DNA of 62,610 nt, counting the filler. It is 4 parts of 4 records of this genome, joined end to end, with 100 filler letters (N's around TTAATTAATTAA, not from the genome) between each part and the next. Parts side by side here need not be neighbours in the genome. Positions count along the whole stretch, not along the records: positions 16,980 to 33,894 come from SRR20825019_1547; 3 more parts are not named here. One strand, given 5' to 3'. The notes under the pieces were generated by a model, which saw only the letters and a list, made by a program, of their open reading frames with translations, searched no databases and was not told the DNA's origin. The position numbers were made by a program, and so were the translations under genes. Positions 1-62,610 of the stretch are shown here, piece by piece (the first letter of the stretch is position 1; each line of letters begins with the position of its first letter).

Positions 1-480
1 CCGGGGGGGGGGGGGGGGGCTCGTCGTGACCGCACCCGGCCTCGACTCTCTCAGTCTCGAGTGAGTGCTGTGCAGTGAGAGTGATGGTGGCGCCCGGCGC
101 CGCGCCGGGCGGGGGCGCGGTCGCCGGTCGCCGCGTCCGACTCAGGCTGGTCCAGAGGGGCCGGTCTTGGCCCAGTCCCGGTGGTGGTGTGTGTACCCGG
201 CGCGCCACTGGATCCTGGAGGATCTTCAAATTTAATTTATAGATAAACCGTATCTCCCCGCACAAAAGTACAGAATCACTATAGATTCACCCTAAGGGCC
301 CGATGACAGCCTCGCCGGGTCACGGCAGCGTGAAGGGGCTGAGACCGGGCGGCGGGCGGGAGACTCTCCGGGGCCCGCGGGCGGCCGGGCCGGGGCCGCC
401 TACCCCCGGGCGCAGCCCCGGGCCGTTCGGCGAACCGGTGTTTCATTGTCAGTACACTTCTCCGCCAGAGCCGGCGGAAC
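1..480. promoter_or_regulatory. GC-rich island upstream of the DUF89 gene
   Basis: Very GC-rich, with ctcgactctctcagtctcgagtgagtg. Same character as the other upstream islands. Confidence 0.4.
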
Positions 481-692
481 TGGGAACGCTATCTCCGCCG
501 GCCCTCAGTGCTTCCCCTCCATCACCTCCATCCCCCCCTCCCCACACACAAAAACTCCCGCATGACTTCTCCCCATAGCTGGCACCTGCTCAGTTTAACT
601 GGGTACTTGGCTGTCAGGGGCATCACTGGCGCCACAGGCGTATATTAACTAAATAGTTGAAGGGAAGATACACATACACCGTTTCAGCGGGA

Positions 693-2399
693 ATGAGCGC
701 GTTTCCAGAGCAACATCGCCGGATCAGGACAAGCAAGGATGACAGTGCATTCGCACACTACACCATAGTGGTATGGGCCTTCCGCAGCCGATACCCGGGA
801 GAGTTCTAACCGGTAGTTCTTATGCCACCTCTACAGTCCCGACTCCCGGTGATTGCACGGAACGTGGTCAGCGACAACACCAGCAAGCTGGACGAGGAGG
901 CGAAAGCCCGCGTGGAGGCTGTGGCGAAGGAGTTTGAGCAGGGGGCAGCGGTCCATGCAGTAGAGGATGACCATCTGAGGTCCTCCCAAGCGGATGTGAT
1001 GTGGCCCTACGACGCGAAGGCAATGGATGGTGAGTGTGCTGCAGCGTCGCTACAGTGCCAGCTAAAGGATATTCAGGGCACCTGGGCAAGTGTGTGGCAG
1101 ATGAGGAGTGGCTGTGGGTGAGTGGGCAACTGAGGCTTGGAAGGGGGGCACGGTGGAGGAGACTGATGCTGTAGAAGGTGGAATCCTACTTTTACCGTTT
1201 GTTGTTGACCGCGACCAAGTACTTCAACGGAAATCCACTTGACATATTCAAAGTCCCCAAGGTGCGACAGGGCTGGCGCTGCAGAAGGGAGATGCCTCAT
1301 GATACGTTTGTGCAGCTGAAGGCCCTGGAAGACGGCATGTCACTCGTCCGTCAGAACGCGCCGGGGTCCAACGCCGCTGCCCAGCAGGCGAGGGGCGCGA
1401 GCGATGCTGCTCTCATGACCGCTCTGACCAACTCGTTATGGGGTAACCAGGTGTGGCCGTGGTCCGCTGAGGGGTGCCGTGGAGCTGACGATTGCAGGTG
1501 GACCTCTGCTTCTGGAATGAGGGCGACGAGGAGAAGCCGTCTAAGGGTGCCGCGGATATATCGAAAAAGGCCGAGGCAGGGAGCAGCGCCAGTGCCATCC
1601 TGTGTGACGCCCGCGCCGAAATCCTCTCCTATCTAAGGAAGGTTGCGGCGGCGGGGCGTCCGCGGGTGACCTTCATTCTGGACAACAGGTAGGTGGCACT
1701 GTGTGACTTACCGTGGGGGACCGAGGCTTGCTAAACGCGCGGTGATGTAGCGGGCCAGAGCTGTTGTGTGACCTGTTCCTTGGGGACCTGCTGGTGACCG
1801 CATTGGGCGCCGAGGTGACTTACCACGTCAAGCCCCATCCGTACTACGTCTCCGACGTCAACGCTTCGGACATTGACGACACAGTGGCAAGATTGGCAGA
1901 GGAGACCGACGCACAGGTGGCGGACGTGGGCAAGCGGTGGCAGGGGCACCTGGATTCCGGTTGCTGGCGGGTACGCACACACGCGTTCTGGTGCGCGCCG
2001 GAGCCGTTCCACATGATGCCCGAAGATCTGAGGAAAGGTAATGGCGATAGGCATTGTCGTCCATATGCGCTAACTGCGGTTCGTAGAACTCGAGGGGTAC
2101 GACCTAGCTTTCTCCAAGGGTGACCTTAACTATCGCAAGATCGTTGCGGATCTGTGGTGGCCGGAGACTGCCCCCTTTGCCGAGGCCTCCGGGCACTTCC
2201 CGAGCAAGGCACTCGCGGCCCTGCGCGTGTGCAAGAGCAACACCGTGGTGGGCCTGGCCGATGGGTGGGTGATGCGCGGTTGCGGTTCCGTGCGGTTACT
2301 GATGGGAGAGGCTGCAGCATGAAGGAGAGGCTAGACGGGGCGGACCCCGAATGGCGCGTCAATGGCAAGTACGCGGTGGCAGAGCTGTTCCTTCGATAG
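693..2399 (+). CDS. Damage-control phosphatase, DUF89/ARMT1-like (multi-exon)
   Basis: The spliced reading gives family motifs in order: SAFAHYTIV, WLWVESYFYRLL, SLWGNQVDL, FILDNSGPELLCDL, YHVKPHPYYVSDV, FWCAP, KGDLNYRKIV, LRVCKSNTVVGL, WRVNGKYAV. ATG at 693, TAG at 2397-2399, short GT-AG introns. Confidence 0.88.
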
Positions 2400-2552
2400 C
2401 CAGCTCCAATGCAAGTTATTGCGGAGGGGACAGTGTGGTAAATCACCTAAGCATCCTACTGGCGGAGGTGCCAGGCGTGACGGCGTGACCGGGTGATCGT
2501 GTCAATTGTTGTTTATCTATTGAGCCTCCGTCATATCCGTGAAATTTCCGCA

Positions 2553-5500
2553 TCACACGTAGTCCGGTTTCTTCTCGTCAAGAACGCTGAGTGATTCCCG
2601 CAGCTCCCTCTCCACTTCGTCCGACAGTTGTCTTTGCTCGCCACTGCAATCCGAGGCATTCGTGGTCACGCGTCGTGACGCCACCACGCCCGCATCCACC
2701 TCAGAAGCGCCATACGGCCATTGCATTCGGACTTGCGACGTCACTTGTTCCATCTCCTCCCTCTTCTGCCGCTCTTTCTCAGCCCGGGCTCTAGCCTCCT
2801 CCCGGCGCTTCTCCTTGAGCCGCTGTTCTTCATCAAATGCCTCCAGAGCATCCGCCAGGAACTTGGGATGGATCCGGCGGTTGGCCAGAATATTCCGGTA
2901 GTGGCGCTTCTTGAGGATAATTTTCTTTTCTGGAGGAGGCGGGACTGCCTTTGGAGGCTCAGGGGCCAGGGCGTTGATCATACCGAACACCGGCTTGAGC
3001 TTGTTAATCTTGTCCCGGAAGTTTGTCCTGCGCATGACGAACGGCACGGGGCGGCGGGAAACGGGGTCGAAGTTCACATCCCACATGCTGCCCCGGGTCG
3101 ACGCTTGAATCACGTCCGTTACGATTTGCCCCGCGCCACAGCCCATGCGATCCGTTCCATACGCGAGGTTTCGTGCTTGGCCGTTCAGTGAGAAAGTCCG
3201 GGTCAGCGAAAGATCCGCGCCCTCCTGGGACCTCTGAGCCGTGGAATAGTCTATGCTAGCCTCCCGGCCTCTCTGCTTGCGCATCGTCTTAATATCCTGT
3301 GGAACCAGTGCGCGGAGGGAGGGCACGTGGCGAATCACCACCTCTCGGCTAGAGGCGGTTTCCTTGGATTTCGTCGCCTCGGCACCATCGAACTCCCCAA
3401 TTATACCACGCGTCACCTCAGAGGCATCCTGATCCTTCCCCTTGTGCTCCACAATGTGCCGCGCGATATCTGCACAAGAACATCGTTAGACCATCGTAGA
3501 CGTGATATCCGCACACATACCCTCCAAAATCTCGGTCATTGCGCGGATATCACGTAGCCTCTTCTCTCGCCGCTTCTTCCGAATCGCAGCCTGTTAGGAC
3601 AGCGTGAGCCACTCACACTGCCGACTCTCAGACAGCATGGGAAACCTACCTTTTTGGGATACGCAAGATCAATATGGTCCCCGGAGTCGAGGGGCCCGGC
3701 GGCGGCCCGGTGGGCTGACAGTTCCATGATGCGCAACTGGTTGCGGTAGAAATGACTGTCATGCACCTTTCTGACCGACTGGCTGATGTAATCCTCGTTG
3801 TAACCTCCGCCATGCAATGGAATGTGGATGCCCCGTTCAATCTTTTCCATCTTCGAATTAAGCTGGGTGATACCCGGCTTGTCGCCGGCCCGCAAATGGT
3901 CACGAAGGCGGGCGGCAACCTTAGACTCCTCAGTCCTCGGCCTCTGGCTACTCGCGGGTCTCTGTTCCGACTTGGCTTCCTCCGTGGGCCACTGTGACAG
4001 GTCCAAGTCGTCCGTCTCTCCGCTGAACGAAACTTTTTTCTTCTCCTCAGGGAAATCTCCGATAGAGTCGTCCTCCTTAGCACCCTTGGATTCGGTGCGG
4101 TGACTTCCGACCGAGATCACACTGGCACGGGGGCTGATGCCACCATGCACTGCTCCGCTATCAGCGACCACTTCCACCCCGGGTGTAGCTTCTCCGCTCA
4201 TCAGGCCACCATCACCGGCCACGGTGGCAGCCTCCCTGCTGGCAGAGTTGATGAGTGAACGCACACTCATGATAGGGGCCTCGCGCTTCATCGTCCGTAC
4301 AAGCCGCAAGGCATCATCAGCAACGCTATTGTCAAGTGTCCTGCCGCGCTCCTCCAGTGGAGTGCCTAGATATACGCTGGCGAGTTTGTAGATATGAGGC
4401 TTGTCCTTCCTGAACGCCTTCCTCGCAGTACTGTACTTCAACGAGTTGAATTTCTCAGCGTTCTCCATCATGTCGATCTCCTCCTTTTTGAGCTGCTTGA
4501 GCTCAGACCGCAATACCCGCGCCGTTGACGTGCTGACGTGTGTGGCTGGGGGGAGCGGCGTGTAAAACGATTGAGCCATCTTGTTGGAGTGGTGCTCCTG
4601 CAAGTCAATGCATAAGCTAACCCTGACCGAGGAGGCATCGATGGTGACAACAGCCTACCTTAACAGCGCTGGTGAGATTGATGAGATCGTCGAAGGTGTT
4701 AATGGGTTTCTCCTCGGCCCGGCGGAACATCCCGTGCCGCCGGAGCCACCTACGCCGAGTGCGCGCCTTACGCTTTGTATAGGCCGTAATCTTTGCTCTT
4801 GTTTTCGGAGGCAGGATGGTGAGCGGTGAGAGGAAAAGGTGTTTGGGCATGTGGCGTGGCGATACCAGCCGCACCTCGGACTGGTAGAAGTCATCATATG
4901 GCGAGGCAACCCCTGTCTCCGCCGACGAGCGTTTGTCGTGCCATCGCCTACGCAAACGTCAGTGCGCATTTGTGACAGAGGACGCACCCACTCACTTAAA
5001 CTTAGGGAGAGGAGGACCATTCTTGCGCGCCAGCTGTGCCTTCATTTCCGCAATTATTCTGAAATTCTCGCGGAATATACGAGTCCGCCGCCGTGCTTCG
5101 GCCTCAACGAGCATCCTCCTTTGGGCCTCGCGGTCAGCGGCCACTTGTCTGCGATAAAAGCGCAATGAGAACACACCCGCAGTGCAGAACGGCATGCCAC
5201 CTACCCAGGAGTTCGTGTATCCGGCTTCTCTCGAGCCTTGACAAGATCAAGGTGATCTGCGCCTTCCACCACCACCTTCACAAACTTGCCTCCCCCTGTG
5301 CCAAGTAGCTGTCAGTCAAGGACCAAGATAAAGTGGCATTCCACTTACCAACTCGGGGCTTCAGATACTTATCTCCGCGCTCCACATCGTACTTGGCGGG
5401 TCCGGGCGAACGGACAATCTTTTGGGCCACATTGAACTCATTCAAAATTGTGGTTTGCCTTGAGGAATGTCGTTGTTAGAATTATCTGACCAAGTGGGGC

Positions 5501-8500
5501 CACGTTTCGGCACGGGGGCTTTCCGCTGCCTACCTGTCATCCGACGTGCTCAGGAGGGGGGATCGCACACTCGGGCGGACCGCACGATCAATGTCGTATA
5601 TTTCTCCAAAGCCTTGGTGCTTGCTGTAATGTGGTCAGTCAACCCCGCCCGTGCATTGCTACAGCCGCACTCACTTTTGCTTCGCATATTCGTATTCCTG
5701 CCAGTAGTCATCATAGTCCTCATCGTCATCGTCAAGAGGCTCGGATGACCCCGGGGGCGCCGCGTCTTTGATTGTATCGGAAAATCCACGCATTGCCTCC
5801 GCAGCGGCCCTCCCGCTCCCTCCACCTCCATTCATTGCCGCATAAGAGCCAATCCCACCTCCAAATAAGGATGCACCTCCCGAACTCGGAGTTTCAGAAA
5901 CTTCAGGGGCGACTGCATGGCCGCCAAAGCTGTCCGCGGGCGTGTCGCCACTAGTGGGCGGGTTACCATTGCTGGACTTGTTGGACAAGACGGGCCCCCG
6001 GGAGGGCAGAGGAGGCTTCCCGCTTCCCCCTCCAGAGAACTTAGACGCCTTCCGCGCAACGCCCAGACCACCGGACCATTCGCTTGTGACAGATGCCTGT
6101 GATTCTTGAATAGATTTGGATGGGGCTTTCAATCCACCATCGCGCCTCGATGACTGCACCGTGCTCGCGGAGGTAGGCCGCGAAGAGCGGGAACTTGATG
6201 CATTCGTGTAGATCGTGGTCTCATCGTCGTCGCCGTCGTCGTCGTCGTCGTCATAGTCATAATCGTTACCGCCATTACCACTGTTCCCAGATGGACCCTG
6301 CCCGCAATCCATTAGGGCTTCGCACTGGATTCCAAGACTCGATGAACCCACCTGCACCGAGAAAAACTTGCGGACATTCCCGAACGACTCGTCATCGTCG
6401 TCGTCATCTACAACGGATGTCGACTCCGTCGTCGTCTCTGTCTTCAGAGCGCTTCCTGTCACCGAAGCGGAACCTTCACCTAGTCACGTGTTAGCAAAAC
6501 TGAACAAATGCTGCAAGGGTTAGCCTTACTCTTAACAAGAGAGGTTTGCGAGAATTTTTTCATGAGAAGGTTGCCCTTCTCGGCTTCTTCCCTCTCCCTT
6601 TCTTCCCGCTCCCTCTCCCTCCGCTCCTCCTGTCGCACCCAACCCTGTCAGAACCATTCCGCAACCCCCCTCACACTCACATCTTCCTTCCGCAATCTAT
6701 TCACTATATGGTCCTCCGGGGGTCCAGCGCGTGGTCCTCTTCCGGCCGCTGCATCATCCGAGGTCATATCAGTGTCAGAGGAGCTGGAGCTCCGTGAGGA
6801 CTTGTCCGCCTCCTGGCCGCCGTCGCTCGGGCTTGCAATGCCCACCACTGTCGAATTTTCAAGCCGCTTGGAAATTTCCTCGATTTTGGCGATGTGGTCG
6901 TTGACAATTTCATCTTTCCGGACTGTGTCGACGGTGCTCGTACCGTCGTCGACATTGTCATCGTCTTCATCACCACCCACATCATCCTTCTTATTGCCAT
7001 CACTATCATCATCGCTGAGATACTCAAACCATTCACTGTCGTCGCTATCACACTCTCCATTACCACGCGTGGCCTCTCTTTCCGGCTGTGGCTGTGGGAT
7101 TACCGCAATTCCTTCAGTATCCTTGGTTTTGGGCTCGGCGGGCGGGTCAGGGCGCTTGTCAAAGTGATTCCTTACGTAAGGAACCCACGACGAGTCCGTC
7201 ACATTGGTCCTGTCCGTCGGTACATTCTCCACATCATCACCCTTTTGGTGCTTCCGTTTGTGCTTCTTGTCCTTCTTGATCACACCCGACAGGTCGAGTT
7301 GCAGTGTACTCATGTCAACAGGCCGCGGAAATCCGGGGCTGGGGACTGTTGGCACAGTGCGCTTCAGGGCAGCAGTCCGTGGCCGTGAAGGTTCATGGCG
7401 CACGGAGTCCGTTCGGTTCAGATCAAAGGTGACCTTGGATTTCATACTAGCAGACTGCGGTCTCTTGGCAGACGTTTCATATGATGGGATAGCTTCCTCC
7501 GCGAGCGAGGTCTCGATGGGCGCTGTGGATGTCTCCGAGGTGCCGATCGACTGCATGGATACATGAGTGCTGCTACCATCCAAGAACAAGAAATCTTCGT
7601 CGTCATGCAGCATCATTTCTTGCTCGTCCTCCTCGCTGGATGCACTGTCGAACTCGGCTATGTTGAACGGAGGGAATGGAAGCACCATTCCATTGGCGTG
7701 GCGGTACCATCTCAGCACCCGAGTGTGCATCCTCAGTCCTTTCTCGATCGGTGCCTTTGTTCGCCGCACGGAATCAATGCTGAAGTCGGCAGCATTCGTC
7801 ATGCGGCCATAGTTCATGGCGTGAGGGGAGCAGACAATATCATACAGGCTATGGTCGGGACGAATGGTACGCCTGGCGTAGCTGTCCTCCGGGGTTGACT
7901 CTTGCTCAAACAACTCCTTGAGGTGGGATGCCCTTGTCATCATCTTGCGTTCATTCCACCACTGGCGATGGACAGAGCGATATTTGGTTGGTTCCGACGC
8001 CTTTCCCAGAAGATCATACACCCGCAGTGTGCCTTCTGTGTGGTGATGCTGCATGGTTGCGTTGATGCGACTGCGCCGGGTGCTATCGGACAATACTGAC
8101 GAACGCCTAGGGCGAGATGTTGGTGATGCAATGGCCTCCGTCTCAGTGCCATCCCGGGATGCCGGAACTATGCCGCGCTTGGGGAGTGCATTCTTGGCGC
8201 CTTCACTCCCGAACCCCTCCCGTTCCACCTGGGGAATCGCCATGCTGACCTTAGAGGCGTAGATCGAGGTGACACTGAGATTGGCCATGAGTGGCTCGGC
8301 AGGGGTCCCGCCAGTGTGCATAGGGCTGCCGTGTTTCTTCTTCTTCTTGACTTTGGGCGAATGTTCGAATGTGGACGGCGAGGAGGCAGGTCGCACGATC
8401 GTCTTGCTCAGCCCTTGGTCTACCGGTTTCCTGCACGTCATATCATCAACACTAGCCCCATAAACAGCAGCAAACCCACTTACGTCCTTGTGACACCTGC

Positions 8501-9303
8501 GCTCGGAGGGGCGTGATTGAGCCACTCCGACCCTGGTACTCTGCTCCGTCCATCCGCTTCCAGCTCCACCTTCCCTCGCCTTTGCGCATGAACATCGATG
8601 ACTCCAATGCCGTGACCCGTGCCGCCTATTGCACTTCCCGTGCCCGCTCCCATCACCACCGGCCCGCCACCCGTGGAAACACGTGAGCCTTGGCCGCTGG
8701 TTTGCCTCTTCTTTCCTTTGTCTGAAGTCGCTCGCACAACACCGGCAGTCCGCGGTCGAATCACCTTGCCCGGTGGAGTGGCTCTGACCAGCGGCGCTAC
8801 GTGAGAGACAGAGCGACTCAGGATTGGCTCCACGGTGTCATTCAGGTTGGGTTGGGGGTTGGGAACCGCACCAAGGGGCTTTTTGACCGCGGTGGACGGC
8901 CGCTGACCCTTCTTCAACGGCGTGTTGAATGGTGACCCCGGTCTCAGACGCTCGGATATTGCCCCTGCGGTGCCCGGCCGAGCGCGAGTGACTTTGTTGG
9001 GAGACGACTGGGACGCCAGCGGGTAGGTCGATGCAAGCTCAGTGGCGGCCTGGCCTGGGAGCTCAGCGGACACCACTTGCAGTGGCCCCGGGCTTGGGCT
9101 GGCGGCCGAGCCCCACTTACATCTGTCCTTGTCTAGAACGAAGACCATGCTCCGGACTACCCCAGCGGCGGAACAGCCATCGTCATCGCCTGTGGCACGG
9201 TGTGCGCGCTGCCGTCTGTTTTTCCGTAAGATTTACCTCTTGGAACGGAGCGATATATGCACAACTCCCATGGTCCTCCCCTCGATGGCCGACGAGACTC
9301 CAT
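2553..9303 (-). CDS. Very large (about 2000 aa) low-complexity protein of unknown function with SHIPPO/PG-rich-like motifs (multi-exon)
   Basis: ORFs 8480-9148, 6648-8525, 5671-6462, 4992-5195, 4617-4955, 3536-4603 and 2553-3452 join in frame through canonical short introns. The product is S/P/R-rich with acidic tracts and an internal RSPGPAKYDVERG motif near 5370-5420. The start is approximate. Confidence 0.62.
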
Positions 9304-9419
9304 TGCCGTCAGCGCTGCACGTGAGTCCCACCATGCTGTCGTCCCAGCCTCCCCGCAATACTGCCGACAAAACCATGGCGACGACCAGGATAGGACGTCG
9401 GCCAGACGCTGGGCTTCCG

Positions 9420-9955
9420 TCCGATGGCGGTCTGCTCGGCCGGGCCGCTACTGACCGGGCGGCGCGCTAGGGCACTGCAGGCCGGGCCCCGGTCTCACTG
9501 CCACTCGATCGAGCCCGGGAGCCCGGCAGAGCCGGCCATGACTTGGGAGCAAGGTCGCCAGTGCCGGAGGGAGCGGAACCCGCCTCCCGCGCCGCCGGCT
9601 TCCGGCATCACGACTGCCAGCGAAGCCTTACGGCCTTCGGACTACGCGGGGCCGGGCCGCGCCCTCGCGAGTCGGCACGACGACTCAGGCCCCGCCGGCC
9701 CCAGCTTAGGTGGCTGGGTGGCAGGCCCAGGCCGCCGGACCGCCGGGGCCGGCCGGGCTGAGGGCGCGGGCCGCGGCGAGGTGGCCGTCACCTGGCCGTC
9801 AGGGCGGGCCCGGGCGCGCCCTAGAGCCGCCTTGGCTTCGCAGCTCGTCCGGACTCGGAGTGCCGTAGCAGTCAGTGAGCCCGGCCCGGGCGCCGGCCGA
9901 CGCCAGGCCGACCGGACCGGACCGGACGCCGGCCCGCGCGCCGGGCCGGCGTGAG
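9420..9955. promoter_or_regulatory. GC-rich island between divergent genes
   Basis: GGCC/CCGG-rich with repeated GAGT/ACTC words, between the starts at 9303(-) and 10437(+). Confidence 0.45.
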
Positions 9956-10436
9956 ATAGACGTTGCATAGAGAACAAGTACGAATACGAGCGGTTAGGCC
10001 CGATGTTTGAGAACTTTCCCGTGCCCGTTTCCGATTGGGACTCGATCAATTGAACTCTTTTCACGTCGATTCATGATCAACCTCATACACCCCTTCAACG
10101 GCACCGTCGGGACCCTGACCGGCGGGGCGCCGGTCGTCGTTCGAGCATGTCCCAGAGCAGTCCAGCACTGGATCTGGCCCGGCCGTCCCGCAGAAACCTG
10201 CCGCCGGCCGTGTCGGGGCACGAAAGTTTCGCTCCAACCTCCTCGTGGCGTGGTCATGGGGTGCCGGAGAGCGTTGAGGAGCAGCTTGACGGTTGATGTC
10301 GAGTCAGCCTGGCCATCTTGATTGAGGATAGTATACTGGGGGGGCTGCCGGTTCTCGGCCGGTGCTTCCATGCTCAGGGGAAACGGTGGCACCAGCGTTA
10401 TATAGGTGGCCGAGACCATGGGAGGTGGGCAGCGCC

Positions 10437-11553
10437 ATGGCAGGACCAGTGGGTTCACCGGCTAAGAAACAGAAGGCCCCCGTGAAAGCAGGTATGATTT
10501 CAACGACAACCTCGGTTTAGCGAGCTGAAGGTACATGGTTTGCAGACTCGCCAAGATGGCTGGCGGCCAGCCCGTCCAAGGTATGGATAATAGATACAGG
10601 TGCGATGGTGAACACACTAACAGGACATACAAAAGCGGTGGGGAGAGCTGTTCTTTCTCGGGTATAGCCCTGTCTGGGTGGGAATACTGGCTGCGGTAGT
10701 AGCGACGGGCTCCTATGAGGACTTTACTGGGGCTCACTATCTTGCGCTTACCATCGGGATTGCTGTGCCGTGCTTTGTGTTCCCGTTGTTGTTTCCTGGA
10801 GAGGTTGGCCGCCCCCCTGCACCACACAGCATAGGCCATGTATTGATCCGCCCATCCGCAGGCTGATGCCAAGCTGCCCATTGTAGAGCGCTACTGGTTC
10901 AAGGCGAATGTCTATATGTGCATATACTCATTTATTGGCAATCACTTCTATACTCATTACTTCTATAACGTCCTCGGGGCCCAATACTCGATGCCTGGGC
11001 CTCGCCTCAACGATGTGCCTCTCCTCACGTAAGTTGGATGGCTGTGCTATAGCCCGTCGTCCATCTAATGTGCAGCAGACATTTCGCCACTGTACCCTAT
11101 TTCCACTTGTACCACTCCTGGAGCAACATGATGCTGCGGCGTTACTACACATCCCGGTCGTATAGCCTGGTGGGGTGCGCGGTGGTGGTATTTGCCATGG
11201 CGTACTTCACCGCCTTTATGGAGACGTTCACCATCGAGAAGTTCCCCTATTACTCTTTTACTGTGGATCGCATGCTGGTGTACAAGGTGGGCTCGATCTT
11301 CTACGGGATTTATTTCATGGTTAGCTATCCCATGTTCATTCGGTAGGTAGCGCGTATTGGCGCTGTATGTATTGTAGTAACTCAACGTCCCCAAAGCCTT
11401 GACGAGGAGCCCAAGGACAGGTGGACGGTGTCGCGCACTGCTATCGACGCACTAGGGTGCTGCATGGCGATATTCACCTTGCTAGATATCTGGCGACTCA
11501 GTGTGGGCACTCTGCCGGGCGTTGTGCCCCGCGCGTGTGTCCCGTTCGCATAA
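10437..11553 (+). CDS. CPI1: Cycloeucalenol cycloisomerase (cyclopropylsterol isomerase), multi-exon
   Basis: Spliced product WLAASPSKRWGELFFLGYSPVW...ERYWFKANVY...GNHFYTHYFYNVLGA...FMETFTIEKFPYY...VGSIFYGIYFMVSYPMFIRLDE...IDALG...LLDIWRL follows plant CPI1 along its whole length. Confidence 0.93.
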
Positions 11554-11587
11554 ACCAAATCAAATCAAGCCACTCGTAAGACAGTGG

Positions 11588-13757
11588 CTACAGCCCGACC
11601 ATACCGGATATAAAGAACTGGTCTTTCTTTCCCGCACCTTCTTCGGCCTTAGGCTGCGAACTGAGGTCATTGCGAAGGTAGTTGTTCTTGCCCTTGCTCT
11701 TGCTTCGAGCCGCGAACGGTTTCTGCTCGAGGTGCCGCCGCATGCCTGAGATATCATGCGGGTCGACAAGCGGGGGATCCGTGACTTTCTTCTTGTTCCT
11801 GTACTGCTCATCACTCTTCTCTACTGCTTTGAGTATCCCGCGCGTGTGGTTGGTGATGTCCACCCGCCTCCATGATTTGGTGTACATGACCTTGTTGGCG
11901 CCCTTCTTGAGCTCATGATGAATGGCACCGGGGTCACGCAGAGACTTTGTGTTCACATTGTCTCGATATGGATACCGCGCCTTGACTGAGTCTGCATATA
12001 GCATCTCTTCAGCGTTGTTGGTGTGCAGGGGATTTGGACGTGGGTAAAAAAGGCTAGCGTAGCTGTTTGACTTGCTCTCAGGGTCGTGAAGTGAGTACAA
12101 CTGGTCAAGGGGCGTAAGTGCTATGACAAGGAGGTGGAACACTGGGATTCACCTTTCGCTCTGGCTTGATGTAGCCGAATGCCATGGAAGGGGATTCTCC
12201 GCGCTTAGAAAGCACAGGGTCGGGCTTGACGGGGGCAATGATGACTCGGGTATGGACATCGCCATCTACGAAACAACATTAGGCTGATGAATCACAATAC
12301 AGCCATGAATATACCATCTGAGACAAGAAAAGGCGGCGTTGCACTGAACATGCCGTGGCGTTTGCGTATGCCTTTCAAGTCGGCGCGCTTACACTCAGAT
12401 TCTAAGTTGTTGAATTGCTTATCACGGATGCTACGAATGCGGTTTAGCACCGTGGCCGAATTCTCGGGAGGTTTTAAGGCGGTCCCTGTAAATGGCATTG
12501 CATGAGCACACACCCATAGCAGCAAACACGACTCTCAAGCTCACCTTGGACAAGGGAATTGTTTCCCAGCACACTCTTGGTCATCTCAAAGCTCTGCTTC
12601 ATGGATTCCAATGCCTTGCGGTGCTCGACAACTTCCATTGGATCCAGAGAACCCTCGTCGCTGGAGTAATCCTCATTGTCATATTCCCAATCATCAGGAG
12701 TTCCCATGGCCGACGTGGCGGCCTGATAATCGACAAGCCGCTGCAGGCGTTCCAGTTCCCCACGGTACATCACAGGCCGGGTAGGAATGCCTTCACCAGC
12801 AACCACGCTGCCTTCATCATACTCCCTCAGCCCGAGCACAACCGGTGCTGTCGGCGGTCTCCGCGACTGATTATTGAGGCCCGCTGAGAAGGAACGTGGC
12901 GCCACACCGGTGGGCCTAGCAGACTTCGACATAACAGAACGCCCCAGCTTAGGGAGAACGCTGTCACTCATGCGGTCAGGGCGATCCTTGGTGTTCTCGC
13001 TCTTATCGCTGATGACAGGATCGAATGCCACCCGAGGAGACGGCGTGGGAGTCCTGCGTATGTAAACCTTAGGTTCCACAGGATCGGATACAGCAACTTG
13101 CCCTTTTCCCACTTCGCCCGACCTCTCCTCTGCGGCGCTGGACTCACCGGCATCGTCGATCTTTTTGGGAGCGCCGGAAGTACCTTCGATCCCCCGCTCA
13201 CCTTGAGAGACATCCCTCACCACGGAGGGATCCGTGTCTGGAATATCGGGAGTGGCAGTAGGTGATGTTAGGGCAGGCGTGTCCGGGGACAAAAAGTCGT
13301 CTCCGTAGGACTGCTGCAGTGACTCTTTGAGTATCTGTGCTCCTAGATACGCCCCGTCCCTTCCTGGCGATGAAGCCCCGTCTCTACTCATATCACTCGC
13401 AAAACGCATTTCTCCCCCTTCCGCAACCACTCGCGCACTGGCCTTGGCTGCGCCCTCGTCCACCATCATGGCTTCCTTGTCATCCAGCGAGCTGTGTTTC
13501 GCGGTCTTGGCGGGCCGCGCAAAGTACTTCTCGTCGTCGAGTTCCATGTCGTCCCTCTCCGCAGCCTCAACAGCTCTCCCTGATATCGTTGCAAGCACCT
13601 TGTCTTCCAACAAATGGTCACGGCTTATCTTGACAGGGCTAGCTTCAACTGCTACTTGGGCCGCACTTTCTACACCACCCGTTGTCCGCGCTGAGTCAGG
13701 TCCCTCCCACTCCCGTACAGGCTCCTCGGCCGATGCAGTGGGCAGCCTCACGTCCAT
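11588..13757 (-). CDS. Hypothetical protein (multi-exon, acidic and disordered N-terminal half)
   Basis: A long first exon (ORF 12474-13757) splices via GT-AG introns into the 12292-12525 and 11588-12142 frames. No recognisable domain. Confidence 0.6.
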
Positions 13758-13934
13758 GATGCCGTTATCACTTCACCCGATCTTGTCGCGACCCCGCCCG
13801 CCTGTTCTTTCACGTTACCGTGTTTCAGTGCACAAAAAATACACTGCTGTAAAAGAAGTTAGTGGTAGGATTGTCTTTAAGCCATGGAGTGAGGGCCTCG
13901 AGGCCAAAGGGCATGAACCCCTCACTTCTTGGTA

Positions 13935-14190
13935 GAGTGCGCCGGCAGCCCCCACTGGCCGGCCACCACGCACACGGCAAGAAAAGTGGAACCGGGCCGA
14001 CGGCGAAGCGGCTCGGAGTGAGCCCGACCGCCGGGGGCCCGGCGGGCCGCGCGGGCCGCGCCTCACCCACCGCCGGCGGCCCGGGCGCGGCGGCGGCGAC
14101 CCGGCCCCGGCGCTGCCCCCAGGGCTCCGGGCCGGCTCCGAGCCTAGCCACCGTCTGCGCACTGGGAGTCGTCGCGAGTGAGTGCCCGAA
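13935..14190. promoter_or_regulatory. GC-rich island between divergent genes
   Basis: Lies between 13757(-) and 14688(+), with gagtgag and gagtcg words. Confidence 0.45.
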
Positions 14191-14687
14191 ATTTCAAATC
14201 CGGTCCGAATCAACGGGGATGACATTGAGAGGTTAAGAGAGGAAGGAAATTTTCGTGACAGCTAAATATGACTCCAACTTTATTAGGTTCTTGGAAGATT
14301 TCCCAATGATTTATATTGAGATATTTCGTTATTAATAGATGTGTAGGCCAAACCCTCTCCTCTAGCACCCCCTGCCTTGACACGGGCCGTACCAAGCGTG
14401 GGGCTGGTGGCGCTCTTTGGTGATGATCACTCCGGGCCATGCCGGAGGAACTACTACCCCGGCCTAGCGCGTGATGTGGCCACGAGTGAAGGGAGAGCTC
14501 TCTGTAGGGGGCAAAACAACCAAGAGTTGATTACTAGGGCAGCCTCAGGGGCCGGAATGGAACGGCCCCTTCGGCACGCGTCTCCTGGAAATGGGTGATA
14601 CAGGACCTAAGGAGTCTGAGTCTGATGCAACCTAATATATGAACATGGGAGAATAATAGGTGGAGGTTGTGGTTACCAAGTTTCGCC

Positions 14688-16101
14688 ATGAAGGTTGTCG
14701 TTGGCGTACTTGTCGTCTGCCTTGCGGCTTCGGCCGTACAGGCTAGCTATCTCGACCAACTCGAGGAAGTTGATATGCTGAAACCTTCTGAGTGCCGTGC
14801 TCTCAAATGTGTCAACGGGGGGATGCTGGATGCTGAGAATTGCAAGTGTGTGTGCCCGCACCCTTTTAAGGGGCGCACATGCCGCAGTGAGTGGACTGTT
14901 GTGATGGAATGACCCTTGCCTTACCCGTTGTTTGCTAGCCTGCGCTCGGGCATGCGCGAACGGTGGTGAGATTGACAGTAAGACTTGCCAGTGCAAGTGT
15001 GAGAGCGGATTTGATGGACAGACTTGCCACCACAAAGTCGGCGCTCCTCTCCCTCCAGTACATGCTCATAGTAAGAAGAAGTTGCCCCCTGTCCCCAAGA
15101 TGAAGCTTGACGAGGTAGGAAAAAGGCTGCCTATAGAATTAACGTTTTAACAATTGGATGGTCCACTTATGTTTAGGTGGCTTTGAGTACTGTCGCCAAC
15201 GCCTTGGAAAAGGTTGATGCTACGATGGGTTGCACTCAGGCTGGCGCGGGTGAGGCATGCAACCACTTCCTTTACACTATCTGCCACGGAAGCAAAGATG
15301 CCGATGAGGACGGCACCTTTGTGCTGGAGGACACGATGAAGTGCACTAGGTGGATGCTTGGTAGTGATGCACTTAAGATACTCATGCACCCTATGGCCGG
15401 CGATCTTAGCGACTTCATTGTTGTCCGTAACATGATTGATGCCAAGGGTGCCCTTAACTTGCCCCACCAGGAAGAGGTGGGTATGTGTCCCGCTGCGCAA
15501 GTTTTTTTCTGACGAGTATTATTGTTCCAGGCCACTACTGGAGGAAACCAGGGGGCGCAGATCTCCATGGGAGGCCGGGTTGGATTCACACTTTGCCGCG
15601 TCACTGAGAATGAGGAGTACAATAATCCCGCTGCTGGTGAGAACATCAACGTCATGGAGAGTGCCCACTGCTCCGATGTTTTGAAGCAGGTTGGTGGACT
15701 AGTGGTGTTGGGGAGTCTCAGGCTTCTGAAGCGAGTTGTAGGAGGAATTGGCTCCCCGTTTTGTGTACTTGCTCACTGACGATGAGACGGAGAATCACAC
15801 TACCGATCACGACACTGCTGCAATGGACGAGGTCCCTGCCAAGAATAATGTTGTCACCGGTGCGAACGCTGCCCCGCAATTCTTGAACTCTTTCCTGGCC
15901 CCTAAGACCATGGACATGGAGGAATTGCAGTCCCGTACTACTGAGGCCTCCAAGATCATGAGCGAGGTGAGTGTTGATACGGACACTGGTTAAAACTCCT
16001 TGTCTTCTGACAAGCTTTACCATCAGGTGCGCGCCAAGCTGGGGATCAAGTCAAAGCAATCCGGCGATCTCTTCGTTTTCGACGAGGATACGACGGCATA
16101 G
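14688..16101 (+). CDS. Secreted protein with two EGF-like repeats and an unknown Cys-containing C-terminal region
   Basis: Signal peptide MKVVVGVLVVCLAASAVQA. EGF-like units CVNGG..NCKCVCPHPFKGRTC and CANGG..TCQCKCESGFDGQTC. Exons splice in frame to TAG at 16099-16101. Confidence 0.75.
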
Positions 16102-16879
16102 AGTAAAGCATCTCCGTCTCGTATGCTGCCTGTGTAACACCTGGTGTATTTTGCGGCCGCTCACCCGGCTTGGCGGTAGGCCCAGGCCTGCTGGCTGACC
16201 GGGCGGTTATCCTGGCGTCGTCAGCAGAGTCGCAGTCACGGCGACTTGCCGCCAAGCTGCCGGCCCCAGGTAGCACATCAGTCAGTGGTGGGCGGACCAC
16301 TTGGCTGACAGACCCTTTTTTAGGGGTTTTTTAGGCCTTTATCGACCAACCTAAAAGCCATCTAAAAATAGAAGCAATCATCACCACACTCGGATCATTC
16401 AGTGGTGAACTGATCGGGAAGTCATCATCATCGGGACGGAGTTGAACGCCTGTCTTCTTTATGGCCGTCTTAAGTTGGGCCGGTCGGTGTGTTCAATGTA
16501 CTCATTTCCTCTGTGGATTACTAAACTGCTTCTGACGCGAGTCTCGATAGCGAAGTGTCCGCGTCACAGGTGTCACTGAGGGGACTGAAAGTCATATTGT
16601 ATCTGGTTCTGCGCGCACCCTGGATGCATGCCGTTGTTTGTTATGCTTGAAGCCGGATACGTTTGGAGCCACAATGTTCAGACGAAGGGCACATCGAGAT
16701 GAAATCTGTCTAGACTCGGCTCTCGCTTACCTTGGAGGATTCGGCTGGCGAATGAATGCGTTTATTTCGAAGATTAAATATCCCCTGTGGTTCATGCAGG
16801 TTGCACCACATGTGCTGCACGGTTCCCGCCGTACTCCAACATTCCGCCAGTGGCGTGGACACATCCCACTCCAAGCCCC

Positions 16880-16979
16880 NNNNNNNNNNNNNNNNNNNNN
16901 NNNNNNNNNNNNNNNNNNNNNNNTTAATTAATTAANNNNNNNNNNNNNNNNNNNNNNNNNNNNNNNNNNNNNNNNNNNN
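16880..16979. other. Artificial contig-joining spacer
   Basis: 44 N + TTAATTAATTAA (stops in all six frames) + 44 N, exactly 100 bp, identical to the other two spacers. Confidence 0.98.
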
Positions 16980-17025
16980 AAAAAAAAAAAAAAAAAAAAA
17001 AACTCAAGAGCAGTCGCACCCTCAC

Positions 17026-17481
17026 TCACACAGCCCACCGGACTGACACTAACCTCTCTTTTGCGTGCTTGACGGTTTCAGTTCCTTGTGCCCTCCTTCC
17101 CATAACCCAATCAAGAGGTGACACGATGTGTCTGTTACCGCCATCGCTGTTGTCTGGATGATGTTTGCCATACAGCGCCCACTTCGCATGAACAGCCGCC
17201 TGGGAGGACTGGCTTGCCGCTTCGTCCAATGCGTTCCTCAGAGTCCCCTGAGGGTCAACGGGGGACCTGTTCGTCACGTCGCCTGCCACATGCAGGACCT
17301 CATCCCGATAGTGGCTATCAGCGGCCGCCTGGAAACCCCGCCGAAAGGTTCGAACGGTGCTGAGTATGACGGGCTCAGACTGGTGGACTGCCCGAGCGCC
17401 GGCGTGGACTGTGGCAACAAGCGCAGCCAGGTTCAGCAGAAGACTCGCCGCGACCAGGCGGGTAAGGGTTATCTTGACCAT
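17026..17481 (-). CDS. 5' exon of a signal-peptide or membrane-anchored protein, truncated by the contig end
   Basis: Hydrophobic N-terminus MVKITLTRLVAASLLLNLAALVATVHA, a likely donor site near 17052, and a GC island upstream. Confidence 0.5.
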   Translation of the reverse strand: MVKITLTRLVAASLLLNLAALVATVHAGARAVHQSEPVILSTVRTFRRGFQAAADSHYRDEVLHVAGDVTNRSPVDPQGTLRNALDEAASQSSQAAVHAKWALYGKHHPDNSDGGNRHIVSPLDWVMGRRAQGTETVKHAKERLVSVRWAV

Positions 17482-18565
17482 GACTAAGGCCACAAGCCTC
17501 TTGGCTTGTCATCCAGCACGAGGGGTGACATATATGGAGGCTTGGAGATCTAACCCCGCCGCCCGGTGCCTGGGTGCCGCAGTCGCACCTGACGCCCGCG
17601 GGCCGGGGACCACGGACGACCGGATGACCGACACAGGCTGACGCGGCGGCCAGCGCCTCACCGGCACAGTCAGCCCGAGCAGGGTCCTCACGCGGCGTGA
17701 GTGCGGGCCCCCGGCCGAGTGGGCTAGCCGCGGTGGTGACAGGGCCGGGCCGCGTCGGTCGGCCGCGAGCCCGGGGCCGGGGGGGCCGGGGGCGGCCGTC
17801 AGTGCCGTGCGGTCACTGCCCAGCACCTTACGCCCACCGACCGACGTACCGTACGGTACCGTACAGAAATTCGTTCGTCGTAGTACAAACCGAGTTTCCC
17901 ATTGGAGTGCGAGGGTCGGATTCTGCAGGTCCGCAACGGCGGGCTTGGGGTCGGATCGGGGACTGCGACTGCCACTGTTTGGCGGAACGTTGACTGTTCG
18001 GGCGGGACGCTGACTCTTTGCCGAGAACCGGAACCCGGAGAGTCGTTTACGAAGAGTGTGGTAATGGTCTGAATGCACTCTTATTTGTACAGATTTGTAC
18101 TCAGAATCGACGGTTTAGTGTTAGGGCCGGTCCTCATCAACAGGTTACTAACCCAATACGTAGGGTGTTGCATGCTCATCCGTGAAAGCACCGTGGAAGT
18201 TTCCAGCAAGAGAATGCGGCATGCAGCGAAATGAAAGACACGCGGTGCAGGGTGGATGTGGACTTCATTGGCGGCCAATATCTGGACATTAAGCGGGTTC
18301 TAACCCTGTGCCCGGGTTGGGGTTAGGTTGGCAATTGGCTTGCGGTCACTTAGTTCAACAGGAGGTCGGCCGATCAGGTCGCCTTTGATGGCTGCTACTG
18401 GAGTATTATATCGCGCGAGACCTTGCCACGTTAGAACCTCATCGTGAAGCCTCGAATACATCATAACCTCTCCTATGCGCTCGCTGGGTTGCAGCCTAAT
18501 GAAGGTCCTCATCTCCCTCCTGTTGTCGATTCACGCCTTCGGGTTGTCAATCGGTTGAAGGAGGT

Positions 18566-19456
18566 TCACTTGATCAGAGCAAGGAAGATATAGGTGCCAT
18601 CAAAGGTCATCTCGTGACACATTGTCCACCACAAGTGCCTGCAGTCAAATAGCCCTCGGCTCACCATCACGCTCGGATACGAGTAAGAATTGCTTGACCA
18701 TGTCCCCACCACAGTCATTTCCTTCACGACTTGAAACTTGGGAAGTATATGTTTGGGAATGGAGACGCGTTGATCGTATTCCTTCAGCCGCATTGCACCA
18801 TTGTCCAGCATCAGTAGAGCGACGCCACCCGGTTTCAGCGCGGCGTGGATGTTGGTTATATAATCCCTGATTTCTTCTTCGGACATGTCAATCCAGCCCA
18901 GGACACCAAAGCTTGCCACCAAATCGTAGTACCCCAGCCGCTGGGGGTACTTGGAAATGATGTCTTGAGCGATGATCGGCATCACGTGGTCGTAAATGCC
19001 CTCACAATACTGGTGAATAAAGGGTTCATGCGGCTCCAGCAGTGACAGCTCCACGCTTGCTTTCGCTTCGGCCGTGGTGAGGCCCATCTTTTCCCTCAAG
19101 TTCCAGCCCAGACAGCCAATGTCTAGAACCCTCCAGGGTTCCTTCGGGGTGCCTGTCATGTGTCTACCTAGCACCTTCCACACGTGCAGCTTAACAACCT
19201 GACTAGAGTTTATGTCAGTATGGAGAGAATCTGGCGGCACATCAAAGACTTCCGCTAGGGCGGCTGCAAAGCGACTGCTCGGTGGGATCGGTGACGGCAT
19301 TGGGTATGACCTGGGAGGCCCTGGGAAGATAAATGCGTGGAACCGATACACGAAAACGAACATCAAAACAGCGGCCGCAACACCCATGTTCACTTGGCAA
19401 CCCCTGCGCGGGAGGCGCCGTGCAAACCGGCTTGGCGTAGCTGCGTGTGCAACCAT
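18566..19456 (-). CDS. Class I SAM-dependent methyltransferase with N-terminal transmembrane anchor
   Basis: Motif I VLDIGCLG, YYDLVASFGVLGW and ALKPGGVALL. TM segment GVAAAVLMFVFVY followed by a Pro-rich stem. Confidence 0.8.
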   Translation of the reverse strand: MVAHAATPSRFARRLPRRGCQVNMGVAAAVLMFVFVYRFHAFIFPGPPRSYPMPSPIPPSSRFAAALAEVFDVPPDSLHTDINSSQVVKLHVWKVLGRHMTGTPKEPWRVLDIGCLGWNLREKMGLTTAEAKASVELSLLEPHEPFIHQYCEGIYDHVMPIIAQDIISKYPQRLGYYDLVASFGVLGWIDMSEEEIRDYITNIHAALKPGGVALLMLDNGAMRLKEYDQRVSIPKHILPKFQVVKEMTVVGTWSSNSYSYPSVMVSRGLFDCRHLWWTMCHEMTFDGTYIFLALIK

Positions 19457-19504
19457 GGGATAATGAAAACGAAGGGGGCTACGTGCCTCTCATATCTATC
19501 TATC

Positions 19505-20130
19505 TTAGGCCGGCCCGGGCCGGCCCGGGCCCGGGCCCCAACCGGCGCGGCCGGGGAGCTGAGCGGCCCGCGCTGCCGCCCGGGGCCGGTGCCCGGCCGT
19601 GGACTGGCTGGCAGGCCGCGCCGTGACGGTGGCTCAGGACCCAGTTGGCTGTGCCCAGCATTGAGTGCCCGGGGCCGGGCCGCGACTGCGGGCCGGGCCG
19701 CCGCCCCCCCCGGCGGCCGGGGACTGTGAGTCCTGGGCCGCCTTGAACCGGCCGCTCGGGGGCTCACTCACCTGACCGCCACCCGGACGAAGGCCGAACT
19801 TGGAACCGACCGGACGACTCGGAACCCGACCGGACCACTCGACCCGCCGGCGGGTAGCTCCGTCACTTGAAGTTCGAGTGATCATTCCGGGTTCATTCGT
19901 CAACCGCTGAGTTCGCCGGTTGCGTTCGGCACTCGCCCCGTCCGGCGGCGGTCCGGACATACCGGATAGTACCGACTGTACCGATATGACTGATAGCTCA
20001 GTCATACGCGTACTACCGTACGGCCGCCAGCGCCAGCCGCCGGGCGACCCCTGCGGTCCCGTCCCGCCCCCGGAGAGCGCGGGCGCGACTCCCGACTGAC
20101 CTCGGCATCCGGGGGGCGGCAGGTGACCGG
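19505..20130. promoter_or_regulatory. GC-rich island between divergent genes
   Basis: Lies between 19456(-) and 20356(+), with gtgagtc, ctcactcac and gactcg words. Confidence 0.45.
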
Positions 20131-20355
20131 GACCCGAAATTCGAACCCCGCCTGTTCGAATGGCCTCCCATTTCGTTTGTACGGTGCTGGCCAGTCGGCC
20201 CGGTTCGGTTCCGTTCGTCATTGTTGCGAAGGTGACGGCAGGCCGTCGGCCTTCTTAGTTATATCGATACGGCCCCTCCCAGTCAAGCACCCTGACCCGG
20301 ACTGAAACCAGCCGGTGCCACGCCGGGCAGCCCATCGTCCCCGCCCGCACGCCTT

Positions 20356-22173
20356 ATGGCCTCTGAGGCCCCACCTGCGGGTTTGTTGGACTTGCCCCAC
20401 GATGTTCTACACGACTTGGTGTCACGCCTGGACGAGGCTGCCTTCCACTGCTTTGCCCAGACGTGCAGGTCCGCTTGGACTTTCGCGGTCGAAGTGACCG
20501 CGATTCGGCTGCGAAGGGCTGTTGAGGGGCAGCGAGGCCGGGTGGCCACGATGGAGGCCCGGTCTATTGAGGACCTTGATGAAGAGGCTGCCACTTCGAT
20601 GAGCCAGGCCCGTGCGAGATACGATGTGAGTATTTATATGCCGGCATTGTGCTCGATTCGTCCGGTTGTGGTGTGGCTGCTGTCAACATGATGTTACAGA
20701 TGCACAAATGGTTCGTGGACTTGCTGACAGTGTTCCTTAGGTCAGTCACGTGCTGGAGCTCAGGTCATTCGCTCATCCGCCCGTCGCTGTCAGCTATGCG
20801 CTAGAGGCGATGTTGGTTGCTTTCGGGGACAAATTGGATGGCAGCGCAAGAGCCGTCGTTATGAAACACTGCCGCGTCGAGGGGGGCTGCACCCCCATCT
20901 CTACCCATAGTACAAGGTATGATGCCATGATCAAGGGACCAGGCACTGGCAAGGGTGACACTGGCGGGGTTGAGTGTGGCTTGGTGATTACAGGATGGGG
21001 CCGCTCAGGTCGGGCACACGCGCGGGAGTTCCTGCAGTCCAGGGTGCCGGGGTTGGAAGACTGGAAGTGGCGACTGGTTTGGGAGGAGACATTCCGTGCG
21101 GTGGTGTGGTCTTAGGCGGTCGGCGGAAAGCTCACTGGATGCGGGCCGGGTTGAGCAAGGCAGGGTATTCATTGATGCATCTGACATCCAGCGCAGGAAA
21201 TGGTGCCCGGACACCCCTCCCCTCAGGGTCGCGATGGCAGTTCTTCTTGACAGCCCGCGGTGGCACATGGAGGCGATGGCCTCTATCAGGTGGGTGTGGA
21301 CGGGCCGTGCCTGTATGGGGCTGTGACTGGCGTGATGATGCGCCGTTCCGAGGATGTCCTCGGGCCGAGCCTCGAGGGCCGGGCGGGTGGGTTGGTGCCG
21401 GCACGTACTCAACTGCCGTTGTATGAGATCGGGTTGAATAATGAATGACCGAGCGCATCCGCAGACCAAGTGAGTTGTCCGGCGAACGTGCTGAGATACT
21501 TCTGGTAAGAACTAACGTGCCCACCGTGGCGACCACGATGGTCGACCGGCCTGGCCCAACTGACTCGGAGGCATGCCACACAGGGATACACCGATGGGCC
21601 ACACAGGTCGCTGATGGACCCGCACAAGACCGACAATTGCTCCATCTTCGTTGGTGCGATCGCGAGGTGGCTCCGTGCCCTTGCCGAGTACTCGCTGCCT
21701 GTCCAGCGAGTCAAGGTGAAGTCCTTTTCACCCCTCACCCCCGATGTCCTCTCGCACTCTCAAAATGTATAGATGTATCGGCCACCATATTCTTGTGATG
21801 TATCAATCACCACCCTGTGTATGTTGTGGATCTTATTCTTGGAAAGTTGGCGAGGCGTCTATGCGATGGGCTGATAGAGGGGTCGCAGCTTGACAAGATG
21901 CAGAAGGCACTGGAGAGGATGGAGGCTATCCAGGCCGAAGGCCCGCCACACATCGCCCGGCACGCCCTGTCCAGGGGCGTTATTCTTCCAACTCAACGCA
22001 CGTGCGAGGCCTTGGAGGCGCGGGCGGCAGAATATTGTACCGAGGGTAAGTGGGCCGTCATGATCAAATGTCGTATTCGATGTGTTGGACTGACATGGTA
22101 GTGTAACACAGTGAACCTGCTGGCGGAGCGGCTTGATTCCTTGTATGAAGCTATAGGAGGCTTTCATAGATAG
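20356..22173 (+). CDS. F-box-like protein with a dynein-stalk-like segment (multi-exon; internal exons uncertain)
   Basis: N-terminal LLDLPHDVLHDLVSRLD..FAQTCR fits the F-box pattern. After intron 20626-20740 the reading is VSHVLELRSFAHPPVAVSYALEAMLVAFG. The last exon ends at TAG 22171-22173. Confidence 0.55.
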
Positions 22174-22238
22174 CCATTCCGGCTGGCAGGGCGGTTTATT
22201 TTTCGATCTCGGGTACTAGGATATTGCTCCTATCACCA

Positions 22239-25200
22239 CTACTGTGCCAACGTGCCCGTGTCGGCGGCACTTTGATGAACCGGCTGGTAAGTGCCTGTGT
22301 TGGCTGCAGTTTGATGAACCGGCTGGTAAGTCGCCGTCTGGGGGTAGCCGCGCGGGACCTGTGGACCGTCGTTCAATGCAGCATAGCCTGCGTTGGAGCT
22401 GTATGGCAGTGCGGAGTTGCCGCCTTGCCCACCCGTATACATCATCCGTGGCTTGTTGTTGCCCCCGAGCTTGCAGTATGCGACGCAGCATATGACCATG
22501 ACAATGCACACAACGACTAAGAAGAACGCGGCACCAATCCCGACCGCTGAAAACCGAGTTAGTTGGTCGTGGCACTGATACTGTAAATACCCATTGATTA
22601 CTCACGTATCAACCAATCAGGCCATTTGAAGCCATCGTGATCGAATGGGCTCTTGTACGGGTATTTCTCGGCGGGGGGGTTGACCGGATCGTATTCCTTT
22701 ACCCAATGGTCAACCACAGTGGCCTCGGCACCCGCAGACACTCTCTGGGCCATCTTGTCCCCCTGCGCCACCAGATCGTCCGAGCACGAGGCGGCTGTGA
22801 GGCGTTTTCCATTGATTACAAGGGCAAACGACTGCTCATCATCAATAACCTTATTGCCCCTGACACCAACGATATAGGTGCCGGGCGTCGCATTGGGAAT
22901 GACGATCTTTTCAACATTGTTCAGGTTATCGAAAGAGCGCTGATAGAGTTGCAACACTGAAAGTCAGAAATCCGGGCATTTGCCATCGAGGGCACGAACA
23001 CCACCTCCATACCTGATTATTTCCGGCCCAGATATCTGTGGCATCCTTCTTGGTCATCCACAAGTCCAGGTCGTTCACAAGGGCCTTGGACGCGCTGGCA
23101 TATGCTGGCTTATCTGTGTACACAAGCGACACTCTCAGGGGTGTCTCCTGGGCCACCGTGAAACAGCGATGGAAGGAGGAGCCGTCACTGACCGACGGGT
23201 CTGCATAGGTCGCCTTGGCCGAATGATCCGCGGCGAGGAGGAGTGATGTCGCTTCATCGCCGTCTCGTTCGGGGAGCGGGATGGCCTGGTCGAGTTGGGG
23301 ACGGCCGTGACCCTCGTAGTTGTTTGGCATGACTTGATGGTGAAGGGTGGTTGTACTGTCGGCGATTTTGCCGCGGAGGGGCACAGCAGCGTTAATCACA
23401 ATCGCCTTGACCAGGGCGGCGCTGGGCTTCAATGGAATCTTCTCGGCGGCACCCACCGGGAACGAGCCGCTCTCAAAGTACTGGCGGATGACCGCGGTCA
23501 TTCCAGCGACAAGGGGGGTGGCCATTGATGTCCCGCTCATCTCGGTCAAGACATTGTTATAGGCACCCTTCTCCGGCTCGCCGCATGCTTGGGCAGTAAC
23601 GCCAGTGCCACCCTTACCCTTGACAGACACAATGAATTGACCGGGGGCAACCACATCGGGTTTGATACGAGAGTCACTTGCGGGGCCCCGTGACGAAAAG
23701 TCCGCCAGATTCTCCAGGTTGTACTCGGTGTACTTGCTCCGAATCTTTGCTATTTCCTCCTGGCAGCACAGGCCAGCAACCGAAGGCTTCAGAGACGGAT
23801 ACAAGATGCATAAGAAACTGCGCGAGCCCTTGCAAAACTTGTCTGGGCAACACTCGTCATTACTCTTCAACTCGTAACCCGAACCATCAAGAGCATCGTT
23901 AAGCATCTTGCGATTACTGTCCAGGTCCACGTAGTACACTGAGTTCCTGGCCCCCCAGACGGTATTGACGGATGCGCCCACAGTGAGGGCATTCTTGGCC
24001 TGCAAAGGTAAAGACAGGCGGGTAAGAACGATACACAACTGAGACAACCCGGGCATCTGGGCATACCTGTGCCTCAGTTCCAACGGTGCGCGACCCGTCT
24101 GTGCCACTATTTCCCGCGGCGAAGAGAACGAGGAAGTCCGGATGTTTGTGCACAAATTCGTCGATCTCCAAAGACTGCATCATGATCACATGGCGAGTGA
24201 GATCGCGGTAACGCATGGAGAATGACGAAGGGCACTTACATGACTGCTGTAATAATTCTTATAAGATCCTCCCCAGCTGTGAACGAGAGAATAGTCAGTC
24301 GGTGCAATACCAGTGCGGGCTTGACTCACCTGTTGCTGTGGATGCGGGCGCCGTTCTGATAGGCAAAGGGAAACAAATGGGTGCCCAGATCGTCTGGCAC
24401 GTACACAGCCGCGTCGCTCTTTTCACAACGGCCTGAGCATATGAAGGGCATGTAGTCGGGATCCTCAGTAACACAGCCTCCCGACGTCTGGCAGCCCACA
24501 TCAGTAAAGAGAAGCTTTGAGCCTGGAGCCATCCCCTTGAACGTCGCGAGATAGGCCCCTTTGTCGCCGGCCTTGCCCGCATCCACATTGCCGAGGACGC
24601 TTCCGCAAACATGGGTGCCGTGGCCGCCTAAGTAGTCATACTGATCCATATGCGCCCAGTATCCTTGGATCTTGCGGTGCCCGGATGCTGCCAGCTGCTT
24701 GGGCGACCGCACCACCTGCACGTGCTCCTCATCGTAGAACGCACATCGCTGGTAGTCGACACCGCTGTCCGCAACGGCGACCGTCACGTCGGAGCCATCG
24801 AATCCACCATCAAGGAAGGGCTCCTTCATATCGTCTCCGTACGCTTCGCCCATCTGAAGCGTGACGCGGGCATACCTGTTGTTCACCTGCTTAGGGAACA
24901 TTCGCTCAACACCGACCACGGAGGGGATCGCCGCGACCGCATTGACGACACGGTCGAGGTCACTCCGCTCTACGGCCACCGCAACCTTGCCTCCGCGGAT
25001 TGAGGCGGCACGGCTCACTCCTTGCATTGCCCGGATGGCCGTTGTTCCAACGTCAGCCAGTTGCGCGTTCGGGAACATGACATAGAGGCTAATGACGGGA
25101 GAAAGGTCCAATCCTTTCTTTTCCCCAAGCAACTTCAACGCCACTCTTTCGATGGGGGTGTTGGCCGCGCGGACCGCATTCTCGTGCTCGGCCTCCTGGG

Positions 25201-25668
25201 CACTGATACTGGCGGAACGATACTTCTTCCGGTCAGGTGTCACGATGGTGACAAACGTGACGGCATCCCTGGCCTTGGCCGCCAGGGCGACGGACTCTGA
25301 GCAGTACACGAGGGCGGTGTCCTCTGTGAGAAAGATAGTCGTGAGAACCCAATCACAAGGCAAGAGAAGGGCGGGAGTGGACCAGGACTGGCACAGGACT
25401 TACCGGGAACATATCCAACCAAGACGAACCCAAGCTCCGCCGCCAGTGCGCTAACGGCGGCCTCGGAGTACTTGGCAAACTGTATGAGGTACAGGGCGTC
25501 CCGTTGAACAGCCCCCGACGCCGCGTAGGCGAACTCAGGAGAAACAGACTCCGCACTGGAGCGAGGGTTTATCGGCTCGGATGAATCGCCAAAGTGGATA
25601 AGGCGAGGCTCGGAAGTCGATGCCACCGCCAGTGCAGCCAGCAACAGGAGCAAGAGGCACCGCATCAT
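22239..25668 (-). CDS. Membrane-anchored subtilisin-like serine protease (S8, KP-43/TagA-like), multi-exon
   Basis: Signal peptide MMRCLLLLLL. Catalytic motifs VAVADSGVD, GGHGTHVCGS, FAAGNSG and SGTSMATP, plus FSSRGP..RIKPDVVAPG, LVNDLDL and NNVEKI. C-terminal TM PVGIGAAFFLVVVCIVMVICC. Confidence 0.93.
22271..22331. repeat. 39-bp-period coding tandem duplication in the subtilase cytoplasmic tail
   Basis: tttgatgaaccggctggtaagt occurs twice, encoding TYQPVHQ(T/S)AA(N/D)TG twice on the minus strand. Confidence 0.8.
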
Positions 25669-26570
25669 TGCCAGTTACCGTGCTTAAATGCGCCGGACCA
25701 GTGATATATCTACAACACTTGGTAGGTCTCGGTCAGTGGACCGGTCCATACTCCGGGATGGAGCGCGGCAGCATGTGGTGCGCTTGGACCTGTGGCGGCC
25801 GGGCACGCCCGTGGGCAGTAGTTCTGTGCTCTCAAGACTGACATGCCAAGCCGCCCGAGCAGCCGCGGCTTTGCTCCAGTACCCACACTGGCGGTGTTCC
25901 AATAGGGCACCGATTGGCTGACACCCGGATTAACTAACACCCACCAGCCGCCGCCGTGCAGCTCAGGTGGAGCCCGGCCAGACCGCGGAGATTGGACTTG
26001 TTCGTGCTCTCACGTCAGTACTGTGATGAGTACCCCTCAGTGAATGCCATGATCCTGACATCCTGGGGCATCTCCCGCAGTGTTCCAAGCCGGGGGCACC
26101 GATTCAGCTCTATTATTAGTACCGCAATCAGTTTTCAGTCCTCGGACCTCGAAATAACGAAACGATGCTCGTGTAACGAAATGCGTATGTTGAGTCGCCC
26201 ACGGGATCCCCGCCGCCGGGGGCGCCCGCGGGCCGCATCCCGGAAGCGGTCAGCGTGGGGAGGAGTTGCTCGGACTGACGCGCCTCACACTCGGCGTCGG
26301 TCTCCCGGGAGGTCAGGGGCGACCTTACCGTTCCGCGCGCCCACGGCCCCAACCAGGCCGTTCAGGCCAGACCCACCCGCCACCTTGGCCTGCTCGCGGT
26401 CAGGCCGTTCACCCCCGGTCACCGGAAGGCGCCCTTGGGCCCGGTGGTGCTAGGTGCAGCAGACCAGAGCCTAGGGACCAGCCAGGCCGAGCTCACTCTA
26501 CAACTCGTCGGTTCTATTGGAGGCGAGAATATTTGTATCGCTTAGTGGAGTACAGGAGAGCCTTGAGGCA

Positions 26571-29500
26571 ATGAAGTTGCAGGCTTGCGTACTGCTGGCC
26601 CTTGCCCTCGCGGCCGTCATGGCCTCAGACGCTCTAGACCGGGACGCCTCGCGTTCCTCCGGCGACCGGGAGGAGAAGGACCGGTCGGACCTTATCACCA
26701 GTGACGATTCCGGCGCCGACGACGTGAAGGACGAGTGGCCCAGCCGGGAGGACAAGGAATGGTCGGACCTTATCACCAGTGATGATCCCGACGCGAACGA
26801 CGTGAATGAACGGTTTATGGAGGATGCTTATGACAAGCTGGTGGAGGAGTGCGACGAATCCCTCGCTACACTTCATGACCGCAGCGCCTTTGGTCTCGTC
26901 AGGTTCAAAACCATTGCCGGCCAGGCGGAGACCAGGCAGATGTCAGGGAAGATCGGCGGGTTCTTCGAGCAGCACAGTGAGGCTGCTGTCTTTGGACACC
27001 ACTGTGACGCAGAGTTGCCGCCTCAGCTGACCATGTTTAAGAGTAGCGTGTGGCCCAACAGCTGCAGCGGCGTCGTTCACGAAAAAAATATCAAAATCGA
27101 AGAAATGCCGAGGAGCCGTCACCGCCAGCCGTTTTTTGATCGCGTGCTTATCATATCAGATCATGTAGCCAATCCGATCAAGAGCGTGATGGAGCTGGAG
27201 TTCCTGTTCAAAGCATCCGGGTATGAGTATCGTGCTTACCAGGATGGGTCCATCGAAGGGGAGCGGCGGCCCAATCAAAAACGTTTCTCGTGGCCAGAGC
27301 GTTGCGCTCGGAACACTGAGGGGTCGAACACTCAGAGGACCATGAACCGCTCATTCAGTGTCATCGTGGACGTTGAGCCCGTAGAAATCCTTAAGAATAT
27401 ATACATGCTCAACGCGATTGTGGAAGCGGACCACATCATTGTCGTTCAGGTGTGTCCATGTGTATCTATCTGTGTGGCGGCCTAACCCCTGACTGGTGAT
27501 GCAACAGAGCACCGACTTTGATCTTGCCAACGTGGTGGCTGGTGTCACCAATAAGCCCGTGGTCACCTATGCGACATCGGAGGGCAGCTGGGTGTCCGAG
27601 GGTGGCCGTGCCGGACTCAACGCCATGCTGGACTACTGCAACGCAGGTACAGTGCGATATTGCGCCCTACGATCTATAGTCCCTGACGTCCTGACTCTGT
27701 GCGCGCGTGTGCAGGCGTCGCTGTTGTCAATATCGACAGCTCCATTGGCGCATGGTCATGGGCGGTGGCCGCAGCCAATTTCCGCCGTAATGCTGTGCTT
27801 ACCAGCCAATTGTGTGTTCAGAGTGGCGATACGTGCCAATGCGGTGCCAGAGTCAGCCCGGTTCTGGACAGGAGAGGCGGGGCGTTGATGGAGAGAGAGC
27901 ACAAGGCCTTCACCAAGCTGGAAAGGAAGATTACACACTACAGGAAGCAAGCTGCCGCCGCACTGAATAAGAAGATCGCCCAGTGGGAGGAGGAAAAACG
28001 CGCCTCGGCGACTGAGGAGGGCAAAGATGAGATCAACCAAAGGATTGCGGCGGCTGAGGGTCTTCTCGAGAGCGGAGAAAAGCCCGCGGTGCAGGCGAAG
28101 CGCGATAATATCTTGAGACTGGAAGGGAAGATCAGTCAATTGAGGAGGGAAGCATCCGCCGCGTTCGAGGAAGGCGATGGGAATGTGGATGACGATTTGA
28201 TCGCGGAACTTGAGGACGAGCTGAATCAAATCAAGGAGAGGCTGAATACGGCGAAAACCTGCACAGATCGTGCTGCGATGGAGAACTTCAGGAAGGACAC
28301 CGCCAAGTTTGCAGCCGGCATCTGCAGAGTCCAAACAGCTATGGACCGTGAGTTTATGGCGCGCTACATGGGGTAAGCAGCTGTACTGGTGGTGCTTGTC
28401 GGACCGTTCTAACCTGGAACACAGCCGGGACCCTGTCGTCAACTTGAAAGCGCATACCGATACCTACGCTAGACGCATTGCCACATTATTGAAGAACCGC
28501 CTGCTGCAGGCATCCGGATTCACTCCCGACGGGATTCCGAGGCCCGGGGTCTCTTTTATGACCAGTGCTTTCGGAAAAACAAACGTTCAGCTTGCGAACG
28601 CCATGCGGGAGAATGATTACTCTCCAAATATTGGAGCTGAACAGGCCAGCGAAGTGCTTTCGTGTTACTATTCTAAGTGTTTCGATAACAATGGAAAGCG
28701 GGAGGTCATGACATGCTCCAACGATCAAGTTCAGAAGGAGAAGGCGGAGGCTAAGAGAGCGAGGGACTACCGAAAGAATGAGCGAATGATCCGGGATATG
28801 CTGGACACCTGCCCGGAACATTTCATGGGCGGCGAAATTGCTGACGAAAGTCGCATTTCGACCTTCGTTGCTAATGCTCTCGGGCCACCGCCCGCCCCTT
28901 ATGAAGACCAATGCCCCACTATGATTCACACCCCGATCATGTACGATCCCGTAGCAAAGCTGCTCTACCGCCGTGATGTGACAAATGACGTGGATCTGGG
29001 GAAGAACTCGGGCTACTTCAGCGGGCGCGCTTGCGTGGTGAGCGCGGGCATTGCGGACCAGGGTGTGGTGCGTGCGATGATCAAGATTTTCAACCTGAAT
29101 GGAGTGTCAGTGGACATCGAAGAGGACCTTGGGGTCAACTCCATCGCCAAGGACACCCTTAGGGTGATGCGTCTCCAGTCGGAGTGTGACCTTTTCATTG
29201 CCACAGCAGGGATGGAAGGGACGTTGCCTGAGGTGGTGGCGCAGATTGCCAGGGGTGCGCCGGTCATCTCGGTCCCATCCAACGTAGGTTACGGTGCTCA
29301 CCAGGAAGGCATGGCCACGCTTGGCGCGATGTCCACATATCCCACCCCTGGCATGGTCGTGACCAATATCGACGCTGCCACCTCTGCTGTCACCGTCGCT
29401 CTTTCCTTGATGAATACTCATTACTTCAAGCGCGATCGGTATTTCGAGACTGAGCGGGAGAAGAACATGGATGAGCGGTCCTGTGACCTGTGCACACTGA

Positions 29501-29742
29501 TGAAGCCAGAGAACTTTGCCGGTAATGGGAATGAGTTTGAAGAGGCGTGCTTCTCTGTGCACGGGTGTGCAGTCTGCCCTGGCGATAACTTCAAGGGCAA
29601 GCCGAAGTGCGTATCAATAGAGCGTGTCCAGACGGACAGGTATCAGAACTGCATGTATGGACAACCGGATAACATCTTCGCGCAATCCGCCGGATCTGGT
29701 GCTACGACCACGCTCAAGAACCTGCTTGGGAAGAATCAGTAA
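26571..29742 (+). CDS. Secreted protein with two LarB (AIR-carboxylase/PurE-fold) domains, a central coiled coil and a Cys-rich tail
   Basis: Exons 26571-27449, 27508-27646, 27715-28372 and 28425-29742 splice in frame. Signal peptide MKLQACVLLALALAAVMA. Domain 2: FGKTNVQL, YDPVAKLL, GRACVVSAGIAD, EDLGV, IATAGMEGTLPEVVA, PVISVPSNVGYG, VVTNID. Domain 1: RVLIISD, ADHIIVVQSTDFDLANVVAGVTNKPVV, GGRAGLNAMLDYCNAGVAVVNID. Confidence 0.85.
26666..26810 (+). repeat. 78-bp (26-aa) coding tandem repeat after the signal peptide
   Basis: Units start at 26666 and 26744 (ccgggagga.aagga..ggtcggaccttatcaccagtga.gat), encoding REEKDRSDLITSDD and REDKEWSDLITSDD. Confidence 0.85.
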
Positions 29743-29889
29743 AGTTTTGAGACCGAACGTAGCGAATCATGTTGATCTCATCAGTGCCTTGGGTCCCCAG
29801 TCAGTTTTCGTCTGGTCTGCGGTAGTACCAAATGTGATGAGCAATCGCATTCAGTAATCTCTCTATAGCGAACGCCGTTTACAGAGTAT

Positions 29890-30390
29890 GGGCTGCCCGG
29901 CATGGCCCGGCTCAGGCGCCCGGCCGGGTGGCCCGGGCGGCGCCGAGGGCGTAGGGCCGCCGGCCCAGCGGAACTGAGCTGGAAGCAACTCAACTAGTAG
30001 AGTAGGGTGGCTCGCGAGTCCGGGCTGGGACTCGTCGCTCACGCCCGCGGCGGCTGTCAGCCGGGGTCGAACCACCTTGGGGAGTAAATTCTTTTTTGGG
30101 TTACGGGTCAGTCTCCACTGAGACCCGGACGACGGGCCGCCGGGGAAGGTTTACGCCGGGCGGGCCGGGCGCCGGCCCGCACCAGACCGAGTGAGGCTCC
30201 TGCGGCCGCCGGCTCTCAGGTCCGGCGAGGCCCGACCTGGCTGGTCAGTGCGGGCGGTGAGTCGGGCCGGCCGCCGGGGCTGCGCGCCGCCGCCGGGCCG
30301 CCGCACTGGGGGACCGGACTCTTTTGGCTCGCGCCCGGCCCGTGTGAGGTGCCCGTAGGACGGACTGCCTCCAGTCCTGAGCAGGCGGGG
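29890..30390. promoter_or_regulatory. GC-rich island upstream of the 30495 gene
   Basis: Same composition and words (cgagtc, gactcg, gtgagtcg), followed by an AT-richer tataa segment near 30410. Confidence 0.45.
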
Positions 30391-30494
30391 CAGTGACTTT
30401 ATGACTACAAATATAAAGGACCGTCACCATACTCATGTGGTGCAGAGGCTTGGCAGGACCACCACAATAGTTCAGCTGTAGAGGCTGGGAAGCG

Positions 30495-33316
30495 ATGACG
30501 ATCCAGCGCATCACCGTGCTGCTACTGGCCCTGGCGGCCATGTGCTTTGCTGCTGTAGCCGCCACCACGTCAGAAGGAGGCCAGTGGGGGAAGACCAGGG
30601 GCAAGGTTGCGCCCCCCAAGTTTGGAGTGTGCAACCTTGCGGCCTCGGGGCCGAACGAGGGAATGTCGTCTCTTGAACAACAGACTCGTTCAGAGTACCC
30701 CGTCGTGTTTGTCGCGGGGGACTGGACGATAGCAATGGACGGGCTTCAGTTGCAGCATGTAAGTACGGGAGCTGTCAGGCGGGCTGAACACTAACGCCAT
30801 GCTGGCTGCTTAGGCCGACCTTGACCTCGGCTATCGCGTTCGCGACGGCCGCCTGCAGGTGTACGTACGGAGCGCTCAGAGCATACGGGCGGACCCGTGG
30901 CGTCACCATGCCTGTAAGGAGATGACCCCGGCACACCTGCGGCTCTACATTGAAAGGTGACGTCGCAGCCAGACGGAGTCTTGTTGGAACTAACCAGCCG
31001 ACGCAGGCTTTATGTCCATGAGAATCGTAAGAACGCACGGCCAGCGGGGCTGACAGAGGCTTTCATTGCCAAGGCGAAGAACTCGGTGAGCGGACTGTCG
31101 CCATGAGGGGCTGGCTCGATCCGAATAGCAGCTGACACGCGCTGGAATAGATCCTTCCCAACCCCTTGATACTACGCGGGGTGTCAATGCAGGTGGACAT
31201 GGGAATATCTGCCGATGGCTATGACATGAAGGAGACTCATGGGGAGAACCCGCTCTTCCGACTCACCGACCTACCCGAGGATAACCCCCAGAATCAGTAC
31301 AGTTTCTGCTTCCAAAAGCTCAAGTGGAAGATGATGTCGGGTCCGTTCTCACGGCTGACAACCAAGCTGGAAAAATACCTCAGCGTGCTGGAAGGGGTGC
31401 TGCGAGGCGTGCTGGGTAATGCGATCAAGTGCTGGCTGAGCCAGGGGCAGCCCGGCGGACTGGAGCTGTTCCTAGGTGACGCGCGCAGGGCCGTTACGGC
31501 GATAGACAAGGTGCATCTATTGTGTGCACGAGGGGGGGTGGAGTGCGTGTTTTAGTGTTGAACTGACTTGTCTCGCTGCAGCTCAAGCAATGCCAAGCTC
31601 TTACCGAGTCGAGTACACCCCGTACGGTGCAGCTGCAGCATTGCATTGAACTGCTGGACCGGGAAGGGTTCCGGGTTCCTAGCGCACTCCGGAAGGTGGA
31701 GCCCGGCATGTCTATGGGGCAGCTGAATGACCTGGGGAGCCACATACGGGATGTCATCGCCGCAATGGGCACCGATGAGAACACCACAAAGTTCTCCCTT
31801 CAGTTCAAGTTGCAGCCCGAGCGTGCGTTGGAGGATCTGACGAGTGGGATGTTGCCAAATGTGAGCGGCGTCCATCCGTCGTTTTCACTTTTGGTTATCG
31901 TGCTGATCATTCGTTCCTGTAGATATCGGTGGAAAAGAGCATTGGTGTCAACCTCAATTCCAAGACTTTGCTCCGAAGTATAGTGTCATCCGCGGAGGTG
32001 AGATATCGAGCAGGATCAACGCCGTCGTTGCTAATATTGGTTCTGCAGTCGGCAAACGCGTTCCTGGCCATGACGGATGATTCATTATCACTGAACGCCG
32101 CGTTCCTTCGCACTCTCGTGTCCAATTGGATGCTAAAGAATGGCGTGGAGGGCTACGATCTAGCCGCGGTGATGTCTATAATTTCAGAAGCATATATCAC
32201 CAAACTGTTCGAGGTACGACATGGTGTGTGCCGGCAGCACAGGCATTGACTTTCGGTCCTAGTCCAAGCTTCTCGCAAATGGAGTCACAGCAAAGATAGA
32301 GCGGACTGATTCGGAGGAAAACAGTGTTGCGGAGCTATTTGTGGATCACTTTGAGGGCCGCCTGGACAGCCGGAACAACCCCGTCAATGTCCCACTGAGG
32401 CTCTTCCTGAAGCACGGGCAATGTGCAGTGAGCATGGCGACGCTGGTGCGGCTGTGCAGGGATGACGAGGCATGCATTCGACGCAGAGTGCGGAAGAATC
32501 CGGGTGTGTTCTCGATGACGGCCGCACAGGTGATGGAATACCTAGAGGGAAGCGAGGTACAAGCCAAGGGGCTGTCGATGGTGGGCGTGTACGAGTATAT
32601 GATCAGGTACGCTATGCCTTGAGGTTGAGAGCGATGCATTGTGCCTGACGGCGGCTTGTACAGGTCGATGTTGACACCAGACTTGTGGAGTGATATAGCG
32701 GAGTCCTTGTGTTCCCAACAGAACTGCCACGTCTTAATGGATATGGTGGACGAGTTCATGCGGTGAGTAGCAAGTGTCGTGAAGGCCCTTGGCGGGAGTG
32801 CGTGTTGATGTGTGATTTGCAGGGAGGCGCCATTCCTGGCATCACTCTCATTGCCCCGGGGCCCAGGGCGTGGGCTCCGATTTGACAAGGATCGATTCGT
32901 CTTGGAGACAGCCGCCCAGTACAAGGGCCGACTGAGTAAGCACAGCGTGCGTGTTCGAACTGATAACGATGCTAATAACAAGATCAGATCTTGGGAAGGT
33001 GCTGGGGCTCGCTGTGAATGCCGGGTCATACCTCATGAAGATTGCCGAAGAGAAAAATTACGACGCGGCATCGTGGATGGCTGTGGTGGACCATCTGTTC
33101 TCGATAGATGATCTGTCGTCGTGGACTTCGTCCTCATATGATGGGTCGGAGTGGTACGAAAGTAGCGAGAGTGGCGACGACAGCGACGGGGAGGTCTACG
33201 CCTCGCCACAGGGCCGCGAGCCTAATGGGTACGACGACGTGGATAACGAAAGCATCCCCGACGAGTATGGTGGTCTTGATACCCACCCGCTTGAAGATCA
33301 CCCTGGGCGCCTGTAG
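30495..33316 (+). CDS. Secreted protein of unknown function with acidic C-terminus (multi-exon)
   Basis: Signal peptide MTIQRITVLLLALAAMCFAAVAA. Successive + strand exons separated by GT-AG introns. Ser/Asp/Glu-rich tail ending at TAG 33314-33316. Confidence 0.62.
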
Positions 33317-33894
33317 ACTCCCTTTCTAGAACTTTAAAGCATGCCCCATCATATAGATAAACTCAGTGACTCTGCTTCAATGTTTATAATGCGGCAGCAA
33401 GATGAATTCACTGCCCATGGTATAATCGCGGCTTGTTCACGACACACATCCGGAAAGCATTTTCTGCTCGAGCTCCGAGTCAAAAATGCAATCAAAAGGC
33501 AATGAAAATAAAACTGCAAAATAAAATGAAAATGAAAGTCGAAAGGGAAACGGAAATGACGAGAGGGATCGCGGCTACTTCATCCTCAACTTTGCAGTGT
33601 GGCGTCCGGTACCTGTGCTATCACTCATGGCCAGAGCTATGTGCGCATCCCATAAGGCGCGCAACCTCGGCCTTCAAGGCTGCGCATTCCTTCTGCACAA
33701 CACCAAAACCACACTATCAGGACACAGTGCCATATATATGATTAAGCGATTCAGCAACGCGACCATACCTTGTGGCTCTTCCAGTGGCACGTACTCGTCG
33801 AGTACTTTGATTTTACCCCCCCTTGAGTGATTCTATCTGGCCAGTGATCACATTTCTCCATTGGGTTGAGTTGACTGGATGACTCTTGAAGACC

Positions 33895-33994
33895 NNNNNN
33901 NNNNNNNNNNNNNNNNNNNNNNNNNNNNNNNNNNNNNNTTAATTAATTAANNNNNNNNNNNNNNNNNNNNNNNNNNNNNNNNNNNNNNNNNNNN
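33895..33994. other. Artificial contig-joining spacer
   Basis: 44 N + TTAATTAATTAA + 44 N. Confidence 0.98.
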
Positions 33995-34354
33995 TGCCAC
34001 TGCCTGTTCCAGTTCTATGTCGCGGACGGCAAGCTCTCCTGTCAGCTCTATCAGCGCAGCGCGGATATCTTTCTTGGTGTGCCGTTCAATATCGCGTCTT
34101 ACGCATTGCTGACTCTGATGGTTGCTCAGGTCACAGGCCTGGAGCCCGGAGATTTCGTGCATTCCTTCGGGGACACCCATCTCTACCGCAACCATTTCGA
34201 TCAGGCCCGCGAGCAGTTACAGCGTGTGCCTGGGCACCTGCCCACTATGCGTATCAACCCGGAGGTCACCGATCTGTTTGCGTTCCGCTATGACGATTTC
34301 GAGCTCGTTGGCTATGAGGCCGCCCCGCATATCGCCGCGCCGGTCGCGGTCTAG
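33995..34354 (+). CDS. thyA: Thymidylate synthase, 5'-truncated
   Basis: [49 protein letters not shown]. No introns. Confidence 0.97.
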
Positions 34355-34356
34355 AG

Positions 34357-34887
34357 ATGGGCATGGACGATAAGATTGTGCAGTTTCCGGTGCCGGTCAT
34401 CGTTGTTGCGATGTCCGATAACGGAGTGATCGGAGACGGCGAGAAGATGCCCTGGCATCTGCCCGCCGATCTTAAGCGGATGAAGCGCATCACCATGGGC
34501 AAACCGCTGGTGATGGGGCGCAAGACGTATCAGTCAATTGGCAGAGCCTTACCCGGCCGGACCAATATCGTGGTGACCAGGGATCGGGGTTTCAAAGCCG
34601 AGGGTATTGAGATTGTGCATAATCTTGACGAGGGGCTGGACCTTGCCCGTCGCGTGGCGCTGACGGATGGCGTTGACGAGATTATCGTCTTCGGCGGTGC
34701 CGAGATCTATCGCCAGGCCTTCGACAAGGTACAGCGCCTGCATGTGACGGAAATCCATGTCGACGCCGAGGGACAGACCCGGTTCCCCGATTTTGATCGC
34801 ACCGAGTGGCACGAGACGGACCGGGAGAATCATCCGGCAGATGGAGACGCGCCCGCGCATAGTTTCGTCACGCTGGAGCGGAGCTGA
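34357..34887 (+). CDS. folA: Dihydrofolate reductase
   Basis: NGVIG..MPWHLPADLK, VMGRKTYQSIGRALPGRTNIV, FGGAEIY. Lies directly after thyA. Confidence 0.96.
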   Translation: MGMDDKIVQFPVPVIVVAMSDNGVIGDGEKMPWHLPADLKRMKRITMGKPLVMGRKTYQSIGRALPGRTNIVVTRDRGFKAEGIEIVHNLDEGLDLARRVALTDGVDEIIVFGGAEIYRQAFDKVQRLHVTEIHVDAEGQTRFPDFDRTEWHETDRENHPADGDAPAHSFVTLERS

Positions 34888-34890
34888 GAA

Positions 34891-35409
34891 ATGAAGAACG
34901 GGACGGTAAGCCTGCGCGCCATGGACCCGGGCGACGCGGAGCAGGTGCTGGCGATCTATCAGGCCGGGATCGATACCGGTCACGCGACTTTCGAGGTGCA
35001 GGCACCTAGCTGGCCCGCGTTTGATGCGAAATATCTGCCCGACTGCCGACTGGTCGCGCTTGCCGATGATGCTGTGGCGGGCTGGGTCGGCCTGACGCCG
35101 GTCTCGAGCCGCGTGGTTTATCGCGGGGTGGCTGAGCACAGCATCTATATCGCGCCCGAAGCGCGCGGCATGGGCGTCGGCCGGACGTTGCTCGCAGCGC
35201 TCATCGAGCAGTCCGAGCAGGCCGGATTCTGGACCCTGCAGACAAGTATCTTCCCGGAAAACGAAGCCAGCATCCGCTTGCATGCCGATCACGGCTTCAG
35301 GGTAATCGGCACGCGGGAACGGATTGCGAAAATGACCTATGGCCCGATGGAAGGGCAATGGCGCGACACCACCATCATGGAGCGGCGCAGCGCCATTGCC
35401 GGTCTCTAG
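34891..35409 (+). CDS. GNAT N-acetyltransferase, Pat/YncA/ArsN1-like
   Basis: IYQAGIDTGHATFE, VSSRVVYRGVAEHSIYI, ARGMGVGRTLL, IFPENEASIRLH..GF, WRDT..MERRS. Confidence 0.9.
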   Translation: MKNGTVSLRAMDPGDAEQVLAIYQAGIDTGHATFEVQAPSWPAFDAKYLPDCRLVALADDAVAGWVGLTPVSSRVVYRGVAEHSIYIAPEARGMGVGRTLLAALIEQSEQAGFWTLQTSIFPENEASIRLHADHGFRVIGTRERIAKMTYGPMEGQWRDTTIMERRSAIAGL

Positions 35410-35417
35410 GCGGGGTA

Positions 35418-36575
35418 TTAATTGAAGACGATATTCGGAGCTGCCCGGCTCCCCGTTTCGCCGCTACCGACTTTGCTCCAGACCTTGTCCGCAATGCCTT
35501 TATAGGCAACCGAATGCGGGCTGTCCGGGGCCGAAACCACGATCGGGTTCCCGGCGTCCGAGGTCTCCCGAATATCCATATGCAGCGGCACTTCGCCAAG
35601 GAAGTCGACGCCGATCCGCTCGGCCTCGTCCCGGGCACCGCCATGACCGAAGATATCCGAACGCTCGCCACAGCTCGGGCAGAGGAAATAGCTCATGTTC
35701 TCGATGATGCCGAGTACGGGCACGTCGACCTTGCGGAACATGTTGAGGCCCTTGCGGGCGTCCAGCAGGGCGATGTCCTGCGGCGTGGAGACGATGACGG
35801 CACCGGCCAGCGGCACGCGCTGTGACATGGTGAGCTGGGCGTCGCCCGTGCCCGGCGGCATGTCGACGACGAGCACGTCGAGCTCGCCCCAGAGCACGTC
35901 GCGCAGCATCTGTTCCAGAGCGCTCATCACCATCGGGCCGCGCCAGATGGTCGGGCTGTCCTCAGGCACCAGGAAGCCGATGGACATGCATTTGATGCCG
36001 AACCGCTCCAGCGGCTTCAGGGTCTTGCCGTCTTCCGTTGTCGGACGGCCGGAAATACCCATCATGCGGGGCAGGGACGGGCCATAGATATCCGCATCGA
36101 GAATGCCGACGGTGAGGCCGGAGGCCTTCAGCGCGAGGGCGAGGTTAATGGCGGTGGTGGATTTGCCGACGCCGCCTTTGCCGGAGGCAACGGCAATGAT
36201 CGACTTGATGCCGGGGACCAGGGTTTTTTGTGTGTTCTGTGCCGGGCGCGCTTGCGGACCACCCGTGGCGGCTTGTGTCCGGGGCTGTGCGGGCTGTGCC
36301 TGGCCGCTCCCGCCCTGGCCGCCGGGGCGGTGTGCGGTGAGTACGGCCGTGACCGAGAGAACACCCGGTAATGCGTCCACGGCTTTCTCCGCCGCCTGGC
36401 GCAGCGGCTCAAGCTGCGGGCCGCGTTTCGGGTCGACCTCGATGGCGAAGCCGACATTGCCGTCTTTCACGACAAGACCGCTCACCATGCCGAGAGAAAC
36501 GATATCCTGCCCCTTGTCAGGGTCTTCCACAACCTTGAGAGCTGCCAGGATTTGATCTTCGGTTACCCGTGCCAT
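35418..36575 (-). CDS. mrp: Mrp/ApbC (NBP35 family) Fe-S cluster carrier ATPase
   Basis: N-terminal DP..DIVSLGMV domain, ASGKGGVGKST, DADIYGPS, WRGPMV, DMPPGTGD, ENMS..CPSC. GGAG RBS upstream of ATG 36575. Confidence 0.95.
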   Translation of the reverse strand: MARVTEDQILAALKVVEDPDKGQDIVSLGMVSGLVVKDGNVGFAIEVDPKRGPQLEPLRQAAEKAVDALPGVLSVTAVLTAHRPGGQGGSGQAQPAQPRTQAATGGPQARPAQNTQKTLVPGIKSIIAVASGKGGVGKSTTAINLALALKASGLTVGILDADIYGPSLPRMMGISGRPTTEDGKTLKPLERFGIKCMSIGFLVPEDSPTIWRGPMVMSALEQMLRDVLWGELDVLVVDMPPGTGDAQLTMSQRVPLAGAVIVSTPQDIALLDARKGLNMFRKVDVPVLGIIENMSYFLCPSCGERSDIFGHGGARDEAERIGVDFLGEVPLHMDIRETSDAGNPIVVSAPDSPHSVAYKGIADKVWSKVGSGETGSRAAPNIVFN

Positions 36576-36716
36576 GCTTGATTTCTCCGGCTTTTGGCCA
36601 ATATGCGAATTCAACGTAATGTTTCGCGCAAGCAGATATACGCTTCCCCTATTCCTTTGCAACAGGGGGGGCATCTGCTAAGAGCGACGAGCGCTTTATG
36701 ATGAGGGGAAACATAT

Positions 36717-37883
36717 ATGCCTTGGAGTAATCAAGGTGGCGGCGGCGGTCCATGGGGCGGCGGCGGTGGTAACGGGTCTGGCGGCGGCGGTGGCGGTAAG
36801 TCTCCGTGGGGTGGCCGGGGACCAAGCGGCGGCGGTCAGCAACCGCCTGATATTGACGAGGTTATCCGCCAGGGACAGGCACGCCTGAAGCGTTTGCTGC
36901 CAAGCGGCATGGGCGGACCTACGGGCATCACGCTGATCGTTATAGGCCTTCTTGCTCTCTGGCTGTTTTCCGGCCTCTATCGGGTACAGCCGAACCAGCA
37001 GGGTATCGAACTTGTTTTTGGCCGTTTCACCGGTGTTCCGACCGAACCTGGCCTGCATTGGAATTATCCATCTCCGATCGGCTCGGTGATCAAGCCCGAT
37101 GTGACCCGGGAAAACAGGGTCGAAGTCGGTTATCGCAGTTCCGGGGACGGCTCGGGCCGGAGTTCGGTGACGCGCGACGTTCCCGAAGAGAGCCAGATGA
37201 TCACCGGCGATGAAAATATCGTCGATATCGATTTCGTCGTGTTCTGGCGGATCGCTGATGCCGGTGACTTCCTGTTCAATCTTCAGGATCCCGCCGAAAC
37301 CGTGAAAATGGCGGCGGAATCAGCGATGCGTGATGCCATCGGCAAACGACCGATCCAGGTTGCCCTGACCGAAGGCCGTCAGCTCATTGAAAGCACTGTG
37401 CAGGAAGATCTGCAGAGTTTGCTGACCGAATACGGTGCCGGTGTTTCCGTTCGGCAGGTTCAGTTGCTGGCGGTGGATCCGCCGAAGCAGGTGATCGATG
37501 CCTTCAACGAAGTGCAGCGTGCGCGCCAGGATAAAGACCGGCTGAAGAACGAAGCCGAGACTTTCCGGAATGACGTGGTGCCACGTGCCCGTGGTGAGGC
37601 GGCGCAGATGATTGAAGAGGCGGATGCTTTCCGTCAGGAAGTCATCAACCGCGCCATTGGTGACGCGGATCGTTTCGAGTCCGTCTACAAGGCCTATTCG
37701 GCCGCCAAGGAAGTCACCCAGAAGCGTATTTATCTGGAGACCATGGAAGAGGTCCTCGGAAACGTGAACAAGATCATCATCGACAGTGCGGACGGTGGCT
37801 CCGGTGTGGTGCCTTATCTGCCTTTGCCTGAAGTGCAGAAACAGATGCAGAAGAACCGCTCGACCTCGGGAGGCACGCAATGA
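36717..37883 (+). CDS. hflK: FtsH protease modulator HflK
   Basis: MPWSNQGGG Gly-rich N-terminus, PPDIDE, TM segment, SPFH motifs MITGDENIVD, VIDAF, RIYLETME. Confidence 0.96.
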   Translation: MPWSNQGGGGGPWGGGGGNGSGGGGGGKSPWGGRGPSGGGQQPPDIDEVIRQGQARLKRLLPSGMGGPTGITLIVIGLLALWLFSGLYRVQPNQQGIELVFGRFTGVPTEPGLHWNYPSPIGSVIKPDVTRENRVEVGYRSSGDGSGRSSVTRDVPEESQMITGDENIVDIDFVVFWRIADAGDFLFNLQDPAETVKMAAESAMRDAIGKRPIQVALTEGRQLIESTVQEDLQSLLTEYGAGVSVRQVQLLAVDPPKQVIDAFNEVQRARQDKDRLKNEAETFRNDVVPRARGEAAQMIEEADAFRQEVINRAIGDADRFESVYKAYSAAKEVTQKRIYLETMEEVLGNVNKIIIDSADGGSGVVPYLPLPEVQKQMQKNRSTSGGTQ

Positions 37884-38755
37884 ATAAGGGCCTCGCAGTC
37901 TTAGGCGTCCTGGTGCTGGCCGCCGGGTTTGTCGCTTTCACGTCTCTCTTCGTTGTGCCGCAGGTTCAGCAGGCGATTGTCCTGCAGTTCGGTGCACCGA
38001 TCGAAGCAGTCAAGGATCCTGGCCTGAAGTTCAAGCTGCCCTGGCAGAATGTGGTCTATTATGACAAGCGCGTGCTGGATCTCGATCCGCCGAAGCAGCA
38101 GGTCATACTGTCTGATCAGAAGCGTCTCGACGTGGATTCCTATGCGCGCTTCAAGATCACTGACCCATTGCTGTTCTTCCAGACGGTGAAGGATGAGATG
38201 GGCGCTCGTTCTCGTTTGAGCCCGATCATCAACTCCGCACTGCGCCGTGTGCTTGGTAACGAAACGCTGCTGAGCATTCTCTCGGACCAGCGTATTTCGA
38301 TCATGGCCAGCATTCGCCAGCAGGCGAATGACGGTGCCCGTCCGCTCGGCATGGAGCTGGTCGAGGTGCGAATTCGCCGTGCGGATTATCCGGAAGAAAC
38401 CAGCCTTAACATTTACAACCGGATGAAATCCGAGCGTGAACGAGAGGCCAAGGAATTCCGGGCACAGGGTCAGGAAGAAGCGCAGAAGATCCGCGCCGAT
38501 GCCGACAAGCAGCGTGTGGTGATTGTCGCCGAGGCCAAGAAGCAGTCTGAAATGCTGCGTGGTCAGGGCGATGCGGAAGCCATCCGAATTTATGCGGAAG
38601 CTTTCGGCAAGGACCCCGAGTTCTTTGCTTTCTATCGCTCCATGCAGGCTTACCGGAACGCAATGAAAGGTGGCGACACGACGATGGTGTTGTCTCCGGA
38701 TAGCGATTTCTTCAAGTACTTCAAGAACATCGAAGGCGCACCGGCTCCGCAATAG
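37880..38755 (+). CDS. hflC: FtsH protease modulator HflC
   Basis: ATGA overlap with hflK. PGLKFKLP, RMKSEREREA, KDPEFFAFYRSMQAY, LSPDSDFFKYF. Confidence 0.96.
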   Translation: MNKGLAVLGVLVLAAGFVAFTSLFVVPQVQQAIVLQFGAPIEAVKDPGLKFKLPWQNVVYYDKRVLDLDPPKQQVILSDQKRLDVDSYARFKITDPLLFFQTVKDEMGARSRLSPIINSALRRVLGNETLLSILSDQRISIMASIRQQANDGARPLGMELVEVRIRRADYPEETSLNIYNRMKSEREREAKEFRAQGQEEAQKIRADADKQRVVIVAEAKKQSEMLRGQGDAEAIRIYAEAFGKDPEFFAFYRSMQAYRNAMKGGDTTMVLSPDSDFFKYFKNIEGAPAPQ

Positions 38756-38794
38756 CGGGGCCGATGCGGCTCGGAAACAGACGAGGGCGGTGCC

Positions 38795-38983
38795 GTGACG
38801 GATTTCCTGACGGCGCTTGCCCTCGTTTTTTTTATCGAGGGCTGTCTTTACGCACTGATGCCGGGCCGAATGAAGGCAATGATGCGGGCGGCGCTCGAAC
38901 TGGATGAGAGCGTGCTAAGGCGCGCGGGCTTTATCGCCATGGTTCTTGGATTCGCGCTGGCCTGGATTTTGCGCGCCGCCTGA
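38795..38983 (+). CDS. DUF2065 (YjeT-like) small membrane protein
   Basis: DFLTALALVFFIEG..LMP..LRRAG, in the usual position after hflC. Confidence 0.88.
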   Translation: MTDFLTALALVFFIEGCLYALMPGRMKAMMRAALELDESVLRRAGFIAMVLGFALAWILRAA

Positions 38984-39258
38984 GGCGCTTATGCCCTTCG
39001 ACGCGGCCGGAACCAGAAAATGCCGCAATTCAGACACAGTTGCTCGATCAGCACCACATTGCCGCCACACCTTATCGTTATATCTGACATTATCGAGGGG
39101 CCGCGTTGAAAGCCGTTCGATCGTCCCTACCTTGATGGCTTATAGATGGGGCGAAAAGACTCACCTCTGTCGACGGGCCACCGGTCCGCCGCTTCCGGGC
39201 CGGGATAGGGTCCCGATACCCGAAAAGGATAAAAGCTTTGCCAAGGAGCGTTGAAATC

Positions 39259-39852
39259 ATGACAGGCGTCCCCACAGAAAAATCACACTCAGCCGTAAGG
39301 GGCCTGAGAAACGGTTTTGTGGCTGGTTTTATGGCTATTGCCGTGGCTATTCCGGTGTTCATGCCGGTAACCCCCGCAATCGCCAGGGCAGCGCCGGATA
39401 GTTTTGCCGATCTTGCCGAGAAATTGCTTCCGGCGGTGGTCAATATATCCACGACCCAGACGATTACCGCCTCAAGCGACGAGCGTGCGTTGCCGCCAGG
39501 CACACCGTTCGAGGAGTTTTTCAAGGAATTCGAAGACCGTATGCGTCCGAACGGTGAGCCGCGCTCCCGGCGGGCACAGTCCCTCGGTTCCGGCTTCATT
39601 GTCGACAAGGCCGGGTACGTCATCACGAACAACCACGTCATCCGGGACGCTGACGAGATCGTGATCCGCATGCAGGATGATACGGAATTCGAGGCGACGT
39701 TGGTCGGCACCGACCCGAAAACCGACATCGCGCTGCTGAAGTTCGATCCCCGCGACGTCGATCTGCCGGTAGTGAAATTCGGCAATTCCGACAAGATGCG
39801 CGTCGGTGACTGGGTTGTGGCGATCGGTAACCCGTTCGGTCTTGGCGGCACG
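39259..39852 (+). CDS. degP: DegP/HtrA (Do) serine protease, 3'-truncated
   Basis: SFADLAEKLLPAVVNIST, SLGSGFIVD..YVITNNHVI, DPKTDIALLK, VGDWVVAIGNPFGLGGT. AAGGAG RBS. Confidence 0.93.
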
Positions 39853-39952
39853 NNNNNNNNNNNNNNNNNNNNNNNNNNNNNNNNNNNNNNNNNNNNTTAA
39901 TTAATTAANNNNNNNNNNNNNNNNNNNNNNNNNNNNNNNNNNNNNNNNNNNN
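39853..39952. other. Artificial contig-joining spacer
   Basis: 44 N + TTAATTAATTAA + 44 N. Confidence 0.98.
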
Positions 39953-41642
39953 GCCAAAGGCAAGCAGACAGCGCCCTCCCCCTCCCCCTCCCCCTCCCCC
40001 ACTCAGAAAGGCACAGCTGGCTTCGTGTGCCGCCCGTGCAAGAAGTCCTTCAAGAGCGAGGCAACCTGGGAGGCCCACCTGAGCAGTTCCAAGCATATCA
40101 AACAGGTGCAAGTAGTTGGGTCGCCTAGCGAGAACGTACGGACACCACCGGTGGCCACGCCGCCTTCCAAAGGGCCGGGCAGTAGTGCCAAGGCCGGTGC
40201 TGGGGAATCCAAGGCACGCAAGGCTGCCACCGAGGTGAGAGCACACCCCAACCCTAGCCTCAGTGGCGGGACTACTGCGAAGGCCTCATGATGCACGCGC
40301 GCCTCCTCTTTAAAAGACACCGCCCTTACACGGTCGTGCGCAGGCAATGGAGCGGTGGGATGCTGCAGCCACTACCGGAGATGCACTAGCCCGGTGCGAT
40401 GCTGCCAAGGGTCTGGTCAAGGCGGGCAAGTGTATGTAGGAGGGTGTCGGTCGGTGTTGTTACTGATGTGTAGGCAGTGTGGGCAGAGGCTTATAGGCCC
40501 CGGGAGGCGGCGGAGAGCTTTGCGAAGGCCGCGCTCTGCCTGTGCGGGGGAGAAAGCGGCGATGCGAATGCCGAGGAAGCGCCTGAGCTCCTGCACAGGT
40601 ATGGCATCCATGGAGACGACCCATGGTCCTCGCGCCCACTGACAATCACCCCAGTATGTACTGCAGGCCTGGCTCCGTGGAGCTCACACGGACTGCCCTG
40701 CGGCTGGCCCTCCTATCCGCGCTCTATATAGCTCGCCTCCTCCGCCCCTATAACCTCGTCTCCTCCCTGTGGTGGTACACGCATGTCCTCCGTGCCTTCG
40801 TGCCCGCCGGCGCCCTTGAGGAGATCATGCGAGATCTTCGGGCGGGACGGGTGGTGGCTGTGGTTGACCAAGCCAAGCAGTTGGGAGCAAGACTAGCGGC
40901 GCAGCGGGGGGTGGTGGCGGCGTTGTATGTAGGCGCGGTGACAGGCCTGCCTGATACCAAGGGGGACACGGAGAGTGTGAAGCAGGACAAGACAGTCAGC
41001 GCTGTGCTCCGACCATTGCTGGCCGAGGCGACGCAATACGAGGACGGTGGGGAGGTGAGTTAGTGCATACATACGCAAGGAAGAACGCCGACCCGTGCGC
41101 AGGAACTTGTGATCGCCCTGGGCCCGGCCTGGTTGGTGCATCTCATCCGCGACGCATCAGCAGCGGAGAGATCTGCACTGCCCACCGCCCGTCAAGGAGT
41201 GGCGGAGGCGGTGTGTCGCCTGGGGGTACAGGGCATGGAACCGCACATCGACTGCATGCTGGCGCAGGTGGCGGCGGGTGATGACGGTGAACAGCGTGAT
41301 CACGAGCTCTGCACGATGGCAGCGGGGTACAACTGGGCAGCATGGTGTGGTGCTTGCAGACTGGGTGATCTGGTCCTCGCACGGGAGTGTGCCGATAGAC
41401 TCGGCTCGGATCTGGTAGGCGCCGGTGTGGTTCTGTATGGGGGGAAGGCAATACCAATGTCGGCACAGGGCGAACATGCGCGGTCACTAGTGGACGCATG
41501 GGAGGAGGCCAGCGCCGCCGCGGTCCACGAACTCGTGATTACGTGGCGTGCCCGGGCACTGGAGGGAGAGGACGGTCTCACCGAGATGGTGGATGTCGCA
41601 TCCACCATCCACAGCCGTCTTTGCCAAGCGAGGACTCTGTGA
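39953..41642 (+). CDS. C2H2 (matrin/JAZ-type) zinc-finger protein, 5'-truncated, multi-exon
   Basis: FVCRPCKKSFKSEATWEAHLSSSKH followed by helical exons ending at TGA 41640-41642. Confidence 0.62.
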
Positions 41643-41760
41643 GAGGGAGGATAGGCTGCATTTACTGCGTACGGCGTTGACAGTTTCGCATGGAAGGGGG
41701 GTGCGAACTCCGGAAGGACCCGGGTGCCCTGATGAATCTCGTGTTGTCAGGCAGCTACGC

Positions 41761-42955
41761 CTACCCCAGCAACATCACGATTGCCGCCACACCCGCTGCC
41801 ATCATGAACGAGGCGGGGTGGACATTGCTCCCGGCGCACTCCACTGAGTATGCCGTGCCCGCTGCCACCGCCGATACGAACTCGCTCCAGTATGATGGCA
41901 GGCCAGCCCATGGATTGCCATTGTTGTTGTAGTCGGTGGCGAATACATAATACTGCAGAGGGAGTCAGGGAGGGGTGCGGCCGGTGCAAGAGGCAGCTTA
42001 CCGCATTGTGGTTTTGGCCCTTGGAGATGATGCACTGCCAGGTGTCGCAGGAATGACCCAAGAGTGCAAAGTTTGTGTTGGCGTGATTTGGCATCCACGC
42101 CCAGCCGGTCCACCCAGCGAAATTGGATTCATAGTTTTCCTAGAAAGAAGTTAGGATCACCGCCGCAGTTACGAGCCCGGCGGCCCCTACCATGATGACC
42201 ATGATGTCACTGATGCTCGCATACGACTCCCCTTCAGTGTCCGTGGCATACCCCGGGTTGAACACGATGATGGGCACAGACTGCCCGGCCGCACTCGCCT
42301 TGGTCTTGGCGTAGGCCTGTGTGTAAGTTAGCGACAACGCTGGTGACCGGAGAATCAGCCTGGCACCTGGTAGTTGTTGTACTGGTTATACATGGAGCTA
42401 GAGACTGATCCTTCATCGTAAAATATGCCGTCAAGTGTGTAATAGTCTGCGCTCACCACGTTACTGAGCCACCCCGGGCATGCTAGGGCCTCTCACATAC
42501 CATACCACGTGTCCACGTCTGCGTTTACAGTCGCTATGGCACGATTCCCTTGTTGTGTGTAGACATACCCAAGCACCTTGGACCCCGACGACCGCACAGA
42601 CGATATGAACGAGGCTGCACGCAAAGTCAAAACACACGCGCAAGGCCATCCTCTTGTACGTACTATAGGCAGAGTACTGGCTGTTTGCAGACGACGACAA
42701 GGGCCCGTTACTGATGTTGATAATTATCAGTAACCTGCTGCCTAGCGTCGCTGCGCTAGTCTTCAGTGTGTCGTAGTCGGCGCTATTGCTTGTCCTGTCG
42801 AGGGAGCGTTAGTGCTGACAAAACGTGGGGAGACCACGAACGCACATATCATAGTAAGCAGGAATGAGGACGGCAACGTTGGACGCGCGGACCACAGTTG
42901 CCGTGAGGAGGAGCAACACAACTGGAGCGTATCCCTTCGAGAGCAGCACGGTCAT
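41761..42955 (-). CDS. Spherulin-4 / GH135 family glycoside hydrolase, secreted and probably GPI-anchored (multi-exon)
   Basis: Signal peptide, then VLIPAYY, IIINISNGP, KVLGYVYTQQGNRAIATVNADVDTWY, LDGIFYDE, IVFNPG, SDIMVIMEN, YVFATD..NPWAGLPSYW. Hydrophobic C-terminus FMMAAGVAAIVMLLG-stop. Confidence 0.85.
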
Positions 42956-43967
42956 GTCGATGGTTAGGGTTGTCACTCATCGAAAAAAAGGCATACATAG
43001 TTAAACGTGAGAAAGGTGTTCCCATAATTTGAGGACCAGAGGTTTCTCGTGCTTTGGTGCTCAGCGTGGCCAGTGGCACCGGGCTACAGCAACTGGTGAG
43101 GTTGGATGGATGGACATCAGAGCAATGCGTCCCCTCTAGCGGTGAATACCACAGGCAAGAGTGCATTCCAAGCTATGAGAGGACCGGTAAGGTCACCGCA
43201 CATTGGTGGTAAGGCATCCTTCGGGGCCGGCCTGCAATGTAGGCCGTTGTGGGTTTGCCGGCTGGGCGGTTGAGGCCCGCGGCGTGCAGCCGGGCCCCAA
43301 AAAAGGCACGGTGGCGGGGGCGCCAGAACGAACACGCCGGAGCGGAGCCGAGCGGATGAACCTGAACGGGCACGGGCGACGGGCCGCCACTCCGAGGCGC
43401 CGCGGCCGGCGACCCGGCCACCGGTCAGTTTGAACGGCGCTGGCGCAACCGTGAACGCCCTTGGCCCACGCCGACCGGTGTGGTCCGGGCTCGATCCGTG
43501 CCCAGCCGGCACGTGACCGGCTTGGAAAACGTTCCCGCTGCGAAGTGCTACTCCGCACATCACACTCTATTTATGGATACAGTGAGCCACCATTTGAGTC
43601 GAGGGGGGGCTCTCTCTATCGGAATATTCATATCCGTCTTTTTTTAATAATGATCAAAACAGCGGTGAAACTGCCTGTGACTGGGCTTCTCATAGTGTGT
43701 TCAAACTATAGTCGCGAAGGGGCGGCCATGTCAGTGAACCGACGACCCCAGAGGATCCCGAGACCGGTTCACGCCTCGTACTCGCGGCGGTCATTTAATT
43801 ATCCGACGACACTCCTGGAGCCGCGGGATGACGGGGCACCTCATCACGCGCAGCGGCGCCCGTCAGCCTCCTCACAGTCCGCCCCAACCGCACTGGCTCT
43901 TGAGGTTTGCTCTCTATAAATACCACCTAGCCGCTCGTGAACGATCAGATGTCTAAACACTTCAACC

Positions 43968-45370
43968 ATGAGGACTCGCATCGTCTTGCTGGCTATGGTT
44001 GCCTCTGCGTGTGCGTTTCCACACCTGCGCTTCTCTGAGAATGTCAGCAGCGCCAAGTCATACGAAGGATACCGAGTTCTCCGCGCAACCCCCGCAACAA
44101 GAGCGCAGCTGGAGGCAGTGAACACACTATATGAGAACCACGTGAATATGCAGCTCGACTTCTGGAGCGACCCGTCCGCGCTCGACGAGGATATTGACAT
44201 CAACATCCCGCCTGACTCCCTGCCAGAAGTCACCGCCTGGCTCGCGGTCCACCATGTACCCAACAAGATCATCATTGACGATGTGCAAGATCTCATTGCA
44301 AGCCAGAGGCCAGCCACACCACCCATGCTGACCTCACTGGCCGCGCCCGAGGACCCCGATGCTTTCCACAAGCAGTACCACACCCTCGACGAGATCAACG
44401 ACTTCATGGTGGGCCTCAACAGGCAGTTCCCCCACCTCACCCGCCTCGTCACCGTCGGGACCTCGTATGAAAAGAGGCCAATCAAGGGGGTTGTGGTAAC
44501 GTCCCAGCAGGCCCCAGCATCAGACGGCCCCAGTAAGCCCGCATTTGTGATGATCGGCTGCCACCACGCCCGCGAGTGGATAAGCACTGCCACCGTGCTC
44601 TACATGCTAGACAAGATGGTGCGGAACTACGGCAGCAATGACAGCGTGCGGCACTACCTCGACAACCTCGAGTTCCATATTATCCCAGTCGTCAACGGTA
44701 GGCACCGGTGGATGATAAAATGTCTGCGCACTGATACTAATGTGACTTTGTAGTGGATGGATTCGTCTACACCCACGAGAAGGACCGCCTCTGGAGAAAG
44801 ACGCGGCGCCCTAACGAGAACAGCAAGTGCATCGGCACGGACCCCAATCGCAACTGGAAGTTCAAGTGGGGGGTGGCCGGCAGTGCAACAGACCCGTGCG
44901 CAGAGAACTACCAAGGATCGGCCCCCTTCACCGAGCCTGAGCCTAAGGCCATTGCCGACTACGTTCGCAGCCGTAAGGACACCGTGCGTGCATTCATCGA
45001 CTTCCATAGCTTCTCGCAGCTGTGGATGTCGCCTTGGGGGTGGACGGACCAGCACTCGCCGGACTATGATGACCAGACAAGGGTAGGAAAGGCCGCAGTC
45101 AAGGCGGTTTCGAGAGTGCACGGCACCAAGTTCAAGGAGGGCCCCATCTCCACCATCATTTACCCGGCTTCGGGTTCGTCCGCCGACGAGACATATGGGG
45201 AATACGGTGTGAAGTACTCGTTTGGGGTGGAGCTTAGAGACACAGGGCGCCATGGCTTCCTCCTTCCTCCCGAGCAAATCATCCCGAGTGGGGAGGAGAT
45301 CTCCGCTGGTGTGGCCGCCGTGGCGGCCCAAGTGATCAAGGAGTATGGGTCCACGCCTACCGTGGTCTAG
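43968..45370 (+). CDS. Zinc carboxypeptidase A/B-like (M14A) with propeptide; one intron (44698-44753)
   Basis: Signal peptide, LDFW propeptide, HAREW, PVVNVDG, RLWRKTR, GTDPNRNW, DFHSFSQ, IYPASGSSAD, ELRD..GFLLP. Confidence 0.95.
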
Positions 45371-45470
45371 GCGCCTCGCCGCGGCTCTCGCCGGAGAGGC
45401 TAGTATTATTTATCAACACTGTATTATAAACATGCCACGCAGATACCATTCATATACAGGTTTACTGGTC

Positions 45471-48400
45471 TTACCGCCGCGGGTGCAGCCTGGGCAGCGG
45501 GCGAGTAAGGCGATCGCCTGGTCGAGCCCGGTTGGGATCGACGCCAACCGTGAGGGCGGCGCCGCCCGCCCCTCCGCCGCCGCCATACGTCACTGTTGCA
45601 AGCCGCGGCGCCTGGGAACCGGGCTCGCCTGAGCTGCTGGCCCCCTCGTTCATCTCCTTGCTGTCCCCGCGCGCCGCTGCCTGCATACTCTGCTCGGTGC
45701 GGATGCGCTGCTTCGGTGCTACTGCGCGAACATCTATTGGGGACCAGTACTTACCGGGCGGCATCTTCACCCCCCGACTCCTCATCACCCCGGCCACCGT
45801 GTTCCTGTTCACAAGGCCCGCATCCTTTCCCCGCACACTCATGCCCATAGGCGGCGCGCTGTCAGTCGGTGCCCGTCGTTGTGCCACATCGTCCAATGCG
45901 CCCCCTGACGCGTTCGCGCTCCGCGGCCGTTCCCCAGCCATGGTGTCGGCGGCATCTCTCTCATGGCCACTCCGCCGCCCGTGTCGATCACTGTGCTGGA
46001 AACTCCGAACGCGTTCCCCCACGCGAGGCTCCGGTTCCACAGTGTCCATGGACGTTTTGTACTGGTGTCCAGTATCCCGAGGCAGGCTACGTGCCTTGGG
46101 AAGTGACTGGCCAGAACGCCTGAAGTCTGTGGCGTGGTTGATGTCCGCGTCGTCAATCTTGCGGCCGGACACGATGGAGTGGGTCTGGGGAATATAGGTT
46201 ACGAGGGGGAGCGGGTGCTGGATTGAGGTAGGCACAACAAAGCTCTGCTGCAATGCAAGCGCCGACCCTGCCATATAAGGCACAAGGTGCCCATTCACAT
46301 TGACAACCTCGTATGTTTGCTGCGACGGCGTGTCAGATTCACAGCCCAGCTAAAAACGGGCCCTACTCACCGCGACGGGCGCCGCTTGATTGGCTTGGGC
46401 AGCACCTGGAATTGTCGTGCCCGCAAGATCCCGCGCCATCTGCTCCTTGAGCCGGCTGGCATATTCCCACGCTATATCATCGCTCCGCCGTGAGCTAGAC
46501 ATGTAAGCTGGACCGAAAAGGTGCCTCCGCTCATACTCCCATTGCTGCCTGTTCTCATTGTCCGTGTCGGGGACGCGCACCCGCATCTCCTTGAGCCGGC
46601 GGATCTTCTCCTTCTCCTTAGCTTCCGTCTCCGCGGCCTCCTTCAGTTTACGCTCGATCTCAAGCTTGCGCGCCTTGCTCGCAGCCGTGTCTTGGAATCT
46701 CCTGTTGAATATGCGCTCGGCGGCTTCCACCATCTTGTCGTATTTTTCTTGCTCCTCGGTCTCCACGGGGAAGATCCTCTCGAACATGTCCAGGTGTTCG
46801 TCCTCGTACTTTTGCCGGGCCTCCATCATCTCCCGCTGGAAATGTGATCTGGGTGAGCCTATCTCTTCTTCCATATCATGTATCACCACAACGCGGACGT
46901 ACCCTCTTCTCCGCGGCTTCCACTGCGGCGTCCTTGGCCGCACCTGCCGCCATATCCTGACCGCTCCCTTGGGCCTGCTTGTCCGCGGGCGCCTTCTCCC
47001 CCGCGGCAGTGGTCTTTTTGGAGTCACCCATTATCCTCTGCTTGGTGTTCTCCTGGGCCTGTCTCTGTTGCTTGCGAATCTTCTTCGCGTCAAACGACAC
47101 AATCTCGATGGCTTCGCTGATGACACCCCTATGAATCGTGTCAGCGCACCACACACCCACTACCGCCGCTGCCCCACGCACTCTTTGATCTCCTCGTCAA
47201 GGGGGGAGTCACAGCTGAAACTGGGCGCGTGGTTCACCTCGATCAACCACGGCCGGAAGCGCTGATCTATCAACACGTCGAACCCAAGGATTTCAAAACA
47301 CGAGAACCCGTCGTTTTCTTCCTGAGAGGTGTGAAAGTGGGTCTTGTATGTGTGGGCTAGGTTCGGCTGGATTGAGATCAGTGTCTTGATCACGATTCCC
47401 TGCGGTCATCCCATCAGCACAGTGGCCCATAAAGAATCACGTGAGAGGTACCTGCAGTTTCTTCCACAGCAGGCGAGTGTTGCATCCGGCCTCGGACAAT
47501 CGCTCAAAGACGTGGTTTAGGGATCGCTTGGAGCCCTCGTCATCGTTGGCGGTGTCCTGGTTCTGCACGAAGTTCTCGTGCTCCTTGTTGATGGCATAGT
47601 TTGTCAGGTGCATGTACACCTGCTCCAGGTTGTTCGAGTTGGGTTCTTGGTACGGCTCAGTGCAGAACCGTGCCAGTCCGTCTGCAACACCACGCGTCAG
47701 TGTAACACCCCGAGCACTAAGGACAAGGTGGACGCACTCTTGTAGAAGAATATCCTCAGTGGGTCGCACGATGTGACTAGAACGTACAGCCGAAGATCGA
47801 ACTTGTAGCCGTCAATGAGGAACGGCTGCACAGAACGCCATTAGTATTCACCGCAACTGCAATCCCCTTCCTCCCCAACCACAGAGCCACCCCTAGTCAA
47901 CATGGCGCCGACGACCACATTACAAGAACCGGCAGGCTCTACCATAACTCACCCACACAAACATACATACAAACAAACACAACAGCATGGGCCACCGCTT
48001 ACCTTATGAAGGTAACGCTGGGCTATCATTTGGTCCTTGCCCATCAGGTCGTCGGTGTTGCGCGTGAGGAAAATGCCCTTGCCCTGGCACCCAGCCTCGG
48101 GCTTGACAATCAGAGTCTTGGGGCCCTTCTGCTTCGACAACCAGTTCTTGAAATCCGACATGTCGTATGGCAACAGCCAAGTGGGCGGGAAGAACGTATA
48201 TGCCTCGCTGAAGTACTTCGCGAGCTGGTTAAGGTTCCGGGCAAGCGAGTTCTTCCGGGCAATCTCCAACATTCCCGGGAAGTGATTCATTCGCTGGTAT
48301 GGCTTGAGGCGCATGAACTGGTTGGTGTCTGTCCAGAATATATGCCAGTCCTCGCCTTCCGCGCCCTCCTTCCAGTTATATTTCTTGGCACACTCCCGCA

Positions 48401-48769
48401 CTGAAACCGTCACACGTTAGCACTCACCAGACTCACACGGCCACCCCTACAAAAGGCACCCACCAATATCATATCTGCACCAGGACAGGTTGATTATCAA
48501 GTGTGCCTTCTTCCCCTTTTTAACTTTCTTCTTTTCGGTGCTTAGCACGGGTGTGCCCGAGCCTTTACCGGCTGGTTGAGATAGGAGGTCACTTTCCGCC
48601 TCCGTTTCCGTCTGTGGCTGCGCCGCGGCATTTAAGCGCTCGTAGACCGGTATAGGTTTCTGTGTTTGTCTAAGCACAAGTCCACCGCAGTGAGCAAATG
48701 TCATACCTCTCTATAGTACTCTGTCAGAGCCTCTGTCTCCGTCTCTGGGTCGTAGTCCGAGTCCGCCAT
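45471..48769 (-). CDS. Tubulin polyglutamylase, TTLL6/7/13-like (multi-exon)
   Basis: [89 protein letters not shown]. Confidence 0.92.
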
Positions 48770-49776
48770 GTTGGACTCTGCAACCTATCTCCTTATGGCC
48801 GCCCTTACGCCGTATCCATTATCCAGCCAGCCTGTTACTTCTCTATGCAGTCTCTGTGCAGTACCGTTGTGGAAGGTGAAGGTTCTCCACATATAACACA
48901 AGGGCTCGTGCGTTTCTGTTGGCGGCCCGGAGCCACGCACGCTCGCATGCAGCCGGGTCGACACTGAAGCAAAAGCATCCATCTCCGCGCAGCCGGGTAA
49001 GCACGGTGTTGGGTTAGGTTCCTCGATCATTCGGGTAGAGTGTCCTATGCCGCGACAGCCGGCCAAGGAAAGCACTCCCGCAGCGAGCACCGGCCCGGTG
49101 GCCCGAGCCGGCCCGGCGACGGCGACGACGGCGACGGCCGGGCGGGTGGAAACGGCGTGAACCCCGACCGCCGCCAACTTGGCTCTGGGCCGGCCCGGAC
49201 CGAGCCCGGACCAGGCCAACTTCCAGTTCGTGCTTGCCAACTCGGCCCGGCGGACGCGGCCGGGCCGGCTGGCGGTTGCACGTCAGGCCGTGCACGCGGC
49301 GCTGGGTGGCCCCGGCTGCCGGGAGTGGTGGCCGCGGGCGCAGGCGGGCCGGTGCCGACCTGACGGGCCGGACGGGCTCTAGCAAGTCAGGCCAGCCCAC
49401 CTGCTAGCCGGCCCCACGTCGGTGCGTGCCAGCCGTCCAACGCGTTGTGGCCGTCCCGGCAACGGCGGCTACCGGTGTGGCCCCGTCAGGAGCGGGCGGG
49501 CCGCAGCGGCCGGCGGCGCCAACCTTGCAGGGCACACAAGGGCCTCCCATCAAGGTTATGGGACTGGATGACCAGAGGCGGGCCGTCAGTTCAGGTCTTG
49601 CCAGTTTGATCTTTTCTAATTTCAAAAGCCACCCACGACTAGGAGTTCATCTATATATTGAGTTTCGAGGACGATTCCCGATGAGTGAGTACGTCTCCAC
49701 ATTCACATTTTAGTAGTACATCTGGATCTTACTGGCCGGCTATCATGGCCATCCTCCGATAGGACTGCCTCACGCA

Positions 49777-51452
49777 TCACAACTTGGATGCCACTGGCCT
49801 GCCCCTGGAGTAGGCTGTCACTACTGCCGCACCGCCCAGACTGCAACAACACCAGTCAGACCAGTGCGCACCCGCCACTACACTGACATCCACATACCCC
49901 AGGTTGTGCTGAAGGGCCACCTTGGCGTTCTTCACCTGCCTGGCATCAGCTGCACCGCGCAGCTGCCACACGAGCTCGGCGCATTGTGCGAGGCCGGTGG
50001 CGCCTAGAGGATGGCCCTTGGAGATCAGACCACCACTGGGATTCACCACCCACTTGCCTCCATAGGTATTGTCTCCGCGGTCTAGATTTGGGTGTCACGT
50101 CGCGGAAGCATGGTGTGCCACACACAGCCTTACCGATGAGTTCTCCGGCCTTGCCTTCCGGGCACAAGCCAAGGGCCTCATAGGTGATGAGCTCATTGGC
50201 AGAGAAGCAGTCGTGGAGCTCGATGACCTGCACATCATTAGGGGTAATGCCGGCTTCGGAGTAGACGTTGCGAGAGGCAGCCTTGGTCATCTCATAACCA
50301 GCCATCTTCATGCAGCTGTCCTCATTGAAAGATGCGGGAACATCAGTGGCCATGGCCATACCAAGGATCTCCACAGCCTGCACCAATATCAGCACAAAGT
50401 CACCACCCTACGCTTGCATGGCACACCCACCTGATCCTGAAGACCGTGACGAATCACAAACTCCTCGCTACACAAGATGGCCACGGCAGCACCATCAGAT
50501 GTTGGGCAACACTGCAGCTTGGTCAAGGGCTCGTGGATCATGGGGCTCTTCTGGATCTGCTCCAGGGTGTAGATGTCACGGAACTGAGAGTACGGGTTGT
50601 TGGCGCTATGGCGGTGGTTCTGCGACAATTTCAGAGCAGTGCAAGCACATAGCGGTAAGGCCCCACCTTCTCGGCAATCTTAGCAAAGTGCTCCAGCTTG
50701 GTGCCGTACTTCTCCATGTGTTCACGACCGGCGTTACCGAACATCTGCGCAGCCATCGGTGCGGAGGTGAAATCTGCAGAACCGTGAGAATGCCACTAGC
50801 ACCGGAATGGACGACGCACCCCTTGTATTGGACATGGTTTCCAAATGCATCTCGAGGGGGTTGGCACGGTCAGTGTACTATGCAAAACTATGTCAGCCGT
50901 CAGGAGGCGATCATCGGCACTCGGCGCACCTTAAGGCCAAGAGAACCCTTTTCCATCTTTTCGAACCCTACAGCCATCACGCAGTCATGGATCCCACCCT
51001 GTGAGCACCCATATCAGTATCACGCCGTGCTTGAGCAGGAGTGCCCTCTGACCTTGATGAACTGCCTTGACATGAATAGGGCAGTGGAGCCCGTGCTGCA
51101 GTTGTTGTTCACGTTGTATATCGGCACTCCAGACATTCCGATCTCATAGACAGCGCGCTGTCCGGCAGTGGAGTCTAGAAGCCACTATAAGATCGTACTC
51201 CTGAGACCAGACCACGCCACGCACCTCCATAGCAAAATCCAACAGCCACTGACTGGACCTCCTTATAGTCGATCTTAGCGTCGGCAAGAGCCTTTCCAGC
51301 GGCTTCCTTGACCATGTCGGGGTAGTCCCAGTCCTTCGAGAACGGTTTCTCGAACTTCATCATCCGTCAGCACACCTCACCCCAACAAACGAGACCTCGC
51401 TCACCTTGGTCATGCCGACTCCGATCACAAACACCCTCCTGTTGTTAGCCAT
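49777..51452 (-). CDS. SCPx-type (SCP2) peroxisomal thiolase without an SCP2 domain (multi-exon)
   Basis: [82 protein letters not shown]. Ends in SKL-stop (PTS1). Confidence 0.94.
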
Positions 51453-51639
51453 AGCTGCATAAAGTACCCAACAGTACACATACGAAATGAAAATATTTCA
51501 AGACCGCAGTGAGTTTAACCATGTTTGGCTTGGCCCCCTCTGCCCTGGTGACGACAAGCCTGGGCATTGAGCCAGTCTCTCGCAGAACACCCTCTTAGCT
51601 GCGATGGCTATTGAGGTCATACTGATTTGAGTGCCGTAG

Positions 51640-52450
51640 CTCCGCTCGCCCCGGAATGCCCGACTCGAAAGAGTTTGCGCCGGATCGGTGGTTTCCCTCA
51701 GCTTCACACGCCACGCGCCGGACGAGTCGGCCGGCCTGGCGGGCGGCGGCGACCCTGCCTGCCCGGGCTCCGCAGTGACGAGGGCCGCAGCCCGGGGGGT
51801 CGCCCGTGACCGAGTCGCGGCGCCGGCGGCCCGCGCGGCCGCAGGGCGCGCCGCGGCCGGTGAGGCCGGGGGAGTCTGCAGTTTGCAGCGTGACGTTTTG
51901 GGGGCCCTACTGACTCGGAATCGCATTTTCCGTTCCCCAGCTGCTGTTGAGATTTGGATATAACGTGAACACTTTGATTTAGCAGAGAGATAATGGTTAC
52001 ATGTCAACTGATGTTGGAGAGGATGAGGCGGGTGGCGTCTACGCGAGTGGGGCCCGGCCGCCGCCCACCGCGAGGGGTGCCGCGGACCGTACTCTTGGCA
52101 CTCGGCTACAGGGTGGCAGCGCGTAGGGTTCGCGGGCCGACTCAGTGAGTGACCGGACGGTGGGATCGGTGCCCCCGGCGCCTCCGGGAGGCCTCACTCA
52201 CCCCGGCGGTGGAAGTGTCGCTGGCCACATTGAGTAGCAATTCGGGGCCGGTCCGACGAACAGGGCCGTCGTGGGCCCGCTGCCAGCGAGGGGCCGTGAG
52301 TCGCCGTACCCCGCCTGTCAGAGCCAACCAACACTAACGGCCGGGGGTTCCACTCACTCCCGCCACCCGACAAGACAGTACTGCCACTGTGAGTCCGGGC
52401 TGCTTCACTAGTGGCCCGGCCGGCAAGTGGCAGCCACTGTTGCCAGCTTC
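51640..52450. promoter_or_regulatory. Double GC-rich island between divergent genes
   Basis: Two GC blocks split by an AT-rich core at about 51940-52020, with gactcagtgagtgac and ctcactc words, between 51452(-) and 52695(+). Confidence 0.45.
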
Positions 52451-52694
52451 AGTGGACCCTGGACTCCTGTGCACGTGGGCGCCATGCGGCTCGAACACTC
52501 GGCGGCACGCACCCACGAGGTTTAGCACAGTGCCAGATGACAGCTTTCACCGCAGTGATTGCCACATTGCTACCACCAGTGACACCAGGTGCCACACCTC
52601 CGTTTCCTTAGGTGCCGAGAGTCGCGACACCCCATCCGTGACCGGCAGAAATATATGTTGGAACTCCTTGGGGTTATGCAGTCACTTACATACG

Positions 52695-54775
52695 ATGGGC
52701 AAAAAGGACAAGTCGGACCCCGCTGCTCCCGGCGCACCTCCTGCAGCGCAGCAGCCAGGCCAATACGCTCAGGAGGCAGCCCAGGCTCCCCATGAGGAGG
52801 ACATGACCCCGGAAGAGGTACCGCCTAGGTTCATTCGTGTGAGCAATTCACAATGTGACTGAACATTTTGGGCCCGCAGGTACAGCAGGAGAAGGACGGA
52901 AAGAAGCTTAAGATCAACCTCGACTTGGAAAAATACAAGAAGATGTCTCCTGCCCAGCGTGACGAACTGCGTGCTGCCAACGAGCAGAAATATGTTCAGA
53001 TGGCAACGGAGCAGGAGCTGGACGATATCGAGAACTCGGGGATGTTGGACTTTTCGGGGGTTTCACGTGAAGGCACTCCCATCGTTGTCCTCAACAACCT
53101 GCTCTTCCCCACCAAGAAGACCAAGGTCCGCCGTGTGGCCCTGTACATCCTGAAGCAGCTTGTCGCGATGGAAGGCAAGCTGTTCAACATATTGTTCGTG
53201 GCTAGCGAGATGAAGGAGCTCAAAAATCTCGACATGGCCCGCGCTATCAACTGCCTCTGCCGCCAGCTGCACCTCACCATGACCAAGAACCTCGGCGCAC
53301 TTATCGTCCTTCACGGCTCCAACGCCTTGAAATTCTCTATTCAGGTACCGTAACAGTAGTGCACCTCGGTGATCGAGGGCAGGATCATAACAACGGACTG
53401 CAGGTAATGTACGGGAACCCCGAGGTCTTGTTCTTCGACAGTGTGGTGGACATGTTCCACCAGGTGCCCCCCTACCAGTCCCTCCCCGAATCTGTGTTCA
53501 GCAACGAGGACATTAAGGGTGTGAGCAAGAAGAAACTCCTCATGAGCATGGAGGAGATCAAGGCCGTGGTTGAACGCGTACACGGCAATCATGGTGAGTA
53601 TGGTCGGCGGACCGTGGCGCGTGCTTCACGCTAGCTATCGCCGCATGCCTCGCATGCTGCAACATTGCCTGACACAAGTGCAGCCTCATTGCAGGAGCAA
53701 GAGGCCGCACTCGCGGGCCTGGTGGGTTGCAAGCTGAATCTCAAAGAGAGCAACATCCCCGTGGTGGATGAGGAGATCAACGGGCGAGCAGGCCCGTATT
53801 TTGTCATGAATGGACTCCATGTGATGAAGCTTCTCCACGTCAATTCATACCTTTTCAGCCGCGCCATGGAGTTCCACGCCAAATACACTGAGATTGCCAA
53901 CATGCAAAACGAGGGGGCTGAGGTGCGTACGCATGCCGTGTGTCACTGCCGAGACTGAAGCAAAGGTACTAGGGGAAGCGCAAGAACAATGTGCATAAGA
54001 AGTCCAAGAAGTCCAAGAAGGAAATCAAGGAGATTCAGGCGGCGGACTACGATCAAGAGAAGGATGAGGAGCTGCAGCACCTCATGTTCGATACCTCCCA
54101 GTTCATCGAGGTAGGATGTGCGAGGGCGGTGTTGGCGGGATGACAAAGATGCGGCTTGTGTGCCCTCGTGCAGCTTGCAGTGGCATCAGCGTGTTGTTGG
54201 CCCCACCGCGCTACCACGCCCAAAGACGTCACCATATTGACCTCCTAACGCAGACCATCAACTCGGAGCTCACCACCTGGAACAACAAAGAACCCAGGAT
54301 CTGCTCGGGAATTCTTCTCGAAGGCATGCGGGAGGACCTGATCTCCACGGTCAATGATCCCGACTGGGTAGACCCCACCCAGCCCGAGTGGAAGCGCGCG
54401 CCCTTCGAGGACAAGATCCGCCTCACCCCGGATCAGCGCATGAAATTCATGGCAAGCCGCCTCCAGCACGAGGAGGAGGTGGAGCTCTTCAAGCGGAAAA
54501 TTGTGCGCATCTTTGGCGGTAAGAAGAAGCTTGAATCCTTCAAGAATCGCCCGAATGCTCCCAAGCTTGCGTCCCTTGGAGAGAAGCAACCCGAGGTGAG
54601 TCGTCAAATACAGCGATCCATTTGGAACTCGGTTGGTGGTGGACCTAACAGGCATCGGTGTGTACAGGTTGTATGTGCATACCCTGGGTGCGGGCAGGCT
54701 GACTTCTCCTCCATCGCGGCCTTCGAAGAGCATCGTGTGTGGCATGCAAAGTCACATTCCAGGACTCCGGCGTAA
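52695..54775 (+). CDS. BCH/CRAL-TRIO_2 domain protein with C-terminal C2H2 zinc finger (multi-exon)
   Basis: SGVSREGTPIVVL...LYILKQL..FNILFV...KNLGALIVLH resembles BCH domains. C-terminal CAYPGCGQADFSSIAAFEEHRVWH. Confidence 0.65.
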
Positions 54776-55373
54776 TCGCGACCAATTTGTATGATAGCAG
54801 GTTCGAGGTATAATTGATACATGATAAATCAATTGAATAAATAATTATTAATGAAATGTATTCGTGGTTCTCAATGAATTTTTAAAAATAGACATGAACG
54901 CTCACACTCACCATGGCAGACTCGGCTGCCACCCCGGCCTCAGTGACCGGCCTGGGCGGGGGACCGGCGGTGGCCGGTTGCCGCATGGCAACCGTCCCGG
55001 GACCGCGGCACGCGCCCGGCGGGCAAGGCCTGCCAGCTGCACTGGTCAGTGGGGCACCGGTGCGCCTCGGTGAGCCTGGTCTCCCGGGCCGGCGCCTGAG
55101 TCTGGGCACGCGGAGTCCTCATTGCCGGCATGACTTACTGAGGTGTCCGACTGAGCCAGTGTTCGCGGAGCTCACGTGCAGCGGTACACGCGGCGCGCCG
55201 GGTGCCGGGCCCGGGCTCCGGTCATCACCTCCCGGGCGTGGCTCCTTGAGTGGCACTGCCAGCAGCTACTGCGGCTTTGTTGGCTGACGAATCGGTCCTC
55301 CCCCCTGGCGATCCAATGGCAACTACATAAACATAACGCCCGTAGCAAACTGTTAAGTGCAGGGAGCCACACG

Positions 55374-58300
55374 ATGGACATACGCGTACATGCGCGTGTC
55401 CGGCCCCTGGACCACCGGTCCAACGTGAGGGTAAGTCTCAGTTTGGCCGCACCGCCTGGTGCTGACTGCTCTGTCATGTACGGAGCACCAGCGATTCAGG
55501 CGGGCAGGTATTCCGGACGAAGTGCTTATGCTAAGCGGGTTGTACAGGAGGGTGACTTCCAAGTGACCGGCAATGACGTGAGAGTGCGCGGTATGATAGG
55601 CGGAGAAGTAATTGAAGAGAGCTACCGACTCGACAAAGGTAACACGCCCGCAAGAACTGCCTTGTGTTTCGCTGAGTGGGGGCGCAGTGCATGGCCAGGA
55701 AGCGTCGTCGTCGGCGGTGTATGATGAAACTGTGCACCCTTCCGTCCGGGCGGGCTGCCATGTGAGACTATGGGGACGGCACGCGGGTTAGGGCACTGAC
55801 CGTGGTGGTCTGCAGGGCAAAAACACGGCGCTCGTCCTCTTCGGGCCGACAGGCAGTGGCAAGTCATTCACACTGGACGGTGCTGGCCGCGAGCAGTCTG
55901 CTGTAGGTTCATGTCGACGGTTGGTGGCAGCGGGAGGCTGAGTGGGGATGCAGGGGATGATATACAAGATCGCCCATGGCCTCTTTGCGGAGCTAGAGAA
56001 GAATGCCTCGTCTAAGCGCGAGCTTGTGTACAAGGTGAAGATGAGCGCGATCTTGTGCTTCAACGAACGGATCACAGACCTGGTCAGTGGGCGTTCCGAC
56101 CTGCGGCCGGTAATGGACGACAAAGTCGGTAAGTAGGCCGCGGCAGCGAGTGACCAGTCGGATGCGCAGTGACCGTGCGGTTTAAGGTTGGACTGTGAAG
56201 GACATGTCTTCGCACAAGGTAGCCAGCCCCAACGATGTGATGGGTGTGTACAACAAGGCTCGCCAGACCCGCGAGAGCATCGAGGGGGACGTGGATGCGG
56301 CGACCACGGGCATGATGGTGTTCTTCGAGATCTTTCAGCGCAGCGGTGACAACAACAATCTCCAGGTTGGTGTGTACCAAGTCTGCTTCGACCCGGGTTG
56401 ACTCCTGTCAGGGTATTTTGAGGTCGCGGATTGCAGTCATCGACTGCCCGGGAACAGAGAAGCTTGCCGAGCGAGACTCCGTTGTGCGGGTAGGGCAGAG
56501 CTTGCGAAGGGCTTGATATTTGTGAGTAATGATGGACGTCTCCAGGACCGGGACGGCAAGGTCAAGAACCAAGGCATTCTTGCACTGGGCCAACGTGAGC
56601 TGACGATGTGTGCGCGCGCCCCGCTCTTTTCACTCACACCCCGCTATACAGTGATGAAGCAGCTGGCCTCCAACCGGGACATGGACTATGCGAATTATTC
56701 GTCGTCCAAATTCACACAGCTGTTCGATGACGTGCTCGGAGGCAACTGCGTACGCCGCCTGGCCACCCTCGGACAACTCCTGTCGCTGACCATGCTCCGC
56801 AGGCCACCACCTTCCTCATGACCCTTAACCCGTCCGCATTCGGCCCCACGCAGGCCACCCTCGAGTATTCCAAGCTTTTAAAGAAGATTACCAATTATCC
56901 TCTACTCGCCAACGACCAGTACGCACTGGGCCTGTGCCGCAAGCTACGGTTAGTCGCGGGCAAGACATCCACAATCGCCAATGAGGTGCCCAAGTGAGTC
57001 GGAAACCAATTGGGGCGTGCATATGCATGGGTACTGATTAGATTCAGTCTCGATTCGGAACAGCTGGCGGAGGCTGCTCTTAGCGGCGACAGCAAGACAC
57101 TGATCAACAGGCTGCAAGAGGTGGAGGCGAAGGCGATCAAGGACAACATTGAGAAGGTGAAGCTGAAAGGAGAGCGGGAGATGATGTACAACAAGCTTGT
57201 GGAGAGGTGCGGTGGTGACATGCACTCGAGGGCAGGGTGCTCATAATTCCATGCAGCCGCGAGAAGTACACCTCTGTTGTGCGTCAAAAGGCGGACCTCC
57301 AGGCCGAACTGATCAAGTCGGAGGAGGAGAAAGTTAAGATCTCCAAGACCCTGATCGAGCTGCAGATTGAGAACCAGCGCCTCAAAGAGCAAATCGAGAC
57401 GGTCAAGTTCGAGATGGAGAACAAGCTGTTGGAGGAGGAGCACGACCTTGTGGAGCTCAAGGGGAAGTTTCAGAACAAGGACAAGCGCGGTGGGTGCCCC
57501 GGCTGTAGTCCTGTGTGGGGCCGACTGATACTAATGCGGTGTAGTGAGTGACCTGGAACACAAAATTGAGGAGCTGCTTGAAGATAAGCGAGACGTGATG
57601 CTGGAACTGGTTGCGATCAAGGTGGGTCACAGCAGGAGGGCGTGCTTAGGTGCCGTACTGACCTTCTGCAGAACAATCTGGACAATCTGAAGGAAGAGTA
57701 CAAGACGGTCGAAAGCCAGAACGAGGAGCTCAAGGTGGAGCTGCTGAATCTCGACAACGTCAATCGCAGCATCGGCTCAGAGAAGGAACGGCTTGCCAAC
57801 CGACTGGTGGACCTTGAGAGGACTCTGGACGAGAACCAGGTGGGTATTCTGGAGTGTCGATTGCGCACAGTGGTGCTCATGCGTGGTTCCACAGTCGAGG
57901 GAGGCGCAGCTGCAAGCCAAGGTCAGGGACCTGGACGATGAGAAGGAGGACCTCCGGCAGAAACTGCGGGTGTACGAGATGGAAAGTGACAAGAGCATGA
58001 ACAAGATAGAGTCCCAGAAGGTGCGTGCTCGAGGGAATCATGCAGGGATGGTGGAATGACCACGCATTGCAGCTGGAGATGGAGAAGGAGATGCTGTCCA
58101 TGCAGAAGGATAAGGACACTGCGCTGGCTGTGATGATGCGTGAGAAGGCCGACCTTGAGAAGGAGGTTGAGGTATGGCGCCAGGGGGTGGGACTTGAGTG
58201 CTGCTAAGGAATTTGGCAGCGGCTGCGGGTGGAGATGGACTTGGCGGCACAGAAGATGGCCGATGACCAGAAGCACCTCAGGCGCCAAGCAGAGACCGCC

Positions 58301-60028
58301 GTGGAGGATCTTGCCCAGAAGTGAGTAGGCCGGCGCTTGTCGGTGCGTCGGAGGGGGCTGAACATGGTATATCCGTGCAGGAGCGAAGAGTATGAAGAGC
58401 TTGCGCGAGAACTGGAGCGGGTACGGACCATACTGGTGGAGAAAGAGCAGATCCACAATGAGCGTCTCCTTCAGTACATGGAGGAGGTATGCACGCGGGA
58501 TGCCGATCGCTGCATGCGGATTGACACTCGATTGCTCAGATCCACGGCCTGGTGGCGCTGGCCAATGAAAACACCAAGAAAGAGCTCGACGAGCTGGAGG
58601 AGCTGGTGGACGATGGTCAGAAATCCACGGTTGGTGCGGAGCATGAGGAGGAGCCCGTGCGCGACAACGCCAGCGACGCGGGCAGCACCCGCACGCACAA
58701 GGTGAAGTCTAAGTCCATCAACCACAGCGGCGCTAATTTGCCCACGCAGTCCAACCGCTCCCACGTGTCGAAGGAGGGCGACGCGAAATCCCAGGCCAAC
58801 TCTCGCACGCCATCGAGGGCCCCGTCCCGAGCCCCCACACAGGCGGGCTCCAACAAGCCACAGGGACAGGGCGTACCTGTCGGCGATGAGCTGTACCACG
58901 CCATCACCCAGGAAGTGAATGCGATCAAGGAGGAAGTGCACTCGACGTTCAAGCGCAAGAACGACGAACTTCGTGAGGTTTGTCTTGGCGGGGCTTGGAT
59001 ATGGTGCGCTGGGTATTGACGCCTACCCAACAGGAAGCCCAGGCCGCCAATGACAAATCCCGCGACCTTCGGCGGCAGAATCGCGTGCTCATCCAGCAGT
59101 ACAGGGCCCTGGTGTATGAGGTCCAGGACTTGGCCCCGGACAACGAGGTCATTGCGCGCGGATTCGACCGCAACCAGCTGCGTGAGATTGAACAGCAGGT
59201 GGGCGTGGGCTGAGTGGCTGTGTGCGGTACGTGCTGTGACGGAATGTGGCTGACGAAGCGACTGCAGCTGGAGGTAGAGGAGGAAGCGGAGATCAAGATG
59301 CTTCGGAAGAAGGAGGAGGAGCTTCAGGCGGAGCTGCACAACGAGCGCGACAAGGCCGTGGGTGTTGCTGAGAACCACAAGATCTTGATCATGAAGATGC
59401 AGAACAAGTACAAGGTACCATAAAACACCGGGCTGGCGTCCAGGCACTGATGTTGATGTGTTCTCGCAGGAGGCCACGGACAAGCTCAAGGTACTTCAGC
59501 TCAAGGCAATGACCGCCGGCCTGGCCGATGAAAAGACCATGGTGGACCTTCTCAACCAGATGAAGCGCATGGAGAACGTTACGGACCCGGAAATGTTGCG
59601 GATGGTGCAGGAGATCAAGGCCAAAATGGACCGTGTGGTGAGTGTGACGTGGAGTGACCTTGTGGATGCGGACTCACCACAGCCTGTAGAAGTCAGGGGC
59701 GCCCACGCCCAGGACGCCGCCTCCCGCGGAAGGCCCACCGGCGTCGGATCAGGCGATGAAAGAGATCGATCGGCTCGGCCGAGAAGTGAAGCAGATGCGC
59801 GTGTACAAGATCAAGCACGATCAACTGATGCACCAGTGGAATGACATCGAGCGTGAGCGCACGGAGGCCATCATGCGTGCGCGCGTGGCCGAGGAGCAGC
59901 TGGCGCAGATGAACGACATGCTCAAGGAACGCATCACCAAGTATCAGGCGGAGATTATGACTCTGCGGAGAAAGGTGCAGCAGTATGAAGGAGGAGGTGA
60001 CGCCAGGGCGTCGCGCTCACGCGAGTGA
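55374..60028 (+). CDS. Divergent kinesin-like domain plus a long coiled coil with a CCDC78/DUF4472-like segment (multi-exon)
   Basis: IRVHARVRP, P-loop FGPTGSGKSFTL, FNERITDL, IDCPGTE, LALGN, SKFTQLFDDVLGGNC. Later LQAELIKSEEEKVKISKTLIELQIEN and extended heptads. Confidence 0.8.
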
Positions 60029-60163
60029 ATGGGATGTACATTGACAGGTAGGGCCACACTTTATTGGCCTTGCGGCACGGCGCCTCGGTCCGAGGCGAGG
60101 ACGGCGCCGGTAGTGCCGCGTGGGATTAGTAAAACATTCGCCGAAAGGTAGCGCACTGAAGGT

Positions 60164-62348
60164 CTAGAACGAGGTGATGTTCCGGGAGCTGCACGAGTTG
60201 TTGACGTTGAAGTCGATTAAGAACAGCAGGGTTAGCCACTGGCTGATGCCCGCCACGGCCACACCCACGTGCATCCAGTGGTGACTGCACAGCTAATCAC
60301 AGACGCACAAAGAGTTAGCCGCAATGAGCCCGCCGCATGCTGTCACCACTGTACCAGGATGTCGAACGTGCCGGGAGAGAACCGCTCCGGGATCTTGAGG
60401 GTGTGGATGCACATTGAAGCCCCAAAGAGCACCCCCGTGATGGTGAAACGCCCCAATAGATTCAGTATGAAGAGGTCCGTCCAGTCCACAATGATCCTGT
60501 GTTCAGCGTTAGATTGCACTCCGCGTCCACTCCCTTGAGACTCACAGATAGTGGAGGATGGGGATGAATGACACGGCCAGATGGCCCAGGTAAGCGAACA
60601 AGCGCCAGTATGCCCATGGCCGGAACGAGGTATGGAACTGGCATGGGGTTATCAGTTCCGACTCGGCGCCCGTGGTGTGACCATACCTTTCGAAACAGGA
60701 TCTGGATGCCCAGGAAGGCGGTGAAGATGAATGAAATGACGAGATACACGATCCGCTCCACCTTGTGGCAGTCGAATAAATAGAAGATGGTCGGAAACAC
60801 GTTAGAGTATATGTTCAGGAATATCCCGCCATAATCACCGATCCCGCATACAAAACTACAAGAACAGTCTCAGGCCCGAGTATTACAATGCTGGAGGGAT
60901 GTACCTGTAGTTCTTGGAATAGCACAGGAACGTGTGATAGTGTGTACTGGCTGTCCAGGACGCCGTTGCCCCGAGGATGAAGACGGAGAAGGCGATATAA
61001 TGCATCTGCGGAGCACGATCAGCCCCAGGCGGATAGCAGGAGTTCAAGAACGTACCCAGTCGTCGTCACGCCCTTCGTTGGTTGCATTCCCAAGCACCTC
61101 TGGGATGTAATATGACATGCTCACGATCCACAATGCTGTTGAATGGGGTTAGCGGCAGTCAACGTGACCGATGCACAGTGAAAAGAATGACTTACCAATA
61201 AAGAGAGGAACCGCCAGCATGTGTGTCCATATATTGATGGTCTCGTTGTGGACACGAAAGATGCTCTTTATGCACAGCCACACAGAAAAGTTCACCCGAT
61301 AGTAGTTGAGAATGAACGGGTAGCGAATGACGGGAGGAGCATCCTGGCGACGAACCAACCGGAACTCCTTCACTCGGCCGGGCTCCCACCATTCTAGCTC
61401 AACCTCGCCGTCGTTGCTATACCGCTTCACCTGAGGCTTCGCCTTTTCAACCTGAACGCGCCAACCGTTAAGTGAACCCAAAAGTCGCACGATCGTCACA
61501 AGACCTACCGGCACGTCCTCAGGTGCGATCTGGGCGCTCCCCCGCTGGAATTTCTTGAAGAAACGCTCCAGGCCAACTGCCATGCTTGACTTTCGACCAC
61601 CCCCGGTTACCGAAACAGGTGGGCCGCCCATAGGGTCCGAGTTTTGCCGAGAGAGTACTGACGGCACGTGGGGCAGGGACTGCGGAGACCTTGGTGGAGA
61701 CTGTGCTGGAGATCTTTCAGGGGTGATGTACTTTGGCTCTCTGCTCTCTGATGTTTCTGTATCCCCGCCAGGGATTGCGTCGGCGGGTTCCGCGTTAAGC
61801 ATTTCGATCGCGACGGGCCGCGGGACCCCCGGAAGGCTAGGCAGGTCCACATCAACGGCATTCCGCAGTGGTGGCACCGACGACAAAGTGCCATGGTCCG
61901 GCCCGAGTGCCGGTGACACCACGCCAGACGGCCCGCCGTCGCCAGTTGCGGTTTCCAATATCGTTGAGGCGGTGGGTGAGAAGGGCTCGGTGTCGCCACC
62001 AGCTGGGTTCCTGTCAACAGCACTCTCTATCATACCGCTTTCAGTGGGAGAAGTGTACCCTTTGGAGGTCTGGTCTGGTTCTGCGCGAGTTGGCGCATCA
62101 CTTCCCGGCTGCTCGGGTTCGTGCTGTGCTAGCTGCGGCTGGGTATGCAGCAGGTCGTTGCGCCCGGGCGGTGACGAGGGCGTGTCTTCCCCCGGGTCCA
62201 TCCGGTACTGGCTGCGGGCTCGCTCCTCACCAACAGCGCCGACATCACACAACTGGTGCCAAGAGGCCATACTTATCCAAGTGGCCGAGCGGGCCAACGA
62301 GAACTGAGGCCGCGCCCCGTCTAAACGAGTCCGCTCGGGAGGAACCAT
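60164..62348 (-). CDS. PAQR / haemolysin-III family (adiponectin-receptor-like) membrane protein; start uncertain (62348, 62270 or 62201)
   Basis: PFILNYYR..CIKSIFRVHNETINIWTH, S..YHTFLC, DYGGI, IPERFSPGTFDI, SHHWMH. Long disordered N-terminus. Confidence 0.88.
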
Positions 62349-62610
62349 GGCATTGGTGTCGAAGTAGAGTGCCCTGTGTAGTGAGCCAAGGGCAGGCGGA
62401 GGTCACAGACAGACGCGACTGACCCGGCGGCGAGCACGCGGCATGGGCCGGACGGCGGACCCGGTGAGCGAGACTAACCGCTGGGCCCGGCCCTGGCATG
62501 CGTTCACGGTTGGTCGGCATCACGGTCACCGCTTGGCCCCGCGGGTCAGTGGCCGGCGAGGCCAACCGAGGCGTCATGGCTCCCGGGCCGGGGGGGGGGG
62601 GGGGGGGGGG

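Follow-up and report, generated by a model that had tools for sequence, protein, structure and literature searches.

What does a LarB module do when it occurs twice in one chain, in two unequal copies that have each lost residues kept by the other, and when that chain is predicted to leave the cytosol? LarB is a cytosolic homo-oligomeric enzyme, a homo-octamer, that opens the synthesis of the nickel-pincer cofactor by converting NaAD and CO2 to P2CMN and AMP, and it acts in concert with LarE and LarC. It is a single module of approximately 250 residues without a signal peptide, whereas the gene described here encodes two unequal modules in a predicted exported chain of 997 residues.

Results

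The window, the whole stretch of 62,610 nucleotides that was analysed, consists of four contigs concatenated via N44-TTAATTAATTAA-N44 linkers, and one of the pieces is a Nisaea-like bacterial contig. The gene is contained entirely in one piece (16980-33894). Its coding sequence lies on the plus strand in four exons (26571-27449, 27508-27646, 27715-28372, and 28425-29742), separated by introns of 58 nt (27450-27507), 68 nt (27647-27714), and 52 nt (28373-28424), each bounded by GT..AG. Exon 1 (residues 1-293) encodes the predicted signal peptide, an acidic repeat, an unassigned region, and the start of domain 1. Domain 1 continues through exon 2 (residues 294-339) and ends in exon 3 (VAVVNID...), which then encodes a charged helical linker, while exon 4 contains the complete domain 2, a Cys-rich tail, and the stop codon.

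One cDNA-type contig from run X1 (3043 nt) and one from run X2 (3034 nt) span positions 26565-29757 with all four exons and omit 58, 68, and 52 nt exactly at the predicted introns; the joint that skips the 58 nt of intron 1 is present in both runs. X1 and X2 are public runs from one sample of one study, and the kind of run is not on record. The 5′ end of the mRNA, at 26565, is located 6 nt upstream of the first ATG and is preceded in both runs by adaptor-like letters, which we take to be the SMART template-switch cDNA adaptor; the 3′ end is at 29754-29757. The locus is thus a gene that a unicellular eukaryote transcribes and splices, and its product is translated from a single mRNA that retains the signal-peptide start. 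The eukaryotic model with four exons and three introns proposed in the initial annotation was borne out almost to the base: the contigs of both runs show one transcript with both domains rather than two separate genes, and the signal peptide stays in place behind the first ATG of the mRNA.

The composition of the window, with four concatenated contigs of which one is bacterial, could point to an artefact in which the two domains derive from two genes, a misassembly, or a contaminant. However, the gene does not leave its piece, one cDNA-type contig per run spans the four exons with the introns removed, and LarB homology stays in frame through introns 1 and 2. Within the reach of contigs from a single sample, this explanation is already refuted, and we assign it practically no probability. 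For the bacterial block at 33995-39852, horizontal transfer was also considered and ruled out, since the block is bounded by linkers. None of the Lar families was found among 160 scanned ORF translations. The absence of larA, larC, and larE had been offered as support for a repurposed protein; it has no bearing on the question, since four unlinked contigs, one of them bacterial, are joined by linkers to make up the window.

Sixteen differences between the genome and the cDNA are listed in the coding sequence, and 13 of these are non-synonymous, which points to rapid change beyond the two conserved cores (residues 250-362 and 753-895). None of the 16 falls inside the cores (binomial p = 0.009).

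The predicted signal peptide (residues 1-18, MKLQACVLLALALAAVMA; 26571-26624) was identified with a hydropathy heuristic. The sole strongly hydrophobic stretch of the protein comprises residues 1-23 (Kyte-Doolittle 19-mer mean 1.93), in which K2 lies ahead of a hydrophobic core of residues 3-18, and V-M-A precedes S19, placing small residues at positions -3 and -1 of the predicted cleavage site. Together with the use of the first ATG, this hydropathy fits the signal that had been proposed. The acidic repeat was located at 26666-26809 as two 66-nt copies in a 78-nt register (26666-26731 and 26744-26809, 86% alike), and Asp and Glu account for 30 of the 81 residues from 20 to 100. A plastid transit peptide was rejected because the region behind the hydrophobic stretch is strongly acidic. 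The linker (residues ~395-559; 27879-28372) is charged, with 32 Asp and Glu and 31 Lys and Arg, as annotated; for its proposed coiled-coil character, the Pfam search gave weak coiled-coil-like matches only. The Cys-rich tail (residues 896-997; 29434-29739) contains the expected cysteines, seven in number, with two CxxC motifs; it matched no Pfam family, and its pLDDT was below 50 in the AF2 model. The mature chain has 24 Cys, an even count. A search of 2348 candidates, 161-513 residues long, found no relative of exon 1 at E <= 0.01, and a protein atlas gave no usable match for exon 4 or for residues 95-293 of exon 1. We infer that the acidic repeat, the helical linker, and the Cys-rich tail are lineage-specific additions.

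Domain 2 (residues 593-895; 28525-29433), with its core at residues 753-895 from nt 29005, is a complete LarB module that keeps the pocket; the region first annotated (~28540-29410) corresponds to residues 598-888. It passed the gathering cut-off of 30 bits of Pfam AIRC (PF00731) with 33.9 bits (E 2.8e-8; profile positions 4-144 of 148). The exon matched the NCBIfam LarB equivalog model NF033503 with 88.5 bits (E 4.8e-25; model positions 79-207 of 209), under the 175-bit cut-off of that model, while the TIGR01162 purE model gave 24 bits against a cut-off of 150. The domain also matched L. plantarum LarB in the PDB with E 9.4e-10. In the AF2 model of domain 2, the core had a pLDDT >90, and the best Foldseek match of this model was LarB (7mj1_E, E 7.8e-10). 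VIA-align of the model with six LarB entries gave Z scores of 20.1-20.6, the best being Z 20.6 at an rmsd of 2.7-2.8 Å over 185-187 residues with 26% identity; exon-4 residues 30/43 to 331/335 were superposed on LarB chain residues 36/49 to 246/248, with residues 34-331 on LarB 41-246 in the alignment of Z 20.6. The structural alignment includes the LarB-specific N-terminal part with its GKT..Q and YDP.A.LL elements, so the modelled domain contains both this part and the PurE-like core, the same fold as in L. plantarum LarB. Class I PurE (N5-CAIR mutase; 1QCZ, 2YWX) shares the Rossmann-like core (Z 18-19.6 over approximately 130 residues), but it has another substrate and other catalytic residues and does not contain the LarB N-terminal part. 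The assignment of domain 2 to LarB is supported by Pfam, NCBIfam, PDB, Foldseek, and VIA-align.

Of the LarB pocket motifs AG(T)SD, D.GVAG, AGMEG, and GYG, domain 2 retains AG..D, D.GV, AGMEG, and GYG; it also retains NID, and E823 is equivalent to Glu180 of LarB. In contrast, P865 stands at the place of Cys221, which we take to be the catalytic cysteine. Ala residues occupy the places of Ser127 (A769) and Glu134, and there is no Glu at column 147 of the LarB HMM. Of the conserved columns, 21 of 32 in the pocket and 10 of 17 in the Cys loop are retained.

Domain 1 (residues 190-365; 27138-27791), which crosses introns 1 and 2, is a LarB-like core that keeps the cysteine. Within the LarB-like region previously placed at ~27138-27780, the likeness could be demonstrated for residues 250-362, approximately 113 C-terminal residues from nt 27318, and not for the first half of the domain. 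Residues 250-362 scored 61.2 bits against an HMM of 112 single-domain LarBs; exon 2 alone matched NCBIfam LarB (E 5e-6, 26.4 bits, positions 146-185); and BLASTP within a set of 8 sequences aligned domain 1 with P0122 at 34% identity over 118 residues (E 7.5e-11). Scanned singly, the exons of domain 1 matched nothing in Pfam. For the first half, exon 1 aligned with the LarB alignment at an hhalign probability of 2.5%, and AF2 of exon 1 without an alignment gave a pLDDT of 34. A significant match to the LarB/PurE fold was accordingly obtained for domain 2 and for part of domain 1.

Domain 1 keeps Cys337 (27637-27639), the equivalent of Cys221, with the flanking strand and helix and the MLxxCxxG..VVNID stretch. 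Its pocket motifs are lost: QSTDF, encoded in exon 2, replaces AGMEG, and GSW replaces GYG. It keeps 9 of 32 pocket columns against 14 of 17 Cys-loop columns (Fisher p 0.0007). The match to Glu147 in domain 1 varies with the alignment used.

The window protein thus has two LarB cores in one chain with complementary loss of residues, and no single module combines the cysteine and the pocket. The description as a doubled LarB holds for the presence of two LarB-type modules and fails for their equality, as each is without residues that the other keeps. In a set of 112 LarBs with a single domain, 98% have Cys at the cysteine column and 99% have Glu at column 147. The medians for single-domain proteins are 30 of 32 pocket columns and 16 of 17 Cys-loop columns. 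Cyanobacterial CpmA is a further comparator of the LarB type. The cysteine is present in 159 of 183 LarB segments from 165 proteins. Among 15 tabulated halves of two-domain proteins, P0021 apart, the pocket-keeping halves have Cys in 0 of 8 and Glu147 in 1 of 8, while both residues are present in all seven pocket-poor halves by the HMM alignment. P0021 splits otherwise, one half having Glu147 without Cys and the other Cys without Glu147.

Doubling itself cannot be regarded as the novelty of this gene, because two-domain LarB proteins with the same split occur elsewhere, some of them on giant-virus contigs. Thirteen of the best 150 matches in a representatives search aligned in two stretches. 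The giant-virus proteins, annotated as two-domain "AIR carboxylase" or "NCAIR mutase (PurE)-related", include that of Catovirus CTV1 (A0A1V0S9M6, 490 residues), P0012-P0055, and P0164. An IMG/VR scan with an alignment of eight AT-rich proteins yielded two loci, one on a GVMAG contig (L001) and one on a 1.15 Mb IMG/VR contig (L002); the scan with P0055 alone yielded no relative. As in the window protein, Cys and Glu147 are missing from one half, which carries AGME and (Y/F)G, and are present in the other, whose pocket is decayed; the structural match of a viral protein to domain 2 had E 1.2e-8. Unlike the window gene, however, the viral genes are AT-rich, their proteins have the pocket half first, and they are without signal peptide, acidic repeat, long linker, and Cys tail. 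P0011 (628 residues) has the domain order of the window protein, the cysteine half and then the pocket half, but has no signal peptide, and both of its halves are less decayed.

The closest relative, P0001, is a 242-residue transcript fragment from a marine eukaryote whose N-terminus is missing from the record. It is 48% identical and sister to domain 2 (100/99), with Pro at the place of the cysteine, a Cys-containing stretch behind the core, and the same set of motifs; where the window protein has a soluble tail, P0001 has a membrane helix (Kyte-Doolittle 2.26) and then a basic tail behind its LarB core. A word search for long relatives of exon 4 found none among 5858 candidates. A first metagenome scan found no relative among 48 pattern matches, and a second gave one locus at 38% identity.

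Quick trees hint at kinship of the window halves with the viral proteins (SH-aLRT 87 and 98). In a careful tree, kinship with the viral halves was not recovered, and the link between domain 2 and the viral pocket halves was unsupported either way. An AU test with 35 rows did not reject the placement of domain 1 with the cysteine-keeping halves (p-AU 0.83), a group present in 0% of the bootstrap trees of the careful run, and the branch of domain 1 is very long (3.4 changes per column). The split may descend from an ancestor shared with the viral proteins, which the trees do not settle.

Discussion

Our best reading, to which we give a probability of roughly 0.4, is that the two halves pair into one composite pyridine-dinucleotide site outside the cytosol. 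The protein would be exported into the secretory pathway, where the two modules would pack together like adjacent protomers of the LarB/PurE ring. The domain 2 pocket would borrow the cysteine loop of domain 1, so that each chain would carry a single composite site alongside a dead one. A dinucleotide of nicotinic acid or nicotinamide would be bound at the composite site and probably turned over there by chemistry like that of LarB, namely cysteine addition to the pyridinium ring followed by carboxylation and/or phosphoanhydride hydrolysis. The setting would be luminal or extracellular, and distinct from nickel-pincer cofactor synthesis in its classical form. A composite site is nothing unusual in this fold: the excerpted text of PMC10484210 places the PurE active site at an interface shared by three protomers, so that class I PurE resembles the proposed site in drawing on several protomers. 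We know of no NaAD in secretory compartments, which counts against a composite site.

Further observations are unfavourable to the composite site: domain 2 stays at 88.5 bits where the LarB equivalog model asks for 175, the first half of domain 1 is not detectably LarB-like, the Glu147 match of domain 1 varies with the alignment, P0021 divides the residues differently, 13 of the 16 listed differences alter the protein, and the trees leave shared descent with the viral proteins unsettled.

The pairing of the halves was modelled in P0011. Residues 185-345 and 470-628 gave a pairing score of 0.75, against 0.02 for the best of three controls; of the solved complexes, 51 of 78 attain that mark, as do 2 of 108 mismatched pairs. 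The runs agreed in at least 91% of contacts, with a partner pLDDT of at least 75, and the predicted interface includes Cys310 of the cysteine-keeping half. Since LarB octamers have been solved, this result may reflect memory of those structures, and it indicates likeness rather than binding. The conserved part of domain 1 is also the pairing surface predicted in the P0011 model; for this reason, domain 1 may persist merely as a structural partner.

This last point leads to the main rival, which we regard as possible and rank behind the composite site: an exported protein with both LarB modules catalytically dead, serving as a ligand-binding, adhesive, or structural secretory protein of the cell surface, an extrusome, or a matrix, in which domain 1 persists solely as the folding and pairing partner of domain 2. 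The missing cysteine of domain 2 and the missing pocket of domain 1 fit such a pseudoenzyme, as do the coincidence of conservation with the predicted pairing surface, the very long branch of domain 1, the 13 of 16 non-synonymous differences, and the failure to find relatives of exon 1 among the 2348 candidates. An acidic repeat, a long helical linker, and a Cys-rich tail are likewise typical of structural secreted proteins. However, a structural role alone explains poorly why the cysteine occurs in 7 of 7 pocket-poor halves and 0 of 8 pocket-keeping halves. Moreover, all five motifs persist in domain 2 and again in P0001 at 48% identity, and the cores are free of differences between genome and cDNA.

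The proposed location of the composite site is supported by the predicted signal peptide, the even number of cysteines, and the membrane-anchored relative P0001. We consider it very unlikely that the protein is instead a classical LarB whose N-terminal hydrophobic stretch targets an organelle. Lar genes and an active LarA homologue in unicellular eukaryotes (PMC11770544) and LarB-type "NCAIR mutase" in oomycetes, stramenopiles, dinoflagellates, and green algae (PMC5592239), both as given in the excerpted text of these papers, would agree with it, and a complete composite site is conceivable in principle. In contrast, domain 2 does not reach the equivalog cut-off, the hydrophobic stretch is followed by an acidic region (30 Asp and Glu in 81 residues), and the domain of P0001 lies on the side of its membrane helix opposite the basic tail. 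To our knowledge, transit peptides are unlike so strongly acidic a region.

The view of LarB as mainly prokaryotic must be qualified, as LarB-type genes of eukaryotes are already in print (PMC5592239, PMC11770544, in the portions consulted). The eukaryotic single-domain genes in PMC5592239 place the family in eukaryotic nuclear genomes, but they are ordinary single LarB homologues, for which the excerpted text describes no doubling, split, or export signal. In a literature search with most subscription journals outside its coverage, no description of a doubled, secreted, or viral LarB was found, nor a published name for two-domain LarB proteins with complementary halves, and the split is apparently unstudied. 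What is new in this gene is the predicted export signal, the acidic repeat, the helical linker, and the Cys-rich tail; the doubling is shared.

Some repurposing is a fair inference from the sequence, because neither module is a canonical LarB. The initial annotation had suggested a repurposed luminal or extracellular enzyme or binding protein; the non-canonical modules, the predicted signal peptide, and the anchor of P0001 are consistent with the repurposing and the location, and the protein may be either an enzyme or a binding protein, the former being slightly the more probable. We think it unlikely that the protein is a single-chain, obligately heteromeric LarB, in which two dead halves make one composite, cysteine-dependent site that is exported and processes NaAD or NAADP, a calcium messenger, in the lumen or outside, with cytosolic sisters in giant viruses that perhaps reshape host NAD metabolism. 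If true, it would be the first extracytosolic pyridinium carboxylase/hydrolase.

The unequal halves with their complementary residues provide a natural experiment on which parts of the LarB site, if any, work across protomers. One lineage is predicted to have sent a LarB pair into the secretory pathway, where LarB chemistry is not known, and pairs of this kind are found in giant viruses as well. An active composite site would widen extracytosolic pyridine-nucleotide chemistry and offer the nickel-pincer field a new class to study; with a dead one, the protein would be a clear example of a secreted scaffold made from an enzyme fold.

Results

The 62,610-base window does not represent a continuous chromosomal segment. 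Four contigs (1-16879, 16980-33894, 33995-39852 and 39953-62610) are joined by linkers at 16880-16979, 33895-33994 and 39853-39952, in each of which TTAATTAATTAA, with stops in all frames, is flanked by 44 N on either side; adjoining pieces need not be linked in the genome. The LarB-like gene lies wholly within the second piece. The third piece is a bacterial contig, since it is collinear with and 87.9% identical in nucleotides to Nisaea denitrificans over 5883 bases; it carries, in order, a truncated thyA, folA, a GNAT gene, mrp/apbC, hflK (94% protein identity to N. denitrificans), hflC and a trypsin-like protease gene, likewise truncated. The most probable source is a marine alphaproteobacterium that shared the culture and entered the assembly; gene transfer was rejected, since the piece is bounded by linkers. 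Other eukaryote-like pieces contain exons of an ARMT1-like gene (1746-2120), a C2H2 zinc finger (39905-40288), an M14 carboxypeptidase with propeptide (43941-45367), a tubulin-tyrosine ligase family member (47440-48416, minus strand), DUF4472 (57219-57548) and HlyIII/PAQR (60465-62402, minus strand). We found no larA, larC or larE among 160 ORF translations scanned in the window (20 + 140, from 178 stop-to-stop ORFs of at least 110 aa, the rest mostly overlapping the LarB-like gene or the bacterial block). This absence, which the initial annotation had used as an argument, carries no weight because the window is made of joined contigs, the third of them bacterial, and the gene is on the second only.

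The LarB-like gene comprises exons 26571-27449, 27508-27646, 27715-28372 and 28425-29742, derived from reading frames and splice signals; its introns of 58, 68 and 52 nt are all GT..AG, LarB homology continues in frame from exon to exon across introns 1 and 2, and the product has 997 aa. Contigs of 3043 and 3034 nt from two public runs (one sample of one study; kind of run not on record) span 26565-29757 and omit exactly the three introns, which bears out a spliced eukaryotic gene. We read the letters directly before 26565 in both contigs as the 3' portion of the SMART template-switch oligo, and because of these adaptor-like letters both contigs were taken as cDNA. If so, the mRNA is taken to start 6 nt upstream of the ATG at 26571, and therefore no upstream start could remove the signal peptide. 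These cDNA-type contigs revealed neither two transcripts nor a later start, in agreement with a single gene that keeps its signal peptide. The 6-nt leader is believable because the divergent neighbor, a spliced subtilase gene (22546-25676, minus strand), has the same style: in its transcript the adaptor lies at 25676 and the ATG 8 nt inward (25668-25676), followed by a classical signal peptide, MMRCLLLLLLAALAVAS, and a propeptide-like start. The two genes stand head to head with approximately 890 bases between their mRNA starts, and both products have a predicted export signal; the protease might conceivably process the acidic N-terminal region of the LarB-like protein. The LarB-like transcript contigs end only 12-15 nt past the stop codon (29742-29757), and introns on the second-piece contig measure 52 to 280 nt. 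Gene style on this piece is very compact, with leaders of 6 and 8 nt and a short 3' end.

In the protein, aa 1-23 alone are strongly hydrophobic, and small residues occupy -3/-1 ahead of Ser19. The acidic region that follows (30 D+E in 81 residues) is centered on a 66-nt unit present in two copies that are 86% identical, and aa 100-189 matched nothing. Domain 1 (aa ~190-365), a charged helical stretch (aa ~395-559) and domain 2 (aa ~593-895) precede a C-terminal tail with 7 cysteines and two CxxC motifs; the mature chain has 24 cysteines and, on sequence inspection, neither a second hydrophobic segment nor an ER-retention-like end. Between genome and cDNA contigs, 16 differences are listed in the CDS (26598-29664; at least 17 by record counts), 13 of them non-synonymous; they may reflect variation among strains or alleles, or else be errors. 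None of the 16 falls in the two LarB cores (p 0.009); they cluster in the signal peptide, acidic region, linker and tail, a pattern consistent with constrained cores and with rapid change outside them. P0001, a marine eukaryote transcript fragment of 242 aa, carries a membrane helix and then a basic tail after its LarB core; such a hydrophobic segment was absent in 10/10 other two-domain proteins checked. The predicted signal peptide and this membrane-helix relative support an extracytosolic location.

Domain 2 matched Pfam AIRC (33.9 bits, cut-off 30) and NCBIfam LarB (E 4.8e-25; 88.5 bits, under the equivalog cut-off of 175), and its best solved relative was L. plantarum LarB (E 9.4e-10). 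Its AF2 model, built from a 61-row alignment, had a core pLDDT >90; LarB entries ranked first in Foldseek (E 7.8e-10, TM 0.65 on target), and VIA-align to LarB gave Z 20.1-20.6 over 185-193 residues. Since that alignment places exon-4 residues ~34-331 onto LarB ~41-246, the LarB-specific N-terminal part is present, whereas PurE entries matched in the core only. The GKT..Q and Y.P.A.LL elements both lie inside the LarB-aligned part, where hmmalign also puts Y.P.A.LL; profiles and structural comparisons thus uphold the assignment of domain 2 as a complete LarB module, N-terminal elements included.

For domain 1, the LarB assignment held in part. Residues 250-362 scored 61.2 bits against an HMM built from 112 single-domain hits, exon 2 alone matched NCBIfam LarB (E 5e-6), and pairwise BLASTP within a set of eight sequences matched LarB cores at E as low as 7.5e-11; in contrast, exon 1 alone showed no recognizable LarB likeness (hhalign probability 2.5%), and its AF2 model gave nothing usable. 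MAFFT aligned RVLIISDHVAN to the P-loop strand and placed an insert of ~43 residues after it, and it is plausible that this segment is the P-loop strand of domain 1.

The two domains differ in the residues that they keep. By PDB alignment, Ser127 lies in AGTSDQ, Glu180 in AGMEG and Cys221 in NSCASG. At these three positions domain 2 carries Ala, Glu and Pro, respectively, whereas domain 1 retains Cys at 221, with QSTDF replacing AGMEG and GSW replacing GYG. Cys221 of LarB reportedly forms a transient cysteinyl-pyridine adduct (a 2021 finding of Rankin et al.). We then counted matches at the columns that at least 80% of the 112 single-domain proteins conserve. Domain 1 retains 9/32 in the pocket and 14/17 in the cysteine region (Fisher p 0.0007), domain 2 retains 21/32 and 10/17, and the medians for single-domain proteins are 30 and 16. 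Ala at the 127 column occurs in 43/183 LarB segments and is thus common in nature; the S127A variant is reported to favor carboxylated product over plain hydrolysis (PMC13524815).

An exhaustive search with exon 4 retrieved 1425 proteins at E <= 0.001, with 13 two-stretch matches among the best 150. The AT-rich proteins P0012, P0013, P0014, P0018 and P0055 retain AGME and (Y/F)G in their first core, which has neither Cys nor Glu147 (the glutamate at HMM column 147), whereas their second core has Cys and Glu147 with a decayed pocket; first cores of P0016, P0023, P0030 and P0160-P0165 have likewise lost both residues. P0011, a 628-aa relative, has the domain order of the LarB-like protein, cysteine half first. 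Apart from P0021, Cys was present in 0/8 pocket-keeping halves versus 7/7 pocket-poor halves of two-domain proteins. The halves of P0021 (383 aa) are sisters (99/99), one without Cys and the other without Glu147; this protein is an independent, recent LarB duplication with the residues split differently. A single-domain homologue, P0122 (223 aa), has Asp at the cysteine position.

The AT-rich two-domain proteins are viral. An alignment of eight of them retrieved two loci on giant-virus contigs, one GVMAG-labelled (L001) and the other a 1.15 Mb IMG/VR contig (L002). Among viral structural matches to domain 2, the top one was 'AIR carboxylase [Catovirus CTV1]' (490 aa). The viral genes (L001 7917-9563; L002 7986-9458) encode 490-548 aa, pocket half first, and within ~8 kb of either no LarA, LarC or LarE was found. 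A CinA-like ORF, of a family that includes NMN deamidase, lies 7 kb from the two-domain gene (L001 2-829), and L002 carries a dynamin-family gene (15054-16991).

In the careful tree, domain 2 and P0001 are sisters (100/99), viral pocket halves form one clade and viral cysteine halves another (100/99 each), and the P0011 cysteine half groups with the latter (86/90). In quick trees, domain 2 and P0001 grouped with viral pocket halves (SH-aLRT 87) and all 14 other halves fell into one set (98), groupings not recovered in the careful tree. Domain 1, on a very long branch, had no placement there; its position among cysteine halves was not rejected by the AU test (p 0.83).

Discussion

Our results confirm the sequence observation as a whole, and place the protein in the LarB/PurE kind as a heterotypic two-domain form with a predicted export signal. 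It is not classed as LarB, because it misses the equivalog cut-off and neither module has the full residue set. The proposal of a repurposed, exported LarB pair is partly supported: an export signal is predicted and both modules are non-canonical, and the function is inferred. As to novelty, no doubled, split-site, secreted or viral LarB was found in the literature searched (few subscription journals, main texts only). LarB-type genes in eukaryotes are already published, as 'NCAIR mutase' in oomycetes, stramenopiles, dinoflagellates and green algae (PMC5592239), and an active LarA homologue of Phytophthora has been described (PMC11770544).

We consider a composite site formed from the two halves the most likely working mode. 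In PurE, the sister fold of LarB, the active site lies at a three-protomer interface (PMC10484210). If the cysteine loop of LarB reaches the pocket of a neighboring protomer, pairing a pocket half with a cysteine half would complete one site. Such sharing would explain why the decayed half retains exactly this cysteine.

The pairing test was run on P0011, as domain 1 of the LarB-like protein is split by introns. Residues 185-345 against 470-628 scored 0.75, a value attained by 51/78 solved complexes and 2/108 mismatched pairs, while the best of 3 controls reached 0.02; at least 91% of contacts agreed between runs, with partner pLDDT of at least 75. The predicted interface comprises a strand and a helix beside the cysteine loop, including Cys310, although the score may reflect memory of solved LarB octamers. 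The main rival is that domain 1 is kept only as a pairing partner and the whole protein may be a non-catalytic secreted binder or scaffold; the same predicted interface supports this reading too. The split may go back to a common ancestor or may have had several origins. Whether its origin was single or repeated, the recurrence of the split argues that pocket and cysteine halves need each other.
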